A stretch of 64,000 nt of DNA from an uncultured virus (IMG/VR IMGVR_UViG_3300008954_002234) (taxonomy: Duplodnaviria; Heunggongvirae; Uroviricota; Caudoviricetes). Below the pieces are notes generated by a model that was not told the DNA's origin, did no database searches, and worked only from the letters and a program-made list of their open reading frames with translations. Within the stretch, counting starts at the first letter, position 1; each line of letters starts with the position of its first letter. The position numbers and the translations under genes were made by a program. Of the stretch, positions 1 through 64,000 are shown piece by piece. The stretch is from IMG/VR virus record IMGVR_UViG_3300008954_002234; one strand, given 5' to 3'.

Positions 1-113
1 AATGTCTTCCATGGCTCAGAGCCTTTACTTTAGCACCTAATATGCCATTTAAAAAAACCCTTTAAATAAGCAAATTATATCAAAAGCACATGAATGATTT
101 TGTACACAATGAC

Positions 114-146
114 AAAAAAACCCCTCGCCTCAAAAAAGCAAGGGGT
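114..146 (-). terminator. Intrinsic terminator
   Basis: CCCCT..AGGGG stem with an A-run on + (U-tail on -), just downstream of the 170..466 gene. Confidence 0.7.
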
Positions 147-169
147 CTGTAGTAGGTTTGTGGTTTAGA

Positions 170-466
170 TTACTTAACTTCGAGAGTAACTCCCTTAGTG
201 ACTTTAAGTGCCACATTGGTAATCCAAGCATAAACTGCTCCGCCGATCCAGCCACCAATACCCAAGCCAACTACTTTGCCTAGGTCAGCTGTCGCTGCGT
301 TGCTTACGCTTTTAATTGCTGCGTCTACGTCACCGAGGTTCCCGGCTGCGACTACAGCCAGTACTGGAAGCACGATTCCGCTAACGACACCCGTAACTGC
401 CCCCAACAAACCCAGAAAGTTTGCGAAAGGAAGTACGCCGATCTTATTGATTGTCAATTTCTTCAT
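170..466 (-). CDS. Small two-TM membrane protein (DUF3566-like)
   Basis: Two Gly-rich hydrophobic helices, C-terminal GVTLEVK; start placed at MKKLTINK. Confidence 0.55.
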   Translation of the reverse strand: MKKLTINKIGVLPFANFLGLLGAVTGVVSGIVLPVLAVVAAGNLGDVDAAIKSVSNAATADLGKVVGLGIGGWIGGAVYAWITNVALKVTKGVTLEVK

Positions 467-543
467 ATTATTGCGCAAATCCACCCACTACAACAAATAG
501 CAGGTGTCTCTCGTTATACACTTAATTTAAGATTTATCCCAAT

Positions 544-580
544 AAAAAAACCCCCGCTCGTTAGAGCGAGGGTCGGGGTT
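544..580 (-). terminator. Intrinsic terminator
   Basis: CCC-CGCTC-GTTA-GAGCG-AGGG hairpin plus a run of 7 A on +. Confidence 0.7.
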
Positions 581-606
581 CGTAGCGTTTCTCCTTGGCG
601 TCAGTA

Positions 607-1317
607 TTAAAATTTATACCTAAGCCCCACGAGCCAAGACCAGTCTCCATTTGCCTCATATGAAGCAAAGTTGAAGCTATCTGCGTCAAAGTCGTTATCC
701 ACCCAGTTGACAGTACCGAAAGGTGTCAGACCTCCGAGAAGATCTGTTTCGTATGTCAAAGTTGCGGAAGCAACAATAGACTCGTAGTCGTCGAACTGAT
801 TCCAAGAGATAGTTGGTGCTATACCAAGGCCCCAAAGGCTCAATTCGGTCTCAGCGCCAATAGCGTAACCTTTTTGCCCAAGTTCGAAATCATTTACGAG
901 CTTGACATAAGGGCTCAATACCGGGTTAACCAATCCAACCTTAGCTGCGATCTCTGTGCTATCAGGAATATTAGATACACCACTTTGATGTCTCCAAAGT
1001 TCCGCACCGACTCTCAAACCAAAGTTTTCGAAACCCAATGTTTTTCCTACGCCTAGATTCCAGTGAGACTCTGAATTATCCTCTTCCGGCATCGCCAATA
1101 AAGCACCACCCGTTAGATCTAGTCCCAATGGCAAAGCGTTAGGCTTTACAAATGTTCCACCAACAAATGGAGCTTCTGAAACCCTAGGTACACCGTTAAT
1201 GTAAAGGGTATCTACGTAACCAGCCTCAAGCGTCAAAGTATTACTTGGGGCTGTGTCTTCTGCATATGTGCTATGCAGACCAATCGTGAGCATTAATGCT
1301 GCTGCTAGTTTCTTCAT
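607..1317 (-). CDS. Outer-membrane beta-barrel (porin-like) protein
   Basis: Signal peptide, alternating amphipathic strands, C-terminal VGLRYKF beta-signal. Confidence 0.7.
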   Translation of the reverse strand: MKKLAAALMLTIGLHSTYAEDTAPSNTLTLEAGYVDTLYINGVPRVSEAPFVGGTFVKPNALPLGLDLTGGALLAMPEEDNSESHWNLGVGKTLGFENFGLRVGAELWRHQSGVSNIPDSTEIAAKVGLVNPVLSPYVKLVNDFELGQKGYAIGAETELSLWGLGIAPTISWNQFDDYESIVASATLTYETDLLGGLTPFGTVNWVDNDFDADSFNFASYEANGDWSWLVGLRYKF

Positions 1318-1499
1318 AATTTAAAATAAGGTTTGCTCTACTTAGAGCCAGTTTTAGTATTGTACATCTACCTTACACTTTTTTCAAGTTTTTTTTTGTA
1401 AAAATTTTGAGTGCGCTAAGAGCGCGTAAAGCGTCTTTTCCTAGAACAAATTAATAAAAATAAATTAATATAAATTAAAAAATTTAAATATAAAAATTA

Positions 1500-2372
1500 C
1501 TAATTAGACAGCCAATCTAATACATGAATAGTAGGTCTCCAATCAAGATTTTTTTTAATTTTTGATATATTTCCGCGAACAGAAAAAGCTTCTGCTTTTT
1601 TGGGGAGACGATTAATTTTTCCGCCTGTACCACAAATAGCTAAAGCTATGTCGTTAATAGAGGTGCATTCACCGTAAGCGACGTTAAAAACATCGCCATT
1701 ATGTTCGGAATTGTACTCTCCTGCTAAAATAGTTGCATTTATAACGTCATCAACATGTACGAAATCCCTTTCGTTCTCCCCTGAACCAAAAATTGTCAAA
1801 AATTTGTTATTTCTATGTTGGTTCTTAAGGATCGGCACGACTCCTTCTTCGGTTCCGGGGCCAAAAATGTTAAAATACCTTAAACAGGCAGTATCTAAGC
1901 CATAGTATTTAGAATATAGTTTGCAATATTTTTCTACTGTTAATTTTTGAAGTCCATAAGGACTCAAAGGCTCCGTTGGAGAAGTCTCTTCGTAAGAATC
2001 CAACTCGCTATCGCCATACACAGCTGAACTAGAAGCAAAGACGAAACGCTTAACTCCAGCCTCTCTGCAAAGTTCTAACAAATTGAGGGAGCCGACAACA
2101 TTTGTGTTATGATAGGCAATAACACGATCATGTGAAGCCTGCAAATCCTTTTTCGCGGCTAGGTGATAAACTATATCAACTCCTTCAATAATACTTCTTA
2201 ATTTTGTTAAATGTCCATAATTACAAATATCTAAGCAAAGATATTCTTGTTCAAGAAATTTCTTCTCATCAATTGTGTTATCTATGCTAATTACATCATG
2301 CCCCGCGTCATTTAGTTTTTTAACTAAGTGCGTTCCTATAAACCCAGCGCCGCCTGTAACTAATACTCTCAT
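1500..2372 (-). CDS. NAD-dependent sugar epimerase/dehydratase (extended SDR)
   Basis: VTGGAGFIG, SSSAVYG, YGLQK (YxxxK), LRYFNIFGP. Confidence 0.9.
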   Translation of the reverse strand: MRVLVTGGAGFIGTHLVKKLNDAGHDVISIDNTIDEKKFLEQEYLCLDICNYGHLTKLRSIIEGVDIVYHLAAKKDLQASHDRVIAYHNTNVVGSLNLLELCREAGVKRFVFASSSAVYGDSELDSYEETSPTEPLSPYGLQKLTVEKYCKLYSKYYGLDTACLRYFNIFGPGTEEGVVPILKNQHRNNKFLTIFGSGENERDFVHVDDVINATILAGEYNSEHNGDVFNVAYGECTSINDIALAICGTGGKINRLPKKAEAFSVRGNISKIKKNLDWRPTIHVLDWLSN

Positions 2373-2980
2373 TTTAAAAAATACCAAGTCGAAAAGAAAG
2401 ATTCTGTTGTTGTTTTAAGACCGTAACCGTGTTCTTCGACAAATTCATCAACAGCGGGGTTAACCCCAAATACTCCAACATATGCACCACGGAAATAAAT
2501 ATATTTGTCTTTTCCATTAGGGTGAAAGTGTGGGTCAAGGAACCAATCTTTCAGAGATCTAAGGTAGTCGTGCCCAGCTATCAGCCCTCCTTTTTTTACT
2601 TTAGGAAACCATAGCTGTATATCTTTCTTAGCTCCTTCATAAGAGTGGTCTCCATCTATATATATAAAATCTAGAGAATTATCTTCAAAAAGATCTACTG
2701 CTTGATGAGAAAGCGCTCGTATCATGATAGCTCTATCCTCTACCCCTTTTAAAACCTCTGTAGCTTTCAACATAACTTTGGGTGTTACTACGTCGTTGGT
2801 TGAACCTTCGACATCTGAGCCTTTCTCCGGTTCTCTCCAAGGGTCCACCAAGTAAAGGGTTCCCTCCCAGTTATCGAGAATATGTCTTGCGTATCTTCCA
2901 GCATACGAGCCTATCTCTACGCCTTTACCTGTTAAGCCGAGTGCATTCAACAAATCACATATTTCTTTTCTGTCTTTCAT
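2369..2980 (-). CDS. Class I SAM-dependent methyltransferase (Methyltransf_24-like)
   Basis: VEIGSYAG, LDFIYIDGDHSY, KKGGLIAGHDY. Confidence 0.85.
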   Translation of the reverse strand: MKDRKEICDLLNALGLTGKGVEIGSYAGRYARHILDNWEGTLYLVDPWREPEKGSDVEGSTNDVVTPKVMLKATEVLKGVEDRAIMIRALSHQAVDLFEDNSLDFIYIDGDHSYEGAKKDIQLWFPKVKKGGLIAGHDYLRSLKDWFLDPHFHPNGKDKYIYFRGAYVGVFGVNPAVDEFVEEHGYGLKTTTESFFSTWYFLK

Positions 2981-4563
2981 TATTTGTAAATATAATAATC
3001 TTCAAGCACTACTGCATCTAGTTGTGTTGAATCAAGTATCTCAATAGCTGTTAAGTAACGAGTAAGTATTGCCTTTCCTCTACTATTAAATGATGTGTTT
3101 ACAAGTACTGGTATGTTTGTTATTTTTTCAAACTCATCCAATACATTATAAATAAATTCATTATCTTTTTTTGTAACTGTTTGTAGTCTTGAAGAACCGT
3201 CTATGTGTGTCACAGCAGGTAATACTTTTTTATATTCTTCTCGAACAGGAGGACTGAAAGACATATATTTGTAGCATGCGTTTTTCGAAGTCTCAAAATA
3301 GTGAGAGGCTTTTTCCTCTTTGCATATAGGAGCGAACGGGCGGAACCATTCTCTAAATTTAACTTTACTGTTTATAGTATCTTTAGCCCGATGACTCCTT
3401 GGGTCTGCCAATATACTTCTGTTTCCTAATGCCCTTGGTCCTGTTTCGCTGTCTCCTCGACATACGCCGATTATTTTACCTTTCTCTAGCTCTGAAGCTA
3501 TAAGCTCTGGCGTTGCCTGTTTCCAAGGTCTATGATCTAAAATAAAAGGTAGAGCTCCTTTATCTAAAACCTGACAACCACTATACATGACCTCAGGAAC
3601 AATTTGACTTTTAAGATATCCAGTAATCATACCATAAGACAACCCACTGTCTCCGGGAGAACAGGGCACGAAGAAGTTTGTATCTGGATAAGTTTTAGAG
3701 AGCCTCTCATTTAAAATTACATTTAAAGCAGCGCCTCCTGTAAGACATACATTCTTATGTTTCTTATGGTCAAAGAAATCTACAAATGTTTCAAGGAAGC
3801 ATACCTCGAAAGCAAGTTGTACATTATATGCAAAATCATACGATTGCTTGCCTTCAAATTGGTTATATCTAAATTCTCCAAAGTTTTCTAAAAAGACAGC
3901 GTCGATTCCTTCTTTACCAGACTTAAAGTAAGGCATTATGCGATTAAAGAAGTCTTCGTTATAAGAGCCATATGCAGATAGTCCCATAATTTTACCAGCA
4001 CCTCCAAGTTCAGACGCCAAATCCCCTTCTCTCTTGCTAATCTCAGAATTAAAAGAGCTTAGCTTGGCGTATTTGGTTGGGTAAGGAGTAAATTGATAGT
4101 TATTGATCTGTCTGAAGTCTGGATTTTCCTTATTTACCTCATAAACGCAGAATGTACCGTCGTTTCCGCTTCCATCATAGCTGAAAATCAAAGCCTCATC
4201 GAAGCCACTAGAGTAAAACGCTCCTGCTGCATGGGATCTATGGTGATAAGTGTAATCATTTTGGAAGTTGACCTCTTTTATACCGAAAAAATTAATCATA
4301 AACTCGACAAGTTCCGGTGGGCACCACCATTCAAATAAACCCACATCATAACTAGTACGAAAAACACCTTTTTCCTTCAGGATTTCAACAAGATAAGTGC
4401 AAAAATCATGATATTGGCCCTCTCCTATCAACCTTCTCATGGAAAAATACCTATTACCAAAGATTCTTTCCAGTTCTATAGTATAAATAGCGTCTCCATT
4501 CAGGCAAATAGACAGATTTGCGTCGTGACTACCAGAAAAAAAACTAAAAATAGACTTATCCAT
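2980..4563 (-). CDS. O-carbamoyltransferase (NodU/CmcH/TobZ family)
   Basis: SHDA, HHRSHAA, DGSG, GGAALNV, GPRALGNRSILADP, KFREWFRPFAP, NTSFN. Confidence 0.92.
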   Translation of the reverse strand: MDKSIFSFFSGSHDANLSICLNGDAIYTIELERIFGNRYFSMRRLIGEGQYHDFCTYLVEILKEKGVFRTSYDVGLFEWWCPPELVEFMINFFGIKEVNFQNDYTYHHRSHAAGAFYSSGFDEALIFSYDGSGNDGTFCVYEVNKENPDFRQINNYQFTPYPTKYAKLSSFNSEISKREGDLASELGGAGKIMGLSAYGSYNEDFFNRIMPYFKSGKEGIDAVFLENFGEFRYNQFEGKQSYDFAYNVQLAFEVCFLETFVDFFDHKKHKNVCLTGGAALNVILNERLSKTYPDTNFFVPCSPGDSGLSYGMITGYLKSQIVPEVMYSGCQVLDKGALPFILDHRPWKQATPELIASELEKGKIIGVCRGDSETGPRALGNRSILADPRSHRAKDTINSKVKFREWFRPFAPICKEEKASHYFETSKNACYKYMSFSPPVREEYKKVLPAVTHIDGSSRLQTVTKKDNEFIYNVLDEFEKITNIPVLVNTSFNSRGKAILTRYLTAIEILDSTQLDAVVLEDYYIYK

Positions 4564-4903
4564 AGATTCTTACCTTAAATTTGTCTCCTAAATCCCTAAT
4601 AAATGAGTGCGTCCAGTAACTCCATGTGTTATCGAACCTAACGGGAAGAAAATCTGTACTAAGTACTATAGTATCAGCAAAAAAAACAGTCTTTATTTTT
4701 TTTATTTTAATATTTTCTGCTGACTGATTATATGGAAGGTTTATTCTTAGCCATCCATTGTTGTTATCAGAAAAAAAAGGTTTATCGAAGAGATTAAGTT
4801 TGTCATATATAAGAAAAGGCTTCTTATCTATCACTTTTATCTCACCAATAAGCGATATGTCTTGTTCTCTTTTTAAGAACTCAAAAGTATCCTTCATCTC
4901 CAA
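4556..4903 (-). CDS. Hypothetical protein
   Basis: ORF overlaps both neighbours within the operon. Confidence 0.5.
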   Translation of the reverse strand: MEMKDTFEFLKREQDISLIGEIKVIDKKPFLIYDKLNLFDKPFFSDNNNGWLRINLPYNQSAENIKIKKIKTVFFADTIVLSTDFLPVRFDNTWSYWTHSFIRDLGDKFKVRIYG

Positions 4904-5553
4904 TATTCTTTAACAAACTCGTGGTCTCTTAGCTCATGTTGTTTTTTGTCACTTTTACTTAATTCAATAAAATGACAAAATTTATTATCTTTATGCACAT
5001 CTATTCTTTTCTTGAAATGAGGTACGTATTTAGAAAACCATTCTTTAGGGAAAGTCTTATGTTTATGCTCTCCTAATTTCAAAAGTTTAGTCATAAATCT
5101 ATCAACTCCTCCTTCATGGTACAAGTTTTTATCGGCAATAAATTTATCCCACATGTAGTGATGTTTGTCTGGATTAAATTTTACAACGCAATCGTTATAT
5201 TCATTATTTCCATATAAGCCATTAGGAACCATGTATAGCTCGTCGTCCAATTCAAACAGCTCGTCTATGTCGTTATGTATTACTACATCTAAGTCGATGT
5301 TTATACAAGGCCCCGAAAGTACACCTTTTTTAAATAGCGACAGCCTGTTCCACCAGTGATTTAGTCTTTCTTCTGGTATTGGCCTTACGTCAATGTAAGT
5401 TTTTATTCCTCTTGAGTCTTCAGTAAAGCAAACAAAATTAAAATTATAAGAAGTATTTCTTTTTACCATTGAATACAGTCTGTTCACATATTCAGAAGAG
5501 TATTTATCTCCTATTTTGAAGCAAACTATATTTAATTTGTAGGATTTAAGCAC
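4894..5553 (-). CDS. Putative glycosyltransferase (GT-A, DxD)
   Basis: KIGDKYSSEYVNRLYSMVKRN, WWNRLSLF, IDLDVVI. Confidence 0.75.
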   Translation of the reverse strand: MLKSYKLNIVCFKIGDKYSSEYVNRLYSMVKRNTSYNFNFVCFTEDSRGIKTYIDVRPIPEERLNHWWNRLSLFKKGVLSGPCINIDLDVVIHNDIDELFELDDELYMVPNGLYGNNEYNDCVVKFNPDKHHYMWDKFIADKNLYHEGGVDRFMTKLLKLGEHKHKTFPKEWFSKYVPHFKKRIDVHKDNKFCHFIELSKSDKKQHELRDHEFVKEYWR

Positions 5554-5723
5554 TTAGCGATCCTATCTCTATAGTTTTGAGTCTCAGTTTGTATTTTTTC
5601 TAAAGTTTTTTGTATCTCTTCGGGCTCTTTATTAGTTAAGATCCTGTTGTTGAAGTAGGTTAGCATAGTTATAAGACTATTTGTCCTGCAGATAATCTCG
5701 TTGCTTCGCTGTGCCTCGGTCAC
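5532..5723 (-). CDS. Hypothetical protein
   Basis: Short helical ORF within the operon. Confidence 0.4.
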   Translation of the reverse strand: MTEAQRSNEIICRTNSLITMLTYFNNRILTNKEPEEIQKTLEKIQTETQNYRDRIAKCLNPTN

Positions 5724-5811
5724 TTTTAGAGATTCTTTCTTTTGAGATATTTGGGCTTCAATACAGCCTTTTGTTTATAATCCTCAAGAGTCTTAATTCC
5801 AAATAATTTTG

Positions 5812-6327
5812 CTAGAATTCTACGTACCATGTGCTTTCCTGTTCGTTTTTATTTAAATTTATAAACTTACCATACATTGGCTCAAAGAATTTGGGCGAGC
5901 CGTAAATCTCTCCTTGTTTATTATCATCAAAGAAGACGTTTATTGAGTGAGCGCTACTTACTGAGTTCTTATAAAAAATCGTTCCCACTAAAACCGACTC
6001 CGTGTCTACAATATTAGCCTTCCCTTTAGTGCGTTCAGAAAAAGTATAGGGATTGGCCTCTGCATGCAAAAGCTTCAAATACGTTTTAAAGGAGTTGGCT
6101 AGATCTTCGCAGTCAAAATTAGCTTTCCAATCGGAATTGTTTATGCCTCTACCAAAGTTGAATAAAGACATCCAATGTTTATAGCCTTGGTAGGCCTCAT
6201 TCTCTACCCAATCTAAATCAAGATATGCGTAGTCTCTATCTGTAGTTGGGTCTTTTTTGTTGCCGGGAAAGTGCAATGAAACTAATTCTTTAAGATTTTT
6301 ATTACTTATAGTTTTTATATCACTCAT
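5812..6327 (-). CDS. Putative papain/transglutaminase-like cysteine peptidase
   Basis: FDCEDLA, HSINVF and FFEP suggest a Cys-His-Glu triad. Confidence 0.5.
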   Translation of the reverse strand: MSDIKTISNKNLKELVSLHFPGNKKDPTTDRDYAYLDLDWVENEAYQGYKHWMSLFNFGRGINNSDWKANFDCEDLANSFKTYLKLLHAEANPYTFSERTKGKANIVDTESVLVGTIFYKNSVSSAHSINVFFDDNKQGEIYGSPKFFEPMYGKFINLNKNEQESTWYVEF

Positions 6328-6328
6328 A

Positions 6329-6520
6329 TTAGTAAATGATTATGTCGGAATTTTCGTCTTCCAACTTATATTCGGAGCTTTTCGCATTTTTGTATTTAGA
6401 TTGACAAACTGCGTATCTCTGTTTTGGGTCAGAAAACTCTTTAACCATTACGTCGTCTCCCATACATTTGTTCAGGAACTCTTTCTTGCCCTCAGGGCCT
6501 TTGGGGTTGGGAATAGGCAT
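6329..6520 (-). CDS. Small phage protein
   Basis: MPIPNP..EFLNKCMGD..QRYAVC pattern; start placed at ATG 6520. Confidence 0.6.
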   Translation of the reverse strand: MPIPNPKGPEGKKEFLNKCMGDDVMVKEFSDPKQRYAVCQSKYKNAKSSEYKLEDENSDIIIY

Positions 6521-6524
6521 TTTA

Positions 6525-6707
6525 TTAATTACATAAGCCGCCGCAAGGGCAGTCATCATCTTTATTTATTTCAGCACATTCTCCCTTACATGTGTCGTCA
6601 AAACACTTTGGGTTAGTACAGTATCTTATTTTTCCTCCTTTAGCCATCCTCTTAATGTCTTTCTCTACGACTTCTCTTACAACTGGGTGGCTAGGACTAG
6701 GTATCAT
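6525..6707 (-). CDS. Cys-rich small protein
   Basis: Seven Cys; GGTGTATA motif 7 nt upstream of ATG. Confidence 0.45.
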   Translation of the reverse strand: MIPSPSHPVVREVVEKDIKRMAKGGKIRYCTNPKCFDDTCKGECAEINKDDDCPCGGLCN

Positions 6708-6935
6708 ACTATGATATACACCTTTTGTATATTAGAAACACTTTTTTTTGCATACGCCCGCGGATTTTTTTTCAAAGTGATAAATCACAAAGACGTAAAA
6801 GCCTCGGGGAGAATGATAAATAGGCCACCGCGCCGTGTACCGCTTTTATATAGCGAATTCAGTTTCATAAACTAGTGCCTAAAGTGAAGAAAGGTGTTGA
6901 CATTGTGCCGCGCTTGTGCTAGACTGTTTTCTGTT

Positions 6936-7097
6936 ATGAGCGAAAAGGAAAAGCACATAGATTGGATGAATGAGCAGGACGCAGCTCGGATGCGTGAGGC
7001 CAAGCAGCACGACTTCGCTGGTGAGGAGGTCGAGATGGAGGAGGTCTTCATGGAGGACTTCGGTTGGGCTGGAGACACTTGTTGGACAGGCGAGTAA
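6936..7097 (+). CDS. Small acidic early protein
   Basis: ATG just downstream of the promoter; stop lies inside repeat unit 1. Confidence 0.6.
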   Translation: MSEKEKHIDWMNEQDAARMREAKQHDFAGEEVEMEEVFMEDFGWAGDTCWTGE

Positions 7098-7169
7098 TCC
7101 ATTGATAGTCAAAGAGTTACGACTCCACCCCTACCCGCGGCCGTAACTCTCTGATAGTCAACGACTTAC
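7094..7169 (+). repeat. 76-bp bipartite element, copy 1
   Basis: GTAATCCATTGATAGTCAAAGAGTTAC / gactccacccctacccgcggcc / GTAACTCTCTGATAGTCAACGACTTAC. Confidence 0.92.
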
Positions 7170-7242
7170 CAGCATCGAAAAAAAATGAAAAAAAGTAAAA
7201 ATAATGCTTGCAATTTTCTGAAATTGTGCTATACTATCTTCA

Positions 7243-7455
7243 GTGAGTGAGAGGAATACAATGACTTATCCAATTATGAATATGAATACTAACGAGATAG
7301 TTCACCCGATTGACAATGACCGAGTAATCACCGACGAGGTGCTGGTGTCATGCTGCGGGTGCGGATGTGAGCAGCGCATAAGCCGCGATGAAGCCAATGA
7401 GTGGGAAGGCGGTCTCTTTGGTGTGGATGGATGGATGTGCTGGGAGTGCGAATAA
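7243..7455 (+). CDS. Small Zn-finger-like acidic early protein
   Basis: CCGC..CWEC; GTG start 7 nt after the -10 box. Confidence 0.6.
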   Translation: MSERNTMTYPIMNMNTNEIVHPIDNDRVITDEVLVSCCGCGCEQRISRDEANEWEGGLFGVDGWMCWECE

Positions 7456-7495
7456 GTGCTTGACATTGACCCTAATTTGTGATAGGATATAACAA

Positions 7496-7711
7496 GTGAG
7501 TACGAGAATGACAGCATACGAAATGGCCAGCAAGATGATAAGGCGACCAAAGCCTGATGCACTCAAGCGTCTTGAGGCAGCACAGGAACAAGCGCGTAAG
7601 CAAAAACGCATGGTTAAAGAAGCACTTGAAGCAATCCGCTTGGCCAAGCCATACAAGCGCAGCGAAGATGCACCAACCTTAAAGGAATGGGATGATAAGT
7701 GGATAGGATAA
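7496..7711 (+). CDS. Small basic early protein
   Basis: Own promoter; GTG 7 nt after the -10 box. Confidence 0.6.
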   Translation: MSTRMTAYEMASKMIRRPKPDALKRLEAAQEQARKQKRMVKEALEAIRLAKPYKRSEDAPTLKEWDDKWIG

Positions 7712-7716
7712 CTCTA

Positions 7717-8238
7717 ATGCAATACACAAAACCAAATCTAATGAAATACGGAAATCAAAACTACACAGTCGAGAAGATACTCGTTGTGCTTGCTATACTG
7801 TGGGGCATGGCCACTATATGCAAGGTGGCAGCACAAGAGCATACGCATCGCACACACACGCTCACACGAGAGCAGAAGGTAGTAGCCATCACCATACTAG
7901 CAGAGGCAAGGGGTGAAGGTAGCAAGGGTATGTACGCTGTGGCTGCTGTCATAGCACAGCGTTCCTTTGAGCGTAAGCGTACACCAGAACAGGTATGTCT
8001 AAAGGCTTACCAGTTTAGCTGTTGGAATGGCAAGACAGTTAAAGACCTTGAACATCTACTCAAGATACCACAGGCTAAATACGCTATCAGCTTGGCCAAG
8101 GTAGTCAAGCAGTTAAGCCGTGACTATGTGGGCTATGCCAACCACTACCATGCCACATGGATGAAGAAGAAGCCTTACTGGGCCAAGGGCAAGAAGCCTG
8201 TCAAGGTAATTGGCCAACACGCTTTCTATAAACTATGA
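7717..8238 (+). CDS. SleB-like cell wall hydrolase (Hydrolase_2)
   Basis: TILAEARGEG, AVAAVIAQR, YQFSCWN, NHYHA, PYWA, IGQHAFY; N-terminal TM/signal; start uncertain (7717 or 7741). Confidence 0.88.
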   Translation: MQYTKPNLMKYGNQNYTVEKILVVLAILWGMATICKVAAQEHTHRTHTLTREQKVVAITILAEARGEGSKGMYAVAAVIAQRSFERKRTPEQVCLKAYQFSCWNGKTVKDLEHLLKIPQAKYAISLAKVVKQLSRDYVGYANHYHATWMKKKPYWAKGKKPVKVIGQHAFYKL

Positions 8239-8390
8239 AACTATCAACAGAAGATGCCGCAAATATCCTAGACGCCTTAAACGAATGGGACGAAACCACA
8301 GAGCCAAAAGAGATTGACGATAATGAAGTCGGCTTAAACTTTGAAAGATGGATTGACTTAAAACTCCGCTTAATGGAAGCGACAGCATGA
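8235..8390 (+). CDS. Hypothetical 51-aa protein (not in ORF track)
   Basis: ATGA overlaps with both neighbours. Confidence 0.55.
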   Translation: MKLSTEDAANILDALNEWDETTEPKEIDDNEVGLNFERWIDLKLRLMEATA

Positions 8391-8557
8391 AAATAAAAAT
8401 AACTAACATTGACTGGGACACAGACGAACACAACGTTGACCTCCCGCAACAGGTTGAGCTTGAGGTTGACCATGAGGATGAAATTGTCGACAAACTATCA
8501 GACAAATACGGTTGGTGCATTTATAAACTTAACTACGAAATAATAGATAAGTTTTAA
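8387..8557 (+). CDS. Hypothetical 56-aa protein (not in ORF track)
   Basis: MKIKITNIDWDTD..LSDKYGWCI; stop lies inside repeat unit 2. Confidence 0.6.
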   Translation: MKIKITNIDWDTDEHNVDLPQQVELEVDHEDEIVDKLSDKYGWCIYKLNYEIIDKF

Positions 8558-8629
8558 GTCGTTGACAATCAATGACTTAGGCCTGCGGCCCACCCCGCCG
8601 CCGTAACTCTCTGATACTCAGTGATTTAA
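8554..8629 (+). repeat. 76-bp bipartite element, copy 2
   Basis: TTAAGTCGTTGACAATCAATGACTTAG / gcctgcggcccaccccgccgcc / GTAACTCTCTGATACTCAGTGATTTAA. Confidence 0.92.
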
Positions 8630-8702
8630 AATCTCAAAAAAAAATAAAAAAAAGTGAAAAAAAGGCTTGCTATCTTGCGAAATCTATGCTATCCTATATC
8701 CA

Positions 8703-8858
8703 GTGAGTGAGAGAAAGACAATGAAAAATCAAATGACAATGACAGAGATTCGCCGCCTTTTCGAGGAACGCCGCAAGCGCGAAGCGGTACGGGCAAACCT
8801 TAAGAGAATCGGTAAAGCTGCCGCAGCCGCAGCCGAAGCGAGCCTTAAGAAAAATTAG
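8703..8858 (+). CDS. Small basic early protein
   Basis: GTG-AGT-GAG-AGA start after promoter 8667; alternative ATG at 8721. Confidence 0.55.
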   Translation: MSERKTMKNQMTMTEIRRLFEERRKREAVRANLKRIGKAAAAAAEASLKKN

Positions 8859-8862
8859 AAAA

Positions 8863-9078
8863 ATGATATACACACTCTACTGGAAAAACGAAGACACCAA
8901 CCGTGTTAGCCATAAGGACTTCATGGGCAAAGCTGGTGTTGACCACTCGGCAATGGATGCTGCAATGGAACTAGCCCAAGAGGCTGATACCAATATGTGG
9001 CCTTGGTTACTCGAAAGAGACGGCATAGAAGTCGCCCACGGTTGGGGCGGCGACCAAATAGGAAACTACCGTTTCTAA
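8863..9078 (+). CDS. Hypothetical early protein
   Basis: ORF co-transcribed with the previous gene. Confidence 0.6.
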   Translation: MIYTLYWKNEDTNRVSHKDFMGKAGVDHSAMDAAMELAQEADTNMWPWLLERDGIEVAHGWGGDQIGNYRF

Positions 9079-9081
9079 ATT

Positions 9082-9157
9082 GTAATTGCTTGGTAATCAA
9101 TGACTTAGGCCAGCGACCCCTCCCCCCGCCGTAACTCTTTGGTAATCAATAACTTAG
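9082..9157 (+). repeat. 76-bp bipartite element, copy 3
   Basis: GTAATTGCTTGGTAATCAATGACTTAG / gccagcgacccctccccccgcc / GTAACTCTTTGGTAATCAATAACTTAG. Confidence 0.92.
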
Positions 9158-9230
9158 GACCTTAAAAAAAGTGAAAAAAAAGTTGAAAAAGGGCTTGACT
9201 TTTACCGATTTTTCTGATAGACTATTCCCA

Positions 9231-9389
9231 GTGAGTGAGAGAAATAAGAAAACTAAAACGGTTAAGGTCAAAGGGCCTTGGGTTGATGGAGTGCAGACAG
9301 TCAAAGAGATTAGTCTGGAAGAGTGGACAAGCTACACGCCACTAAACACAAGAGTAAAGGGACAATGGTTCCGAGTTGTGGGATGGTAA
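9231..9389 (+). CDS. Small early protein
   Basis: GTG start 7 nt after the -10 box; no in-frame ATG. Confidence 0.55.
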   Translation: MSERNKKTKTVKVKGPWVDGVQTVKEISLEEWTSYTPLNTRVKGQWFRVVGW

Positions 9390-9446
9390 AAAAGTTGAAA
9401 AAAGTGCTTGACTTTAAGCGTAAATTGTGCTAGACTATTAAAAGTT

Positions 9447-9737
9447 ATGAGAGAAAGAGTTATGAGAGATACAGAAAATTACATCTACTTTTGGAATGTC
9501 ACCTATAAGGTAAAGAGAAATCCAAACTACACAGGAAACCATTACCTTGCTACCTGTAATTCAATTATGGGCAACACCTACCCTCTGGAGACAACCAGAG
9601 AGGAAATGATTGAGCAATTCCTTGAGCAAGAGGTTAACACAACACACAAGCACAAGGACATGATTGAAGTGGTCGAAATAACCAAGTGCTTTGAAGATAG
9701 GTCGCCAAAGGGCAGATTTCACAAAGATAATTACTAA
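9447..9737 (+). CDS. Hypothetical early protein
   Basis: ATG 10 nt after the -10 box of promoter 9408. Confidence 0.6.
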   Translation: MRERVMRDTENYIYFWNVTYKVKRNPNYTGNHYLATCNSIMGNTYPLETTREEMIEQFLEQEVNTTHKHKDMIEVVEITKCFEDRSPKGRFHKDNY

Positions 9738-9738
9738 A

Positions 9739-9924
9739 ATGAATATGACTACTAAATTCCCTGCTGTAAACGAAGCAGGACAAACACTCGACCGATTCAC
9801 CGGCAAGGTGCTAACTTGTGACCTATGCGGTGCAGAGGACAGCAAAGAAAACGAAGTCCGAGAATGGGGCAACCCATATGACTGGGGCGTCATTTGCGAA
9901 GAATGCGACTCTCACGAAACCTAA
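9739..9924 (+). CDS. Small Zn-ribbon protein
   Basis: CDLC..CEEC. Confidence 0.55.
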   Translation: MNMTTKFPAVNEAGQTLDRFTGKVLTCDLCGAEDSKENEVREWGNPYDWGVICEECDSHET

Positions 9925-9971
9925 AAAACGCTTGACTTTTAATGCAGTAACTGTTATACTTTAAAACTGAC

Positions 9972-10244
9972 ATGAGACTAAAACCAATAGGAACAAACCA
10001 AACCGAAGTCCATTTTAACGATAGGCTGTCGGACAGAGCCAAACACGCTGTTTTTTTCTTCTCTTACGGAACACCTGTTGCTGCCAAGATTGGCACGACA
10101 TACTACCGCTGCGAAGATAAGTTTAGCCAAACGACATCGCGTCACACGAACGCATGGCTTGAAGATGTAGAGTGTAAAGTCGTCCCACAAACTTGGTTCG
10201 ATAAAGCTCTTCTTGTCCCGTTTAACTTCGACCTCTTCGCATGA
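9972..10244 (+). CDS. Conserved phage hypothetical protein
   Basis: FSYGTPVAA..SQTTSRH..WL pattern, recognised as common in phage early genes. Confidence 0.7.
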   Translation: MRLKPIGTNQTEVHFNDRLSDRAKHAVFFFSYGTPVAAKIGTTYYRCEDKFSQTTSRHTNAWLEDVECKVVPQTWFDKALLVPFNFDLFA

Positions 10245-10453
10245 AATGGGTTTTAACAAGGATTGCGCACTCTTCGATTATAGTTGAGTGCGAAAAAGAT
10301 CCACTTGAAAAATATTGGAAATACGAACTTGATGAGTTGTTCGGATATAAACTTGACAACGAATACCATCAAGACGGTGTGACAGAATGGGAATGCGACA
10401 CCGTCAAAAACATCTACGGCGAAAATTCAAACTATGAAGTTGTAAGCGACTGA
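10241..10453 (+). CDS. Hypothetical early protein
   Basis: ATGA-coupled; stop lies inside repeat unit 4. Confidence 0.55.
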   Translation: MKWVLTRIAHSSIIVECEKDPLEKYWKYELDELFGYKLDNEYHQDGVTEWECDTVKNIYGENSNYEVVSD

Positions 10454-10517
10454 CCTAGAATGAGTTAGGGCCGCGCCCCTACCCCCGCGCATAACTCTTT
10501 GAATACCAGTGACTTAT
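10442..10517 (+). repeat. 76-bp bipartite element, copy 4
   Basis: GTAAGCGACTGACCTAGAATGAGTTAG / ggccgcgcccctacccccgcgc / ATAACTCTTTGAATACCAGTGACTTAT. Confidence 0.88.
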
Positions 10518-10592
10518 GACATGAAAAAAAAGTGAAAAAAAGTAAAAAAAGGTGTTGACATTTCCAGAGATTGTGCTATACTGTTTTCTGTT

Positions 10593-10826
10593 ATGAGAGA
10601 TATGATTACTTGTGAGGAGGTCTTCGAGGCCGACCCGCATGCGCGGGCGGAGTTTGATGTGGTGTGCGACGAATGGCTGAACGAGGCCATCCTCGCGCAG
10701 GACGCCGAGGAGGATCTCGTCGAGTGTGAGGGATGCGGTGAGCAGTGGTATCGCCCGCCGGGTCACTCGGGCGACACCATCGACTGGTGTCGGAAGTGCT
10801 ATAAGAACGACCCTTACTACTGCTAA
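10593..10826 (+). CDS. Acidic Zn-finger early protein
   Basis: CEGC..CRKC; stop lies inside repeat unit 5. Confidence 0.6.
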   Translation: MRDMITCEEVFEADPHARAEFDVVCDEWLNEAILAQDAEEDLVECEGCGEQWYRPPGHSGDTIDWCRKCYKNDPYYC

Positions 10827-10898
10827 AGGCCTGACCATCAAAGACTTACAGCCTCGGGGGCAGCCCCGCGCGTAACTCATTGATTACCAATGACTTGC
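10823..10898 (+). repeat. 76-bp bipartite element, copy 5
   Basis: CTAAAGGCCTGACCATCAAAGACTTAC / agcctcgggggcagccccgcgc / GTAACTCATTGATTACCAATGACTTGC. Confidence 0.88.
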
Positions 10899-10961
10899 GA
10901 TAATAAAAAAAAGTTAAAAAAGGTGTTGACATCCTCGGCAAAGTGTGCTATCATATTCCCA

Positions 10962-11126
10962 GTGAGTGAGAGAAAGACAACCGAAAAGTTTATCCCGCGA
11001 GAGTTCGCACCGGTAAACCACCCTTTTGTTCCGCGTGAGGAGCCGGTTAGCAAGGCATTCGTACCGCGAAAAAAAAGTGAAAAAAAAGTTAAAAAAGGTG
11101 TTGACTTTGTCCCTAAAGTGTGCTAG
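10962..11126 (+). CDS. Small protein with three F(I/V)PR repeats
   Basis: GTG start after promoter 10926; FIPRE, FVPRE, FVPRK. Confidence 0.45.
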   Translation: MSERKTTEKFIPREFAPVNHPFVPREEPVSKAFVPRKKSEKKVKKGVDFVPKVC

Positions 11127-11136
11127 AATTTTCCCA

Positions 11137-11460
11137 GTGAGTGAGAGAAACAATAACATGAATAACCACTACATAGTGAAGGATGAGGACGGTTTGTTCC
11201 GTATGTTCGACGTGAGCCATGATGGGCTTGAGGACGCGATTGAGGTCGCCAATCGGTTTGGCACCGATGTCATGTGTGAGCGTGACGGTGAGGAGACCGA
11301 GTTGGTCTGGTCGTTTGAGGAGTCTGGCGACTCCGAGGCAGACGAGCCTTGGGACGGCTTCAACTCCGACGCCGAGGCTGACGCGGATGCGTTGGCCAGC
11401 GCAGGTTGGGGAACCGACGAGGACTACGGTTGCTACGACGACTATAACGACGGCTTTTAG
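11137..11460 (+). CDS. Highly acidic early protein
   Basis: C-terminal DAEADADALASAGWGTDEDYG motif; GTG 11137 or ATG 11158 start. Confidence 0.65.
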   Translation: MSERNNNMNNHYIVKDEDGLFRMFDVSHDGLEDAIEVANRFGTDVMCERDGEETELVWSFEESGDSEADEPWDGFNSDAEADADALASAGWGTDEDYGCYDDYNDGF

Positions 11461-11513
11461 GCCGTCGTTTTGAGTGCTACGCTTTAAACGCAGCGTGACG
11501 CTCTTTTAAATTT

Positions 11514-11663
11514 ATGTCTCAAAAAAATAATGAGATCGTTCTCAAAAATGTTGAGAACTGGAAGCGGGAACGCGCCGAGCGCGTTCGGGTGAAGAAGGCA
11601 CGCGCAGAGCGCAAATCCTTCAACGAGGGATTCGGTTCATTAAGTGAGCTTCTAAGTCGTTGA
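11514..11663 (+). CDS. Hypothetical 49-aa basic protein (not in ORF track)
   Basis: MSQKNNEIVLKNVENWKRERAER..; TGA lies inside repeat unit 6. Confidence 0.5.
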   Translation: MSQKNNEIVLKNVENWKRERAERVRVKKARAERKSFNEGFGSLSELLSR

Positions 11664-11727
11664 TAGTCAATGACTTAGGGCCGCGGCCCCGGCCCGAGTC
11701 GTAAGTCTTTGATAGTCAGTGGTTTAA
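11652..11727 (+). repeat. 76-bp bipartite element, copy 6
   Basis: CTAAGTCGTTGATAGTCAATGACTTAG / ggccgcggccccggcccgagtc / GTAAGTCTTTGATAGTCAGTGGTTTAA. Confidence 0.92.
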
Positions 11728-11834
11728 GTTCCCTCAAAAGCTACAAAACTACTCTTGCCTAAATATTTGGCTTGTTTTCTTTTCTTAATAAAAGGCTTGA
11801 CTTTTTCTGACAATCTGCTATACTAGTTCCCGTT

Positions 11835-11966
11835 ATGAGCGATAATATCAAATCTTTTGGTGGGATGCTACTACGCAAGGCGTGGAAAGCTGAATGGGAG
11901 AAGTTGCCGCAACCTAAGATGACTTGGGAAACGTTCAAGCGCATGAAGCAACAAAAAAAGTTGTAA
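11835..11966 (+). CDS. Hypothetical 43-aa protein (not in ORF track)
   Basis: Own promoter at 11797; MSDNIKSFGGMLLRKAWK.. Confidence 0.55.
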   Translation: MSDNIKSFGGMLLRKAWKAEWEKLPQPKMTWETFKRMKQQKKL

Positions 11967-12012
11967 AAAGGGGTTGACTTTCGATTCAGAATGTGTTAAT
12001 ATAAATAAAGTT

Positions 12013-12363
12013 ATGAGAGTACAAGTTTATTACAACCTACACAAAAAGCGCCTCTCGGTTCGGAATAGAGGCAAAGTTATCAAGCACGCTGACATTGTTG
12101 CTCTGGAAAATGTAAAGTTCCACGTTCAACCAGCAGGACAAGCCAAGGTACGGAAGAACAAACGCAAAAACGTTCACGCTTACGTTGCTGGTGACTTGGC
12201 CAGCAAGCAGGGCTTTGGGAATGGTACTGTCGAAGAGTTTGAGCTTGTCAAGTATAACCCCTATAAGAATGACTTTTTTGTTGACCTTAAGGGCAATGAG
12301 ATGCGTGATATTTACGAGAAGGCTTTTATCAAAAACAAAGAAATATTTGTTAAAAAGGCTTGA
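12013..12363 (+). CDS. Conserved phage hypothetical protein
   Basis: VYYNLHK..SVR, F.VQPAG..KVR..KRKNVHAYV.G, YNPYK. Confidence 0.75.
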   Translation: MRVQVYYNLHKKRLSVRNRGKVIKHADIVALENVKFHVQPAGQAKVRKNKRKNVHAYVAGDLASKQGFGNGTVEEFELVKYNPYKNDFFVDLKGNEMRDIYEKAFIKNKEIFVKKA

Positions 12364-12434
12364 CTTGAGCCGCAGTTTGTGGTATACTTAATTTATTGGA
12401 AGTGAGAAATAAAGACAAAATAGAAAATAAAGTT

Positions 12435-12647
12435 ATGAAGAAGTTCCTAGTAAACTATACACCGGCTGTCCATGATGGACAGGAGAACGACGACAACAAG
12501 TCCTTTTTCTACCGCGTAGAAATGGATGAGCAGTTCGCCAACCGAGAAGAACGCGATAACTCCGCTGGAATGTCAGCGAAGGATGTCGAATCTGGCCAAT
12601 GGAAGCGATTCCGCTGGGACAGAATCAACAGCACCGTGGCAATCTAG
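12435..12647 (+). CDS. Small SH3/WYL-like domain protein
   Basis: C-terminal KDVESGQWKRFRWDRI resembles the WYL-type R.F..DRI motif. Confidence 0.45.
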   Translation: MKKFLVNYTPAVHDGQENDDNKSFFYRVEMDEQFANREERDNSAGMSAKDVESGQWKRFRWDRINSTVAI

Positions 12648-12662
12648 CCACGTTTAATTTAC

Positions 12663-12883
12663 GGAAGCATCTAGGTTAGCTCCTAGTTAGGAGTAGCACT
12701 CCACAAAAAGCTTCCACACTTTGGGTCGGCGAGTACCACGCCTCCATCGCCTCAATACCGAGTTGCACAGCTATGTATAGAGGACAGGGATGGTAGGACA
12801 TCTTACGCTTGATTACTGGTGGCGCAGTAACGACCTCTTCTCATAACGACAACAACCCTCAGCGGATAACTCCGCTGGGGGTT
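12663..12883 (+). ncRNA. Candidate structured RNA in a gene-free interval
   Basis: Nested stems GGAAGC/GCTTCC, GCTCCT/AGGAGT, GGTCG/CGACC, TTACTG/CAGTAA, ending in a strong hairpin. Confidence 0.35.
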
Positions 12884-12957
12884 AACCCTTTGGTGATCAG
12901 AGACTTACGCCCGCGGCCTCCCCCCCGCGCGTAACTCATTGATAGCCAATGACTTAC
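12882..12957 (+). repeat. 76-bp bipartite element, copy 7
   Basis: TTAACCCTTTGGTGATCAGAGACTTAC / gcccgcggcctcccccccgcgc / GTAACTCATTGATAGCCAATGACTTAC. Confidence 0.92.
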
Positions 12958-13012
12958 GGAAGAAAAAAAAAGTCTTGACATTCTGTATTTTTTGTGTTAT
13001 GATAGATATCAA

Positions 13013-13132
13013 GTGAGTGAGAAAAGAAAACCTGTTATTCGAAAGCGTGTTAAATGGAACACAGGCGAACGCGTACACAAACCCAAGAAGGGCAAGGGCT
13101 CCTATGAACGCAAAAAAAGGTTTGACAAGTAA
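13013..13132 (+). CDS. ArfA-like (alternative ribosome-rescue factor A-like) 39-aa peptide (not in ORF track)
   Basis: MSEKRKPVIRKRVKWNTGERVHKPKKGKGSYERKKRFDK contains the ArfA signature KKGKGSYxRK; own promoter at 12975. Confidence 0.65.
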   Translation: MSEKRKPVIRKRVKWNTGERVHKPKKGKGSYERKKRFDK

Positions 13133-13159
13133 CGCTAAATGTGCTATACTTTCCCCGCG

Positions 13160-13789
13160 ATGAACATGACTATTAAACTTGCACAAGAAAGGGTTGGCTC
13201 ATTGAGCAGCCCATCAAAGATGCCCGGCTACGGGTACAGTACGCCAGCCGAAGATTGTATCACAGGCTCCAAGCTGGCCGAGGTCGTTAATTCAATTTGT
13301 TCTTTTTGCTACGCTCGAAAGGGCCGCTATGTTTTCTCTAATGTGAAGAAGGCCATGAAAAAGCGATTGAAAGCCCTTCAACGCCTCGACTGGGTTGACA
13401 TGATGGTTTTCCTCATTGGTAAAAAAGAAAAGAGCGGCTTTTTTCGCTGGCACGACAGCGGCGATATTCAAGGCATTTGGCATTTAGAAAAGATTGCCGA
13501 AGTTGCAAGGCGATTGCCCCATATTCAATTCTGGCTGCCAACCCGTGAGTACCGCATAGTGCGCGAATGGATGGAGCTAGGACGCAAGCCTGATAACCTA
13601 ACTATTCGGTTGTCTGCTTACATGATGGACGGCAAGCCGCCCGTGATCGCAAAGGCTCTTGGTTTACCGACCAGCGGCGTATCAAATGACAGTTTTTCCT
13701 GTCCTGCGCCAAGCCAAGGCAATGAGTGCAAAGACTGCCGAGCCTGTTGGGATGAAACGGTCGAAAATATCAACTACAAAAAACATTGA
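13160..13789 (+). CDS. GP88-like phage protein
   Basis: SKMPG, C..GSKL..SICSFCYARKG, FRWHDSGD, FWLPTRE, CPAPSQGNECKDCRACW. Confidence 0.8.
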   Translation: MNMTIKLAQERVGSLSSPSKMPGYGYSTPAEDCITGSKLAEVVNSICSFCYARKGRYVFSNVKKAMKKRLKALQRLDWVDMMVFLIGKKEKSGFFRWHDSGDIQGIWHLEKIAEVARRLPHIQFWLPTREYRIVREWMELGRKPDNLTIRLSAYMMDGKPPVIAKALGLPTSGVSNDSFSCPAPSQGNECKDCRACWDETVENINYKKH

Positions 13790-13820
13790 CAATCGAATAA
13801 GCTTGCTGTATCATAATAGA

Positions 13821-13892
13821 ATGAGTGCCGTACTAATTTTGTTGTTGGTGTTTACGATTTACTGGTGGAATCAATATTCAAAAAGAGATTGA
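13821..13892 (+). CDS. 23-aa single-TM peptide
   Basis: MSAVLILLLVFTIYWWNQYSKRD; ATG 6 nt after the -10 box of promoter 13786. Confidence 0.45.
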   Translation: MSAVLILLLVFTIYWWNQYSKRD

Positions 13893-13975
13893 AGAAAAGA
13901 CTTGACTTTAGTGCTAAAATATGCAATAATACTCTCATCGCTGCTAGGGAAAGCAGCAACTAAAAACTAAAACAA

Positions 13976-14407
13976 ATGTTTGGCGAAAAAATAAACTATA
14001 CTCGGCAGGTTCTCAGCGAGAACGACTGGATAATCGGCATGGAAGGTGATAACCGCGAGGAAATCACCGCACGCTTCAACGCATTCTGGAACTGGATGGC
14101 AACCAACGGTGAGCTAGACTGGCGCACCGACAAGCTCGCCGTGTTCTGGACTGACGAAAAACGATTCAACAAGGCCGTTCTGGACATATACAGGAACCGC
14201 CTCCGACAGGATTTAGGCGATGACCTAAAGGGAGTCAAGAATGGCGCAGACTTCTTGGCCATAGACGAAGCCAAGCAATTCGTCGAGTCAATTCAGGACA
14301 CGACCGAACTGTTCACGCACAAGATGCGAACGGTGGAGCTTGACCCATACGAAGAACTGCAGATTTCAGCCGAAGACCTCAGCGACTGGGACGCCGTAAA
14401 GGCGTGA
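13976..14407 (+). CDS. Hypothetical early protein
   Basis: 143-aa ORF downstream of promoter 13902. Confidence 0.7.
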   Translation: MFGEKINYTRQVLSENDWIIGMEGDNREEITARFNAFWNWMATNGELDWRTDKLAVFWTDEKRFNKAVLDIYRNRLRQDLGDDLKGVKNGADFLAIDEAKQFVESIQDTTELFTHKMRTVELDPYEELQISAEDLSDWDAVKA

Positions 14408-14414
14408 TGCTTTT

Positions 14415-14511
14415 CTGAACCCGTCCGGGTGCAGTGGCCATGGTGATCAGGGAGATCCTGATACAGGTGGATCGGTTCAGCCTCCTCATGAAACAGCCGC
14501 ACGTGCCCGGA
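14415..14511 (+). ncRNA. Three-stem RNA motif, copy Y (unnamed)
   Basis: P1-CATGGTG-P2(GAGAT loop)-AC-P3-NN-TGAAACA-P1'; covaries with the copy at 16153-16229. Confidence 0.7.
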
Positions 14512-14514
14512 ATA

Positions 14515-14548
14515 CGAGGGGGGAGCTCTTCCCCCCTCGCTTTTTTTT
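14515..14548 (+). terminator. Intrinsic terminator
   Basis: CGAGGGGGGAG-CTC-TTCCCCCCTCG followed by T8. Confidence 0.88.
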
Positions 14549-14552
14549 ACCT

Positions 14553-14628
14553 GTAAGTCTTTGGTAATCAGTAAGTTACGGCGGCGGCCTCCCCCCCGCG
14601 CGTAAGTCTCTGAGTACCAATGAGTTAC
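14553..14628 (+). repeat. 76-bp bipartite element, copy 8
   Basis: GTAAGTCTTTGGTAATCAGTAAGTTAC / ggcggcggcctcccccccgcgc / GTAAGTCTCTGAGTACCAATGAGTTAC. Confidence 0.92.
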
Positions 14629-14666
14629 GCCTCCCATTTCATGAGAGGCGTGTCAAGCTTTTATTT

Positions 14667-14698
14667 GAGGGGAGGTGGGGAAGCCCCCACCTCCCTCC
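14667..14698 (-). terminator. Terminator-like hairpin at the convergence point
   Basis: GGGAGGTGGGG-AAG-CCCCCACCTCCC just after the DUF932 stop; no clear U-tail on -. Confidence 0.55.
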
Positions 14699-14703
14699 TA
14701 CCA

Positions 14704-15591
14704 TTACGATGCTACTAGCACATCGTCCGACTTGACTACTGGCTTGCGAGTGAGCTTGCCGAAGAACGTCTTGTCCTTTGCTGCCTTGGTCAACTTCTTG
14801 AGAACAGTCTCGCTGACCTTGCTCGCGTACTCGTAACGGTCATTCTGAACAGCCGCACGATTCTTACCGCTCGACAAATGCTGAGTGGTCGCGTTGTACA
14901 AGTTGTACAGATTGCGAGCCTCGTCCTCTTTGTAAGTAGGATTGAACCAGATTTTGGTAATCTCCTCACGCAGAGAGTTGCTCAACACCTTTGAATCACG
15001 AAGATTCTTGAGAATATAATCTCCGATGGTGTTGTCAATCTTGGTCTCAGCCAATAGAGCATAGTCCTCGCCGATTGTCTCGAACGCTGTCACCGCAGAG
15101 TCAATAGCCCTAGACACTCCACTCAAGTCTAGCTTGCTGGAATGCTTTTGGTTGAAGCTATACGTCGAGCGTAAAGCCTTCATACCATTAGTGCATATCT
15201 GACGCAACGCTGCCAAGTCCAAACCCGCAAAGCAGGAACGGTCATAGGAATTGCGTCCTGTGATACGCATACCAACGGTATCACCTACGCCCGGAATGAC
15301 TATATTCTTTCCGGGTAGGTCATACGTTGCGTACATGGTAGCACCATCGCGTGCCACCTTAACATCCTTGGTATAGTCCAAACCTTTGTCAGTTAAAACT
15401 GACTCGATTGAATTAACCAATGTAGAGTTTAGCAACAAGCCATACTTGTCACTCGTTACACCTAGCACTTGGCCGGTGTCTGTCCTGCGCGTTCCCCAGA
15501 AGCCAGCATCGCTGCCGTCTTGAGTCCGCAGTTGCTCCATAACTACAGGGAAATCGTAGTTACCGCTCGTTGGTCTAGTAGTTCTTGCCAT
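14704..15591 (-). CDS. DUF932 family phage/plasmid protein
   Basis: RTDTGQVLGVTSDKY, RNSYDRS, RQICTNGM, KHS. Confidence 0.85.
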   Translation of the reverse strand: MARTTRPTSGNYDFPVVMEQLRTQDGSDAGFWGTRRTDTGQVLGVTSDKYGLLLNSTLVNSIESVLTDKGLDYTKDVKVARDGATMYATYDLPGKNIVIPGVGDTVGMRITGRNSYDRSCFAGLDLAALRQICTNGMKALRSTYSFNQKHSSKLDLSGVSRAIDSAVTAFETIGEDYALLAETKIDNTIGDYILKNLRDSKVLSNSLREEITKIWFNPTYKEDEARNLYNLYNATTQHLSSGKNRAAVQNDRYEYASKVSETVLKKLTKAAKDKTFFGKLTRKPVVKSDDVLVAS

Positions 15592-15627
15592 AACGTCTTT
15601 TTATCTTAACACTTACTGTTTTGAAAG

Positions 15628-15873
15628 TCAAGCCCAAAGTTGAGCCCAGCCTTCTGGACTGTAACCACTGGCGACAAACTCTCTGTCGTCAGCATTCAAC
15701 GACTTCAAAGCAACCTGAAGCAGCTCTCCCTGATTCAGATCCCATAATTCATGGCCGGGTATCGTAACACTGTAAGGTTTACCTGTCTTTTTACAGGGGC
15801 CTGTAAAGGTGTACGTATGCTCTGGCTCGTAAGCCTCTGTGTAGGTGCAATTGGTATGTATATAACGTCCCAT
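15628..15873 (-). CDS. Hypothetical early protein
   Basis: Own promoter (TTGACA at 15912-15907, TATACT); L.ADDREF..SG.SP..W motif. Confidence 0.65.
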   Translation of the reverse strand: MGRYIHTNCTYTEAYEPEHTYTFTGPCKKTGKPYSVTIPGHELWDLNQGELLQVALKSLNADDREFVASGYSPEGWAQLWA

Positions 15874-15929
15874 AACTTAAATGAGTATAACACAAACTGC
15901 CCTCAATGTCAACCCTAAAAAGTAACACG

Positions 15930-16005
15930 ATAAGTCATTGAGTATCAAGGACTTAAGGCGCGGGGGGAGGTGCGCGCCGTAACTCATTGACTGTCAGTGA
16001 CTTAT
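15930..16005 (-). repeat. 76-bp bipartite element, copy 9 (inverted)
   Basis: ATAAGTCATTGAGTATCAAGGACTTAA / ggcgcggggggaggtgcgcgcc / GTAACTCATTGACTGTCAGTGACTTAT; the spacer is C-rich on the - strand. Confidence 0.92.
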
Positions 16006-16078
16006 AAACCTTAAAATCTTATGATATAATCGAAAAGCCCTTTATTTGCCTTATTTGCGAAAAATGGGGAAAATGGGC

Positions 16079-16109
16079 GAAAAAAAATACCCCCGCCGAA
16101 GCGGGGGTA
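16079..16109 (-). terminator. Intrinsic terminator
   Basis: On -: TACCCCCGC-TTCG-GCGGGGGTA followed by a T-run. Confidence 0.9.
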
Positions 16110-16152
16110 AGTGAATGAACTATCTCAACTACTACTGAGGGGGGAAAGAGGG

Positions 16153-16229
16153 GGAGAACTCCGGTGTTTCACTAGGGTAACCTACAAACCCCGTCCGCGC
16201 ATCTCGCGCAGCACCATGCCGAAGTCTCC
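16153..16229 (-). ncRNA. Three-stem RNA motif, copy X (unnamed)
   Basis: On -: GGAGACTTCGG-CATGGTG-CTGCGC-GAGAT-GCGCGG-AC-GGGGT-TTGTAGGTT-ACCCT-AG-TGAAACA-CCGGAGTTCTCC. Confidence 0.7.
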
Positions 16230-16235
16230 TATCCG

Positions 16236-16430
16236 CTAACTACGGCGTTTCGTAGTGCGGCGAGCGGCCTTTGGGCCGTTCATTGAAGCGGCGAATGCCG
16301 CCTTATCAACCGTCTCGTATGAGTGAGAGTGTTGATTGATCTTGACCAACTGTTCAGCGGTCACAACTTTCAGGTCTCCGCCGGTCTGGCGTTGAACCTC
16401 CAACCGATATGTATGATTACGCATACCCAT
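16236..16430 (-). CDS. Hypothetical early protein
   Basis: Downstream of a TTGACT-17-TAAGAT promoter near 16510. Confidence 0.6.
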   Translation of the reverse strand: MGMRNHTYRLEVQRQTGGDLKVVTAEQLVKINQHSHSYETVDKAAFAASMNGPKAARRTTKRRS

Positions 16431-16505
16431 AATTTATTCGTCTGTTTTTTTTGTCTGGGCCGTTCCCTGACTACTTCTTAATCTTATCACTAACTGCCGC
16501 GAAAG

Positions 16506-17435
16506 TCAAGCAATTAATTTCAAATAATCCAAACCTTTTGCTGTTATGTTTCTTCCAGCGGTTGTTATCTCCATTAAGCTATGCTTTTGCAAGTAAATTT
16601 CAAAATCTCTTTGAATTGCTGCTTTGCTGATACCAGTTTTTGCAGACAAATTAGTAAGACTACAATCTTTGTGATCTTTTAATATGTTTAGCAACTGGAT
16701 TTCAGTAACATTTAAACCAAGTGGAAAGATGTTTAATATCCTACTCAATTCTTTCCAATGAGTTGAATTAAATCTTTTAACTTTTTTCTGGCCACAATAA
16801 GACACAATTTTATGAGCCATTTTTTGTGCTGCTCGCGCATTGCCCCGCAATACAGATGCAATATCTTGTAATGTTTTTGGATCAATGTCTATGTCGAGGT
16901 TCAGAGCAACTATCTGCCCCATCTCCTCAATAGAGTATTCCTCAAGGTCAACACGCTCCAGCCTGTCCATCAAGGCATGGAATACGGATTGAGTTTCGGT
17001 TGTGGCGAACATGAACGATAGCCGACTAAAATCAAAGTCAACTGTATAATCCTCGAAAGAGAATGATGTCATGTTTTCGGAGTTAGGATTGAGGATGGTC
17101 AGCATAGCCATCGAAACATCCTTGGGAATCTCGCTTGCCTCATCAAAGAGGATGGTAGCGTCCCTGTCCTGCATCAACGGAATAACCAACTGATTAAAGA
17201 ACTGCTTTACATTCTTAATCGTAGAACAGTTAATCTCAAAGTACCGTTTGGCATCGTCAATACTTTTAAGTGTACGCGCAACTGCCTTCGCCATCGTTGT
17301 CTTGCCGCAACCCTTGGGCGCGACAAACATGAGGTGAGGCATAACCGAGGTAGCCTTGAACCCTCCAATATGGAAATCCAGTACGCGCTTCGCGCTTTCT
17401 TGCCCGATTATGTCGGGGAATGTAGTCGTATCCAT
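16506..17435 (-). CDS. ruvB: RuvB-like AAA+ ATPase
   Basis: FPDIIGQ, Walker A APKGCGKT, Walker B ILFDEA, ATTE, LMDRL, RGNAR, C-terminal winged helix ending GRNITAKG. Confidence 0.8.
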   Translation of the reverse strand: MDTTTFPDIIGQESAKRVLDFHIGGFKATSVMPHLMFVAPKGCGKTTMAKAVARTLKSIDDAKRYFEINCSTIKNVKQFFNQLVIPLMQDRDATILFDEASEIPKDVSMAMLTILNPNSENMTSFSFEDYTVDFDFSRLSFMFATTETQSVFHALMDRLERVDLEEYSIEEMGQIVALNLDIDIDPKTLQDIASVLRGNARAAQKMAHKIVSYCGQKKVKRFNSTHWKELSRILNIFPLGLNVTEIQLLNILKDHKDCSLTNLSAKTGISKAAIQRDFEIYLQKHSLMEITTAGRNITAKGLDYLKLIA

Positions 17436-17459
17436 CAGTCTATCTTAACAGTTACTTGA

Positions 17460-17726
17460 TTAAAAGTCAATACTTTTTACTGCTACCTTGCTTTCTTCTT
17501 CAAGGGCAGTCTCTTTCACTTCAACTGGCGCGGCGGCAGACACATTCGCATAATTAGATATGATACGATTGCCTGTCTGAAGTCCGAGTTGCTCGGCGTA
17601 CTTCCTTCCAACCATAACGATAGCGTCCTCGCGCAAGACACGGTTAAGCTCTCGTAGGTTGACTTCGATGAGGCTTGTCGCGCCTTTAGTGCGGCCCGAT
17701 CCTTTCTTTCTAGTCATCGTTGACAT
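17460..17726 (-). CDS. Hypothetical protein
   Basis: ATG 6 nt after TATTAT of a TTGACA-17 promoter; RKKGSGRTKGATS N-terminus. Confidence 0.6.
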   Translation of the reverse strand: MSTMTRKKGSGRTKGATSLIEVNLRELNRVLREDAIVMVGRKYAEQLGLQTGNRIISNYANVSAAAPVEVKETALEEESKVAVKSIDF

Positions 17727-17960
17727 ATACATATAATAGCACAAGCTGAAGCACTTGTCAACATAAAAAAACATTTAAATGAATAAATAAATTTAATTAA
17801 AAAGATGATTGATTTGACTATGTTTGAGATTGCTTGACTTATTTTAATTTATTTTAAAATTTTTTAATAAAAGAATGATGTTATTAGATTTCTTTTAAAA
17901 GTGTCACATTATAGGCGGCGGCTATAATATTTGACTATATTTAAATCACATTTATTAGTT

Positions 17961-18142
17961 AATATTACGCCGAAAATCATTCACAAATACGACTACAAAA
18001 AAATAAATAAAAAAATTTATTTAAATTTAATTAAAAATTGTATGTTGTTTTGTTTGTTAGTTGTTATATTTACATAATAATATTTCGGGCCAATTCATTC
18101 ACAAATATGATTAAGTATTTCGCCGCGATTCATTCACAAATA
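17961..18142. repeat. Three direct repeats of about 29 bp in an AT-rich gene-free region
   Basis: TCATTCACAAATA at 17977, 18095 and 18130, each preceded by a(a/g)tatt(a/t)cg(c/g). Confidence 0.7.
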
Positions 18143-18217
18143 TGGACGCGAGGGTCGGAATCGAACCGACGAGTAAGAGTTTTGCAGACTCCCGCCTTAC
18201 CACTTGGCTACCCCGCG
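18143..18217 (-). tRNA. tRNA-Cys (GCA)
   Basis: Cloverleaf, anticodon loop CTGCAAA, GGTTCGATTCC T-arm, U73, encoded CCA. Confidence 0.93.
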
Positions 18218-18635
18218 CCAAAATAATAAAATAATAATATAAATAAAAATAATTTAATATATTTGCTTATATGTTGAGTAGTATTAAATAGAGTAATAGA
18301 TAAAGGAGAAAAAGTATTAAATTAAATTTTTAAATTTTTTTAAATCGGCGGCTATATTTGCAATTATATCTTTGCGATACAACCAATCTAATTTAATTAA
18401 ACTTAAATAAATTTAAATATAAATGTTTATATGTATTGTTCTTCATGTTCATAATATGTAATGTTTAACCTTCTGTATGTGTGAACACATAGTAGCTAAT
18501 TGCTATAAGTATTAAAAGAAATATAATCAAATTGTATTCTGTATGTAATATGTGACAAAGTAAAGGGTTCATATATCAATAAGTAGTAAATCGTTGCGTA
18601 TCAGTATATTAGTATATCAAGGACTGTAACAGAAG

Positions 18636-18914
18636 TCAAGATGTATTCCTTTGTGCTTTGCTTTTTAGTTTATGCTTTCTAGGCTTCGTATTTGCCTTCT
18701 GAGCCACTTTCTCAGCCTTGCCTTGTCCTGACTCCTTCTGCTTTAATAGCCGCGCCTCGGCTCGTTTCTGAGCCAGTTTCCATCTACGCTTGGTACGCTC
18801 TGGAATCTCATCAAGTTGCTCTGCCATTATATCGGCAACCTGAGTCATCCGATTGAGCATCTTCTCGTCCTCTGCATTGAGGATGGACTCTCGTATTGCT
18901 ACAATCTGTTTCAT
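18636..18914 (-). CDS. Hypothetical basic protein
   Basis: ATGA-coupled ORF. Confidence 0.55.
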   Translation of the reverse strand: MKQIVAIRESILNAEDEKMLNRMTQVADIMAEQLDEIPERTKRRWKLAQKRAEARLLKQKESGQGKAEKVAQKANTKPRKHKLKSKAQRNTS

Positions 18915-19111
18915 TCGGTAATTCGTTTAATGTCTGGTTCGTCAGTTGAATCGACTCTGTATCCAGTAAGTGTTTCAAGTACCCTGCAAATCGTCGTGTG
19001 CGATTGATTGCTTGCTATCTCATCGAGGATATATTCTCGGATAGTTTCGAGTGGTATATCTACCGAGCCGCCCGATGAGAGTTGATATTCAAGTAATGTT
19101 TTTAATGACAT
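18911..19111 (-). CDS. Hypothetical protein
   Basis: ORF in operon. Confidence 0.55.
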   Translation of the reverse strand: MSLKTLLEYQLSSGGSVDIPLETIREYILDEIASNQSHTTICRVLETLTGYRVDSTDEPDIKRITE

Positions 19112-19133
19112 AAATAAATTTAATTAAATTTTT

Positions 19134-19328
19134 TTAAAAAAGTTCTTTTGGTATGTTCAAGTTGATTTCTGGTACATTTTTAATCAACCACTCTCGCCTA
19201 TTATCGTAATCTTTTCGTAGCAAGAAGTCCATAAATACTTTCTTGACTGCCGCATTAGGCACATTCACGATGACTTCGTTTTCCTCTTGGTTCTTGAAGT
19301 CCCAATAGATAGGTAATTTAATTTTCAT
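19134..19328 (-). CDS. Hypothetical protein
   Basis: ORF in operon. Confidence 0.55.
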   Translation of the reverse strand: MKIKLPIYWDFKNQEENEVIVNVPNAAVKKVFMDFLLRKDYDNRREWLIKNVPEINLNIPKELF

Positions 19329-19484
19329 TCTTGACTATATGGTAAGTAGGTTCGTTTCCCATTCTTGCTACCCTCTCAATCTCGTCTAGGTAAGACATGA
19401 GTTGGTTTAAAGTCGAGAACGAATAATATGAACAACCAAGCACTACTGCTAAAGATATAATTGTTAGTATTGTTTTTATCTTCT

Positions 19485-19748
19485 TCATTTTTTAAGGCTC
19501 TTGTAATTCTTTGCTAGTATATTGTTATGGACAACATCCATATCTTGCTGAAAATTTTGAGCAGTTGCTTCGTTGGCAAATTGAGTGTCTTGGTCAGGCT
19601 TGCCTATGAAATAATCCTCAATGTTGCTCTGGTGATAACCTACCGCTGCTGCTAAACGCATGAGTAAGTCTCGAAATTCAGAGATATGCAAGTCAGGGCA
19701 AGTCTCGAAAGAGATGGTTTCTTCTCCCCTTTCGACCGTTATGGTCAT
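19485..19748 (-). CDS. Hypothetical protein
   Basis: Start reassigned to MTITVE, just after the upstream peptide. Confidence 0.55.
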   Translation of the reverse strand: MTITVERGEETISFETCPDLHISEFRDLLMRLAAAVGYHQSNIEDYFIGKPDQDTQFANEATAQNFQQDMDVVHNNILAKNYKSLKK

Positions 19749-19749
19749 T

Positions 19750-19887
19750 TTATCGTCCTTGTCCTCTGTATGCTTTGACATAGTTCTTACTATTTTTATT
19801 CCAAGAGTGTTTGTTTTTGGCGTGTTTGCCCTTGCTCTTTTTCTTGTCGTTGAGCGAAACTTTGCCGCTAGTTGCTTTTTTTGCCAT
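19750..19887 (-). CDS. 45-aa Lys-rich peptide ending YRGQGR (not in ORF track)
   Basis: MAKKATSGKVSLNDKKKSKGKHAKNKHSWNKNSKNYVKAYRGQGR. Confidence 0.65.
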   Translation of the reverse strand: MAKKATSGKVSLNDKKKSKGKHAKNKHSWNKNSKNYVKAYRGQGR

Positions 19888-20068
19888 TTTTATCTTTTAA
19901 TATAAACTCCAAAACATTAAGTCTGTCGTAAACCTCTTGTAGTTGGTCGCGGTAGTGTTGTTGCGTCCAACCATCGTTATACGAACTTGTTGCTTCGATT
20001 ATCCACTTGTCAATTTGGTCTTGTGCTGTCATGCGATTTTCAACTATGTGTCTATATTTTAAGCCCAT
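19868..20068 (-). CDS. Conserved phage hypothetical protein
   Basis: SSYNDGWTQQHY motif. Confidence 0.6.
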   Translation of the reverse strand: MGLKYRHIVENRMTAQDQIDKWIIEATSSYNDGWTQQHYRDQLQEVYDRLNVLEFILKDKNGKKSN

Positions 20069-20085
20069 AATTTATGCCGACTTTC

Positions 20086-20532
20086 CTAAATGTGCATCTT
20101 TTCTGCAACGCGAGAATGAGGGATGTTGTATGACGCGCCAGACATTGCTTCAAGTTCATCCCGCACATACTGGAGAATCCTAGCGAAAGTAATTAGGTCG
20201 TATTTCTTGGGTATAGTACCCTGCATCGAGTAGTTGTAATCCTCGCCATTCCAATTTGATTTGACTGGTAGAGTAACCTTTATCTCGGAGTCGCAATACT
20301 CGTAGCTTTGTTGAGAGAGTTTGTTTCCAGAACCATAGGTACGGGTTTTAAGCGCATCCTTGAAATAGACAGTTGCCGTGCCTTTCGACTGATTGTTTAT
20401 CCTGACCGAAACCGCATCATACGGAAAGTCTCTTGTTGGGCATCGTGAAAAAACTTGGTTGTCGTTAATGTTTGGGTTGCGATTTACTAAACCATTTTTT
20501 TCCCAAAACACTTGTGTTGTAATGTTATCCAT
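20086..20532 (-). CDS. Hypothetical protein
   Basis: ATG 6 nt after TATCAT of a TTGACA-17 promoter. Confidence 0.6.
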   Translation of the reverse strand: MDNITTQVFWEKNGLVNRNPNINDNQVFSRCPTRDFPYDAVSVRINNQSKGTATVYFKDALKTRTYGSGNKLSQQSYEYCDSEIKVTLPVKSNWNGEDYNYSMQGTIPKKYDLITFARILQYVRDELEAMSGASYNIPHSRVAEKMHI

Positions 20533-20563
20533 GTTTTTATGATACCATATACTGAGGCTAATG

Positions 20564-20782
20564 TCAAGAACCTTCTTCAAAAAGTTCGCGTTCTTCCTCT
20601 GTTAAATATATTGCTGTTTTCCCTAAATACATTCTGCCTAAATGCGTGTTCATTTCCATTCCTGTTACTTTATAGTCATCTTCATCTTTACCTATCTCTC
20701 CGCACCAAATACTCCAACTCATACGCCAACTTGTGTAAGCTACAAGACTGTCTGTTAAGTAGTAAAATAAATGTTTAGTCAA
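20564..20782 (-). CDS. Hypothetical protein
   Basis: ORF track. Confidence 0.4.
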   Translation of the reverse strand: MTKHLFYYLTDSLVAYTSWRMSWSIWCGEIGKDEDDYKVTGMEMNTHLGRMYLGKTAIYLTEEERELFEEGS

Positions 20783-20788
20783 AACATT

Positions 20789-21079
20789 TTAAAACTTTTT
20801 TAAAAATGGAGTGAATCGGAGTGAGATGTAACTTACATCACTTTGTTCTTTTGTTTCTTCGTAATTTGAGTTGAATAGTTCTCCATCTAAAAGAAGTGAG
20901 TTTGCTTCGATGGTAACAAAATCAATTTCAAAAGTGTATTCGGTTTCTCTTTTTGACTTTATCGTCAGTCTATGTGTATTTGAGCCAGAGAAATGTATAT
21001 TTACATCATTAAACACTCTTTTGCTTTTGACAACTCCTTCGTTGTCTGACTCAAGTATTTTAATTTTGCCCTGCATCAA
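20789..21079 (-). CDS. Hypothetical protein
   Basis: ORF track. Confidence 0.5.
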   Translation of the reverse strand: MMQGKIKILESDNEGVVKSKRVFNDVNIHFSGSNTHRLTIKSKRETEYTFEIDFVTIEANSLLLDGELFNSNYEETKEQSDVSYISLRFTPFLKKF

Positions 21080-21225
21080 AGATCGTTCGGATATGTTGTA
21101 AGTCGATGATAACCTCGTTTAACGAGTATTCGGCATCTCCTTTTGCTTCGCCAAGGAGGAATGACAAGTCCAGACTTTCGATACTGTCAATCACTTCTTC
21201 CAATGTATTTACTGCTGTTTGTTGA

Positions 21226-21507
21226 CTATCCATGATTTGTTATATTTTTTTTAATAATTGTTTCTAATGCTTTGAATTTATATTTTGGTAAATATCCTAC
21301 TTGTAATTTTGTTTCTTCTTGTATAGCTTCATCTTCGTAATCAAGAAAACCTTCTTCTGCAAGATACTCAATCATATTGTCAACCTCTTTCATCTCTGGT
21401 ATCTTTTTAGAATGAATGGTAATTTTAATTTCTCTAGGTTGATACTGCTTTTGGACAATTATATTGCAGTCCTTTAGCCCTATGCCCGTGTAGTTATCTT
21501 GCATCAT
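21226..21507 (-). CDS. Hypothetical protein
   Basis: ATGA-coupled. Confidence 0.55.
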   Translation of the reverse strand: MMQDNYTGIGLKDCNIIVQKQYQPREIKITIHSKKIPEMKEVDNMIEYLAEEGFLDYEDEAIQEETKLQVGYLPKYKFKALETIIKKNITNHG

Positions 21508-22148
21508 TTTTCCAAGCAGTATGACCAGTAGCGTGAGTTACGCTTGTTCTGGTTCTTATCCCAATAGATACACCGTGCAATATAAGACGGTACTCGCTTC
21601 GCTTCGCATTGCTTGAGCCAATCGGCTTCAATGCTCTTGTAGTGCTTCGCGTCCTTTGTTTGGTCAAGGCCGTAGAACTGAAATAAATGAGTATCCATGC
21701 AAGTAACTTCTGCCTCGTTTGGGAATGCCATCTCCAAGCCAAAGCTAGTCTTTGCATTTCCTAAACCAAGAATCTTTTTAACAAGATGGTCGCGCCATTC
21801 AGTCCAAGTCCTCTGGCTGCGATTCAGAAAGTCATCAACATTGCCCCAAAACTTTTCTTTGAAGTCCATGATAAAGCGAGTTCTTTGGTTCTGAAAACCA
21901 ACTCTCGATTTCTCGATCTTCTGAAACAGTTTACCTTTATCATTCTCCCAACGCTTGAAGTTTTTTATAGCTTGGTATCCTCTTACATTATTCTTCCATG
22001 TCGTATGGACACTCATGTAGGCAAATAACCAACGCTGATAGTGTTCGTCCTCTGTCTTTGGTGCAACGCTTTGCCAGTATTCCATATAGCGGCAAACATC
22101 CTCTGGCTTGATTGAGTCAAAAAACTCTTTTCCTTTTGTAGTAAGCAT
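21504..22148 (-). CDS. HhH-GPD-type DNA glycosylase/AP lyase-like protein
   Basis: HhH motif ILGLGNAKTSF followed by CMDTH; own sigma70 promoter. Confidence 0.7.
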   Translation of the reverse strand: MLTTKGKEFFDSIKPEDVCRYMEYWQSVAPKTEDEHYQRWLFAYMSVHTTWKNNVRGYQAIKNFKRWENDKGKLFQKIEKSRVGFQNQRTRFIMDFKEKFWGNVDDFLNRSQRTWTEWRDHLVKKILGLGNAKTSFGLEMAFPNEAEVTCMDTHLFQFYGLDQTKDAKHYKSIEADWLKQCEAKRVPSYIARCIYWDKNQNKRNSRYWSYCLEK

Positions 22149-22345
22149 ATCCTTTTACCAATATACATCATACTTGCCTAATTGTCAAGCATAATCTTTG
22201 GCTTTGTCATACTCCCAACCTCCATCAATCTGTTCCTCTGATTTCCACTCGTAGTGTTTTGGTTGTTCCCATTTTACCGTATTGCAACCGCACGACAAAA
22301 CTAGAATAGATGCTGCGAGTTTTATTTTTAAATTTTTAAATAAAT

Positions 22346-22642
22346 TCATTCTTTTAAAGCGCAACCAATATGTTCTTGAGGAGAAAAAAGATGTTCGTAA
22401 TCAGTTTCAAATGTTGATTTGCCACAATGCTTGCAAACCCAACCCTCTTTCATTTTATGCTCGTACGCTTCATCCTCTGCTTTATTCAAAGCATTAACAA
22501 TTATATTAGCTAGATGATTGCTTCTGGCTCTTTCTTCTTTGCCGTAGCCTTCGCCAATAAAAATATCGGGGTCAGAATCTTTGACATTTGAAGTTACCCA
22601 AATCTCGTTGCCCTGTTTTCTTTTTTCGATTGACCATTTCAT
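22346..22642 (-). CDS. Hypothetical protein with Zn-binding motif
   Basis: CKHC..HIGC. Confidence 0.55.
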   Translation of the reverse strand: MKWSIEKRKQGNEIWVTSNVKDSDPDIFIGEGYGKEERARSNHLANIIVNALNKAEDEAYEHKMKEGWVCKHCGKSTFETDYEHLFSPQEHIGCALKE

Positions 22643-22845
22643 TTTTTTTTATTCTACAATTAAAGACTTGCGGCGTACATTAGTAAGACTGTTACTCCCA
22701 CTATAACAACACCACACATAACCATAGCGACTGCATCTTTCCATGTCGGCTCACAACCTTTCAGACCATACTTTTGTAATCTTGCAAGCATTTCATGTGT
22801 TGTCATTAACTCGTCTTTTTTCTTTTTTTTAAACATTTTTAAAAA

Positions 22846-23190
22846 TCACACTTCACACTCCCAGCGGGGATTATACTTCTCTTGCAGCCTTATCCATGCT
22901 TCGGTGTAGACCTTTTTCCATTTGCTACGCATCTCATCTGTCCAAGCGTTATCTGCTTCTGGTCGCCAATCAAATTGTGGTCTGTCATCAATGACCGTAG
23001 GAAACTTTGGATGGACAATCCTTTGTGCGCGACTTGGAGAGCATTTAATATGCTTGTCGTAAATTAGCCAACGGTGTATTCCGCTTTCGTCTAATTCACC
23101 TGTCTCTATTCCCAAATAGACTTGAGAATCCCATTGGCCTTTTATCGGCTTGCCGCAAACTTGACAGTCTGTTTTAACAAAATCAGTCAT
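22846..23190 (-). CDS. Hypothetical protein
   Basis: CQVC..HIKC. Confidence 0.55.
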   Translation of the reverse strand: MTDFVKTDCQVCGKPIKGQWDSQVYLGIETGELDESGIHRWLIYDKHIKCSPSRAQRIVHPKFPTVIDDRPQFDWRPEADNAWTDEMRSKWKKVYTEAWIRLQEKYNPRWECEV

Positions 23191-23503
23191 CTAACCTATG
23201 TATAAATATCGGCGTGAAGTCTCCAACATAAGCACCAACTACATTAAACTCCATATATTCATGTGCTTCCTCTTTTGTCATGCCATCATATCCCTCTGGT
23301 TGGCCGTTCATTAAAATCTCCATGCACTTATCGTAATCATAAACTACGGTACAGTTTGCATCGTAACCTATAATCGCCGCATCAAACCCATCAGCAAAAA
23401 CCGCATCGGGATTTATGTCCGATATAATATCGGTGCAAGTATAGTGCTGAATCTCTTTGTTCTTTGGTTTGATTGGATTAAAAATATCTTCGTTGATTGC
23501 CAT
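23183..23503 (-). CDS. Conserved phage hypothetical protein
   Basis: ADGFDAAIIG..VVYD..EEAHEYMEFNVVGAYVG..TPIF. Confidence 0.7.
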   Translation of the reverse strand: MAINEDIFNPIKPKNKEIQHYTCTDIISDINPDAVFADGFDAAIIGYDANCTVVYDYDKCMEILMNGQPEGYDGMTKEEAHEYMEFNVVGAYVGDFTPIFIHRLDD

Positions 23504-23552
23504 TATAGTTCTTCTGGTTGGATAACGGTTTACTACAAGTCCATTTAATGCC

Positions 23553-23765
23553 TTAACCAATGTCATTGAACTTTGCTACGACTTCGCCTTGTCTTTGCGT
23601 AGACAACCTCTGTATTTCATCTAGGCTCTCCTTAACATTCTGATGACTCCATCGGGTAACTATCGTTGAATTGTTTCCCATAGGCTCGATACTAACTACC
23701 GTATCTAGGTTGAATAGAATCTCTTGATTCATTCCTGCTGTATGCAACTTTACAAAGTGTGCCAT
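23553..23765 (-). CDS. FlbD-like small protein
   Basis: FVKL..ILFNLDTVVSIE..VKESLDEI pattern. Confidence 0.5.
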   Translation of the reverse strand: MAHFVKLHTAGMNQEILFNLDTVVSIEPMGNNSTIVTRWSHQNVKESLDEIQRLSTQRQGEVVAKFNDIG

Positions 23766-23775
23766 TTTTAAATTT

Positions 23776-23811
23776 AAAAATAAATGCGGGGAAGCAAAAG
23801 CCTCCCCGCAT
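23776..23811 (-). terminator. Intrinsic terminator after rIIB
   Basis: ATGCGGGGA..TCCCCGCAT stem with a T-rich tail on -. Confidence 0.75.
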
Positions 23812-23823
23812 AGGATACGATTA

Positions 23824-24708
23824 CTACTTACTGAACCGACCTAGAGTATCCCTTTTGGGAAGTTTCTTGGCCATCTTGGGAACACTCGCTCCCAAAGTCT
23901 CTTTCGCAGCATTGAACCCTGCTTCATATCCAGCATCGTAACCAGAATCTTCATCTTCCTCCCAATCTTCCTCACAATCGTAATCACCATAGTCATCACA
24001 AAGAGGTTCTTCCAGCTTGCGTTCAAACAAGGACACAACCTTGTATTTGCAAGTGCGTAGTTTCTGACAGTTGCAGTCAAATGGAACCGAAACAACATCG
24101 GCGGGGTCAATCTCAACAACCATCAAGTTGCCTCCATTGCCGAAACTGCGAGCATACTCAAGGCTACCCGCATGGAAACCGTGAGAGCAACCAATGTCAG
24201 CATCGTCGCAGACATAGTTTCGAGTCATCTCTAAAGTCTCACCAACATTGTTGTTGAACGAACCACTATGCCAATCGGTGAAGTCACTCTTTACTCCTTT
24301 ATAGGCAAGGAAGTTGCCGTCAGGAGTTAGTGGCATGGCTTTATGCTCAAGAAATGAGTAGAGTTCCTGAGTTGCGCGACGAGATGGGTTACTCATCAAC
24401 TTGTCAAGAAATTTGACAAGTGGCTTGTAAGGCAAACCTTGACGCATGAAGTCTAGGATTCTGCCCACAACATGACCATGCACTTCTTCGTTCTTGTATT
24501 TTACAAGACCTTCAGTTACGGAGATATTCCCGTCAACATAGTCCTCAACTGCTTTGCTGGTATCAAAGAGTTGCTCCAGTTTCTCGGCGTCCTCGTTATT
24601 GAGTGCCTCGGTTGCTTGATGGAAAGCAGGGTTTGTCTTGTCCATCGTGTATGCCTTGCCGTTTACTACTACGGTCAAGGAGTTATCAGTCAGTATATAT
24701 GGTATCAT
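23824..24708 (-). CDS. rIIB: RIIB-like protein
   Basis: DGNFLAYKGV, CSHGFHAG, DPADVVSVP, KLRTCKYKV; directly downstream of rIIA. Confidence 0.9.
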   Translation of the reverse strand: MIPYILTDNSLTVVVNGKAYTMDKTNPAFHQATEALNNEDAEKLEQLFDTSKAVEDYVDGNISVTEGLVKYKNEEVHGHVVGRILDFMRQGLPYKPLVKFLDKLMSNPSRRATQELYSFLEHKAMPLTPDGNFLAYKGVKSDFTDWHSGSFNNNVGETLEMTRNYVCDDADIGCSHGFHAGSLEYARSFGNGGNLMVVEIDPADVVSVPFDCNCQKLRTCKYKVVSLFERKLEEPLCDDYGDYDCEEDWEEDEDSGYDAGYEAGFNAAKETLGASVPKMAKKLPKRDTLGRFSK

Positions 24709-24745
24709 AATAATTTTAACCTTCTTTTGTTATCCTACCTTAAAC

Positions 24746-27046
24746 TTACTTGGTTGTCAAGTTCCAAGTTGAATCAATTACATTTGTATAATTTATACAG
24801 TCGTGCATCCAAGCAGGGTCAGTCTCTCTCCAGCTATTAAAGTTGCAATCGTCCAAATGTCTAATCATCGGATACTTATCATTGCATTTAATTACAAGGC
24901 AAGCCCACTCTTTGTATAACTCGTCCTTAATGTTTTGAGTGTCGAGTCCTGCTTTTTCAATCCAAGAATCAAGTGAGTCCCGAACTTTATTCAAATCGGC
25001 TTCATCTTTCTTGTGTCCTTTTTCCTCAAAAAACTCAAACAACTTGTAAAGATCAGAATTTTCGTTCAAGCCAAATGTTTTCCAGTTATGCTTTTCAATT
25101 TCTGCCAAGAAGCATCCCCAATGCCTATCTATATCATTGATACTGTTGTTTGATGAAACAAAACTACCACTTCTTCTGTATTCTCCGCGCAATATAGAGT
25201 CGATAAACATCGCTTCAATCAATTTGCGGTGCAAGTCGCTGCCAAATTTTTGCTTCACTTCGTTAATTACCCAATCTTCAAGAGAAGTCCAATTCTTTGA
25301 CTCTTTTATGCTGTATGCCCTTTTCGGCTTAAAAGCGTACACCTTTGGTATAGATACCCCAAGTTGATTACAAGCGGCAACTACATTTTTCGCATAGACA
25401 ACAGGATGAGTCTCCATGCCTCTATTCTGGACAAGGAACCTATCAATCTTTACATATACTCCCTTCTTGATTGATTTAAGGTCTACTGATGCTTCATCAA
25501 AGTGCTGACTTTTTAGTGAGTCCCAATTACTACCCGATTTTGCGTTGTCTATATTGTAAATAAACTCTTTGGTAGTATGCTTGCTTGACTTCACTCCTGT
25601 GCCGCCGCTACTGCTTGATTCATAAATGTCAGACAGTTTTACTTTTGGCAGGGAATTGAGCTTGGTGAAGTTCTTCTTTCCAGCTTTGGAATAGAAATCC
25701 TTCTCGGCTTGCTTGTTTTTAAACGATAATAAAAATGCTCGTTTGTAAAGTGTTTGACTTTCTGGTCTGGAATCGTACTCCTTAACAAGAGGGTGAATGC
25801 GATTTGCTAGACCATTTGCGTCATCGACATAATCACGATCATCAATAATGAGAATATGGTCGTCGTTACATAATACATTATGAGCCTCATCCATTGAGAC
25901 GCGCTTTTTCTTTGACCATTTATCTGGCTTGCCAAAAGTCTTAACAATAGCTAAACTCTTATCGGCAAACCCAAAGTGATTGTCTTGTATTTTTTGGCCT
26001 TTCCAATAAAGCGTTTTATTCTCAAGAACGCTATTTAGGCGGGAACCTAGTCCTCCATGACTAAATAGTTTCCCATAAACCATCTTCGCTTCCCAAAGGT
26101 TCTTGGCATCTGCCAAATCTTCGCTAACTTTTTTGGGGATTTCTTTGATAATAGACTTTAGTTTGCTAATGATAACCTTCTTGGTTTCATCGGTATATTG
26201 CAATGCCTCTCGGCTTGCCGAAATATCCAAGTCTCCTATCTTGAAGTATATGCACAAAGATACATCATTAAGAAGTGAGTATTGACTTGTATTATACTGT
26301 ATGTCTAAAGCACTCGTACTTAATGGGTAGGCTATGTTACCCATAACTGCAACTGAATCACCATTTTGTCGAATAGTCCAATCATCTGAGTGCATTAGAG
26401 ATTTGGATTCTTCTCCATAGAAGTTGCTCTGGTCTGCTCCCTCGATTTCTGGTCTGACCTCAAAATGAGTGAATAAAGATAATGCTTTATCTCTAAAAGC
26501 CTCAAAGTCTCCCTCTTTTGCTGGTATGACAATCTCAATGCCGTCTTTCTCTTTCGACTTTTCTGATGTTAGCTTGGAGATTTGACCAATTTGAGTGTCA
26601 TCAATAAATGCGTTGTAGGAGGTCTTTTTCCCACTAACGAATGAGTTGATAACGAAATTATCCCCATAAGCGAAAGCACTCTTGCTGCCCAGACCTAATT
26701 GTCCAATTTGTTCGTTTGTCCCGCGCTTGGTGCTTTCACCGTACATGGCATAGACTTGACCAATTTGTTTCTCTGTCAAACCTCTGCCATAATCTCGTAC
26801 CTTGAAGTATGGGGAAAGTTGATTTGGTAGTGTAACCTTGATTGGCTCATCAAGTCTGCCTACCTCTGTATGGGCATCAACCGCATTAGTAGAGTATTCA
26901 CGAATAATCGCAAGCACTTTATCTGAGTATAGCTGATTGCGTAATACATTGAAGATGTGAGCAAGTCCTTCTTTCTTGATACCGAAAGAGTAAGATTTAA
27001 AATCCTCGGATTGCTTGACCGTGTTTTGTTTTGCCTTCGTAATCAT
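24746..27046 (-). CDS. rIIA: RIIA-like protein (N-terminal GHKL ATPase)
   Basis: LYSDKVLAIIREYSTNAVDAH, VRDYGRGL, STKR..IGQLGLGSKSAFAY, SASREAL. Confidence 0.9.
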   Translation of the reverse strand: MITKAKQNTVKQSEDFKSYSFGIKKEGLAHIFNVLRNQLYSDKVLAIIREYSTNAVDAHTEVGRLDEPIKVTLPNQLSPYFKVRDYGRGLTEKQIGQVYAMYGESTKRGTNEQIGQLGLGSKSAFAYGDNFVINSFVSGKKTSYNAFIDDTQIGQISKLTSEKSKEKDGIEIVIPAKEGDFEAFRDKALSLFTHFEVRPEIEGADQSNFYGEESKSLMHSDDWTIRQNGDSVAVMGNIAYPLSTSALDIQYNTSQYSLLNDVSLCIYFKIGDLDISASREALQYTDETKKVIISKLKSIIKEIPKKVSEDLADAKNLWEAKMVYGKLFSHGGLGSRLNSVLENKTLYWKGQKIQDNHFGFADKSLAIVKTFGKPDKWSKKKRVSMDEAHNVLCNDDHILIIDDRDYVDDANGLANRIHPLVKEYDSRPESQTLYKRAFLLSFKNKQAEKDFYSKAGKKNFTKLNSLPKVKLSDIYESSSSGGTGVKSSKHTTKEFIYNIDNAKSGSNWDSLKSQHFDEASVDLKSIKKGVYVKIDRFLVQNRGMETHPVVYAKNVVAACNQLGVSIPKVYAFKPKRAYSIKESKNWTSLEDWVINEVKQKFGSDLHRKLIEAMFIDSILRGEYRRSGSFVSSNNSINDIDRHWGCFLAEIEKHNWKTFGLNENSDLYKLFEFFEEKGHKKDEADLNKVRDSLDSWIEKAGLDTQNIKDELYKEWACLVIKCNDKYPMIRHLDDCNFNSWRETDPAWMHDCINYTNVIDSTWNLTTK

Positions 27047-27252
27047 AACCTGTCTACATACTACATTGTACTGACGGGAAAGTCAAGCACTTTTTTTACG
27101 AAGCCTCAATTTTGAATTTTTCCTTATGTTCTTTGGTGATTTTTTTTACATACTTCTCCGCATCGGCTAGACCTTCATCGGAGTAAGGGAACGCGCCAAA
27201 AAGACGATTACCTTTTTCAGATAAAATCAAATAGACTCTATAGCTTTTGCTT

Positions 27253-27582
27253 CTAGTCTTTTTTATAGTTGCCATCTACTCGCTTAAACTTTTTAAAAAT
27301 ACTATCAGCTAATAATCTATTTGTTTTTTCTTCTAATTTATCAATCTCTCTTTCCTCGTTTTCCAATCGTTTTAGGACGAACTGCATATCAAGATTTAAT
27401 TTATGATATTTTTCTTCTGTATTTTCTGGATGCCAGTCAGGATATTTTTCTGCTTCATCCATCTTTTTAATAACTACATTCATTTGTTCTTCCCAAAAAG
27501 CAAGACTTTCGTGAATCAAGTCGTGACTCTCATTTAGTTCTTCTCTGATTGTCTTTCGAGGCTTTTTGTTTTTTTTATTCAT
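27253..27582 (-). CDS. Coiled-coil hypothetical protein
   Basis: ORF track. Confidence 0.55.
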   Translation of the reverse strand: MNKKNKKPRKTIREELNESHDLIHESLAFWEEQMNVVIKKMDEAEKYPDWHPENTEEKYHKLNLDMQFVLKRLENEEREIDKLEEKTNRLLADSIFKKFKRVDGNYKKD

Positions 27583-27790
27583 TTAAAAGTTTTTTTAAAA
27601 CCCTGAGATGGAAAAGCACAAATGACTCTCCGATTGCTTTTTCACCTTGAGCTTTGCTAATCCAGTAATCTTTTAGGTACTCATCCTGAGTTTCGGCTCC
27701 TTCGATTATCTGGTCAAGCAAATTATTTGCATTTTTTAGTTTCGCATCTATTTTTTCTAATTCGATGTTATCCATATAAAAGTTATTCAT
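27575..27790 (-). CDS. Hypothetical protein
   Basis: AGTGTAAT motif 5 nt upstream of ATG. Confidence 0.55.
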   Translation of the reverse strand: MNNFYMDNIELEKIDAKLKNANNLLDQIIEGAETQDEYLKDYWISKAQGEKAIGESFVLFHLRVLKKLLNE

Positions 27791-27933
27791 AATAAATTAC
27801 ACTACCCTCTAATTATTTGGCCCTTTTTGTTTCCTTTTTATTTTTCTTATTTGGCCTTTTTTCTTTCACAAATTCTCTATCCACAACCTCACTATTTAAT
27901 GGCCAATTTAATGTGTCATTATTTGGCCTTTCT

Positions 27934-28167
27934 TCAGTCATAATTGTCTAGGCTTTCATCTTGCTTGTAGCATTCGCATATCTGATTAACTATCCTACAA
28001 AACACTTGCGCTTCTGAGCGCACGGCAAGGGTCACTCCCGCAAAGTTTCTAGAATTTATACTATTAAGAGTTTCGACTTGCCTGTCGCTGAGTCTTATCG
28101 TGTACTGTCTGACGGGAGTATTATCCGGCAAAACTTCTTCTGGTTTATGGAACTCTGGCTCTATCAT
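27934..28167 (-). CDS. Hypothetical protein
   Basis: Start placed at MIEPEF. Confidence 0.45.
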   Translation of the reverse strand: MIEPEFHKPEEVLPDNTPVRQYTIRLSDRQVETLNSINSRNFAGVTLAVRSEAQVFCRIVNQICECYKQDESLDNYD

Positions 28168-28183
28168 GTTATTTAACCTATCT

Positions 28184-28954
28184 TTATTTATAATCAAGAC
28201 TAATTGCACCTACCCCTCTTTGCTGAACTATCTCAGAGGCTTTCTTATTTGCGTATTTTATTGCTTCATCTATATTATTTGTCTCAAGTTGTTTCGCAAC
28301 TAAAGCTGCAAGGAAAGAGTCTCCCGCACCTGACAAATCAAATACATCTACTTTTTCAGCAGGGTAGTAATGAAAACCTTTTTCTTTCATCATCACGCAG
28401 CCTTGGTCGCCAAGGGTAACAATAAGCTTATCGACCCATCCCTCAAGATTGATACTACTTTTAATGGCCTCAAATTCTGGTGTGTTTATTTTTATATAGG
28501 CTACATCTTTACACCAATAACCTATGCACTTTTTAGTATCTAAAAATGTGTTTTTATTATTTGAGCAAAAACGACTAATATCTGCTTCTGAGAGAAAGCC
28601 TTTGTTGTAATCACTAATAACTACTGCGTCATAACTTGATATTTCTTCATCATCAATTACTCCATCGTAAAATTTGTCAATGGTATCTTCATTGTCTACT
28701 CTTAAAAAAGTATAATTAAGTTTTTCGTCTACATATCTTGTTTTACTAATAGGCTTTATTTGCGTTATGGAGTCTACTTTATGACCTAACGACTCTAGAT
28801 TGCGTATGGTATTGCCAGCCATGCCCTCGTTCTTGACTTCTTTGTCGGGTTTAAAGACGGGAGCTGGTACATCTGGGCAAAGCCTAGAGGCAGAGCCATA
28901 AATAAATATGTCATCGCAAATTTCTCCTACTACTAATATCTTGTTATTTGGCAT
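28184..28954 (-). CDS. rfaE1: HldE/RfaE domain I-like heptose-7-phosphate kinase (PfkB family)
   Basis: ILVVGE..D..IYG..RLCPDVPAPV, GMAGN, ISDYNKG, DLSGAGDSF. Confidence 0.85.
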   Translation of the reverse strand: MPNNKILVVGEICDDIFIYGSASRLCPDVPAPVFKPDKEVKNEGMAGNTIRNLESLGHKVDSITQIKPISKTRYVDEKLNYTFLRVDNEDTIDKFYDGVIDDEEISSYDAVVISDYNKGFLSEADISRFCSNNKNTFLDTKKCIGYWCKDVAYIKINTPEFEAIKSSINLEGWVDKLIVTLGDQGCVMMKEKGFHYYPAEKVDVFDLSGAGDSFLAALVAKQLETNNIDEAIKYANKKASEIVQQRGVGAISLDYK

Positions 28955-29084
28955 TTTTTTATTAACTTATTCAAGTATGTGGCACTGAATACTTAGCCGC
29001 CAATACACAATTTAATATTATTAAAATTAATATAATAGACCACCATATAATCTTATGTTTATTTGGCATTTTTTTACTCATATT

Positions 29085-29531
29085 TCATAGGTACTGCAAA
29101 TTTAGTTGGCCTGTTATCTTATCAATTAGCGATGTTGTAGATTTCCCTTTTGTAAGGCTTAGTAGCTTAACTGTTCCTCCGTTCTTTTCTACTGTAAGCT
29201 TCTCCCTTGTGGCCACGGGGCATTTCTTTTCCCAATTACCTGAGTAGTCTCCACCTTTCACATAAATATCTGGTTTTATTGATTCTAAAAAAATACAAGC
29301 GTCCGTTTCATCAAATATTCGAACCTCATCTACCCACCTTATAGCCTCAAGGACAGCCTTTCTGTCTTTTTCGTTATTTATAGGGCGAGTAGAACCTTTT
29401 AATTCCCTGACTGATCGGTCGCTGTTGCACCCAACGATGAGGCGGTCTCCAAGCTCTCTGGCTTCTCGCAAAAAAGAAACATGACCAGCGTGAATCAAGT
29501 CAAAGCACCCGTTTGTCGCTATAACCTTCAT
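29085..29531 (-). CDS. rfaE2: HldE/RfaE domain II heptose-1-phosphate adenylyltransferase
   Basis: TNGCFDLIHAGH, NSDRSVRELKG..RPIN, YVKGGDY, STT. Confidence 0.9.
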   Translation of the reverse strand: MKVIATNGCFDLIHAGHVSFLREARELGDRLIVGCNSDRSVRELKGSTRPINNEKDRKAVLEAIRWVDEVRIFDETDACIFLESIKPDIYVKGGDYSGNWEKKCPVATREKLTVEKNGGTVKLLSLTKGKSTTSLIDKITGQLNLQYL

Positions 29532-29706
29532 TAGAATATTAAACTCCCTGCATCAGACTGACGATACTGTGAGCGTGGCTTTCTTCTATTTAAGTCTCTT
29601 GCTATGGCATCCGCAATACCTTCTCTAGCGGCCTCGCTATCAAAGTTTATTTGCTTGTTTTCTTTTTGTATCTTATTGAGTATATCAATTATTTCTCTCT
29701 TTAATT

Positions 29707-30066
29707 TCATCTCTTACCTCCAAAATATTCTGTGGCGTGTCCTTCTTTAACTAGAATATCATTAAAGCTATCAAATGAGTCTACTTCTTTGAATAGAGTT
29801 CCAAGTAGCCTGCCGAACTTGCCTTTCTTATCTATTCTAGTCTCAACTATAAACTCATTCTTATTTTCTTTTATGAGTTCTTTGAGTCTTGCTTTGGCTG
29901 CTAGACCTAGCTTCTTTTCTTCTTTGTCTCTAGTCCTACACTCTGGCGTGTTGATACCGTATAAGCGAATACGCTCTTTCTTAAAGGTGCTAAACCCACA
30001 ATCAATTAGCGCATCTACTGTATCGCCGTCTACTACTCTTATTAATTTTGCTTTATATTGATACAT
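29707..30066 (-). CDS. Thermonuclease (SNase-like)
   Basis: RVVDGDTVD, RIRLYGINTPE, GKFGRLLG. Confidence 0.88.
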   Translation of the reverse strand: MYQYKAKLIRVVDGDTVDALIDCGFSTFKKERIRLYGINTPECRTRDKEEKKLGLAAKARLKELIKENKNEFIVETRIDKKGKFGRLLGTLFKEVDSFDSFNDILVKEGHATEYFGGKR

Positions 30067-31045
30067 TTTGTATTTTTCTTTTTATATCTTGTGAATGATA
30101 ATCTTTTGTCTCGTCTAATAAAAATAATCTATGCTCTTCCATAGCCTCTGAATACCAAGTTTTTAAAAAACTTTCGTGAGCATTACCGTGAACAATATAA
30201 TCTATATTATTTGCCTCCATCCAATCAATAGTTGTTATAGAGCCTTCTGCTGGTAGTATTACTTCATCAACATATTTACAAGCTTCAATAATTTCTACTC
30301 TTTCTTCGTAAGAGAATATAGGCGGCTCCTTGTAAGTTTTTACTATCTCGTCTGGTGTAACGGCGACCACAACTTTATCAAATATATCTCTCATTTTTCG
30401 AAGTAAGCGAACATGGCCTTTGTGGTACAAGTCAAAGACCCCCTCTGTATACCCTGTGATTGGGTCTCTATACCCGTAGGACTTTATGTCTCCTTCCCAG
30501 TTGCCAACTTCTCTGGCTGCAACAACTTTTGTTCTCCAATCCACCCCCATACCCCCAACATCTTTATAAACATAATCTAAATACTTTTCAGCATACTTGG
30601 ATATTAAGAACTCAAAACCTTCAAATTGTATGGTTTTAAGATTTTGTTGATAGTAAGCTTTACTGCGAAAGGCTCTTTTGTAGTTTGAGGGTGCACTTCT
30701 TATACCCATACCTCCCCAACCATGGTTATCGTTAGTATTAAAACAGTATATATCTATCTTAAACTCCTCTTCGTTTTCGTTGTTAGTTATGGTTAAGAAT
30801 TTTCCTCCAGAAAAACAGTTAATAAAATTATATTTATAGCTATAAGACGGGCCTTCTTCCATGACAGACTCCAGACTTGACCAGTCTTTTTCCCATACCC
30901 CCATGTCGATGTCGTCATCTCCCTCCGGTATCCCTCCATCTCTTATTGCTCCGAGAGCGGAGCCGTACTCAAGCCAGATATCTATATTATTTGAACGAAG
31001 TTCTTTAGAAATATAATGGCATATATGCGCAGCTTTTTTATTCAT
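30053..31045 (-). CDS. LicD-like phosphotransferase fused to a cytidylyltransferase
   Basis: N-terminal GSALGAIRDGG..DDDIDMG; C-terminal GVFDLYHKGH..ER..CKYVDEV..IVHG. Confidence 0.8.
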   Translation of the reverse strand: MNKKAAHICHYISKELRSNNIDIWLEYGSALGAIRDGGIPEGDDDIDMGVWEKDWSSLESVMEEGPSYSYKYNFINCFSGGKFLTITNNENEEEFKIDIYCFNTNDNHGWGGMGIRSAPSNYKRAFRSKAYYQQNLKTIQFEGFEFLISKYAEKYLDYVYKDVGGMGVDWRTKVVAAREVGNWEGDIKSYGYRDPITGYTEGVFDLYHKGHVRLLRKMRDIFDKVVVAVTPDEIVKTYKEPPIFSYEERVEIIEACKYVDEVILPAEGSITTIDWMEANNIDYIVHGNAHESFLKTWYSEAMEEHRLFLLDETKDYHSQDIKRKIQNVSI

Positions 31046-31047
31046 AA

Positions 31048-31593
31048 CTACTTAAAATGTGGGCCGAAGAAGAAGCCTCGCAGCCAACGCTTACTACCTT
31101 TTGTAACTGGGGTTACTCCGCTTATCATATACGAAGGGAAAAATAAGCAAGTCCCAAGCTCTTTATTTGCGTAGACAGGAGTACCGCTATTATGTATAAG
31201 GTGTTCTCCGCCTTCGTAATCTTCGGGCTTAGACAGGCAGATATGAAAACTGATCTTGCTGTATTGCTTGCGATCATCAAAGAAGTTTCGTGCTATGTCC
31301 GATCTTGGAGTATACGAATTTTTCTCTGTAAAAGACTCAAGTATCAATGGATCAGAGATTCCATTTATATTAAACTTCCAAGAGTCATTATTTGCTTCTC
31401 TTACAAAATCACATAGCCTGTTATAAATCCAAAAATTATTATCAGTGAAGTCTACTAGGTTAGACTCCTTGTTCTCTCTAGTTATTTTTAAGCATTCTTC
31501 TTCTGAGAATGCTTTATCAAAAATATAATAATCGTTTAGTTTTAAGTTATTATCTTCTCGTTCTAATGAATCTATGTCAGCTAAATAATACAT
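31048..31593 (-). CDS. 2OG-Fe(II) oxygenase-like protein with degenerate metal ligands
   Basis: KIS..LS.PEDYEGG, FPSY..VTPVTKG.KR fold motifs, but both His ligands are replaced. Confidence 0.7.
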   Translation of the reverse strand: MYYLADIDSLEREDNNLKLNDYYIFDKAFSEEECLKITRENKESNLVDFTDNNFWIYNRLCDFVREANNDSWKFNINGISDPLILESFTEKNSYTPRSDIARNFFDDRKQYSKISFHICLSKPEDYEGGEHLIHNSGTPVYANKELGTCLFFPSYMISGVTPVTKGSKRWLRGFFFGPHFK

Positions 31594-31594
31594 A

Positions 31595-31780
31595 TTAGCA
31601 TTCCTTTACATCTTCTAACTCTGCAAGTTCTACGACCTCTTTGGCTAATCTCTTAGTCATCCTTGGGCAGTCTTCTTCTATTGCTTGTTTTTTCCAAAGC
31701 GGGTATTCTTTATAAATCTTTTCGTAGGCAGCTTCGTACCTTCTCCCCATATCAGACTTTACCTTTTTCTTTCTAGGCAT
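31595..31780 (-). CDS. Hypothetical protein
   Basis: ATG 6 nt after TATAAT of a TTGACG-17 promoter. Confidence 0.6.
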   Translation of the reverse strand: MPRKKKVKSDMGRRYEAAYEKIYKEYPLWKKQAIEEDCPRMTKRLAKEVVELAELEDVKEC

Positions 31781-31811
31781 ATACTTATTATATCAAAAAC
31801 TTAATTAAACG

Positions 31812-32885
31812 TCAACTCTTTTGTTTTTTTGATAATGCTTTTTCGTGCTGTTGTGTAGCTTTTGAATCGTCGTGCATCCAGTTCTCGTCAGTATTCCAAT
31901 TGCCATCTTCATCTTGGTATGGATTATTAAAATCATTTAAAGCTTTTTTTCTTGAGTCAAACTTATGTACGCTGTGATAAGAGCTTTCTTTACAGTCAGG
32001 TTGATCTGGTTTTTTTATTTCGATAGGGCTATCGGACATAGAGTGTAGATCTAGATTTTCTTTAAACCGTAAAGAAGTATCAAACGTATTGGCTCCCTTG
32101 TAATATTCGTCAGCATGGGTTTTGTCATCTTGACCGCCTAATACACTACTAACCCATGTAACCCAAGGGTTATTTAAAACCTCTTTTGCGTTGTACTTGC
32201 CGCCATTCCAATTAAGCACACCTTTTCTAAATATTCTACTGAAAAACAATCTCAACTTCATATTTGGTCTCTGCATTAAATGATAATTTATTATACTTTC
32301 GACAGGGTGAATTAAACATTCGCTATAATATTTTCTTAATTTTAAAAAAGCAGAACAATAATAGTCCATTATATAAGGAGGCCCAAAAGCAACCCAGTTG
32401 TTTAAATTTACTGTATTATAGTTGCCTAGGTTATATACATGATGCCAGTAGGGTATACTTAAGGCGTCTTCATTAACTATATTCAAGTCTGGGTACGAAC
32501 TACAGACCTCGGCTCTAACTATAACGTCGTAGTCTCCGGCGGACGCCATTAGGTTCGCTCTCCATATTTTATATAACATTGAATACACTCTGCCGTTTTT
32601 CTGGGCAAAGTGCATAGCTTGATTAAAGTATTTAGGAGAAGATTCGTATTCTTCGTTTATCGAGGCGAAGCTTCGGTCAAAAGCTTTTTGGTTCTCTACT
32701 TCTAGTTCTTTAGGCTTGTAGGCTTCGACAAATGATTTTATAGTGTCTCCTTCTTGATATACATTTTCTTCGTCCCAAAGGCTAGCAAAAACATCGGCAT
32801 CGTATTTCTTAATTATTTGTTGCCAGTATCTTTGGTTTTGTTTTACATAATATGGTAGCCCTGCAAAGCAAATCGCAACTTTCAT
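31812..32885 (-). CDS. Putative glycan-modifying protein
   Basis: MKVAICFAG, DVFASLW, YDVIVR; similar to 60658..61566. Confidence 0.5.
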   Translation of the reverse strand: MKVAICFAGLPYYVKQNQRYWQQIIKKYDADVFASLWDEENVYQEGDTIKSFVEAYKPKELEVENQKAFDRSFASINEEYESSPKYFNQAMHFAQKNGRVYSMLYKIWRANLMASAGDYDVIVRAEVCSSYPDLNIVNEDALSIPYWHHVYNLGNYNTVNLNNWVAFGPPYIMDYYCSAFLKLRKYYSECLIHPVESIINYHLMQRPNMKLRLFFSRIFRKGVLNWNGGKYNAKEVLNNPWVTWVSSVLGGQDDKTHADEYYKGANTFDTSLRFKENLDLHSMSDSPIEIKKPDQPDCKESSYHSVHKFDSRKKALNDFNNPYQDEDGNWNTDENWMHDDSKATQQHEKALSKKQKS

Positions 32886-33097
32886 TTTTTAAATATCTCC
32901 TCGTAGTTATCTCTATAAACTTGCCTGTTTTTAGTCCTATCGGAATCACCTTTGCCTGCTCCACCTAGATCGCCGCCTTCTTTTACATACTTATATACTT
33001 CATTGCTATAAGTTTCGCTATGCTTCTCTTTAGTAGAAACTTTTTTACCATTTTTATAATACCAACCCTTATTTGTCTTTGGTTTCTTTTTGCTCAT
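32882..33097 (-). CDS. Small phage protein
   Basis: GAGKGD..R..YRDNYEEIF motif. Confidence 0.6.
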   Translation of the reverse strand: MSKKKPKTNKGWYYKNGKKVSTKEKHSETYSNEVYKYVKEGGDLGGAGKGDSDRTKNRQVYRDNYEEIFKK

Positions 33098-33951
33098 ATG
33101 AGCTCTTTTATCTCCTCTACTGTAAACTCTTGAACTTCGTCGGACGCTGGGCCATCTTCAAATATTCTTTCGTGAAGATTCTCTCCCGGTTGGAGACCAA
33201 TAGATTTGATTTTAAGTTCAGCTCCTTTTGGTAAATATTTAGACGCCATTGCTTCTAGAAGATTACCAATACTCATTGACTTCATCTCTGGTAAATAAGG
33301 AACACAGTCGATGGCGTTTTCCATGCAATCGAAAACCAAGTCAACTGCTTGATCTATAGTCCAAAAGAACCTAGTGGCTCCTGCCTCAGTAACTATAACC
33401 TCCTTGCCTTCTTTAAGTAGCTCTCTCCATTTACAGAGAACTGATCCTGTTGAGTATAAAACATTACCGTATCGGACTGTGCGAAATTTAATCTCTGGGA
33501 AATCTTTCTCAAACTGAGCAAAAAGCCTTTCCATTATTAGCTTTGAGGCTCCATAAACTCCCTTGACTTGCGCCGCCTTGTCTGTACTAATACCTAGAAC
33601 AAATTCTACTCCTGTGTCTACTGCGTGCTCTAGCATATTCAAAGAACCCACTACATTTGATAGAGTACATTCTCTAGCTTGAGTCTCTGCTAAGCCAACG
33701 TGCTTGAATGCAGCTAGATGGAATATACCTTGAATGTCTGTGAATCTTTTCAAGGTAAATTTGTCAGCTATATCTCCAGTGTAATATTCAATATCTGGAA
33801 AGCTTTGCTTAGTTTTTATTAAACCGACTTCACTTCTAGCTACTACTATGACTTTGCCGCCTTCGTCTAGTATTCTTTTGATAAGCTCCTCCCCTAGAAA
33901 ACCGCTGCCTCCGGTTACTAAATATTTTTTATTCTGTTTTATTTTAATCAT
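33094..33951 (-). CDS. Polysaccharide biosynthesis dehydratase (CapD/PseB-like)
   Basis: TGGSGFLG, HLAAFKHV, ISTDKA, YGASK, VRYGNV..STGSV, TRFF, GL.PGE.LHE. Confidence 0.88.
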   Translation of the reverse strand: MIKIKQNKKYLVTGGSGFLGEELIKRILDEGGKVIVVARSEVGLIKTKQSFPDIEYYTGDIADKFTLKRFTDIQGIFHLAAFKHVGLAETQARECTLSNVVGSLNMLEHAVDTGVEFVLGISTDKAAQVKGVYGASKLIMERLFAQFEKDFPEIKFRTVRYGNVLYSTGSVLCKWRELLKEGKEVIVTEAGATRFFWTIDQAVDLVFDCMENAIDCVPYLPEMKSMSIGNLLEAMASKYLPKGAELKIKSIGLQPGENLHERIFEDGPASDEVQEFTVEEIKELI

Positions 33952-35602
33952 TGCCTACCAATCCCATGTATAAGTGAGCTTCTATTTTCCTTGCTAAAAT
34001 ATGCCATATTCTGTGCCTAGGAACCCAAACTAAATTTATTCTGTCTCCTATCTGGTTTCGCATCTTCCAGCTTTGAGTAAAACTTCTTATTGATTTATCA
34101 ACAATTTGACCGTATTCCTCAAACTTTTGTTCGTTTAAAAGAGTTTCGTCGTTAATCATGAAAAAAAATGGTATGTTTTTGTTTATGCACTCCATAGCAT
34201 CTTTTTTTCTAAATACGATTAAAACATCAGGGTTCCGAGGCCAGCTTTCTAAGACTCTTGATGCTGCGGCTTGGTGGCCTCTGCACTCTAGCTCTCCAGA
34301 AAGATCCTTTACAAAGTCAAACGTATAGTGATCTGCGTCGCCTCCCCAATAGAGAGTTATTAACAAAGAGTCTTTGGATTCTGTTAATTTTTCTAAAGAC
34401 TCGTAATCAATCATATTTTTATCAACAGTGTGTTTATACCAGTCGGAGCCTGTCCACTCGCTACTTCTCATTTCATTTATGCAATACTTTTGCTGACTGG
34501 GATACTCATCTAGTAGTATTTGTTTTCTTTCTGTTAGTAATTTTTCTTTTGAATTTTTGTAAATATATATCTTATCTTTTGGGAAAATGTCTTTCACTAG
34601 ATCATGTGTTTCCACATGTTGTATGTGCCCGTATTCTCCATATTGATTGTGAGTCACTATTTGTTGCCAGTCTGTTTCTCGGTTAATTCTTTTTAAAACA
34701 TTTTTATAATCATCTCTGTATTGAAGAGGGTCTAAAGTAGGAGTTTCCATGCCTAAGCATTCAAAGTATTTCACTCCAGCTCTTTTCATGCAATTTTGAA
34801 ACTCATAATACCTAGTCTCATGCTTTTCCTTGTGCCATACATCATAGTCCATTGAGGCTGTCAACGAAACCACTTTGGTTTCATATGCGTTTTCAAGTAA
34901 CCAGTCGCCAAAAAATATAGCTTCGTCATCTGGATGAGCTATCACCAAAAGTTTAGTAGGCCTAGGGGGGAGATGAATACCTTTCCAAACAAAAGTTTCA
35001 TCAGAAACAATTTCTAGGTGATTTAGACTTTTGTCCTGTCCTTCTTTTATAACTTTAGGGACAAACTTCCATTTATAGCCAAAATCTCCAGACTCGTTTG
35101 TGTGCTGTCTATTTGAAATTACTTCACCAAAAGTTTTGAGATTTTCCGGCCCCATTAAATCAATATAGTCTACCCATTGATTCTCAATACAATACTCAAC
35201 AAGCTTAGCCCACATCCATTTGGAAACCTCTGCTGTCCTGCAAGAATTAGTGTCGTAAAGCGGAGCATTGCAATATATATAGTTATCCCACTTTAAAACA
35301 AAATGATATGCTATGCCACAACTAAAACATTGTAGTACGCCTCTGTCGTGCAAACTTTGAAGTTCTTTGTCTGAATACCAATCTCCCCAGCTCCAATTGT
35401 TGCATCTAGCCCACAGGTCCATATAGCCCCTGCATTGTTCTGGGTTAAAATCAACTTTACTGTAGTTTAAATCTTTATTAAAGTCTAATGTCTTTTTTAA
35501 GTCCTGTCTGCTAGACTTGGATAGTGAAGACAAATAATCCTCCAAGCTGCTAAACCTAGAGGTGGGGATTATTATAGGGGAACTGTGCTTTAGCACCTTC
35601 AC
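33944..35602 (-). CDS. Multidomain protein with central PIG-L/LmbE deacetylase domain
   Basis: AHPDDE and THN..GEYGH..H; N-terminal region resembles FemAB/GNAT acyltransferases. Confidence 0.65.
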   Translation of the reverse strand: MKVLKHSSPIIIPTSRFSSLEDYLSSLSKSSRQDLKKTLDFNKDLNYSKVDFNPEQCRGYMDLWARCNNWSWGDWYSDKELQSLHDRGVLQCFSCGIAYHFVLKWDNYIYCNAPLYDTNSCRTAEVSKWMWAKLVEYCIENQWVDYIDLMGPENLKTFGEVISNRQHTNESGDFGYKWKFVPKVIKEGQDKSLNHLEIVSDETFVWKGIHLPPRPTKLLVIAHPDDEAIFFGDWLLENAYETKVVSLTASMDYDVWHKEKHETRYYEFQNCMKRAGVKYFECLGMETPTLDPLQYRDDYKNVLKRINRETDWQQIVTHNQYGEYGHIQHVETHDLVKDIFPKDKIYIYKNSKEKLLTERKQILLDEYPSQQKYCINEMRSSEWTGSDWYKHTVDKNMIDYESLEKLTESKDSLLITLYWGGDADHYTFDFVKDLSGELECRGHQAAASRVLESWPRNPDVLIVFRKKDAMECINKNIPFFFMINDETLLNEQKFEEYGQIVDKSIRSFTQSWKMRNQIGDRINLVWVPRHRIWHILARKIEAHLYMGLVGND

Positions 35603-35689
35603 ACAAAAAAATCTTCAGAAAGCTCTCTTGAGGCGTTTTCTGGTTCAATTCTTTCAATCCAGCCAGTAATTATGTATTTGCTTTGTTCT
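35599..35689 (-). pseudogene. Remnant 3' end of a homologous 2OG-Fe(II) oxygenase
   Basis: Translates to KYIITGWIERIEPENASRELSEDFFV*, matching the upstream gene's KYIITGWIESLNEENVSREFPQDYFV*. Confidence 0.8.
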
Positions 35690-36373
35690 TTATACAAAAT
35701 AATCTTGAGGGAACTCTCGAGAAACATTTTCCTCGTTAAGGCTCTCTATCCAGCCAGTAATGATATATTTTTCTTCTCCCTTGCTGGGGGGATTACCTCT
35801 GTGAAGATGTGTCCAATACGCTGGGAATAGGCCAGATGCACCAGCCTTTGGTTTGATTTTAAAGTTTTGAAACATAAATTCTGTTTCTCCTCCTTCTTTG
35901 ACATCATTTAGATACCATATAAAAGCCATCAGTCTGTCTTTCATGGTGGGGTCTTCGTTAAACTGTTCGTAATGCCAAGCGTAATACCCCCCGCCGTCTG
36001 AATATTTTTGTATTTGCATATGGGGATTTCCAAGCCGAACTGCTCCAAATCTGCCTTGAGCTGTTCTGACGAGACAAAGTTTGCTAGAAAACCCGGGTTT
36101 ACTCCCACATTTCATGGTTCTCCAAGGATATTTTGAGAGATACTCGACTAAAGAGTGCAATAACTCTTCTCTGAGGTAGTCGTATATGTAAGCCCAGTCT
36201 TTGTCATCTAGCTGATCGTGGATCATCAAGTCTGTTGACCTTTTGATTGAATGGTTCACTCCACTGCCAGAAACACCCTCACCTTTGTGTTGGGATTCCT
36301 CGAACTTATTTATGATTTTATCGCATACCTCACTTGACAGCGATTTTTCCCTTGTGTAAATTAGGTTACTCAT
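35690..36373 (-). CDS. 2OG-Fe(II) oxygenase (prolyl hydroxylase-like)
   Basis: WHYE, YLNDVKEGGETEF, FPAYWTHLHRG, KYIITGW. Confidence 0.88.
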   Translation of the reverse strand: MSNLIYTREKSLSSEVCDKIINKFEESQHKGEGVSGSGVNHSIKRSTDLMIHDQLDDKDWAYIYDYLREELLHSLVEYLSKYPWRTMKCGSKPGFSSKLCLVRTAQGRFGAVRLGNPHMQIQKYSDGGGYYAWHYEQFNEDPTMKDRLMAFIWYLNDVKEGGETEFMFQNFKIKPKAGASGLFPAYWTHLHRGNPPSKGEEKYIITGWIESLNEENVSREFPQDYFV

Positions 36374-36374
36374 A

Positions 36375-36869
36375 TTAAAACTCCTTCTCTAATCCATAAT
36401 ACATATCTGGAATGTCGTCGTTTAACCTTAGGGGATTAAAGTTTAAGTTGGAAAAGTCAAAAGAAGAGCTCCCTTCGAAATATACTTTTAGGTTACAATT
36501 GAACTCGTTCACTTTCTCTGTGCAATACTTTTTTACTAATTCAAAGTCCACGGCTTTGCCCTCTTTTCCCTTCGCTACTAGGATAACGTCTTTATTGGCT
36601 AGATGGTTGTCAAAAATGCGAATTAACTTATCATCTTTCCAAAACTCTACCTTCCATTGCTCTATTTCTTCGAAGAAATGGCTTCCCCATGTACCAGTTG
36701 TGACCACCATTTCCCCTATGAACTCATATTCTTCAAAGGGATTTCTTCTTCTAAACCATTTTACAAAATAGTCAGAAGATTCTTCGCTGTCACTAATAAT
36801 GGAGACTTTCGCTTCTCCGGCAAAGTTTACATGGGCTATGCTAGATTTTGTTAAAGCTATTTTCATCAC
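36375..36869 (-). CDS. Hypothetical protein
   Basis: ORF track. Confidence 0.55.
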   Translation of the reverse strand: MMKIALTKSSIAHVNFAGEAKVSIISDSEESSDYFVKWFRRRNPFEEYEFIGEMVVTTGTWGSHFFEEIEQWKVEFWKDDKLIRIFDNHLANKDVILVAKGKEGKAVDFELVKKYCTEKVNEFNCNLKVYFEGSSSFDFSNLNFNPLRLNDDIPDMYYGLEKEF

Positions 36870-36968
36870 CAGAACCAGACCATATAGTCTTCACCTTCTA
36901 CGTTTGTTGGGAGGATGTCGTATTGTTTTCTTTTCATGTACATAATAGATACGAAAATAATGTATAAC

Positions 36969-37433
36969 CTATTCATAGTTTTTATAGTTATACTCACAAT
37001 TAGCATTTTTTAAATCTTTTTGATAATCTACTGTTAATTCCTCTCCCACTTTTATTTTTCTAATAGTCTTAAAGGGGTCTTCCCTCTCTGTGTCTAGCTC
37101 TATATTAGGGTCGGTGGAAGCGTTTAAAAACTGAGTTATGTGCAAAACCTCTAATTCACAAGGATGAACGAATAAACCTCTGTTGCTTAGTAGGTTATAG
37201 TCCAGCAACATCTTTCGCACCGGCTCATCAAGTTTGCTTATTTCGTGACTGGCTAGCCTAATAGTGCCGCCAAAGAAATGGTGGTTAGGGGTGGACCAAG
37301 GAGAAGCCCCAGAGGGAATCTCCTTGATCGCAAATACCCCTACTCCATGAGTTTTAGAAGGCTGAACTCTGCAATAAGTTTTGTTCTTTAGCCTGCTTAA
37401 TATTTCTTTAGTTATTAGGAGGTGGGGACTCAA
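36969..37433 (-). CDS. SET-domain protein
   Basis: SKTHGVGVFAIKEIP.G, FLNAS.DPN, I..GEELTVDY; start uncertain. Confidence 0.8.
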   Translation of the reverse strand: MSPHLLITKEILSRLKNKTYCRVQPSKTHGVGVFAIKEIPSGASPWSTPNHHFFGGTIRLASHEISKLDEPVRKMLLDYNLLSNRGLFVHPCELEVLHITQFLNASTDPNIELDTEREDPFKTIRKIKVGEELTVDYQKDLKNANCEYNYKNYE

Positions 37434-37938
37434 TTTTAACTGGTATAATCTTTCTAACAGGAGTGCTTACAAACTTAACGATTTTAAGGGTAGTCGTTAG
37501 CACGTTTTTAGCTAAGCCAATAGTTGCTACGACCGTGCCTCTTCCTCCCTCAATAGCAGAGCCAGCAGCCATGCCGACAGGAACCGCTACCGCTTCTGGG
37601 TGTTCTTTAACTGCTTTAATCGTATTTTTAAATTTAAATAAAGATACGACCTCGTTAAGCTTAACCTTCTCTCCGGTTTTTCCGGCTTCCTTGAACTTTT
37701 TCCAATCAATCTTAATGATTGAATCGGTTATTTCTTGAGAGCCTTGCATATAGTGACGAACGTAATTCCTCTTGAGCCAAGTAGAAGGCTTTTGGGCCTC
37801 AAACTTTGGTTCGTCTGGATTTACCCAACTGCCGTTCTCGTAAATAACGGTACGACCCAATAACTTAAGCTCCTCTGCTTGAGCAGGTGCTACAATCGCA
37901 AAGAGAGCTACCACGCTTAAATATTTTTTGATATACAT
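37408..37938 (-). CDS. Exported hypothetical protein
   Basis: Signal peptide ending AQA. Confidence 0.55.
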   Translation of the reverse strand: MYIKKYLSVVALFAIVAPAQAEELKLLGRTVIYENGSWVNPDEPKFEAQKPSTWLKRNYVRHYMQGSQEITDSIIKIDWKKFKEAGKTGEKVKLNEVVSLFKFKNTIKAVKEHPEAVAVPVGMAAGSAIEGGRGTVVATIGLAKNVLTTTLKIVKFVSTPVRKIIPVKIESPPPNN

Positions 37939-37989
37939 ATTTAATTTTAAATTTTAACTTTATTAATTCTACTTGAGTTAGTATGTTCA

Positions 37990-38066
37990 TGGCACCCCGA
38001 GCTGGACTCGAACCGGCAACCCTCTGCTTAGAAGGCAGATGCTCTATCCAATTGAGCTATCGGGGC
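37990..38066 (-). tRNA. tRNA-Arg (TCT)
   Basis: GCCCCGATAGCTCAATTGGATAGAGC..CTTCTAA..GGTTCGAGTCC..GCCA. Confidence 0.93.
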
Positions 38067-38074
38067 ATAAAATC

Positions 38075-38147
38075 TGGGCCTTGCAGGATTTGAACCTGCG
38101 GCCAATCGATTATGAGTCGACTGCTCTAACCGCTGAGCTAAAGGCCC
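38075..38147 (-). tRNA. tRNA with CAT anticodon, Ile2-type
   Basis: GGGCCTTTAGCTCAGCGGTTAGAGCAGTCGACTCATAATCG..; body resembles bacterial tRNA-Ile2 rather than initiator Met; CCA not encoded. Confidence 0.85.
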
Positions 38148-38156
38148 GGTTTAGGT

Positions 38157-38387
38157 CTACTTATTGTTTAAGCTCTTTAACTCGCTGTGTATCTCGAATA
38201 TGACCAGCATCAATTCGGTGTATATTCGAACTGCTATTGGGCCAAGAACAGCCGTACTGATGCCGCTGATTAGATCTAACTTCATCGTAAAAAGGCCAAC
38301 AATAACGCAGCCAACCATAGCGATATAACTCAGGACCTTTAAGACTCCGGGAGTTATCATATATTTATAACTTAAGAACTCATTCAT
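38157..38387 (-). CDS. DUF4282-like membrane protein
   Basis: F....MITP, two TMs, RIYTELMLVIF.I. Confidence 0.7.
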   Translation of the reverse strand: MNEFLSYKYMITPGVLKVLSYIAMVGCVIVGLFTMKLDLISGISTAVLGPIAVRIYTELMLVIFEIHSELKSLNNK

Positions 38388-38403
38388 TATGTTTTATTAT
38401 TTA

Positions 38404-38643
38404 TTATGTTATTACTTGTGGCTCTTTTTGAGGTGGCCACACACCATCAAAGTCAATCGAATCCAATTCTTTAAATCCTTTTTTTTCTTTTTTTAAAAAT
38501 ATTAATTTACCGGGACACCTAAAGGGATAACTAAAAACCCAATCTATGTTTTTTACATCAGACTCGGCGGTCTTGCCTTCTGGCGTAACTATCTTAACGT
38601 GGGTTGCTCCCCTTGGTATGGGGCTAGTTTTTTTGAATGGCAT
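38404..38643 (-). CDS. Hypothetical protein
   Basis: ORF track. Confidence 0.5.
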   Translation of the reverse strand: MPFKKTSPIPRGATHVKIVTPEGKTAESDVKNIDWVFSYPFRCPGKLIFLKKEKKGFKELDSIDFDGVWPPQKEPQVIT

Positions 38644-38830
38644 CTTTTACCTCTTCAAAGGTTTCTCTTACTTTTATTTGATCTTTTCTCATCTGCAAAA
38701 CTGTGTTACCGGATGCGTCGGTCCAAAAACTTTGAATCTTAGTGGTATTAATAGATACTTTTCTCTCTTTGGGCTCACTCGCATACGTCGTTAAGCGGTC
38801 TAGTACTACTTCTGTTAGTTCTATAAACAT
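38624..38830 (-). CDS. FlbD-like small protein
   Basis: MFIELT..SINTTKI..T.L.M..IKVRETFEEV. Confidence 0.55.
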   Translation of the reverse strand: MFIELTEVVLDRLTTYASEPKERKVSINTTKIQSFWTDASGNTVLQMRKDQIKVRETFEEVKDAIQKN

Positions 38831-38833
38831 ATT

Positions 38834-39220
38834 TTATGTAATTGAAAGTTGCTCTGGGGCTTTGCGGTAAACTCTGTAGCTGTCGCAATCCTCATGAAAA
38901 GTGCTAATTTCTACAAATTTAACATCTCCGCCTTTTGGTATTAGTCTGTGAGGCATTAACCTGTCTAAAACAAATACTTCTCCCTCATTGATAGTCTTTA
39001 CGTATTTATCTGTGGTGATAGTATCAATAATCTCTACGTCCAAGGCCCCTTCTAGGATATAAAAAGTCTCATGCTTTTTTTGATGAAAATGCATTGAGGT
39101 TGAATGACCGAATTTGATATATAAAATTTTTCCACAATAGTTCTCTTCTTTGTTGTTGGCCATCCATATTTCATAGCCCCAATCTTTATCTACTTTTTTT
39201 GCTTTTGCTAAGGCACTCAT
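38834..39220 (-). CDS. Cupin (mannose-6-phosphate isomerase-like)
   Basis: KVDKDWGYE, SMHFH..KHETFY, PHR, EIST. Confidence 0.8.
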   Translation of the reverse strand: MSALAKAKKVDKDWGYEIWMANNKEENYCGKILYIKFGHSTSMHFHQKKHETFYILEGALDVEIIDTITTDKYVKTINEGEVFVLDRLMPHRLIPKGGDVKFVEISTFHEDCDSYRVYRKAPEQLSIT

Positions 39221-39304
39221 TACAATATACCCTTATATTACCCTTAACTTGCTTCCATGTCAAGTTTATTTCCTCAAACACTTTTTTGCATTTACTACAT
39301 GGAC

Positions 39305-39517
39305 TCACAGATCAGCTTCTCCGATATCTATAAAATAAAGAAGCCTATAGACTTTTTCCATTCCGACATCATCTTTTATTAGTTCTATAGGCATTTCCAT
39401 ATTTAGGTCTGAGTTTGGCGTGAGTAGCCAATCGGCTACTTTGTCGTCGGGCATAACTTCGCAACATTCGTTGACAACATTAACAAATTCAATTAGTTTG
39501 TCTTTTTCTATATTCAT
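39305..39517 (-). CDS. Standalone MbcA/ParS/Xre antitoxin C-terminal-like domain
   Basis: VADWLLTPNSDL..MPIELI...G...V..LL. Confidence 0.6.
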   Translation of the reverse strand: MNIEKDKLIEFVNVVNECCEVMPDDKVADWLLTPNSDLNMEMPIELIKDDVGMEKVYRLLYFIDIGEADL

Positions 39518-40209
39518 CTACTATCGCGCCTCTTTCTCCATTCGTCGTACTGGCGTCGTCTTTCGTTCTGATCTATGTTAACCTTTATTTGATGCTGTCC
39601 AGATTGCAGGCTTTCTATTCTTTTAAGTAGGTACTCTTTCCTGTCGCTGTCTTCCATTTTGTTAAGGTATTCTAACCCTCTCTCCATCGCTTTCTGCATT
39701 CTTGGATCAGTAATCCCCCTATTTCTTGATGGGACTTTTATAACACTAGGTCCTGCAGGGGGTCTTTTGCTCTTATCGTCTTTTTTATCGTCTTTTTTAT
39801 CTTTTTTTATAGCTGTTGTTTTAGAGACGCTAACAGGCTTTGTTATAATTGTCGGTAGCCTATTGTTTTCAAAAGAAATTAGCTGTTGTTGTCCATTATT
39901 TGAAACTAAAATAGACTCATTTAATATTTTTTTTAATTCTACTCCATCTTGCTCACTGTTTAGATTGAGAGATAAGAATTTGTCAGGTTGGCCAGCTCTT
40001 CTGAGAACTAGGTGGGCTTTCCTGACGCCATTAAGGCGTGTTAATCCAGTAAGGTATAAGTTGGGCTTAAGGATCTCTGAGACTGGAGGCAGGGCTGGCT
40101 TTGGCTGATCGGCCATTAGGTCGAAAGCGTTTCTATTTGGAATAGATTGGTATTGATTATCTTCTGCAAAAACAGAAGCCGCAAATAATAATGGTAATAG
40201 TTTTTTCAT
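39514..40209 (-). CDS. Exported GspC/PilP-like protein
   Basis: Signal peptide, YQSI..RNAFDL, LYLTGLT..A.L, DGVEL..I; lies next to the pilins. Confidence 0.5.
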   Translation of the reverse strand: MKKLLPLLFAASVFAEDNQYQSIPNRNAFDLMADQPKPALPPVSEILKPNLYLTGLTRLNGVRKAHLVLRRAGQPDKFLSLNLNSEQDGVELKKILNESILVSNNGQQQLISFENNRLPTIITKPVSVSKTTAIKKDKKDDKKDDKSKRPPAGPSVIKVPSRNRGITDPRMQKAMERGLEYLNKMEDSDRKEYLLKRIESLQSGQHQIKVNIDQNERRRQYDEWRKRRDSR

Positions 40210-40481
40210 GGCGCTGAAGCGTGGCATTCGTAACATTTATCTGAAATCATTTTGTGATCTAACATTAAATCTCGCTTAGTGTAAGATGGAGTTGTTTCGG
40301 AAGTGTCCTCATCATGTCCATCTGTATAATAATAAACAATTAATTGCCTTCTGTAGTTGTGGCATTGGGCGGCTTGGGCGGCTTTTTTAGCTTTGCTGAG
40401 AGCAGATAAAAGCATCGCAACCAAAACCAATATAATAGACAAAGTAATTAATAGTTCCATGATTGTAAACCCTTTATTCAT
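40206..40481 (-). CDS. Short prepilin-type protein
   Basis: [10 protein letters not shown]-methylation motif, LSKAK..A...C. Confidence 0.8.
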
Positions 40482-41466
40482 GATAAGGTTTCCATGTTGG
40501 GTGACTGCCCCATGTGTCATTCCAAAACCAGCCCCAAGAGTCATACATACTCCCGTTTTTTTCTCGTAGATTCCAGACTCTATTGTACCTGCCGATACCG
40601 CCCATTGCTCCGTACCATTTATGGCTATTGGGGTCGGGAACGATCGCTCTTTCTCGGAGCCAAGCTAAGTCTCTGTTGTTGGGACTTACTATCTTATCTT
40701 GGTTGGTTGTTGGGCTCATTGCCTCGGATGATATGGTTATTGTGTCGTCCTCAAGCCACCGTTTAAACTCGACATGAGCATCAACAAATGAAACCACTGA
40801 TCCGTTATTGTGGTAAACCCCGGGCCAGTCTTGAGAAAAGAAGCTCTCGCCTCCTTTGAGAATTGGCGCTACTCTGAAGTTACCAGCATTGATTGATTGA
40901 GCTGGCATTTCGATAAAAGTAAATAACTCGCTAGGACTGTATACGTCATCATAAGTGTGATGAATTTTAAACTGCGTATCTGATATCCACGGCCAACCAG
41001 ACCAACCGCCGACAAATAGGTTCACGCTATAAGAACGAGGCCTATTAACAATTTCAGGCTTAAGTGTGTCAGAAATGGGACCGGGCACTCGCACAGTCGA
41101 CTTGTCACCGGGACAATGATATATCCCCATTCCTGCATAAGGCTTCAAGGGTGAAAAAAACAAGGGCCTGTCGGTCTGCCCCCAAACTCCGTTACCGCTC
41201 ATACTGTCAGATACCCATGCCCACATACCAGAAGGCTCACCTGCCCAAGCCGAAGCGTAAGGGAACCTGTCTTCGTGATCGGCTGCAAACTCTGCGTAAG
41301 CAAGATTAAGTTGACGTTGATTATTTATACATTCCGCTTGCCATCCGGTCTGTTTTGCGGACGAAAGAGCAGGAAGTAGGAGAGCGGCCAGTATGGCAAT
41401 AATTGCAATGACCACTAACAACTCAATTAGACTAAAACCTTTTTTATTATTTATATTACCATTCAT
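40474..41466 (-). CDS. Prepilin-type protein with H-X9-DG-like motif (DUF1559-like)
   Basis: [54 protein letters not shown]. Confidence 0.9.
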
Positions 41467-42448
41467 GATTCCAATACCATCCCCAAGAGTCTGTTCTCCC
41501 GTGATGTTTGTAAACATCGTATCCCTGTACGCTTGCATTTTGCGGACGCATTTGTCTGGCTAGCCCATGAACCCACCCGAACCATCGCCATTTTTGCGCT
41601 TTAAAGTTTTTTATTTTGGTTGTAGACCTGTCTTTTAGCCATTTTATGTCATCATTCCCATATGCTCTTCTTATTCCATATTTGAAATTAGACCCATCGA
41701 TGTGATATTTCACCTGAGCCTCTATTGTCCGCTCGTCTAGCCAGCGCTTTGTCTCAACATGGCCGTCTACAAAAGCTAACGCTGTTCCATCAATGTGGTA
41801 ATTTCCGGGAACATCCATATCGTATACCTTGTGAGTAGGTGGGCCTTCGTTCATGACTACTCTAAAACAACCGGCGTTAATAAATTCAAATGGCATTTCT
41901 ATAAATGTAAAAATTTTGGATGGGTTTTCAATTTCTTGCTGTTTGTGGTATATCTTCCATTCCCTGTCTCTATCTACTGGCCAACCAGACCATCCCCCTA
42001 CATGAATGTTTATGCTATAGCTTCTGAGCCTTGGAACCAATTCTTTGACAAAACCTTTCCTATCCTTTATCCTTACCATATCTTTATCTGCTGGGCATTT
42101 AAATACTCCAGTATTGTTTTTGGTTGTGCTGCCCACATAATTAAATATAGGTGATTGCTTTAGCCATCTGGCTCTGTTTCCATATTGGCTAAGATTCAAA
42201 CTACCCGACATCCATGCGTACGGAGCGCATCTTTCATATTTCCACGCGCTCGAGTATAGTATTTTATCTCCATGGTCATCACTGAACATTGTGTGAGCCA
42301 TTTGTAATTGTTTCTGGTTGCTAATGCAGGTTGCTTTTTGTCCAACAGACTTAGCTCTGCCGACGGCAGGAAGAAGAAGGGCGGTTAAAATAGCAATAAT
42401 AGCTATGACAACTAACAATTCAACAAGAGTAAAGCCCTTTCTATTCAT
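41456..42448 (-). CDS. Prepilin-type protein with H-X9-DG motif (DUF1559-like)
   Basis: [46 protein letters not shown]. Confidence 0.9.
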
Positions 42449-42686
42449 TTTCCAGATTGTTTATGTATTTATTAAGTTTACACAATTCTTCCAGCAAATG
42501 TATAGATGTTGTCCTCCAATACTTTCCAACTTCTCGTAAGGCTTCATTTTGGTCTCTTAATTCTTCTAAAAGTTGATAAGATTTATCGATGTAATCCCCA
42601 ACTTTATCGATTTTTGGACAGGTGTCGCCCGGTATGTCCGGGCAATCATCCGCCAGTTCTTTGTATCCTTTTTGGGGAAAGTGCAC
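42441..42686 (-). CDS. Conserved phage hypothetical protein
   Basis: TCPKID..LEELR..N.ALR. Confidence 0.6.
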   Translation of the reverse strand: MHFPQKGYKELADDCPDIPGDTCPKIDKVGDYIDKSYQLLEELRDQNEALREVGKYWRTTSIHLLEELCKLNKYINNLENE

Positions 42687-42688
42687 GT

Positions 42689-43222
42689 TTACTCTATTTT
42701 TTCAGTACCATAGTCGTAAGAATGCGGGTCAACCTTCTTGCGAACCTTATATAATAGTTTAGTTAAAATTTTAAAAATAAAAAAATAAAATTTGTATTTA
42801 AGAGTAGCCTCATGTTTGTCCTGCTTTTTTCGGGCCTCTTTCCATTTTCTATTTTCCTCTTCTTGTTCCTTAGCGGTTTTTATCATGTAAAATTCTTCTA
42901 AATATTTAGCGTCGAGTTTGCCTTCTAGGAATATAAAACGAAATTCCGCCCAATGTTGGTCGCCGTTTTTATCTTTTATGTTATCGTAAAAAAGGACTTC
43001 TCCTGTGTATTCTACAGGCACCCATTTGTCTTTCTTTTTTTTAGTCAAAAAGTCTACACTCTCGTTCATGAAGAGCTTTTGTTTGTAAACCTTGTATTGG
43101 CGTAGGGCATTATCCAAACTTTTGGTTTGGTAGCAGTTGCCACGGATTATTTTTTCTTGCTCTTTTGTGAGTAAGCCTTTTAAATAAGACTTCGGCACTG
43201 TTATGTCATCAAACATTCCCAT
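42689..43222 (-). CDS. Conserved phage hypothetical protein
   Basis: MGMFDDI..YQTKSL..TGEV.FY; start reassigned. Confidence 0.65.
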   Translation of the reverse strand: MGMFDDITVPKSYLKGLLTKEQEKIIRGNCYQTKSLDNALRQYKVYKQKLFMNESVDFLTKKKKDKWVPVEYTGEVLFYDNIKDKNGDQHWAEFRFIFLEGKLDAKYLEEFYMIKTAKEQEEENRKWKEARKKQDKHEATLKYKFYFFIFKILTKLLYKVRKKVDPHSYDYGTEKIE

Positions 43223-43745
43223 AAGGCATTCTTTCTTTCCATCTATCGTGTGCGTGTTTCGCAACTGATAAAGCTTTTTTTCCATTTTTCCATTCTCCTA
43301 CTTTAGTAGAGGAGCTTCGATCTATTTTATAGATTCTGAAAAACTGTTTAAATATCTTCAAGTGGCTATCTTCTATCCCATCTAGGGTGCTATACCTTTC
43401 TAGAGGTGACCAATGCGGGGCCACAATTAGCTTGTAATCGATTTCTTCGTCATCTACGAAGTCAAGTATCCCAAGCGGCCTACACTTCACTAGGCTGCCT
43501 CTGTCGATAGGGTCATGATTAAATATCAGAACATCGAGAGGATCGTTGTCTAGCGCATAGGTCTGAGTCACAAATCCATAATTTATTGGATATTGTAGTG
43601 ACGAAACAAGACATCTCTCTAATTCAAAAATATTATACTTTTCATTGTACTCATATTTTGTATTAGTTCCTTTGGGTATTTCTACAACACATGATATATG
43701 TTGGAAATCGTCACTTGTTATTGGTATATCGTTAACTAAATTCAC
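43209..43745 (-). CDS. ppa: Inorganic pyrophosphatase (family I)
   Basis: VEIPKG..KYE, YPINYGF..T...DNDPLDVL, D.KL. Confidence 0.92.
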   Translation of the reverse strand: MNLVNDIPITSDDFQHISCVVEIPKGTNTKYEYNEKYNIFELERCLVSSLQYPINYGFVTQTYALDNDPLDVLIFNHDPIDRGSLVKCRPLGILDFVDDEEIDYKLIVAPHWSPLERYSTLDGIEDSHLKIFKQFFRIYKIDRSSSTKVGEWKNGKKALSVAKHAHDRWKERMPYGNV

Positions 43746-44092
43746 GGCTTGTTGTATCTACTAGGCTCTTTTTTCTTCAGCCATTTTATAGATTTTAGCT
43801 CGTAGCCAGCGTTTTTAACAATTTTTTTGATTTTGGTAGGATGAATTTGTATGCTTATAAATTCAATCAAACATATTTCTTTCTTTGTGTCGAATTCAAT
43901 TCTTTTAACTAATTTAGTTTTTTTAAATCCGTTTTTAATGCCAATAGCGCAAGAAGCGCATACCAGCCCCGGTATCTTTAATTCTACGTCAGGATCGAAG
44001 ACCCCCTTAGGCTCGCTTCCTAAAAGGCTGGCAACTAAGATCCAGCCAAACAGAAAGCAAACAATGATATATATTAAATCTCTTTTACTCAT
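43742..44092 (-). CDS. Exported heavy-metal-associated (HMA) domain protein
   Basis: TM/signal followed by GLVCASCA..V..AGY. Confidence 0.75.
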   Translation of the reverse strand: MSKRDLIYIIVCFLFGWILVASLLGSEPKGVFDPDVELKIPGLVCASCAIGIKNGFKKTKLVKRIEFDTKKEICLIEFISIQIHPTKIKKIVKNAGYELKSIKWLKKKEPSRYNKP

Positions 44093-44780
44093 CTATTTCG
44101 CGCCACTTGTCAGAAACATTTCCTCTAAATGCTCTATGTCTCATCTCTCCGCTGGGGGAATCGTTCAGTATCCAAATAGCTTCTCCAGCTTCCAGCACCA
44201 TTGATTCATCATCCCAACCAAAATCGAGGTCATAACTATTAATAGCAAAACCAGTTTCTCGACTATATTTATAGATAGTAAGATGCTTGTTAAAAAACGC
44301 TTCAGTTCCAAATATATATTTTACTGTATTATCAACGAATTTAAACGGAATACTTACCATAGAAAACCCTACAGGAAAACTTTTTAGCACTTGATATGTA
44401 GTTGGCTTCTCTAAGGTAGTAAAAGCGTTCTCTTTCATTCTGGCTTTGCTGTTTTCTCCAGAGGAGTCATACGCAACTATCTTAATCTCGTATTTCGTTT
44501 CGGGCAAAAGACCAGTAACTATTACGCTATTATCTCTTGATAAGCAACAGCCTCCGTGAAATCCCCACTCAGATGGCTTGTCTCCCCTGCGAATACGCAT
44601 CTTAACTTCATATATAACTTTACCTTCTCCGCTCATGGAGATAGATTCCCGCCAATCTATTTTAGCGCTATCATGCGTTACGCCTGTTACTTTGATTGCT
44701 CCCGGCATTGTTGGAGCTGACTCAATGGAAGCAGCACAAAGGAACATGGATCCGATTAATGTATATATTTTTTTCTTCAT
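44085..44780 (-). CDS. Exported fibronectin type III domain protein
   Basis: Signal peptide; W..Y..TGL.PETKY.I..VAYD..G.NS. Confidence 0.75.
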   Translation of the reverse strand: MKKKIYTLIGSMFLCAASIESAPTMPGAIKVTGVTHDSAKIDWRESISMSGEGKVIYEVKMRIRRGDKPSEWGFHGGCCLSRDNSVIVTGLLPETKYEIKIVAYDSSGENSKARMKENAFTTLEKPTTYQVLKSFPVGFSMVSIPFKFVDNTVKYIFGTEAFFNKHLTIYKYSRETGFAINSYDLDFGWDDESMVLEAGEAIWILNDSPSGEMRHRAFRGNVSDKWREIDE

Positions 44781-45454
44781 TTATAAATAGTCTCTCTTAA
44801 TTTGTTATCTTTTGTTCCCCATAAAGCCTCTGAAACGTTTGGGAAGTTATCTATAAAAATATTTTTGCACTCTTGAGCTATCTCTCTGTGTTCTTTTTGA
44901 GTATTTTCTTCTATGCGAAGGTCAATGTAATGAATCCAGCTTCTAATGCTACCCTTCATATACATAGTTGTTTCAGTAGTCAAGGGTAATACCATGCGAG
45001 CAGATTCTTTTGCAACGCCAGCTTTAATTAATTCGTTGTAAAGTGCCACAGCTTTTCCGGTATGCTCTCTAACCTTTGCCCAGAGTTGCCCATCAGTAAA
45101 TTTTTCACTACTGCTCTGACGGTTCTTATCTGCTTCCATTCTAAGTTCTAAGTCCTCTAGGATCTGTGATTCTGAGTATCTTTGGCTAAATTCTTGAAAG
45201 CTAAAACTCCTGTGTCTAAGTATTTGAGCTGCGATGGCCCTGCTGGTTTTAATTTCCAGTGTCATGTCTACCATTTCAAAAGGAGACCAATGCCTGTGTT
45301 TAATTAAAAACTTTAAAAGCCTCGGCGCTGTCTCTGTATTACTTTGATTCTTTGGGTTGCTGACTCGCGCGCAATAAGCTATTAAGTCTTCTGGCAGGAT
45401 AGAGTTGGCGATTAGACCACAGGGATGAGTCAATGATACTACTTTTACTTGCAT
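44777..45454 (-). CDS. thyX: FAD-dependent thymidylate synthase
   Basis: ARVSNP, HWSPFE, QILRHRSFSFQEFSQRY, RSWIHY..LR, TQKEH. Confidence 0.96.
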   Translation of the reverse strand: MQVKVVSLTHPCGLIANSILPEDLIAYCARVSNPKNQSNTETAPRLLKFLIKHRHWSPFEMVDMTLEIKTSRAIAAQILRHRSFSFQEFSQRYSESQILEDLELRMEADKNRQSSSEKFTDGQLWAKVREHTGKAVALYNELIKAGVAKESARMVLPLTTETTMYMKGSIRSWIHYIDLRIEENTQKEHREIAQECKNIFIDNFPNVSEALWGTKDNKLRETIYK

Positions 45455-45648
45455 TACTCTCCAGATTTAAATATTTCTCGCAACTCTTTTAGTTCTTTGT
45501 GAAAATCGTGAGCCATTTCCACTCTTGTAGCGTCATCATCGTCCATCATGTCCATGTCTCGCCAGATATTATTGTATTTTTTTATAAGTTTATTAATATA
45601 AGCCATTGCCTTTCTAGGCTTGGTTCGTTCAAATTCTGAGATATTCAT
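45454..45648 (-). CDS. Hypothetical protein
   Basis: Coupled ORF. Confidence 0.55.
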   Translation of the reverse strand: MNISEFERTKPRKAMAYINKLIKKYNNIWRDMDMMDDDDATRVEMAHDFHKELKELREIFKSGE

Positions 45649-46102
45649 TTAAATGCTCCTTTTGTAAACCTTGATTTCTTTTAAGGTTTATTGCAAAAGC
45701 TGTTTTTATTTCATGCTCATTTTTGATAGCCCCTTTGGGCTTGACATCGTTGACTAATATTCTAGCCCCAGACCTGAGGTCGTAAATAACTTCATCATAC
45801 CTAATGCCAAAATACTCTAATGTTTTTTCCGTGTGCTCTTTATGTCTATTGTCTCTGGCTGTCGTTAGGACGACAGTATCTCTCTTAGGGATCTTTTTTA
45901 AGAAATGCTTGCTAGATGGTAGGGTTTGCTCTTGGGTATGAGATTTGTTTCCGAACTGGGTAATCATCCTATCTAGTTTGGCATTTGATTGGGCTTTTAA
46001 AATGGTTCCGTCTATGTCTATAAACCATGTTTTCCCTATTTTTGTGTGAAGTTCTTTGTTTTCTTGGAGTCTCTCGTCTTCGGTAAATGTATTTTCGATC
46101 AT
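45629..46102 (-). CDS. HAD-superfamily phosphatase-like protein
   Basis: FIDIDGT, LTTAR, G.R.LVND.KP. Confidence 0.75.
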   Translation of the reverse strand: MIENTFTEDERLQENKELHTKIGKTWFIDIDGTILKAQSNAKLDRMITQFGNKSHTQEQTLPSSKHFLKKIPKRDTVVLTTARDNRHKEHTEKTLEYFGIRYDEVIYDLRSGARILVNDVKPKGAIKNEHEIKTAFAINLKRNQGLQKEHLNEYLRI

Positions 46103-46148
46103 TTATCTGATATTTTTATTATATAGCATACTTGCACTTAGGTCAAGC

Positions 46149-46184
46149 AAAAAAAAGAGAGAGAGGGAGCCTGAGCTCCCTCTT
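46149..46184 (-). terminator. Intrinsic terminator
   Basis: AGAGGGAGC/GCTCCCTCT stem with a T-run on -. Confidence 0.75.
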
Positions 46185-46230
46185 GTTGACTCTTGTGTTG
46201 ACAGTGCGCTAAAGCACATAAGTGTGAGGT

Positions 46231-46674
46231 CTACTTTCTGCGAGATTTGCGTCCTTTACCCTTGCCTCGCTTACTTTCCCCTCTCTTCTTGGTTCTGGCC
46301 TCCATGGCCTTACGCGCTGATGCGCGCTCTTTTTCATCTAGCTTCCCATCTTTATTTTTGTCGAACCGTTTGAGGAACGACTCTCTATTTGGGGCCATCT
46401 TTTTTCTAAGCGCCGCGTACTTTTCTTTGGCTTGCTTTTCTGTAAGCTTACCTGCTTTGACTGCTTCTCTAATCTTTTTGACAGCAGCAGCATATTTCTT
46501 TCTGGCTTCTGCTGGGTTTGGCTTCTTTGCTGCCGCAGCTTTCTTTCTAGCTTCTGCTGGAACATTCGCTTTAGCTCTAGAGACCTTATTGGTTTTGCTC
46601 TGTCTATCAGCTTGAGCTGAGCTAACGCTCAACGTCAAAGCTGCCACAATTATGAGTGTGATGTATTTATTCAT
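46231..46674 (-). CDS. Exported basic protein with an EF-hand
   Basis: Signal peptide; KRFDKNKDGKLDEKE. Confidence 0.7.
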   Translation of the reverse strand: MNKYITLIIVAALTLSVSSAQADRQSKTNKVSRAKANVPAEARKKAAAAKKPNPAEARKKYAAAVKKIREAVKAGKLTEKQAKEKYAALRKKMAPNRESFLKRFDKNKDGKLDEKERASARKAMEARTKKRGESKRGKGKGRKSRRK

Positions 46675-46677
46675 AAA

Positions 46678-47211
46678 TTATTCTCCCGGATCATTTCCGT
46701 CTATAACTTCGTCACGCTTGTTTTTGAACTCTTCTCGAATTTCTTTTATTCGGGCGTGGACTTCTTTACGATGGCTTTTCACTGATTCCATCCAGCCTTT
46801 TCTCGAAGCGGCTATTTGCTCTCTTAAAGCTTTCTTCTCGTCGTCTGTGGCATCTTTCCACTTATCTTTGTCGAAACCGGACCATTGCTTTTTAGCAGCC
46901 GCTTTGAAAGCCTCTCGTAGCTCCTTGATTTTAGCATCATCTCTTACAAGTTTGCCGAAGCCGCTATGTTTCTTATGACCGCCGACCTTATGTCCCTTTT
47001 TCTTGGCATCGGCGCGGTGCTTTTTGCGTTTCTCGAAAGCGGCCTTAAGGCGCTCTTTGACTTTAGCTGGATCAAATTTCTTGTCGCCTCTCTCGCGCTT
47101 CTCTGGCTTTCTTTTATCGGGCTTTTTGTCGGGGCCAGCTTCAACAGTTGTGATTAACGCTGCCGACATCACAGCCAACAACCCGTACCTAAATAATTTC
47201 TTAAATGTCAT
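46678..47211 (-). CDS. Exported highly charged helical protein
   Basis: Signal peptide; K/R/E-rich. Confidence 0.6.
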   Translation of the reverse strand: MTFKKLFRYGLLAVMSAALITTVEAGPDKKPDKRKPEKRERGDKKFDPAKVKERLKAAFEKRKKHRADAKKKGHKVGGHKKHSGFGKLVRDDAKIKELREAFKAAAKKQWSGFDKDKWKDATDDEKKALREQIAASRKGWMESVKSHRKEVHARIKEIREEFKNKRDEVIDGNDPGE

Positions 47212-47332
47212 AATACTTATTACACTGCAAATTTCGTGCCAAATCTAAAAACGTATTTTTTCTATGTTTTGTTACTCTTTTTTATTTTTAAATAAAAGAG
47301 TTGGGGGATAAACCCCAAGCTACTGGGAAGTA

Positions 47333-47677
47333 TTACCCTTTAAAAGCTCTGACTCCAAGTATTTTACCTTCTTCCGTGAAATCAATAATGTCTACAACGC
47401 AGATTCTTTCGCTCTCGTTAATAACAATATCTAACTCTGCTATGACTGTAACGGGCTTGCCGTGTTCTTGCCAAGTGCCAAAATTTAACGGAACCACTTT
47501 AATGGACTCTACTGAGTTGAACGCTTCATGAATTGCCATAAAGACATTTTCTCTTCCCGAAGCTTCAATTTCCCAATCTCTCAGCGTAATATTATCGTCA
47601 AACATTTGGCTAAGCGCATTCAAGTCTTTATTTGAAAAGAGCTCGAAATATTTTTCTGCTATTTTTACATTATCCAT
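47333..47677 (-). CDS. SnoaL/NTF2-like protein
   Basis: YF..F..KDL..L..MF..L.DW, VVD.I.F..GKI..VRAF. Confidence 0.75.
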   Translation of the reverse strand: MDNVKIAEKYFELFSNKDLNALSQMFDDNITLRDWEIEASGRENVFMAIHEAFNSVESIKVVPLNFGTWQEHGKPVTVIAELDIVINESERICVVDIIDFTEEGKILGVRAFKG

Positions 47678-47692
47678 ATTAAAAGTCGTCCT

Positions 47693-47851
47693 CTAGGGAT
47701 CCTGCTTGTTGGTGTTCTCTAATTTTTCTTCTTTAACGAGCTTTTTTTCCTTTTCAAATTTTTGGGCCTCTTTTGTAAATGACACATAAATAAAGGAGAC
47801 TCCTAAGACAATAGGAATAATTATTAAGAGTGCTAAGGGGCTTGGTTCCAT
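47693..47851 (-). CDS. Small membrane protein
   Basis: Single TM; coupled to the nrdJ stop. Confidence 0.45.
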   Translation of the reverse strand: MEPSPLALLIIIPIVLGVSFIYVSFTKEAQKFEKEKKLVKEEKLENTNKQDP

Positions 47852-49827
47852 TAATTTATTTCGCAGTTGCCACCAGCACATGCCAAGTTGGTCTGCAGCG
47901 TTGTCTCGTCGTGAGACTCTTCTAGCGCTGTATAATCTACCCTAGACAAAGAAGATGACAGTCTTCTAAAGAGCTTCTCATCTTTTTCTGTCGAAACTCG
48001 CTCCATCGGGGCTTGTTTAAAATCCTTATCTCCAGTAGCGGCCAATAAGGAAACAGCGGCAAAGAAGTCTCTGTTCTTATAAAGGTATTCTGCTACCTTA
48101 TCCCACTCGTCTTTCTCCACAATAATTGTGCAACTAACTGAATGAGTAGTTTTCTTTTTATTGTGTTTTGTCGTACCGGGAAGGACCCAGTTTTCTTGGG
48201 TTGACTTTATGTGGTTAAGGTGTTTAATTGCATCAAGGTCTTTCTTCGTTAATGCACCGTTAGTGATTTCGATTGGAAAAGTGACGACATCGTCAGTCTT
48301 ATTCGCGCTCCAAACGCTTTCCTCACAGAGCTTATCGTTATACAACTTAAAATACTGATACACATTATCAATTTTATTACACTGTACGCGCCTAAAATAC
48401 TTACGACTATGATGAGGGTGAATGCCTGACGCAGAACCGAGGACCAAGCTGGACGTTCCTTCTGGCTTGACGCAAGTGACTCTGGCTGCTGGCTTAATCT
48501 TGATTTTCTTTGCCCATTTTTCGTTTGTCTCAACTGCTATTCCTGAACATTCCCTTTGATACTTAGGGTTAAGTAGGACCTTGGGATTGTCCATTATCCC
48601 TGTTATTGATACACCGAGAAGAGCTTCTTCTTCTGTAAGCTCCTTAGAGGCGTTTCTAAGGTAATGAAAGTCAGTATACCCCGCTTGAAGCGTCCCTACT
48701 AAAGCAGCAGCCCAAGCATGCTCCCTAAACTCTTTGGGAGTATGGGTCTTAGCTCCATTTACAGAAGTAAGATTGCAAAACTGAACGCCGCACCTTCCGT
48801 CCTTAGTCACAGGAATAAAGCCTATCTCTCTACAAGGGTTAGATAGCGTATCCTCATGGTCCGCAAAAATAAACCCCGGCTCACCAAATTCTTTAGCGCT
48901 ATTTAAAACCTTTTTAAAGTCCTCCTCTGTGACTTTTTTTCTTAAAAACAAGATCGAATTATTGCTTCTGGCTCTCTGTGGGTTATCTTCAAACCAATTC
49001 CCTGTCTTAGAGTTCATCATCGCCTCGTCGTCTGAGTCAAAGACAACAGAAGTTGCCGCGCGACGAATGCCTCCGCTGAGAACTGCGTCGGCGCAATGCA
49101 TTAGAATGTCATAAGCATTTATTGGTTCTAGCCTTTGTTGGCTTTTGCTTTCGATGAGTTCGTCTAGCAGCTTCTTAATCTTTAAGTGAGCTGCTTTCAG
49201 CCCGCTGTAACCGGGAGCTTTCCCTCCTCCAGTTTTAAGCCTAGCTCCTTTTCTCCGAATCTTAGAGTAATCGAAAACAACTTTTCTACCGGTAAGGGGA
49301 GTTTGCTTGAAAAAGCTGTCAAGTAAAACTTCAACACTGTCCGCCCAGCCCTCTATGCTGTCTTCGACGGAATACGTCATAACGATTCCTGTTTTGTTTT
49401 CAGCGCTGACTAGGTCAGGGAGTCTGTGGAGATATTTTTTAGTAATTCCAAAATCGACCCCGCATCCGCAAAGCAATAAATAAAAGCATTCAGCAAAAGA
49501 TCTAATCGAATCTATGTGTCTACATGAACAGTTGAAAATTCTTGCGTTGTGAGCTAGGACCGCTGGGCCTGCAAACTGCATAGACCTCATAGAGGGGATT
49601 ATTTTCTTTTCTCTTACTAGGCTAAAGGCTCTCTTGATTTCCTCTTTGTCTTCATCTGGTAAAAAGTTATATTTTTCTAGGTGCATCCCCTCTACTCTGG
49701 ATACCGCCTCATCCCACGTTTCTCTTCGTTTGTTTTTGTCGCTGTAGCGAGCGTACTTGCTTGTAAAAATAAAATTTGAAATTTCCTCTAATCCGTTAAT
49801 CTGGGGCTTACTATTTTGTGCGTGCAT
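47851..49827 (-). CDS. nrdJ: Class II (B12-dependent) ribonucleotide reductase
   Basis: KYARY..RRETW, FNC, NPCREI, FCNL, TCVKPEGTSS, C-terminal CAGGNC; no beta subunit gene in the window. Confidence 0.88.
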   Translation of the reverse strand: MHAQNSKPQINGLEEISNFIFTSKYARYSDKNKRRETWDEAVSRVEGMHLEKYNFLPDEDKEEIKRAFSLVREKKIIPSMRSMQFAGPAVLAHNARIFNCSCRHIDSIRSFAECFYLLLCGCGVDFGITKKYLHRLPDLVSAENKTGIVMTYSVEDSIEGWADSVEVLLDSFFKQTPLTGRKVVFDYSKIRRKGARLKTGGGKAPGYSGLKAAHLKIKKLLDELIESKSQQRLEPINAYDILMHCADAVLSGGIRRAATSVVFDSDDEAMMNSKTGNWFEDNPQRARSNNSILFLRKKVTEEDFKKVLNSAKEFGEPGFIFADHEDTLSNPCREIGFIPVTKDGRCGVQFCNLTSVNGAKTHTPKEFREHAWAAALVGTLQAGYTDFHYLRNASKELTEEEALLGVSITGIMDNPKVLLNPKYQRECSGIAVETNEKWAKKIKIKPAARVTCVKPEGTSSLVLGSASGIHPHHSRKYFRRVQCNKIDNVYQYFKLYNDKLCEESVWSANKTDDVVTFPIEITNGALTKKDLDAIKHLNHIKSTQENWVLPGTTKHNKKKTTHSVSCTIIVEKDEWDKVAEYLYKNRDFFAAVSLLAATGDKDFKQAPMERVSTEKDEKLFRRLSSSLSRVDYTALEESHDETTLQTNLACAGGNCEIN

Positions 49828-49872
49828 CTCTTTAAGAAGGTTCTATCATTATTACACTAACTTGGCTTTAGG

Positions 49873-52467
49873 TCAAGATATATCTTTTAATTCAGACAAT
49901 TTTGTGAAGATTTTTTGACTTTGGATGCCGATATCGTCGATAAACACGGCATCATCTCTCTTGAGGCCTTTAATGATAACAATGTCATCTTTATTTGGTA
50001 GTTTTCCATTTATTAGCTTGCTTTCCTCTATCTTAGCATTAAACTGCAGTGCTGTCATTGAACCTGTCTCATCTGAGCAAGTCAGCCTAATATACTGGGA
50101 TCCCTTTTTGGACTTGCCTTTATAGTAATCTTCAACAGTTGATATAAACAATACTCTAGAACCTATTCTAGACTCGCTCACATCTCTAATGCTGATAAGA
50201 TCTGAGATCTTAGTGCTATAAACTTTCTTAAGGGAATTCGCATGGGAATAGCCAAGTAGTTTTTTCTCGTAGTACCAGTTTGCAAGGCTCTCCGACTTGC
50301 TGTTCTGCTTATAGATATCTCTGTAGGGAGCATACTTCTTTTTGATTGTATTAAACCTAGAGGCTCTTATGTAAATCTTTCCGTCCTCATCTTCTCTTTC
50401 TACTAGGTCTTTAATAATATTTATTAAATCAAAGTTGTATTTTTCTCCTAAGTTGTAAGCTATCCTCTTCTCTCTTTGTGTTAATAGATTCCATAATTGA
50501 GCTTCTAGTACTATCTTGCTTCTGGATTGAGGAAAGCCTTCAAATGCTCCTGCTTGAATAAGAGCGGATAATACACCTATGCCAACTTTTGCTTCGCTAG
50601 CGGCCTGAAATACTTCAAACTTGTTGGTAAACTCTGCTCTAAAATTATTTAGCTTCTCAATAGTCTTATCAGAAATCCCCTTGATGGATGTTAGACCATA
50701 GCGGATATTGTCCCCCTCGATAGTAAAGTCCATTTGAGACTTTGTGATGTGGGGCGGCAGTAATTTAATGTCAAACAAACTTAGCTCTGTCTGTACTTTA
50801 TTAATTTCGGCTAGAGGATCTGGCTCGTGCTTCGTCATCTTCAACAAAGATAGGAAGAACTCCTTAGGATATGTAAACTTGAGATAAGTTGTGATAGCCG
50901 CTAGTGCTGCATAGCAAATAGAATGAGACTTGTTGAACGAATAGTTAGCGGAATCCTCTAGCACTTTCCACAGGACATCTCCTACGTCAACAGAGCCTTT
51001 GAGGCCTGTCCACTCGCTGCTAAGCCTGTTTTCGTCAACCTTCTCTCGGATCTTTTTCTTCCACTGCCTGACTTCCTTGACTTTCTTTTTGCCAACAATG
51101 CGCCTTAAGATTTCTGCTTCATCAAGAGTGAAGCCAATTTTATGCGCCATTTGCATTAACTGCTCTTGGTATAGAGCTACCCCACCTGTGCTCTTAAGGA
51201 TCTCATCAAACAATGGGTGGATTGGCTCGTATATATCGTGGTTCGCGTAATCAGAATACTGCTTCACAAAACCTAAGGCTCCCGGCCTGCCTAAGGCAAG
51301 GACGGCGCTAAGCTCCTCTAGGTTCTTAGGCTTGACGTCTTGACAGACTCTAAAGTTAGTATCTGCTTCGATCTGGAATAGCCCGTGAGGAGTTTTCAGA
51401 TCTTGTAGGCTCCTGTATATACTAGGGTTATCAAGATCAATATCCGTGACCTTCAGGCCTACTTGCTCACAAACATCATGAACAACAGAGACACTCCGAA
51501 GACCCAAGATGTCCAATTTAACATTAAATAAAGAAACCCAGTTCATATCGTAAGACGATACTACGGCCTTGTCGCTGGTAAGCTCAACTGGCGAACTATC
51601 CTCAAGTTGGTCGTAGGATAACAAAACGCCAGAGGCATGAACGCTCTTATTCTTAATTAAGCCTCGGAGCTTTAATGCTATTTGATAGGCCTCTTTGTTT
51701 TCTTTTTCGTCTGACCACTCTCTAAACTCTTTGATCTCTTCGTAAGTCTCTTCGAGGTCTTTTACTTGACCGAAAACTTTAGGTATATAACTAGAGACTA
51801 GATTCATCTCTGTTTCGCTTTTGCTGGATATAATCTTGCCGCACTCCTTTATTAAGAGTTTGCCGCTTAATGTGTTTAGGGTAAGTATTTTTGCAGTTTT
51901 ACCTTTGAACTTATTTTCAATGTAATCCAAAACTTTATGCCTATTATAATAACAAACGTCATTATCAATATCAACCATAAGGTTTCCGTCAAGATACGTG
52001 ACGCCATCTACTACTTTCTTTTTGGCCCGAATCTTAGATATAAACCTCTCAAAAAATAAACTATACTTAATTGGATCTATGTTTGTTATGCCTAACAAAA
52101 AGAGGACGAAGCTCCCTGCTGCTGAACCACGCCCTAGCCCAATGGGTATGTTGCTCTCTTTGCAAAAGTTTATAACATCCCAAGTTAAGAGCATATAGTC
52201 AACAAACCCAAGCTCTTCCATAATGGCGATTTCGTGCTCTGTTCTGTCGGTATAATCCTTTGATTTTGAAACGTCAAGGTCTCCAGCCTCTATCTTCTCT
52301 TTATATCCCGCAAAACAAAGCTTACGAAGAATCTGACTGTTGTCATCTTCGTCGCTAATATCGTGGTTACGCTTGGCTTCTTCGCTGATTTCAAATGAAG
52401 GCAGCCTTACTCCGTGAAGAGGCAAATCTATCTTTTTAAACTTTTTTAAAAATATATTTGGTGTCAT
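49873..52467 (-). CDS. dnaE: DNA polymerase III alpha core (N-terminal PHP domain encoded separately)
   Basis: GRGSAAGS, LFFERF, DIDND, HASG, KLDILGL, YQEQ, YSFNKSH, C-terminal OB fold. Confidence 0.93.
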   Translation of the reverse strand: MTPNIFLKKFKKIDLPLHGVRLPSFEISEEAKRNHDISDEDDNSQILRKLCFAGYKEKIEAGDLDVSKSKDYTDRTEHEIAIMEELGFVDYMLLTWDVINFCKESNIPIGLGRGSAAGSFVLFLLGITNIDPIKYSLFFERFISKIRAKKKVVDGVTYLDGNLMVDIDNDVCYYNRHKVLDYIENKFKGKTAKILTLNTLSGKLLIKECGKIISSKSETEMNLVSSYIPKVFGQVKDLEETYEEIKEFREWSDEKENKEAYQIALKLRGLIKNKSVHASGVLLSYDQLEDSSPVELTSDKAVVSSYDMNWVSLFNVKLDILGLRSVSVVHDVCEQVGLKVTDIDLDNPSIYRSLQDLKTPHGLFQIEADTNFRVCQDVKPKNLEELSAVLALGRPGALGFVKQYSDYANHDIYEPIHPLFDEILKSTGGVALYQEQLMQMAHKIGFTLDEAEILRRIVGKKKVKEVRQWKKKIREKVDENRLSSEWTGLKGSVDVGDVLWKVLEDSANYSFNKSHSICYAALAAITTYLKFTYPKEFFLSLLKMTKHEPDPLAEINKVQTELSLFDIKLLPPHITKSQMDFTIEGDNIRYGLTSIKGISDKTIEKLNNFRAEFTNKFEVFQAASEAKVGIGVLSALIQAGAFEGFPQSRSKIVLEAQLWNLLTQREKRIAYNLGEKYNFDLINIIKDLVEREDEDGKIYIRASRFNTIKKKYAPYRDIYKQNSKSESLANWYYEKKLLGYSHANSLKKVYSTKISDLISIRDVSESRIGSRVLFISTVEDYYKGKSKKGSQYIRLTCSDETGSMTALQFNAKIEESKLINGKLPNKDDIVIIKGLKRDDAVFIDDIGIQSQKIFTKLSELKDIS

Positions 52468-53102
52468 AGTTCCAGTGAATACTTTAAGCGATTCCAAACT
52501 TTTAGATTCAGTTCTAGGTCAACTATAGCATTATGCAGGTTGTCGTAGTCGTGATCTATGTCAAACTCTTTGCCTAGGGAAGTTAAATTAGACTTTATTC
52601 CCTTTGCTCTTGTATTATATATCCTATACTGATATTCTGTAAAATCTTCTTCTGGCTTGTAGGGTATATCCATCTTGATGCCTCTTGCTATACAATTTGT
52701 ATCAATTATTTTTGGCACCAAAGGTTTATAGTCTTTGCCAGCCAACTTGTAAAGCTCTTTTATCAAATAAATGTCAAAACCCAGCACATTATGTCCAACC
52801 ACATAGTCAGCGTTGTCTAGCCATTTTGTAATGGTAGGCAAGGTTTGTTTCAGCGTCTTGCCGTTTTTGTTGACATGGTCTTCGTCGTAGCGAGTAATGC
52901 GGGCAGCATCTTCACTTATTTTAAAGTCCGTATCCCACTTTATATAGTAATCTTTTTCCTCTAGATTTTTTGTGCCATCTGTCTTTATCATGGAAACCTG
53001 CCAAGCTACATTATGGCAAAAGTTCAAACAAAGATTATATGTCTCGCAGTCAATGAAGACTAGCTTTTTATCTTTTCTAAACCTGAGTAAATGTTCGTCC
53101 AT
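52464..53102 (-). CDS. DEDDh 3'-5' exonuclease (epsilon-like)
   Basis: FIDCET, GHN..FD, DT, LHNA..D. Confidence 0.88.
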   Translation of the reverse strand: MDEHLLRFRKDKKLVFIDCETYNLCLNFCHNVAWQVSMIKTDGTKNLEEKDYYIKWDTDFKISEDAARITRYDEDHVNKNGKTLKQTLPTITKWLDNADYVVGHNVLGFDIYLIKELYKLAGKDYKPLVPKIIDTNCIARGIKMDIPYKPEEDFTEYQYRIYNTRAKGIKSNLTSLGKEFDIDHDYDNLHNAIVDLELNLKVWNRLKYSLEL

Positions 53103-53106
53103 GTTA

Positions 53107-53688
53107 TTAAATACTTTTAAAATTTGTTGTGAAAAATAAACGTGTTAAATCTAACTTACTTTCTTTTTTTCTTTGTGGGTTCTTTCTGTTTTCTGATTCA
53201 CTTGACCATCTTAAATTTACTGGTCTCCAATCTAAATACTGCCAACCAGCGCTTATATCAAGGGGGTTCCAATTAAAAGCTTCGTAGATTTTATATATGA
53301 CCTCTTCATTGCCTTCATTGATATGGTCTACTATAATTTGCGACCCGGGCTTTAAATTTTTATGGAAACAAAGACTAACTAATTTATGAATAGCTATCGT
53401 AACGCCACCGGGGTTAACAGCAGGGTATTGATTCCTATTCGGCCCTATAGATAGAACCTCATTTTTTTTGATATTTTTAACATATGGCATGCAAGCCAAC
53501 TTTGGGTGACCTTCTGGGTAGATAAAAAAAGTATCGGCATCTATCTTGGTAAGCTTTTTTATCAATCTATTTCCTTCTTTAGCGTTTATATCTCCACCTT
53601 TATGCTTTATACTTATCTTAGATATATCAAAGCCTCCTTCTTGGGGTTCGACTTTGTTATAGCTTGGGAAAAGCTCCAACTGCTCCAT
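53107..53688 (-). CDS. HNH homing endonuclease-like protein
   Basis: YP.V, IHKLV...F, VDHIN, NLRW....EN. Confidence 0.7.
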   Translation of the reverse strand: MEQLELFPSYNKVEPQEGGFDISKISIKHKGGDINAKEGNRLIKKLTKIDADTFFIYPEGHPKLACMPYVKNIKKNEVLSIGPNRNQYPAVNPGGVTIAIHKLVSLCFHKNLKPGSQIIVDHINEGNEEVIYKIYEAFNWNPLDISAGWQYLDWRPVNLRWSSESENRKNPQRKKESKLDLTRLFFTTNFKSI

Positions 53689-54455
53689 TACGCTTTAGCT
53701 TGAGCCTCCTTCCAGCTTTGGAAACTAAACTCGCTAGAACACAAGTGATCGAAACGAGGATTATCCAAAGTGGTCCTATTGTTAATACAACGAAAAGTAA
53801 GATAAGCCTTGAAGTCGTCCCTGAGTTCATAATAGACAGACTTGACTGGGAGCGACTGAAATTTGTTTTCATGGCAATATGTTTCTACTTTCTTTTTAAT
53901 TATATAATCAAAGGGCATGTCGTTGTCCTCTGTAAAAAATATGGGTTTAGTGAAGTCAAATTTAGGAAAGCAAACAGCAAAGGTTAGCGAGTTCTTAAAA
54001 AGGAAAGAGTCATAAAATGGCACACAAAGCTGTAAGTCTTTATCGTCCCAAAAATCTTGAAGTACAGAAAAGTCTATTCTAGGTTGGTAGTAAAACCCGT
54101 CACACGCTGCATAGCTTGATATCTTAATTAGCTTCTTATAGCCTTCGTCATTCTTCGCTAGTATAACGAACTTAGACTCAGTATCTAATGATTCTTTGGA
54201 TTTATCTTTGCTGTCGTTGCAAACAGACACTCTGTAGCCAAAGACTAATTTTATGCCTGCATCAGTAAAGCTCTTGTAGGCTTCAAGGAAACCGTTCATC
54301 GTGTCCTCTACTAGAAAGACAGACTTTAGGTTGTTCCGCTTTGCGATTTCGACGATAGAAGAGGGATGGTTTTCACGCTTCTCTTCTGTGTCCTCTAAGG
54401 TGAGGATAGATCTGCCGATACTATAATGAGACTTAAATAAAGGAATAGAGTTCAT
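53688..54455 (-). CDS. Standalone PHP domain of DNA polymerase III alpha
   Basis: KSHYS..SIL, G.K.VFG, ILAKN..GY..L.KI.S, Y.PRID. Confidence 0.85.
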   Translation of the reverse strand: MNSIPLFKSHYSIGRSILTLEDTEEKRENHPSSIVEIAKRNNLKSVFLVEDTMNGFLEAYKSFTDAGIKLVFGYRVSVCNDSKDKSKESLDTESKFVILAKNDEGYKKLIKISSYAACDGFYYQPRIDFSVLQDFWDDKDLQLCVPFYDSFLFKNSLTFAVCFPKFDFTKPIFFTEDNDMPFDYIIKKKVETYCHENKFQSLPVKSVYYELRDDFKAYLTFRCINNRTTLDNPRFDHLCSSEFSFQSWKEAQAKA

Positions 54456-54496
54456 CCTGTAGCTTTAGCATACATCAAACTAAGGTTGAAGTCAAG

Positions 54497-55471
54497 TTAA
54501 AAATCTGAAAAATCAAATGCTGAAGAAGTGCCTGTTGACCCACTTATCCAAGCAGGGCATCCGCCGTAAGTCTGTTTGACTACGTCATGCTTGTCTCCCG
54601 CTGTTAAATCTTCTTTCTGGAAAGAACTTCTGTATATTTTACCTGACTCCTTGTCTACTAGGGCATAGAACTCAAATGGCTTTCTTGCGGGGCAAATCCA
54701 CTTGCCGGGCTTATCACTCCCGCATAGCCACCTGTATTTCCTCCCGTTCTTTGCGAGATTCTCTAGAGCTTTGTCTTCGTCGTAATTAGAAAGAAGATCA
54801 GCCAACTCTGTTAAAAACATCTCAAAACCTTCTAACTCATCCTCTGTGAGTTTTGGGGCGGCTTGCTCTGGGCTATCCGGAAACCTTAAAAATAAAAATT
54901 TAACATTTGGTATTACTCCATCCTTTTTAAATGTTGCTAGAGAATACATTAGTGCTTGGTAGTTTGCTTCTATCTCTTCTTTATTGAATTTAGATTTACT
55001 GCTCTTATAGTCCCAAATATCTATTTTATTTTTATAAAAAGCTTTTTTATCAATGAAGCCATTAATAATGAAGTTGTCCCCTTCTATTTCGAAATGCTCC
55101 TCTTCTTTAAGGCTTTTGCTTCCTTTACAGTAAAAATTATGATTAAGCCCTACATAAAGCATTTGGTAGATTAGCGCCAAATTGTCTTTATCGTTAACGC
55201 TGAGACGTCTGGCGTGTTTTTCCAATAGTCGATAAATTGGCTTACACCTAAGTATTGCCGTCGGATTTTTTTTAAGTTTATTAAAGTACTTCTTCTTGTG
55301 TCTTGATTTTAGTAGTAACTCAAATATTAAATGAACAATAGTCCCTCTAGACGCTCCGTCGTTTGTCGTGTCGGGGACTTTAAGAAAGTATTTAGAATAA
55401 AAAAGCCAACTACAAGTATCTAGCGTCTTGATTTTGCTTGCGCTAAGGCGTACTTTATCATTTTTAGACAT
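54497..55471 (-). CDS. PD-(D/E)XK (RecB/Cas4-like) exonuclease
   Basis: LSAS, RGTIVH, GFID..DYKS, Q..MY, dispersed Cys. Confidence 0.85.
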   Translation of the reverse strand: MSKNDKVRLSASKIKTLDTCSWLFYSKYFLKVPDTTNDGASRGTIVHLIFELLLKSRHKKKYFNKLKKNPTAILRCKPIYRLLEKHARRLSVNDKDNLALIYQMLYVGLNHNFYCKGSKSLKEEEHFEIEGDNFIINGFIDKKAFYKNKIDIWDYKSSKSKFNKEEIEANYQALMYSLATFKKDGVIPNVKFLFLRFPDSPEQAAPKLTEDELEGFEMFLTELADLLSNYDEDKALENLAKNGRKYRWLCGSDKPGKWICPARKPFEFYALVDKESGKIYRSSFQKEDLTAGDKHDVVKQTYGGCPAWISGSTGTSSAFDFSDF

Positions 55472-56408
55472 TAAAAAAGTTTTTTAAAAGAGAAGGTTCT
55501 TTAAGATGCATCTCATTAAAGTCGTTATATTTATTTGGCAACTTTATTGTTATCTGATCTTCATCAAAGAATTCCAATAATTTTTTTCTCGCTTGGTGAG
55601 CCCCTTTATTTCCTGCTCCATTATTTAAAGAGTCATTATTGAAGGATAGGAATATTTTATCTGGGTCTAGCCGTGTTAGTAAACTAAGTGTATCTGGCGA
55701 TAGGCTGACCCCAAAAATCACGATGCAGTTTTTGATACCGTGTTCCCAAAGGGAAAGCATATCCCCAATGCTTTCAACTAATATAACTTCTTTAGACTCT
55801 CTGATAAATTGATGATTAACAGCCAAGGGGAATCTCCATTTGGACTTATCTCCAATAAGCTTCCATTTGGGCCGGAAATATTTAGCGCTTTCTCCTTGGT
55901 CTGCATTTATGTCTCTGCCAGCAAAGCCTATGATTTGTTTTTTGTTATTAAATATTGGGAATACATATCTATAGGCCATCTTACCGATAAATGTAACACC
56001 CCCATTGAATAGCTTTAGGGTATCAGTTGATATGCCTCTTCTTTCCCAGTAAGTATGATTGCTCTCTAGTTTATGAAGTAGCTCGTTTTTAAATATTTTA
56101 GTCTGATGAACTTTTGGCTCTATCTTTCTAGTGCTTTGCTCTAGGTTAATGCCTTTGTTGGTCATCCATTTTAGAGTATCAGCTTTGGTCTTCAGCCTTA
56201 GGGTCAATCTAACTAGATCCTCAAGAGAGCCTCCTATATCCTCTCTAAAGTCTTTCCATACTCCGTCTGTCTTCCTTATGCTCAAAACTGTAGAACTACT
56301 AGAGTCTCTATATAGAGGTTTCGTTCTGAAATACTTGCCTTGATCGCTAAGGCTGTATCCAATATCAGTGAGTATATCTCGTATTTGGTCTGGGTCTAAA
56401 TCAGCCAT
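55464..56408 (-). CDS. dnaG: DNA primase (TOPRIM)
   Basis: Y..RGI, RYVFPI, GFAGR, LVES..D, NND. Confidence 0.85.
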   Translation of the reverse strand: MADLDPDQIRDILTDIGYSLSDQGKYFRTKPLYRDSSSSTVLSIRKTDGVWKDFREDIGGSLEDLVRLTLRLKTKADTLKWMTNKGINLEQSTRKIEPKVHQTKIFKNELLHKLESNHTYWERRGISTDTLKLFNGGVTFIGKMAYRYVFPIFNNKKQIIGFAGRDINADQGESAKYFRPKWKLIGDKSKWRFPLAVNHQFIRESKEVILVESIGDMLSLWEHGIKNCIVIFGVSLSPDTLSLLTRLDPDKIFLSFNNDSLNNGAGNKGAHQARKKLLEFFDEDQITIKLPNKYNDFNEMHLKEPSLLKNFFNV

Positions 56409-57873
56409 TTTCTAATAGGTTATCTCTGTCTGTCTCAGCATCATCTATGGTGGCTTGGAATGCTCCTGCTTCAATTACGTCCTCCAAGGTTCCTCTCTCT
56501 ACAACTTGGAAGTTTTCTATATTATAGTTTATGAAGTTTGGTATATATTTATATCTGTTTCCATGGGGGACTCTCACTAAATCGTGATGGCCTTGAGCCT
56601 CTCTTCCTTGGAATCTAGTTGCAAGGGGTATTAGCTTATGGGTTCCAAACGCGACGCCCTCTTCCGCTATCTCTTCTGGAGTCTTTCTCCTAAATATAGC
56701 TACAAAAGACGCAAACCACTGTAACCTGTCGGACTGAGCTATGGCGCTACTATCATCTATGCCGCTTTCTGCTGAGCGGTTCAGTTGGCAAGCTGTAAGC
56801 AAAGGCAGGTCAAGTTCTAGAGTTAGCTCTTTTAGGGAGTTTACTTTCTCTCCAATTAACTCGTATTCTTTTTTATTGAAATCCTTCTCCCCTGTGAGCT
56901 TAATATAGTCGTAGACTACAACGCAATTATTGCCTCTGCCCACCTCAGAATAATACCAACGCCTTATGATCGAGCATATCTCTTCTATAGGCTTACCTGC
57001 TACAGTCATGTGCTTTACCTTCTCTTGGGCTAGCTTAAGCTTCTCTTTATTTTCGTTGTATTTTTTGACCATTTCCTCGTTGCGCTTCCACATACCGGTT
57101 TCTAAATGCCAAACTGGTATGCCTAGTGCCGAAGAAGCAATTCTGAATTGAATGTCTACAGTAGACATCTCAGTGTCTAATATTAACGCTGGACAATTAT
57201 TCATAACAGACATTCTTGTCGCCAAGTGAGATAAGATGGTTGATTTTCCGTGCTTCGGACGACTCACCCAAGCGTATATGTTTCCTTTCCTTATACCTCC
57301 AAACATTCTGTCGAAATTCCTATATGGAGTCCTGAGGCCCATTTCTTCTTTTGGGTCATTAGCTCGTTCTTGTATTAAATCTTCTATGCCTCCGAAAAGA
57401 TCTTCTGGCTCATTTATTTTTGAGTAGGTTTGTATCTTCTCATTATATATTTGATCTGCGCTGCTTATTATTGAATCTGCGTCTTTATGTCCGTTAGTTT
57501 TTACGAAGGTCTTAAGCTTGTCTGCTGTCTCGTCTATATCTCTTCGTATTCTAATCTTACATAACTCTTTGCAGGACTCTATGACAGCGCTCTTTTTAAT
57601 TTGAGTAAAAGATATATCTTCTATATAGTTAAAAATATCTACTTCGCTTTTAAAGGAGACTCCTAAATTTTTAATCTGGTGAGCTAGCAGGGTTTTGTCT
57701 AGCTTTTTACCTGAAGAAAGGATATCTTTAATTGTGGAATAGATTATATAATGCTCTTTTGAAACAAAGTCAGAAGAATCTATGAATCTATCAACATCAA
57801 AAAAGACATCCGGGTACTTAATTAAGCCTCCTAGAACATGCCTTTCTATCTTAAGTGAAGAAATGTTTGACAT
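56401..57873 (-). CDS. dnaB: Replicative DNA helicase
   Basis: RPKHGKS, DTEM, DYI, QLNR. Confidence 0.92.
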   Translation of the reverse strand: MSNISSLKIERHVLGGLIKYPDVFFDVDRFIDSSDFVSKEHYIIYSTIKDILSSGKKLDKTLLAHQIKNLGVSFKSEVDIFNYIEDISFTQIKKSAVIESCKELCKIRIRRDIDETADKLKTFVKTNGHKDADSIISSADQIYNEKIQTYSKINEPEDLFGGIEDLIQERANDPKEEMGLRTPYRNFDRMFGGIRKGNIYAWVSRPKHGKSTILSHLATRMSVMNNCPALILDTEMSTVDIQFRIASSALGIPVWHLETGMWKRNEEMVKKYNENKEKLKLAQEKVKHMTVAGKPIEEICSIIRRWYYSEVGRGNNCVVVYDYIKLTGEKDFNKKEYELIGEKVNSLKELTLELDLPLLTACQLNRSAESGIDDSSAIAQSDRLQWFASFVAIFRRKTPEEIAEEGVAFGTHKLIPLATRFQGREAQGHHDLVRVPHGNRYKYIPNFINYNIENFQVVERGTLEDVIEAGAFQATIDDAETDRDNLLENG

Positions 57874-57908
57874 CCAGTTTCTATTGTAAGCTAAACTAGG
57901 TCAAAAAG

Positions 57909-58214
57909 TCAAGAAGAAAAACTTTCGTCGTCGTCGTCTAAATCGTGCCAGCCTTCCTCTAAATCGTCTTCGTCTGGCATATCAGAGCCACAAAGCTGCT
58001 GCTTTATGTTATTAGAATTAATGTCATGCACTCCTTCGAGCCAATACTCTGCTGCTTTCTGTAGCGCCATCATGTTTAATTCATTATCAAATTGAGCATA
58101 GAATCTAGGAGAACCTTTGTCGTCAAAGGAAAAGAGTAAGAATCCTCCGTAGGAAAACTCGTTTAGTTGCTGCAGTAGGTTAGATGGTATGTTAAATCTT
58201 TCAAATTCCTGCAT
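57909..58214 (-). CDS. Hypothetical protein with acidic tail
   Basis: AGTGTAAT motif 7 nt upstream of ATG. Confidence 0.65.
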   Translation of the reverse strand: MQEFERFNIPSNLLQQLNEFSYGGFLLFSFDDKGSPRFYAQFDNELNMMALQKAAEYWLEGVHDINSNNIKQQLCGSDMPDEDDLEEGWHDLDDDDESFSS

Positions 58215-58227
58215 ACGTTTAATTACA

Positions 58228-58644
58228 CTATAAATCCACTTTAAATTTTTTTTTAAAAAACTGTTTTGATAGAGAATCTACTTCGTCGTGGTTTATTTCT
58301 ATTAGGTTATAGTCGTTTTGCTCTAACCATTCTAACTTTTTAAAGTCTCTATTAATGGATTTTAGGTAATTAACTCTAGAATTTGCGTGAAAAAACTTAT
58401 TGAAGTTGCCATGTTGAGCGCCATTTACTTCTATAGCGATCTTTTTTGTAGCATTGAGGATGTCTACTTTCATTCTACTGCCATAAACAGGGAATTCCTC
58501 GTAGACAATACAGTTTTCCCAATATTTTTTTAAAAACTGCTTAACGTCAAATTGAAGCCTTGACCTACTCTTCCCATCCCATTTTATTAAATATTTATTA
58601 ACAGCTCTATTTTCGAGGCGTCCGTATATATTATAAAGCCTCAC
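58228..58644 (-). CDS. DUF559/Vsr-like PD-(D/E)XK endonuclease
   Basis: EEFP..VD..AIEVNG.QH..RD..K; GTG start coupled to the upstream stop. Confidence 0.75.
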   Translation of the reverse strand: MRLYNIYGRLENRAVNKYLIKWDGKSRSRLQFDVKQFLKKYWENCIVYEEFPVYGSRMKVDILNATKKIAIEVNGAQHGNFNKFFHANSRVNYLKSINRDFKKLEWLEQNDYNLIEINHDEVDSLSKQFFKKKFKVDL

Positions 58645-58913
58645 GAAAGCAGCTGATTTACTTGGGACTCTAGCTTCTTGAGGCGAGACACAAGCTCGCC
58701 GTCTTTTGAGCATGATCGTTTTGTCATGGAGAAGTTGTTTTTGATTCTCTCACGCAACATGTGAATCGCGGCCTGCCTATTTGAGGCAATAGATAGCTTA
58801 CGGCTGCGAGTCATCTTGGCTTTAGCTTTCCTCTCCGCTTTCCGCTTTGAATGTTTTGTCTTCATTTTATCTTCTCTAAAGTAAGCAAATCCGTCACTGT
58901 CTTCATATCTCAT
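58641..58913 (-). CDS. Hypothetical basic protein
   Basis: ORF track. Confidence 0.5.
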   Translation of the reverse strand: MRYEDSDGFAYFREDKMKTKHSKRKAERKAKAKMTRSRKLSIASNRQAAIHMLRERIKNNFSMTKRSCSKDGELVSRLKKLESQVNQLLS

Positions 58914-58928
58914 ATTAAATTAAAAAAA

Positions 58929-59128
58929 TGGTGGTTGGATTAATTGTTTACCAACACCTTTTCGGACCCCGAGAAACAATGTTTCAGGTCGACCTACTTC
59001 GGACTCAACCGCGTTTTGCTCTGCCACTTGGCCGTCCGCTACTCCGCAGTCGCTACGTTATCCCCTTGGGAGGGATTGTTCCGCCACACCGCCTCACTCC
59101 GTCGAGAGAGGAAATTCTTGCTAACGTT
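58929..59128 (-). ncRNA. Candidate structured RNA of about 200 nt ending in ACCA
   Basis: Own TTGACA-17-TAGTAT promoter (59162-59134), GC-rich hairpins, 3' GTTGG..CCAAC-CACCA followed by T7. Confidence 0.55.
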
Positions 59129-59158
59129 CTTTTATACTAACATAAGCTTGAATCCATG

Positions 59159-60295
59159 TCAAGCTAAAGTTTCTTTAAACATTTTATAAAAGTAATTAGT
59201 AGCTTCGGGGTTCTCTTCTAAATAATTAAACAAACCATTCTTGCCTTGAAACTTGTCTGGTATGTTTATCTTGTTATCTTTTAGTTGTTGAACTATTTCT
59301 TCTGAAACTTTTATCCATGCTCCGGATTTAGTAACAAACTCATATTGCAGAAGAAGGTCAACAATTTCTAGCTCCTTCCAAATGCTAGTGCCGCCTTTTC
59401 TGCCTCGTTTGATTGGGTATGAGATAACAACATTTGTCTTCTCATTGGGAGATTTTTTCACCGTAACTTTCGACCATTGGCCTAATATCTTATTTGCTAC
59501 TCTGTCTGGTGCTTTTTTGTCATCCTCAAGAATATAGTCTTTTTTATAACGAGCCTCAAACTCAAGGATCCAATTAGCAAAGTGCAACAATGCGTTACCT
59601 CCTGTTGCTGAGGTTTGCCTAACGGGGGCTTTTGAGTATGGATCTAGCTGAATATCTGCTCTAACCTGACTAACAAAAATAGCCATATGCCCTCTCTTTG
59701 TGAGTGCGGTAGCCACCTTCTTCATGAAGACAGAGCTTATAGTAGCGCCACCAGCAACCTTAGTTGCGTCGTCAAGAGCTTTTTCGCTGTCGCTTTTAGT
59801 CTGTAGGCCATCTACTGAGTCGAGTATGAAGAGGTACTTTTTGCCCTCTTCATTGAATTGAATCATCATCTTCATCATATCAAAGACCGACTCATAAATG
59901 TTGCTCTCATATATAAAGCAAGTTCCATCTTTCCAATTTTCTGGTTGTCGTGTGTCTATGAACTCAACTCCAGAGCGCTCCCTCATCTCGGGGCTGAGTC
60001 TTCCTTCGCATTTGAAATAAACAGCTCTTGAGTTTGGCATCTTAAGAAAATGCCTTGCGACTTCTAGAGCCTCAGATGTCTTACCTCCTTCGTTAATCCC
60101 ACAAAAACGATGCAGTCCGGGGCCGAGCCCGCCGCCTGTCTCAATGTCAAGTGTGAGCGAGCCAGTGGATACTTTGTACTCAATGGTTTCTTCGTAATTG
60201 TAGTGGTCTTCTTTATGCGTCTTTAGGAATGATGATAATTGCTCCGACGCAGTTAAAACATTATCCTCACTTATTTTCTTCTTCTTTGCTGCCAT
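59159..60295 (-). CDS. recA: RecA/UvsX recombinase
   Basis: STGSLTLD..GGG, G.NEGGKT, ILDSV, SQVR, GGNAL.H, GAW. Confidence 0.92.
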   Translation of the reverse strand: MAAKKKKISEDNVLTASEQLSSFLKTHKEDHYNYEETIEYKVSTGSLTLDIETGGGLGPGLHRFCGINEGGKTSEALEVARHFLKMPNSRAVYFKCEGRLSPEMRERSGVEFIDTRQPENWKDGTCFIYESNIYESVFDMMKMMIQFNEEGKKYLFILDSVDGLQTKSDSEKALDDATKVAGGATISSVFMKKVATALTKRGHMAIFVSQVRADIQLDPYSKAPVRQTSATGGNALLHFANWILEFEARYKKDYILEDDKKAPDRVANKILGQWSKVTVKKSPNEKTNVVISYPIKRGRKGGTSIWKELEIVDLLLQYEFVTKSGAWIKVSEEIVQQLKDNKINIPDKFQGKNGLFNYLEENPEATNYFYKMFKETLA

Positions 60296-60638
60296 CTCTT
60301 AAAAAATCAATTAAAGTCTTTGGTTTCTTATTTATCTCTACTTTTTCTATTCTTAGCTCTTTATCTAGTATAGCATGTTCTTTTCTGAAGTCAAGCTCTG
60401 AAAGCTTTTTCTGCTTTTTTAAATATCTTTTGTACTTTTCAGTGGTAAATTGGAGTAAACTACCCATTTTAAAGTCAGGCTGCAGGTCTTTAAACACATC
60501 TTCTCCGTGCTCTTTAACTAAACCTATGGCAATGTTTATCTCGGAACTCCAGCGAGCATTTACAGGGTCTTCCAGAAACTTCCAAACCATGTATTGGTAA
60601 ATAGTGTGAATCTCGGGTTCGTGCGCTTCTTCTTCCAT
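60267..60638 (-). CDS. Hypothetical protein
   Basis: Start placed at MEEEAH. Confidence 0.55.
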   Translation of the reverse strand: MEEEAHEPEIHTIYQYMVWKFLEDPVNARWSSEINIAIGLVKEHGEDVFKDLQPDFKMGSLLQFTTEKYKRYLKKQKKLSELDFRKEHAILDKELRIEKVEINKKPKTLIDFLRDGSKEEENK

Positions 60639-60657
60639 AATGTCTTCATCTCTTATA

Positions 60658-61566
60658 TTAGACTGGTCTAAGCTTAGAGTCAAGAGTTTTCTTGTTAATG
60701 TGTTCAGCGTACTCTGGTTTAAGGGAATATAATTCAGTTTCTTTATTGTAGATCCAGTATTTCTCTTTGCGATATCTCATCACAGCGCACCTTTCAGTGG
60801 GGCCACAGCTATCAACATCCATATTCAATACATACCTTATTTCGTGGCCAAGCCTCTCTATTTCTTTCAGTTGGTTTCTTGCGGTTACATGAATACTGCC
60901 GGGGTACGGTTGCCCATAGAAAATATAAGGCTCAACTGCTCGGATATTATCATAGACTATCGTGTCTGCTCCTTTTTTCATTTCGAGATAAATCTCTGAA
61001 AATTTGTCCATCTTCTCTGAGTCTGAAAAAAACCAAAGGTCGGGAGACTTCTCTTCGTACATGCTAGTATTCGCTCCCATAAAGTTGCTCCACGGTAAAT
61101 AAAAATATTTATTGTCATAGTTAGAAAAAATTACATCTTCAAAGGACAAATAATCAGGGCGAGACAAATAAACCCAATCGTATTTAAAGTTGTTCTCTTT
61201 TTCGTATTTGGCTTTCAAGGCTACGCTTTTGTATGCAGAGTACCATCTACTCCAGCATGCTTGGGCCTGTTTTTTTGCGCCCTCTAGTGGATACTGGGTT
61301 GCTTTGCTTGAGGTTTCGCAGTATTTATCTAGGCTAAAATCAAAGTAAGGCTCTACTTCATATTTTTTAGGTTGATAAAGGTTTATAGTTCTCTCATCAA
61401 ACTCAGGGTCTCTTGTGTGGAGAAACACGTCAACATTATCGTTCTTATTAATTAGATGATGTTTATATTGCCTCCAGCCTAAATGAGGGTCCAAGTTGTC
61501 GCCGCCATTGGCCCATTGAGAGGACTTTTTTCCCTGCATTCCGTGTAGGCATAAAGCTACTCTCAT
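60658..61566 (-). CDS. Putative glycan-modifying protein
   Basis: MRVALCLHG, VDVFLHT, YDWV..SRPD; lies in the sugar operon. Confidence 0.55.
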   Translation of the reverse strand: MRVALCLHGMQGKKSSQWANGGDNLDPHLGWRQYKHHLINKNDNVDVFLHTRDPEFDERTINLYQPKKYEVEPYFDFSLDKYCETSSKATQYPLEGAKKQAQACWSRWYSAYKSVALKAKYEKENNFKYDWVYLSRPDYLSFEDVIFSNYDNKYFYLPWSNFMGANTSMYEEKSPDLWFFSDSEKMDKFSEIYLEMKKGADTIVYDNIRAVEPYIFYGQPYPGSIHVTARNQLKEIERLGHEIRYVLNMDVDSCGPTERCAVMRYRKEKYWIYNKETELYSLKPEYAEHINKKTLDSKLRPV

Positions 61567-62597
61567 ATATGCTCTTTTAGGTCTTTGTCAACCATGTCTT
61601 CGATCATTTTCTCGAACGATATTTGTCTTTTCCATCCTAACTCTTCTTCGGCTAGAGTTGGGTCTCCGTGAAGAAGCTCAACTTCTGCTGGCCTAAACCA
61701 TCTCTCATCAATCTCAGCCATAACAGTATTCTCTTGGAAAAGCCTGAACTTTGCATCAAGACCTTCCCCGCTCCAGAGGCCGGGTATGGATGCTGCGTTG
61801 AAGGCTTTGATTACAAAATCTTTGACTGAGTGAGTCTCTCCGCTAGCTAAAACATAATCCTTGGGCTTGTCTTGGTTAAGCATTAGCCAAATGCCTCTCA
61901 TAAAGTCTCTGCTGTCACTCCAATCTCGACGCGAGTCAATGTTCCCGAGCTTAAGTGGCTCAAACTTTTGACCGTTCTTTAGTTTATGAGAAATCTCTGC
62001 CACCTTCTTGGTGATCTTTCTGGTCACAAACTCACAGCCTCTCCTAGGTCCTTCGTGGTTAAATAAAATAGAATGAACGGCGTATATATCATAAGACTCT
62101 CTGTAAACTTTAACTAAATGTCTTGCTGCCGCTTTTGAAGCCCCGTAAGGGCTTCTTGGCTTAATGGGATGCTTAATATCTTGAGGACTATAATCTACAT
62201 CACCAAGCTCTTCAGAGGAGCCAGCGCTGTAAAATCGACAGTCTGGCTTATGTTTTTTAATTGCCTCTAAGCATCGAATAACGCCACAAGCATTTATGTC
62301 AAAAACGCTTAGGGGTGTATCCCAGCTAACTCCAACATAAGAGTTTGCCCCAAAATTAATAAGGTAATCTGGCTGAATCCTCATAACCAAATCACTTATG
62401 CTGGCAGAGTCTGTCAAATCTCCGTCTACGAGGGTGAATCTATCGTGAGCTATAAAGCTCTTTATGTTATTAAGGTTCGGCGTGCCAGAGCGGCGCTGCA
62501 TTCCGTAAACTAGATTGTCCGTGTTGTCGAGGAGATATTCTGCCATGTTTGAACCATCTTGGCCAAGAACACCAGTAATTAATACTTTTTTACTCAT
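61563..62597 (-). CDS. gmd: GDP-mannose 4,6-dehydratase
   Basis: ITGV.GQDGS, PRSPYGASK, LFNHEGPRRG.EFVTRKI, LGNIDSRRDW, FRPAEV. Confidence 0.96.
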   Translation of the reverse strand: MSKKVLITGVLGQDGSNMAEYLLDNTDNLVYGMQRRSGTPNLNNIKSFIAHDRFTLVDGDLTDSASISDLVMRIQPDYLINFGANSYVGVSWDTPLSVFDINACGVIRCLEAIKKHKPDCRFYSAGSSEELGDVDYSPQDIKHPIKPRSPYGASKAAARHLVKVYRESYDIYAVHSILFNHEGPRRGCEFVTRKITKKVAEISHKLKNGQKFEPLKLGNIDSRRDWSDSRDFMRGIWLMLNQDKPKDYVLASGETHSVKDFVIKAFNAASIPGLWSGEGLDAKFRLFQENTVMAEIDERWFRPAEVELLHGDPTLAEEELGWKRQISFEKMIEDMVDKDLKEHI

Positions 62598-62956
62598 ATA
62601 TCTAAATTCCTTATCCCTTTATTTCTCTCTACATTAAAAGCAAAAGCTGTCAGTGTGCCATTAGGCTTTTTGTCATTTACTAAACATCTCGCTCCTCCTC
62701 CTACTCCCATAATTAGCTGATCATAGAAAATGTTCATTTCGTGTAACTGTTTTTCAGTAAAAGCTCTCGAGCTCTCTTTCCTGCCCGTGATTAACACTAG
62801 GTTATAACCTTTACCCTCCCATTCGTCAATCTTTTCTATTGTACCGTCAAGCGGCAGATCTCCTGTTTTGTATTCACTAGTTGCCTTCGATAGAGTTCCT
62901 TTATGCTCTATGAGAGTTCCATCAATATCTAATATAATTGTTTTTGTTGGTGACAT
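62594..62956 (-). CDS. HAD-superfamily (capsule biosynthesis phosphatase-like) protein
   Basis: ILDIDGT, ITGR, LVNDKKP; similar to 45629..46102. Confidence 0.75.
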   Translation of the reverse strand: MSPTKTIILDIDGTLIEHKGTLSKATSEYKTGDLPLDGTIEKIDEWEGKGYNLVLITGRKESSRAFTEKQLHEMNIFYDQLIMGVGGGARCLVNDKKPNGTLTAFAFNVERNKGIRNLDI

Positions 62957-63015
62957 TTTATTATCTTTCTGCTCTGTAATCTCCTCTGTGCTTTAAGCAA
63001 TATCTAATATTAATT

Positions 63016-63267
63016 TTATTGTGTTTTGCAACTGGCATGAAGTTTTAAAAAGTCCCCTTCTTTCATGAGGATTTTTTCTACTACTCCTTCGTTGTTCTCT
63101 AACCAAATCTCGGCTTTCCCTTTAATTATGTAGTTGGTTTCTTTTTTATAATTATGATATTGATAGCTAGTCTTGGTGCCTGCGTTGATGTATATTCTTT
63201 TATAGCAATACTTATCGTTAAGCTCTAGCCATTCCTCTTTGCCCCATGGTTTGTAAATTGTTTTCAT
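63016..63267 (-). pseudogene. Truncated cupin
   Basis: KPWGKE, SYQYH..K.ET present; second cupin motif (HR..EVST) missing. Confidence 0.5.
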
Positions 63268-63343
63268 ATATTCTCAAAAACTGCTATTAGTTCTGGTTCG
63301 TTACTGGTCAGTCTTCCTGAAGACAGCAAGCAGTTATATTGTA

Positions 63344-64000
63344 TTATTTGTGATAGCTTAAAAACAAATCAAGATCTTCCGGGGTTCCTAATCCCCACAT
63401 TTTATCTATCTCGTAAACCTTGACTTTTTGTCCATCTCCTATAGCCTCATTAAAAACTGGACAAACATAAAACTCTCCATTTATTCTAATATCTTTATTG
63501 ATCATTTGTTCTGCATATTTTACATAATCAGAACCTTTAGCCCAGAAATAAATTCCAACAGTAGCTATATCGCTTATAGGTTTTTTCTCTGCAACTTCAG
63601 AAACGAAGCCTTGATCGTTTAGTTTTGCATAGCTCCACTTAGGATGCGTAGATTTAAAAGTTAAAATTCCTGCATCAATTGTGTCAGCGGTCATAGAATA
63701 CATAAATTCATTACTGTTCCATTCAGCAAGTTGGTCTGAATTTGCTATTAATAATGGTTTGTTATTATTTATTAGTTCTTTGGCTAGGAGCGTAGTGCAT
63801 GCGGCTCCTTCTGTAACTCCCTCAACCTGCACGATTTCACAGTTAGGAGAAATAAGAGACAGGGTCTCTTTTAAATTATACTTTTCGTAGTGAGTTTTTT
63901 GGACTATAAAAATGTGCTTTGCTTCGATATTAAGGTTATCAACAACTTGTTGTATCATAGGTTTACCATTAACTTCAATTAAAGGCTTAGGGAAAGTAAA
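63344..64000 (-). CDS. Sugar-nucleotidyltransferase (5'-partial)
   Basis: Frame is open to the window edge (FTFPKPLIEVNGKPMI); TEGAA, ANSD, EKKPIS, GLGTPEDL. Confidence 0.88.
   Translation of the reverse strand, partial: FTFPKPLIEVNGKPMIQQVVDNLNIEAKHIFIVQKTHYEKYNLKETLSLISPNCEIVQVEGVTEGAACTTLLAKELINNNKPLLIANSDQLAEWNSNEFMYSMTADTIDAGILTFKSTHPKWSYAKLNDQGFVSEVAEKKPISDIATVGIYFWAKGSDYVKYAEQMINKDIRINGEFYVCPVFNEAIGDGQKVKVYEIDKMWGLGTPEDLDLFLSYHK

Follow-up and report, generated by a model that had tools for sequence, protein, structure and literature searches.

A large family of three-stem RNAs from phages, bacteria and some archaea, tentatively interpreted as self-processing

Two copies (Y and X) of a small RNA motif in the genome of an uncultured tailed phage, of which a stretch of 64,000 nucleotides (the window) was analysed, belong to an extensive family of small three-stem RNAs, apparently undescribed so far and common to phages, bacteria and some archaea. 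The structure is almost certainly real and under selection, and the reading of its function that we tentatively favour, by analogy with known small ribozymes, is that of a putative self-cleaving (i.e. self-processing) module. Few structured RNA classes extend with an identical core across phages, bacteria and archaea, and earlier classes of such span (ribozymes, riboswitches, ornate RNAs) each opened a line of biochemistry; the present motif already numbers hundreds of copies, covaries cleanly and has a compact core of about 55 nt, and is now amenable to assays of cleavage, to probing and to structural study.

Structure, covariation and distribution

Sequence, fold and the covariance model R1 place copy Y at 14424-14511 (+). 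Its P1 (14424-14438 with 14496-14511), which contains a small internal loop, encloses J1/2 (CAUGGUG, 14439-14445), P2 (14446-14451 with 14457-14462, loop GAGAU at 14452-14456), J2/3 (AC, 14463-14464), P3 (14465-14470 with 14481-14486, loop 14471-14480), CA (14487-14488) and UGAAACA (14489-14495), such that the core (14439-14495, +) reads CATGGTG/ATCAGG-GAGAT-CCTGAT/AC/AGGTGG-loop-CCTCCT/CA/TGAAACA. Copy X, placed by the same three means at 16229-16153 (-), comprises P1 (16229-16219 with 16164-16153), CAUGGUG (16218-16212), P2 (16211-16206 with 16200-16195, loop GAGAU at 16205-16201), AC (16194-16193), P3 (16192-16188 with 16178-16174, loop 16187-16179), AG (16173-16172) and UGAAACA (16171-16165), with the core (16218-16165, -) reading CATGGTG/CTGCGC-GAGAT-GCGCGG/AC/GGGGT-loop-ACCCT/AG/TGAAACA. 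Direct reading thus bears out the original prediction that the stems of the two copies differ and yet pair, around four identical linker and loop segments; three G-U or U-G pairs occur in copy X and one in copy Y, together with one U-U mismatch in the P3 of Y. The predicted P1 is present, but in the folds it extends further in both copies than first described. Model R1 matches copy Y with 58.8 bits (E 1.5e-13) and copy X with 62.2 bits (E 1.7e-14). Folding energy alone is unremarkable, with z at 0.18 (copy Y) and -2.2 (copy X); support for the structure is carried by comparative data.

The exact pattern, CATGGTG-N6-GAGAT-N6-AC-N12-42-TGAAACA, is present at two places in the window, and none of 100 shuffles contains it. 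It was found at no fewer than 122 viral loci and at 117 loci in cellular genomes, and relaxing the pattern by freeing U73 brings in no fewer than 119 additional loci in viruses; the two copies on which the original prediction was based thus have many relatives in viral sequence and are not a private repeat. Carriers are found among tailed phages, in six or more bacterial phyla and in a single lineage of ammonia-oxidising archaea; cultured ones include strains of Terriglobus albidus, Streptomyces indicus and Acidicapsa dinghuensis. Loci in Komagataeibacter/Novacetimonas, which lie inside a conserved stretch, together with Bacillus mojavensis L187, L189 and L228, lack the stems and were set aside as chance pattern matches.

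The consensus is a three-way junction closed by P1, on the transcribed strand, with a core of about 55 nt (70-95 nt including P1) and junction strands of 7, 2 and 7-9 nt. Constant in it are AUGGUG, which joins P1 to P2, AC, which joins P2 to P3, GAAACA, which precedes the second (3') strand of P1, and a P2 of exactly 6 bp with a GNRA-like GAGA-N cap; the sequence of P1, a stem of 9-15 bp in most copies, is free, as are the sequence and the length of P3. The resulting set of about 20 invariant junction and loop nucleotides, amid variable stems, was counted in favour of self-cleavage. In alignment A1 (150 distinct rows, 23 pairs over P1, P2 and P3), all 23 pairs change on both sides, so that covariation extends to all three stems. 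Paired cells make up 82.1% of A1 as against 48.8% when shuffled, with 0 of 500 shuffles reaching the observed value, and the covariation score is 0.816 as against 0.216 for shuffled alignments and at most 0.217 for slid registers. Within the stems G-U combinations outnumber A-C (273 vs 88), indicating that the fold belongs to the transcribed strand; covariation and G-U excess together support the earlier proposal of a functional structured RNA on the strands given above.

A DNA-level explanation, i.e. a repeat, a miniature transposable element or mere chance, is by comparison scarcely credible. Whilst P1 resembles terminal inverted repeats around a conserved core, it varies and covaries around a constant core, the reverse of what miniature transposable elements show; moreover the G-U excess is strand-specific, the copies are co-oriented with genes, and the absence of the pattern from the 100 shuffles speaks against chance. 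CA precedes UGAAACA in 110 of 184 copies (60%), from which a 4-bp CAUG/CAUG helix extending P1 was considered; this was rejected because at least 119 loci have A, C or G at U73 and the partner stays A-U in 62 of 62 parsed copies.

It had also been proposed, from the complementarity of the Y P3 loop (GGTTCAG) to CTGAACC at 14415-14421 (+), that the RNA serves as a scaffold for a variable targeting loop, or that the P3 loop forms a pseudoknot with the 5' flank. The 7-nt complement is indeed present in copy Y and is kept in its close relative L022, where, however, both 7-mers are unchanged and hence display no covariation. As a family feature the complementarity does not hold: across 183 members and either flank it stays at the shuffled expectation, with complements of at least 6 nt upstream in 11 of 183 members as against about 14 expected. 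P3 loops do differ among copies, including the 16-17 copies found per archaeal genome, as a targeting loop would; nevertheless P3 may be as short as 12-14 nt and no gene for a guide-using protein lies nearby, leaving this idea highly improbable.

Relation to known RNAs

The original prediction treated the motif as apparently unnamed, and no family in Rfam 15 (4227 models, among them twister, twister-sister, pistol, hatchet, HDV, YrlA and riboswitches) accounts for it. At the Rfam gathering threshold the window contains only three tRNAs, which lie elsewhere within it. With E up to 10, positions 14300-16400 give 15 matches, all far below gathering and none covering either junction core: Clostridiales-2 (15.4 bits, opposite strand) overlaps copy Y in its 3' part, and copy X is partially overlapped by RsmY (16.1 bits, gathering 57) as well as by ylbH (16.8 bits, opposite strand). 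Twenty relatives searched at E up to 5 gave neighbouring tRNAs only. ARAGORN likewise calls the neighbouring tRNAs and never the motif itself at 120 loci, nor is the motif called by the Rfam tRNA model. Mimicry of the three-way junction of the 23S L1 stalk was considered and rejected, since model R1, run with filters off against a 23S gene, reached at best 8.7 bits, on plain hairpins; by eye, the GAGAU pentamer alone is common to the two.

In size, multi-stem junction, some 20 invariant unpaired bases and free stems the motif resembles the small self-cleaving ribozymes (hammerhead, twister, twister-sister, pistol, hatchet and HDV-like), and it shares with them a patchy occurrence among phages, bacteria and archaea, the presence of multiple copies in one genome and an intergenic position without gene association; unlike them, it is matched by no Rfam model of those classes even at E up to 10, a result that was counted against self-cleavage. 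The hammerhead differs further: the CUGANGA box is absent from both copies, as had been noted, the Rfam hammerhead models give no match at E up to 10 (14300-16400) or up to 5 (the 20 relatives), and the strand lengths of the motif's junction differ from those of the hammerhead. HDV-like 'theta' ribozymes are small structured RNAs of tailed-phage genomes that lie on the same strand beside tRNA genes, and the motif is likewise small, structured, carried by tailed phages and found beside same-strand tRNA genes; in contrast to theta ribozymes, it lies mostly before or between the tRNAs, no nested pseudoknot was detected in it, and HDV-type models do not match it. Flavivirus exonuclease-resistant RNAs are three-way junctions of about 70 nt that lie in the 3' UTR just past the stop, sometimes in tandem. 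The motif recalls these in its three-way junction, size, post-stop placement and tandem copies, with a resistance that would be putative, but is similar neither in sequence nor by model, and the 5'-end pseudoknot that they require was not found in it. ROOL and GOLLD (PMC12286853) are orphan phage-linked structured RNAs near tRNA genes, hundreds of nucleotides long; the motif is also a structured RNA linked to phages and tRNA regions, but measures only about 55-95 nt, and the Rfam models of ROOL and GOLLD do not match it.

Full-text literature searches found no description of the motif. Two candidate sources were discarded: PMC10085705, which concerns permuted hammerheads, and bioRxiv 10.1101/2023.03.07.531596, in which the match of strings is a coincidence. 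A set of 10,006 unnamed viral RNA candidates accompanies PMC10690425; six files of its supplement hold no match, whilst three files, the large ones included, lay outside the search, and the motif may be present, unnamed, among these candidates.

Genomic context and putative self-processing

Copies are tied to no gene, and occur after stops, between cistrons, in tRNA arrays, in tandem and alone. No gene association emerged among 106 bacterial and archaeal and 92 viral neighbour proteins. At 67 unique viral loci the flanking genes are oriented (+,+) in 29, (+,-) in 19, (-,+) in 11 and (-,-) in 2, and the stop of the upstream gene lies no more than 32 nt before the core in 22 of the 67. At eight of 120 loci scanned, a tRNA gene of the same strand lies no more than 40 nt away; at L233, P1 begins directly after tRNA-Thr, with the next tRNA 11 nt past P1, and at L190 a tRNA begins 4 nt past P1. 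Tandem pairs are present at L007, L092, L114, L123, L140 and L173. Archaeal spread is patchy (one of 151 genomes of the class, and 4 of 15 of the family), with local bursts of 17, 16, 8 and 4 copies in the four carrier genomes of the family. Apart from the spacings at L233 and L190, all of these observations were counted in favour of self-cleavage. Known ribozymes were not found within 3 kb of the motif at 20 bacterial loci (6 kb each), which contained only two tRNAs; this was counted against self-cleavage.

The core is constant from phages to archaea and the neighbouring genes are not, from which the RNA most likely acts by itself, without a dedicated partner gene. The fixed-length P2 probably docks its loop onto the junction to give a compact active core. 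In the self-cleaving module that we tentatively favour, the junction would catalyse site-specific scission of its own transcript. The cut would fall between cistrons, beside tRNAs or before a terminator, and the resulting RNA ends would be locked in P1. If it proved catalytic, the motif would extend the list of ribozyme classes and offer a compact new part for self-processing. Tests of orphan motifs for self-cleavage have mostly come out negative, which was counted against this reading, as was the possibility that stand-alone copies are discrete RNA genes. The latter concerns Udaeobacter, where a stand-alone copy is nearly invariant over eight aligned loci, with a conserved block upstream and conservation that stops at the 3' edge of P1, and thaumarchaeal copies, five of which carry a TTATTTA-like box located 22-30 nt upstream of P1, and which possibly have their own promoter.

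A search of sequencing runs for the Udaeobacter copy listed 17, of which five are on record as RNA. Contigs from four of four soil RNA-library runs span the middle of this copy, at low depth and possibly with DNA present; such contigs are unexpected for a fast internal cleaver and were counted, weakly, against self-cleavage. Contigs from two studies begin at about the 5' edge of P1, although one of these ends is loose and the spot is strain-variable. The soil contigs show neither transcription nor an RNA end at this copy.

Stand-alone copies bear also on a possible though less probable reading, a discrete, stable, tRNA-sized small RNA acting in trans, which host nucleases would trim from its transcript to P1 and whose junction and GAGA-N loop would bind a widely conserved partner, be it a protein, an RNA (tRNA or ribosome) or a small ligand. 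The pairing of both termini in P1, the tRNA-like slot in the arrays at L233 and L190, the near-invariance and sharp 3' boundary of the Udaeobacter copy, the possible thaumarchaeal promoter, and the arrangement of the window copies, motif then terminator, like that of 3'-UTR-derived small RNAs, are all consistent with this. On the other hand, no candidate partner gene recurs nearby, presence in one of the 151 sampled genomes of the archaeal class would be odd for a universal partner, and many phage copies are wedged between a stop and a start, where release would cut the mRNA. Binding to a partner, if confirmed, would point to an RNA-level interaction carried by phages between hosts.

Intercistronic and tRNA-adjacent placement, and a P1 of the length found in most copies, would also suit a recognition site at which one of the host endonucleases (RNase P, III or E) punctuates polycistronic transcripts. 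The core is nevertheless the same in bacteria and archaea, although their RNase sets differ; reading of the listed copies reveals no conserved 3' tail past P1, and neither ARAGORN nor the Rfam tRNA model regards the motif as tRNA-like, making such a site improbable.

Transcription units of the phage copies

The original prediction had each copy flanked by a stop codon on one side and an intrinsic terminator on the other, and this is confirmed, with stops at 14405-14407 (+) and 16236-16238 (-) and T8 hairpins downstream. For copy Y, a sigma-70-like promoter match (13902-13930, +) precedes a 143-aa ORF (13976-14407, +) whose stop lies 16 nt before P1, and an intrinsic-terminator-like hairpin of 11 pairs plus T8 (14515-14548, hairpin 14515-14539, +) follows 3 nt after P1. 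For copy X, a promoter-like match (16509-16481, -) precedes a 64-aa ORF (16236-16430, -) whose stop lies 6 nt before P1, and a similar hairpin of nine pairs plus T8 (16080-16109, hairpin 16109-16088, -) follows 44 nt after P1. Neither ORF belongs to a Pfam or PHROG family, and the two are not similar to each other. In this phage each copy is thus the final structured element of a short unit (promoter-like site, small ORF, motif, terminator), and the two units converge, the motif marking both 3' ends.

A terminator behind each copy, only 3 nt past P1 in Y, together with a junction whose invariant unpaired bases are aptamer-like, could suggest a putative riboswitch-like aptamer controlling that terminator. 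Across 177 copies, however, a terminator-like site lies within 110 nt downstream in only 16, compared with 12 upstream, and on these counts terminator coupling was dismissed as a family trait; the genes downstream are unrelated or on the opposite strand, and the unit of copy Y meets converging genes. An aptamer of this kind is accordingly very improbable, and assignment to a riboswitch by gene class or expression platform was rejected, given diverse neighbours and the same terminator count.

The ends of converging units, which recur at 19 of the 67 viral loci as in the window, and the copies directly after stops (22 of 67) would be suitable sites for a putative cis element that shields RNA ends, i.e. 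a compact junction that stalls processive exonucleases much as viral exonuclease-resistant RNAs do, and so stabilises upstream or downstream mRNA or leaves a stable UTR fragment. Tandem copies and the locking of ends by P1 fit this reading. It is nonetheless unlikely: a plain hairpin suffices for 3' protection and both window copies already have terminators, no conserved flank pseudoknot was found, and shielding is unneeded at stand-alone and tRNA-array copies.

That the family constitutes either a new natural class of putative self-cleaving RNA or the first prokaryotic exonuclease-blocking fold, with which phages would set transcript ends near genes and tRNAs, is possible but somewhat doubtful.

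Close cultured relatives of the phage were not found, a megablast search with 13000-17500 being without a match, and its polymerase is at most 32.5% identical to those in the 15 records listed and below 60% in all 1388. The nearest record to the window is a 42-kb contig, which carries both copies at identical coordinates.

Strand-specific three-way junction

Copies Y (core 14439-14495, +) and X (core 16218-16165, -) of the three-stem motif have CATGGTG, GAGAT, AC and TGAAACA in common, whilst their three stems differ in sequence yet pair, as originally predicted. Pairing of stem P1 was likewise confirmed in both, but the folds extend it beyond the predicted length, to 14424-14438 with 14496-14511 (+) in Y and 16229-16219 with 16164-16153 (-) in X. 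Each copy does lie between a stop codon (14405-14407, +; 16236-16238, -) and a terminator-like hairpin with a T8 tail (14515-14539, +; 16109-16088, -). Promoter-like matches, to consensus only, at 13902-13930 (+) and 16509-16481 (-) suggest that Y and X end two short converging units, each comprising, in that order, promoter, small ORF, motif and terminator; the ORFs ahead of Y and X have no assigned family and no relation to one another. Two matches to the joint pattern occur in the window, and 100 shuffles gave none; folding energy by itself is unremarkable (z = 0.18 for Y, -2.2 for X).

The exact pattern (CATGGTG-N6-GAGAT-N6-AC-N12-42-TGAAACA) was found at no fewer than 122 viral loci, with 90 distinct cores among those listed, and at 117 loci in cellular contigs (one genome per species). 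Cellular matches in Komagataeibacter/Novacetimonas and Bacillus mojavensis, and at loci L189 and L228, were rejected as chance, having no stems and failing the covariance model. At Komagataeibacter/Novacetimonas loci L148, L150, L151, L177 and L178 the pattern sits within a conserved stretch, with neither P2 pairing nor a model match, and these chance matches counsel caution over counts made by pattern alone.

The alignment drew on matches with P2 paired in at least five of six positions, a slight bias toward that stem. Removal of near-duplicates left 167 sequences, 148 of which were aligned with Y and X to give 150 rows; the 19 left out were near-identical to Y or X (2), poor in P1 (1) or longer in P3 (16). 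Across these rows the predicted covariation was borne out among relatives: 23 of 23 pairs change on both sides, paired cells amount to 82.1% against 48.8% shuffled (a level reached by 0 of 500 shuffles), and the covariation score is 0.816 against 0.216 shuffled and at most 0.217 with partners slid. Stem G-U combinations exceed A-C (273 versus 88), assigning the structure to the transcribed strand, also as predicted. The motif is a three-way junction specific to one strand and maintained by selection, its stems free to vary around an invariant core; that it is a DNA repeat or a product of chance has negligible probability. The covariance model from this alignment matches only Y and X in the window, and gives 100 matches in 94 loci, tandem and divergent copies included.

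Within the junction, strand J1/2 is N-AUGGUG (the final base now and then A in divergent copies), J2/3 is AC, rarely GC, and J3/1 is N-GAAACA, the U ahead of GAAACA being replaced by A, C or G at 119 or more further viral loci. A CAUG/CAUG helix is unsupported, its supposed partner still being A-U in 62 of 62 variants with U replaced. P2 has exactly 6 bp, mostly closed by G-C, and a GAGA-N loop (a GNRA-type tetraloop plus one base); P1 mostly has 9-15 bp, one interruption counted in; and one subfamily carries an additional G and AA adjoining the junction. P3 spans 12-42 nt, with U-rich loops. The P3-loop complement noted in Y is present, but complementarity across 183 copies equals the shuffled expectation, which tells against a pseudoknot and leaves a guide loop barely credible.

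Gene context and carriers

Flanks of 2.5 kb were examined at 67 unique viral loci. Relative to the motif, the preceding and following genes were oriented (+,+) at 29, (+,-) at 19, (-,+) at 11 and (-,-) at 2, and the stop codon of a co-oriented upstream gene lay within 32 nt of the core at 22, indicating that the layout in the window, where the motif comes directly post-stop and closes a converging unit, is typical. An end element blocking exonuclease is an unlikely reading of the motif, and a site for a host RNase a distinctly improbable one. Terminators follow only 16 of 177 copies, which argues against a riboswitch, a very remote prospect. Neighbouring viral genes are diverse (helicases, replication initiators, Erf, RusA, SSB, endolysins, terminases, portal and many unknowns). 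At eight of 120 loci scanned (L002, L016, L039, L070, L072, L085, L190 and L233) the motif lies on the same strand as, and within 40 nt of, tRNA genes, resembling an array member; at L233 tRNAs flank it on both sides.

Bacterial carriers, per record titles, include Acidobacteriota, Verrucomicrobiota, Planctomycetota, Actinomycetota, Myxococcota and Nitrospira, with mainly prophage-like neighbours (RecT, capsid, prohead protease, WhiB, ParB). A single stand-alone copy is found in Candidatus Udaeobacter. It is near-invariant over the 8 loci aligned, a conserved block lies upstream of it, and conservation stops at the 3' edge of P1. Copy number reaches 17 and 16 in two thaumarchaeal genomes; 1 of 151 genomes sampled from the class carries the motif, as do 4 of 15 from the family. 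At L126, L133, L161, L162, L169, L188 and L201 it lies downstream of PQQ-dehydrogenase paralogues, which make up nine of ten upstream proteins tested at thaumarchaeal loci; a hairpin with a T-run separates gene and motif, and a TTATTTA-like box 22-30 nt upstream of P1 in five copies may be a promoter. What looks like a decaying duplicate lies about 60-130 nt upstream of the L161 motif: a degenerate tandem copy in which CATGGTA and a P2-like hairpin are retained but GAAACA is lost.

Novelty and possible function

No Rfam 15 family matches Y, X or 20 relatives, in keeping with an apparently unnamed motif, and no known ribozyme was found near the motif at 20 bacterial loci. A resemblance to the L1 stalk was tested and ruled out. 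The family is apparently undescribed in the full-text literature searched, but it may already be listed, without a name, in the large supplementary sequence files of PMC10690425, which catalogues 10,006 unnamed viral RNA candidates.

The motif shows no dependence on neighbouring genes, is patchily spread, multi-copy in places and phage-enriched; we infer that its RNA would act by itself, the fixed 6-bp P2 and GNRA-like loop perhaps making a docking contact that compacts the core. Self-cleavage best accounts for a universal core with no partner and for positions between cistrons or beside tRNAs, and we tentatively regard the motif as a putative self-cleaving RNA. The Udaeobacter copy is present in contigs from four soil RNA-library runs that span its centre, which argues weakly against efficient internal cleavage; the contigs establish neither transcription nor ends. 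A stable small RNA acting in trans is a less probable, still plausible, alternative to self-cleavage.

Other features of the phage window

The window encodes rIIA/rIIB, a clamp loader, a DnaE-type polymerase, UvsX, ribonucleotide reductase and sugar-modification genes; no close cultured relative of the phage was found. Its three tRNA genes (18146-18217, 37993-38066 and 38075-38147, all -) adjoin neither Y nor X. Separate ORFs of 874 and 255 aa within 49876-54455 (-) match one phage DNA-polymerase family and may represent a split polymerase; they are separated by an exonuclease-subunit ORF and a second, unknown one, and an HNH endonuclease ORF occupies 58231-58713. Modification of DNA or of the cell surface is a possible role for the clusters at 1503-5553 and 29088-36373 (-), which comprise sugar-nucleotide epimerases, carbamoyltransferase, glycosyltransferase, heptose kinase/adenylyltransferase-like ORFs and 2OG-Fe(II) oxygenases. 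Within 7095-16006 there are 17 occurrences, with up to 3 mismatches, of a palindromic element about 26 nt long (0 in 100 shuffles). They frequently form pairs spaced 49 nt apart, with a GC-rich hairpin in between, and probably serve the genes of this region as operators or promoters. Examples of such pairs are 14553-14629 and 15930-16006. Each motif in the window, with its terminator, is followed by one pair, and the motif at viral loci L034, L083 and L103 is followed in the same way.
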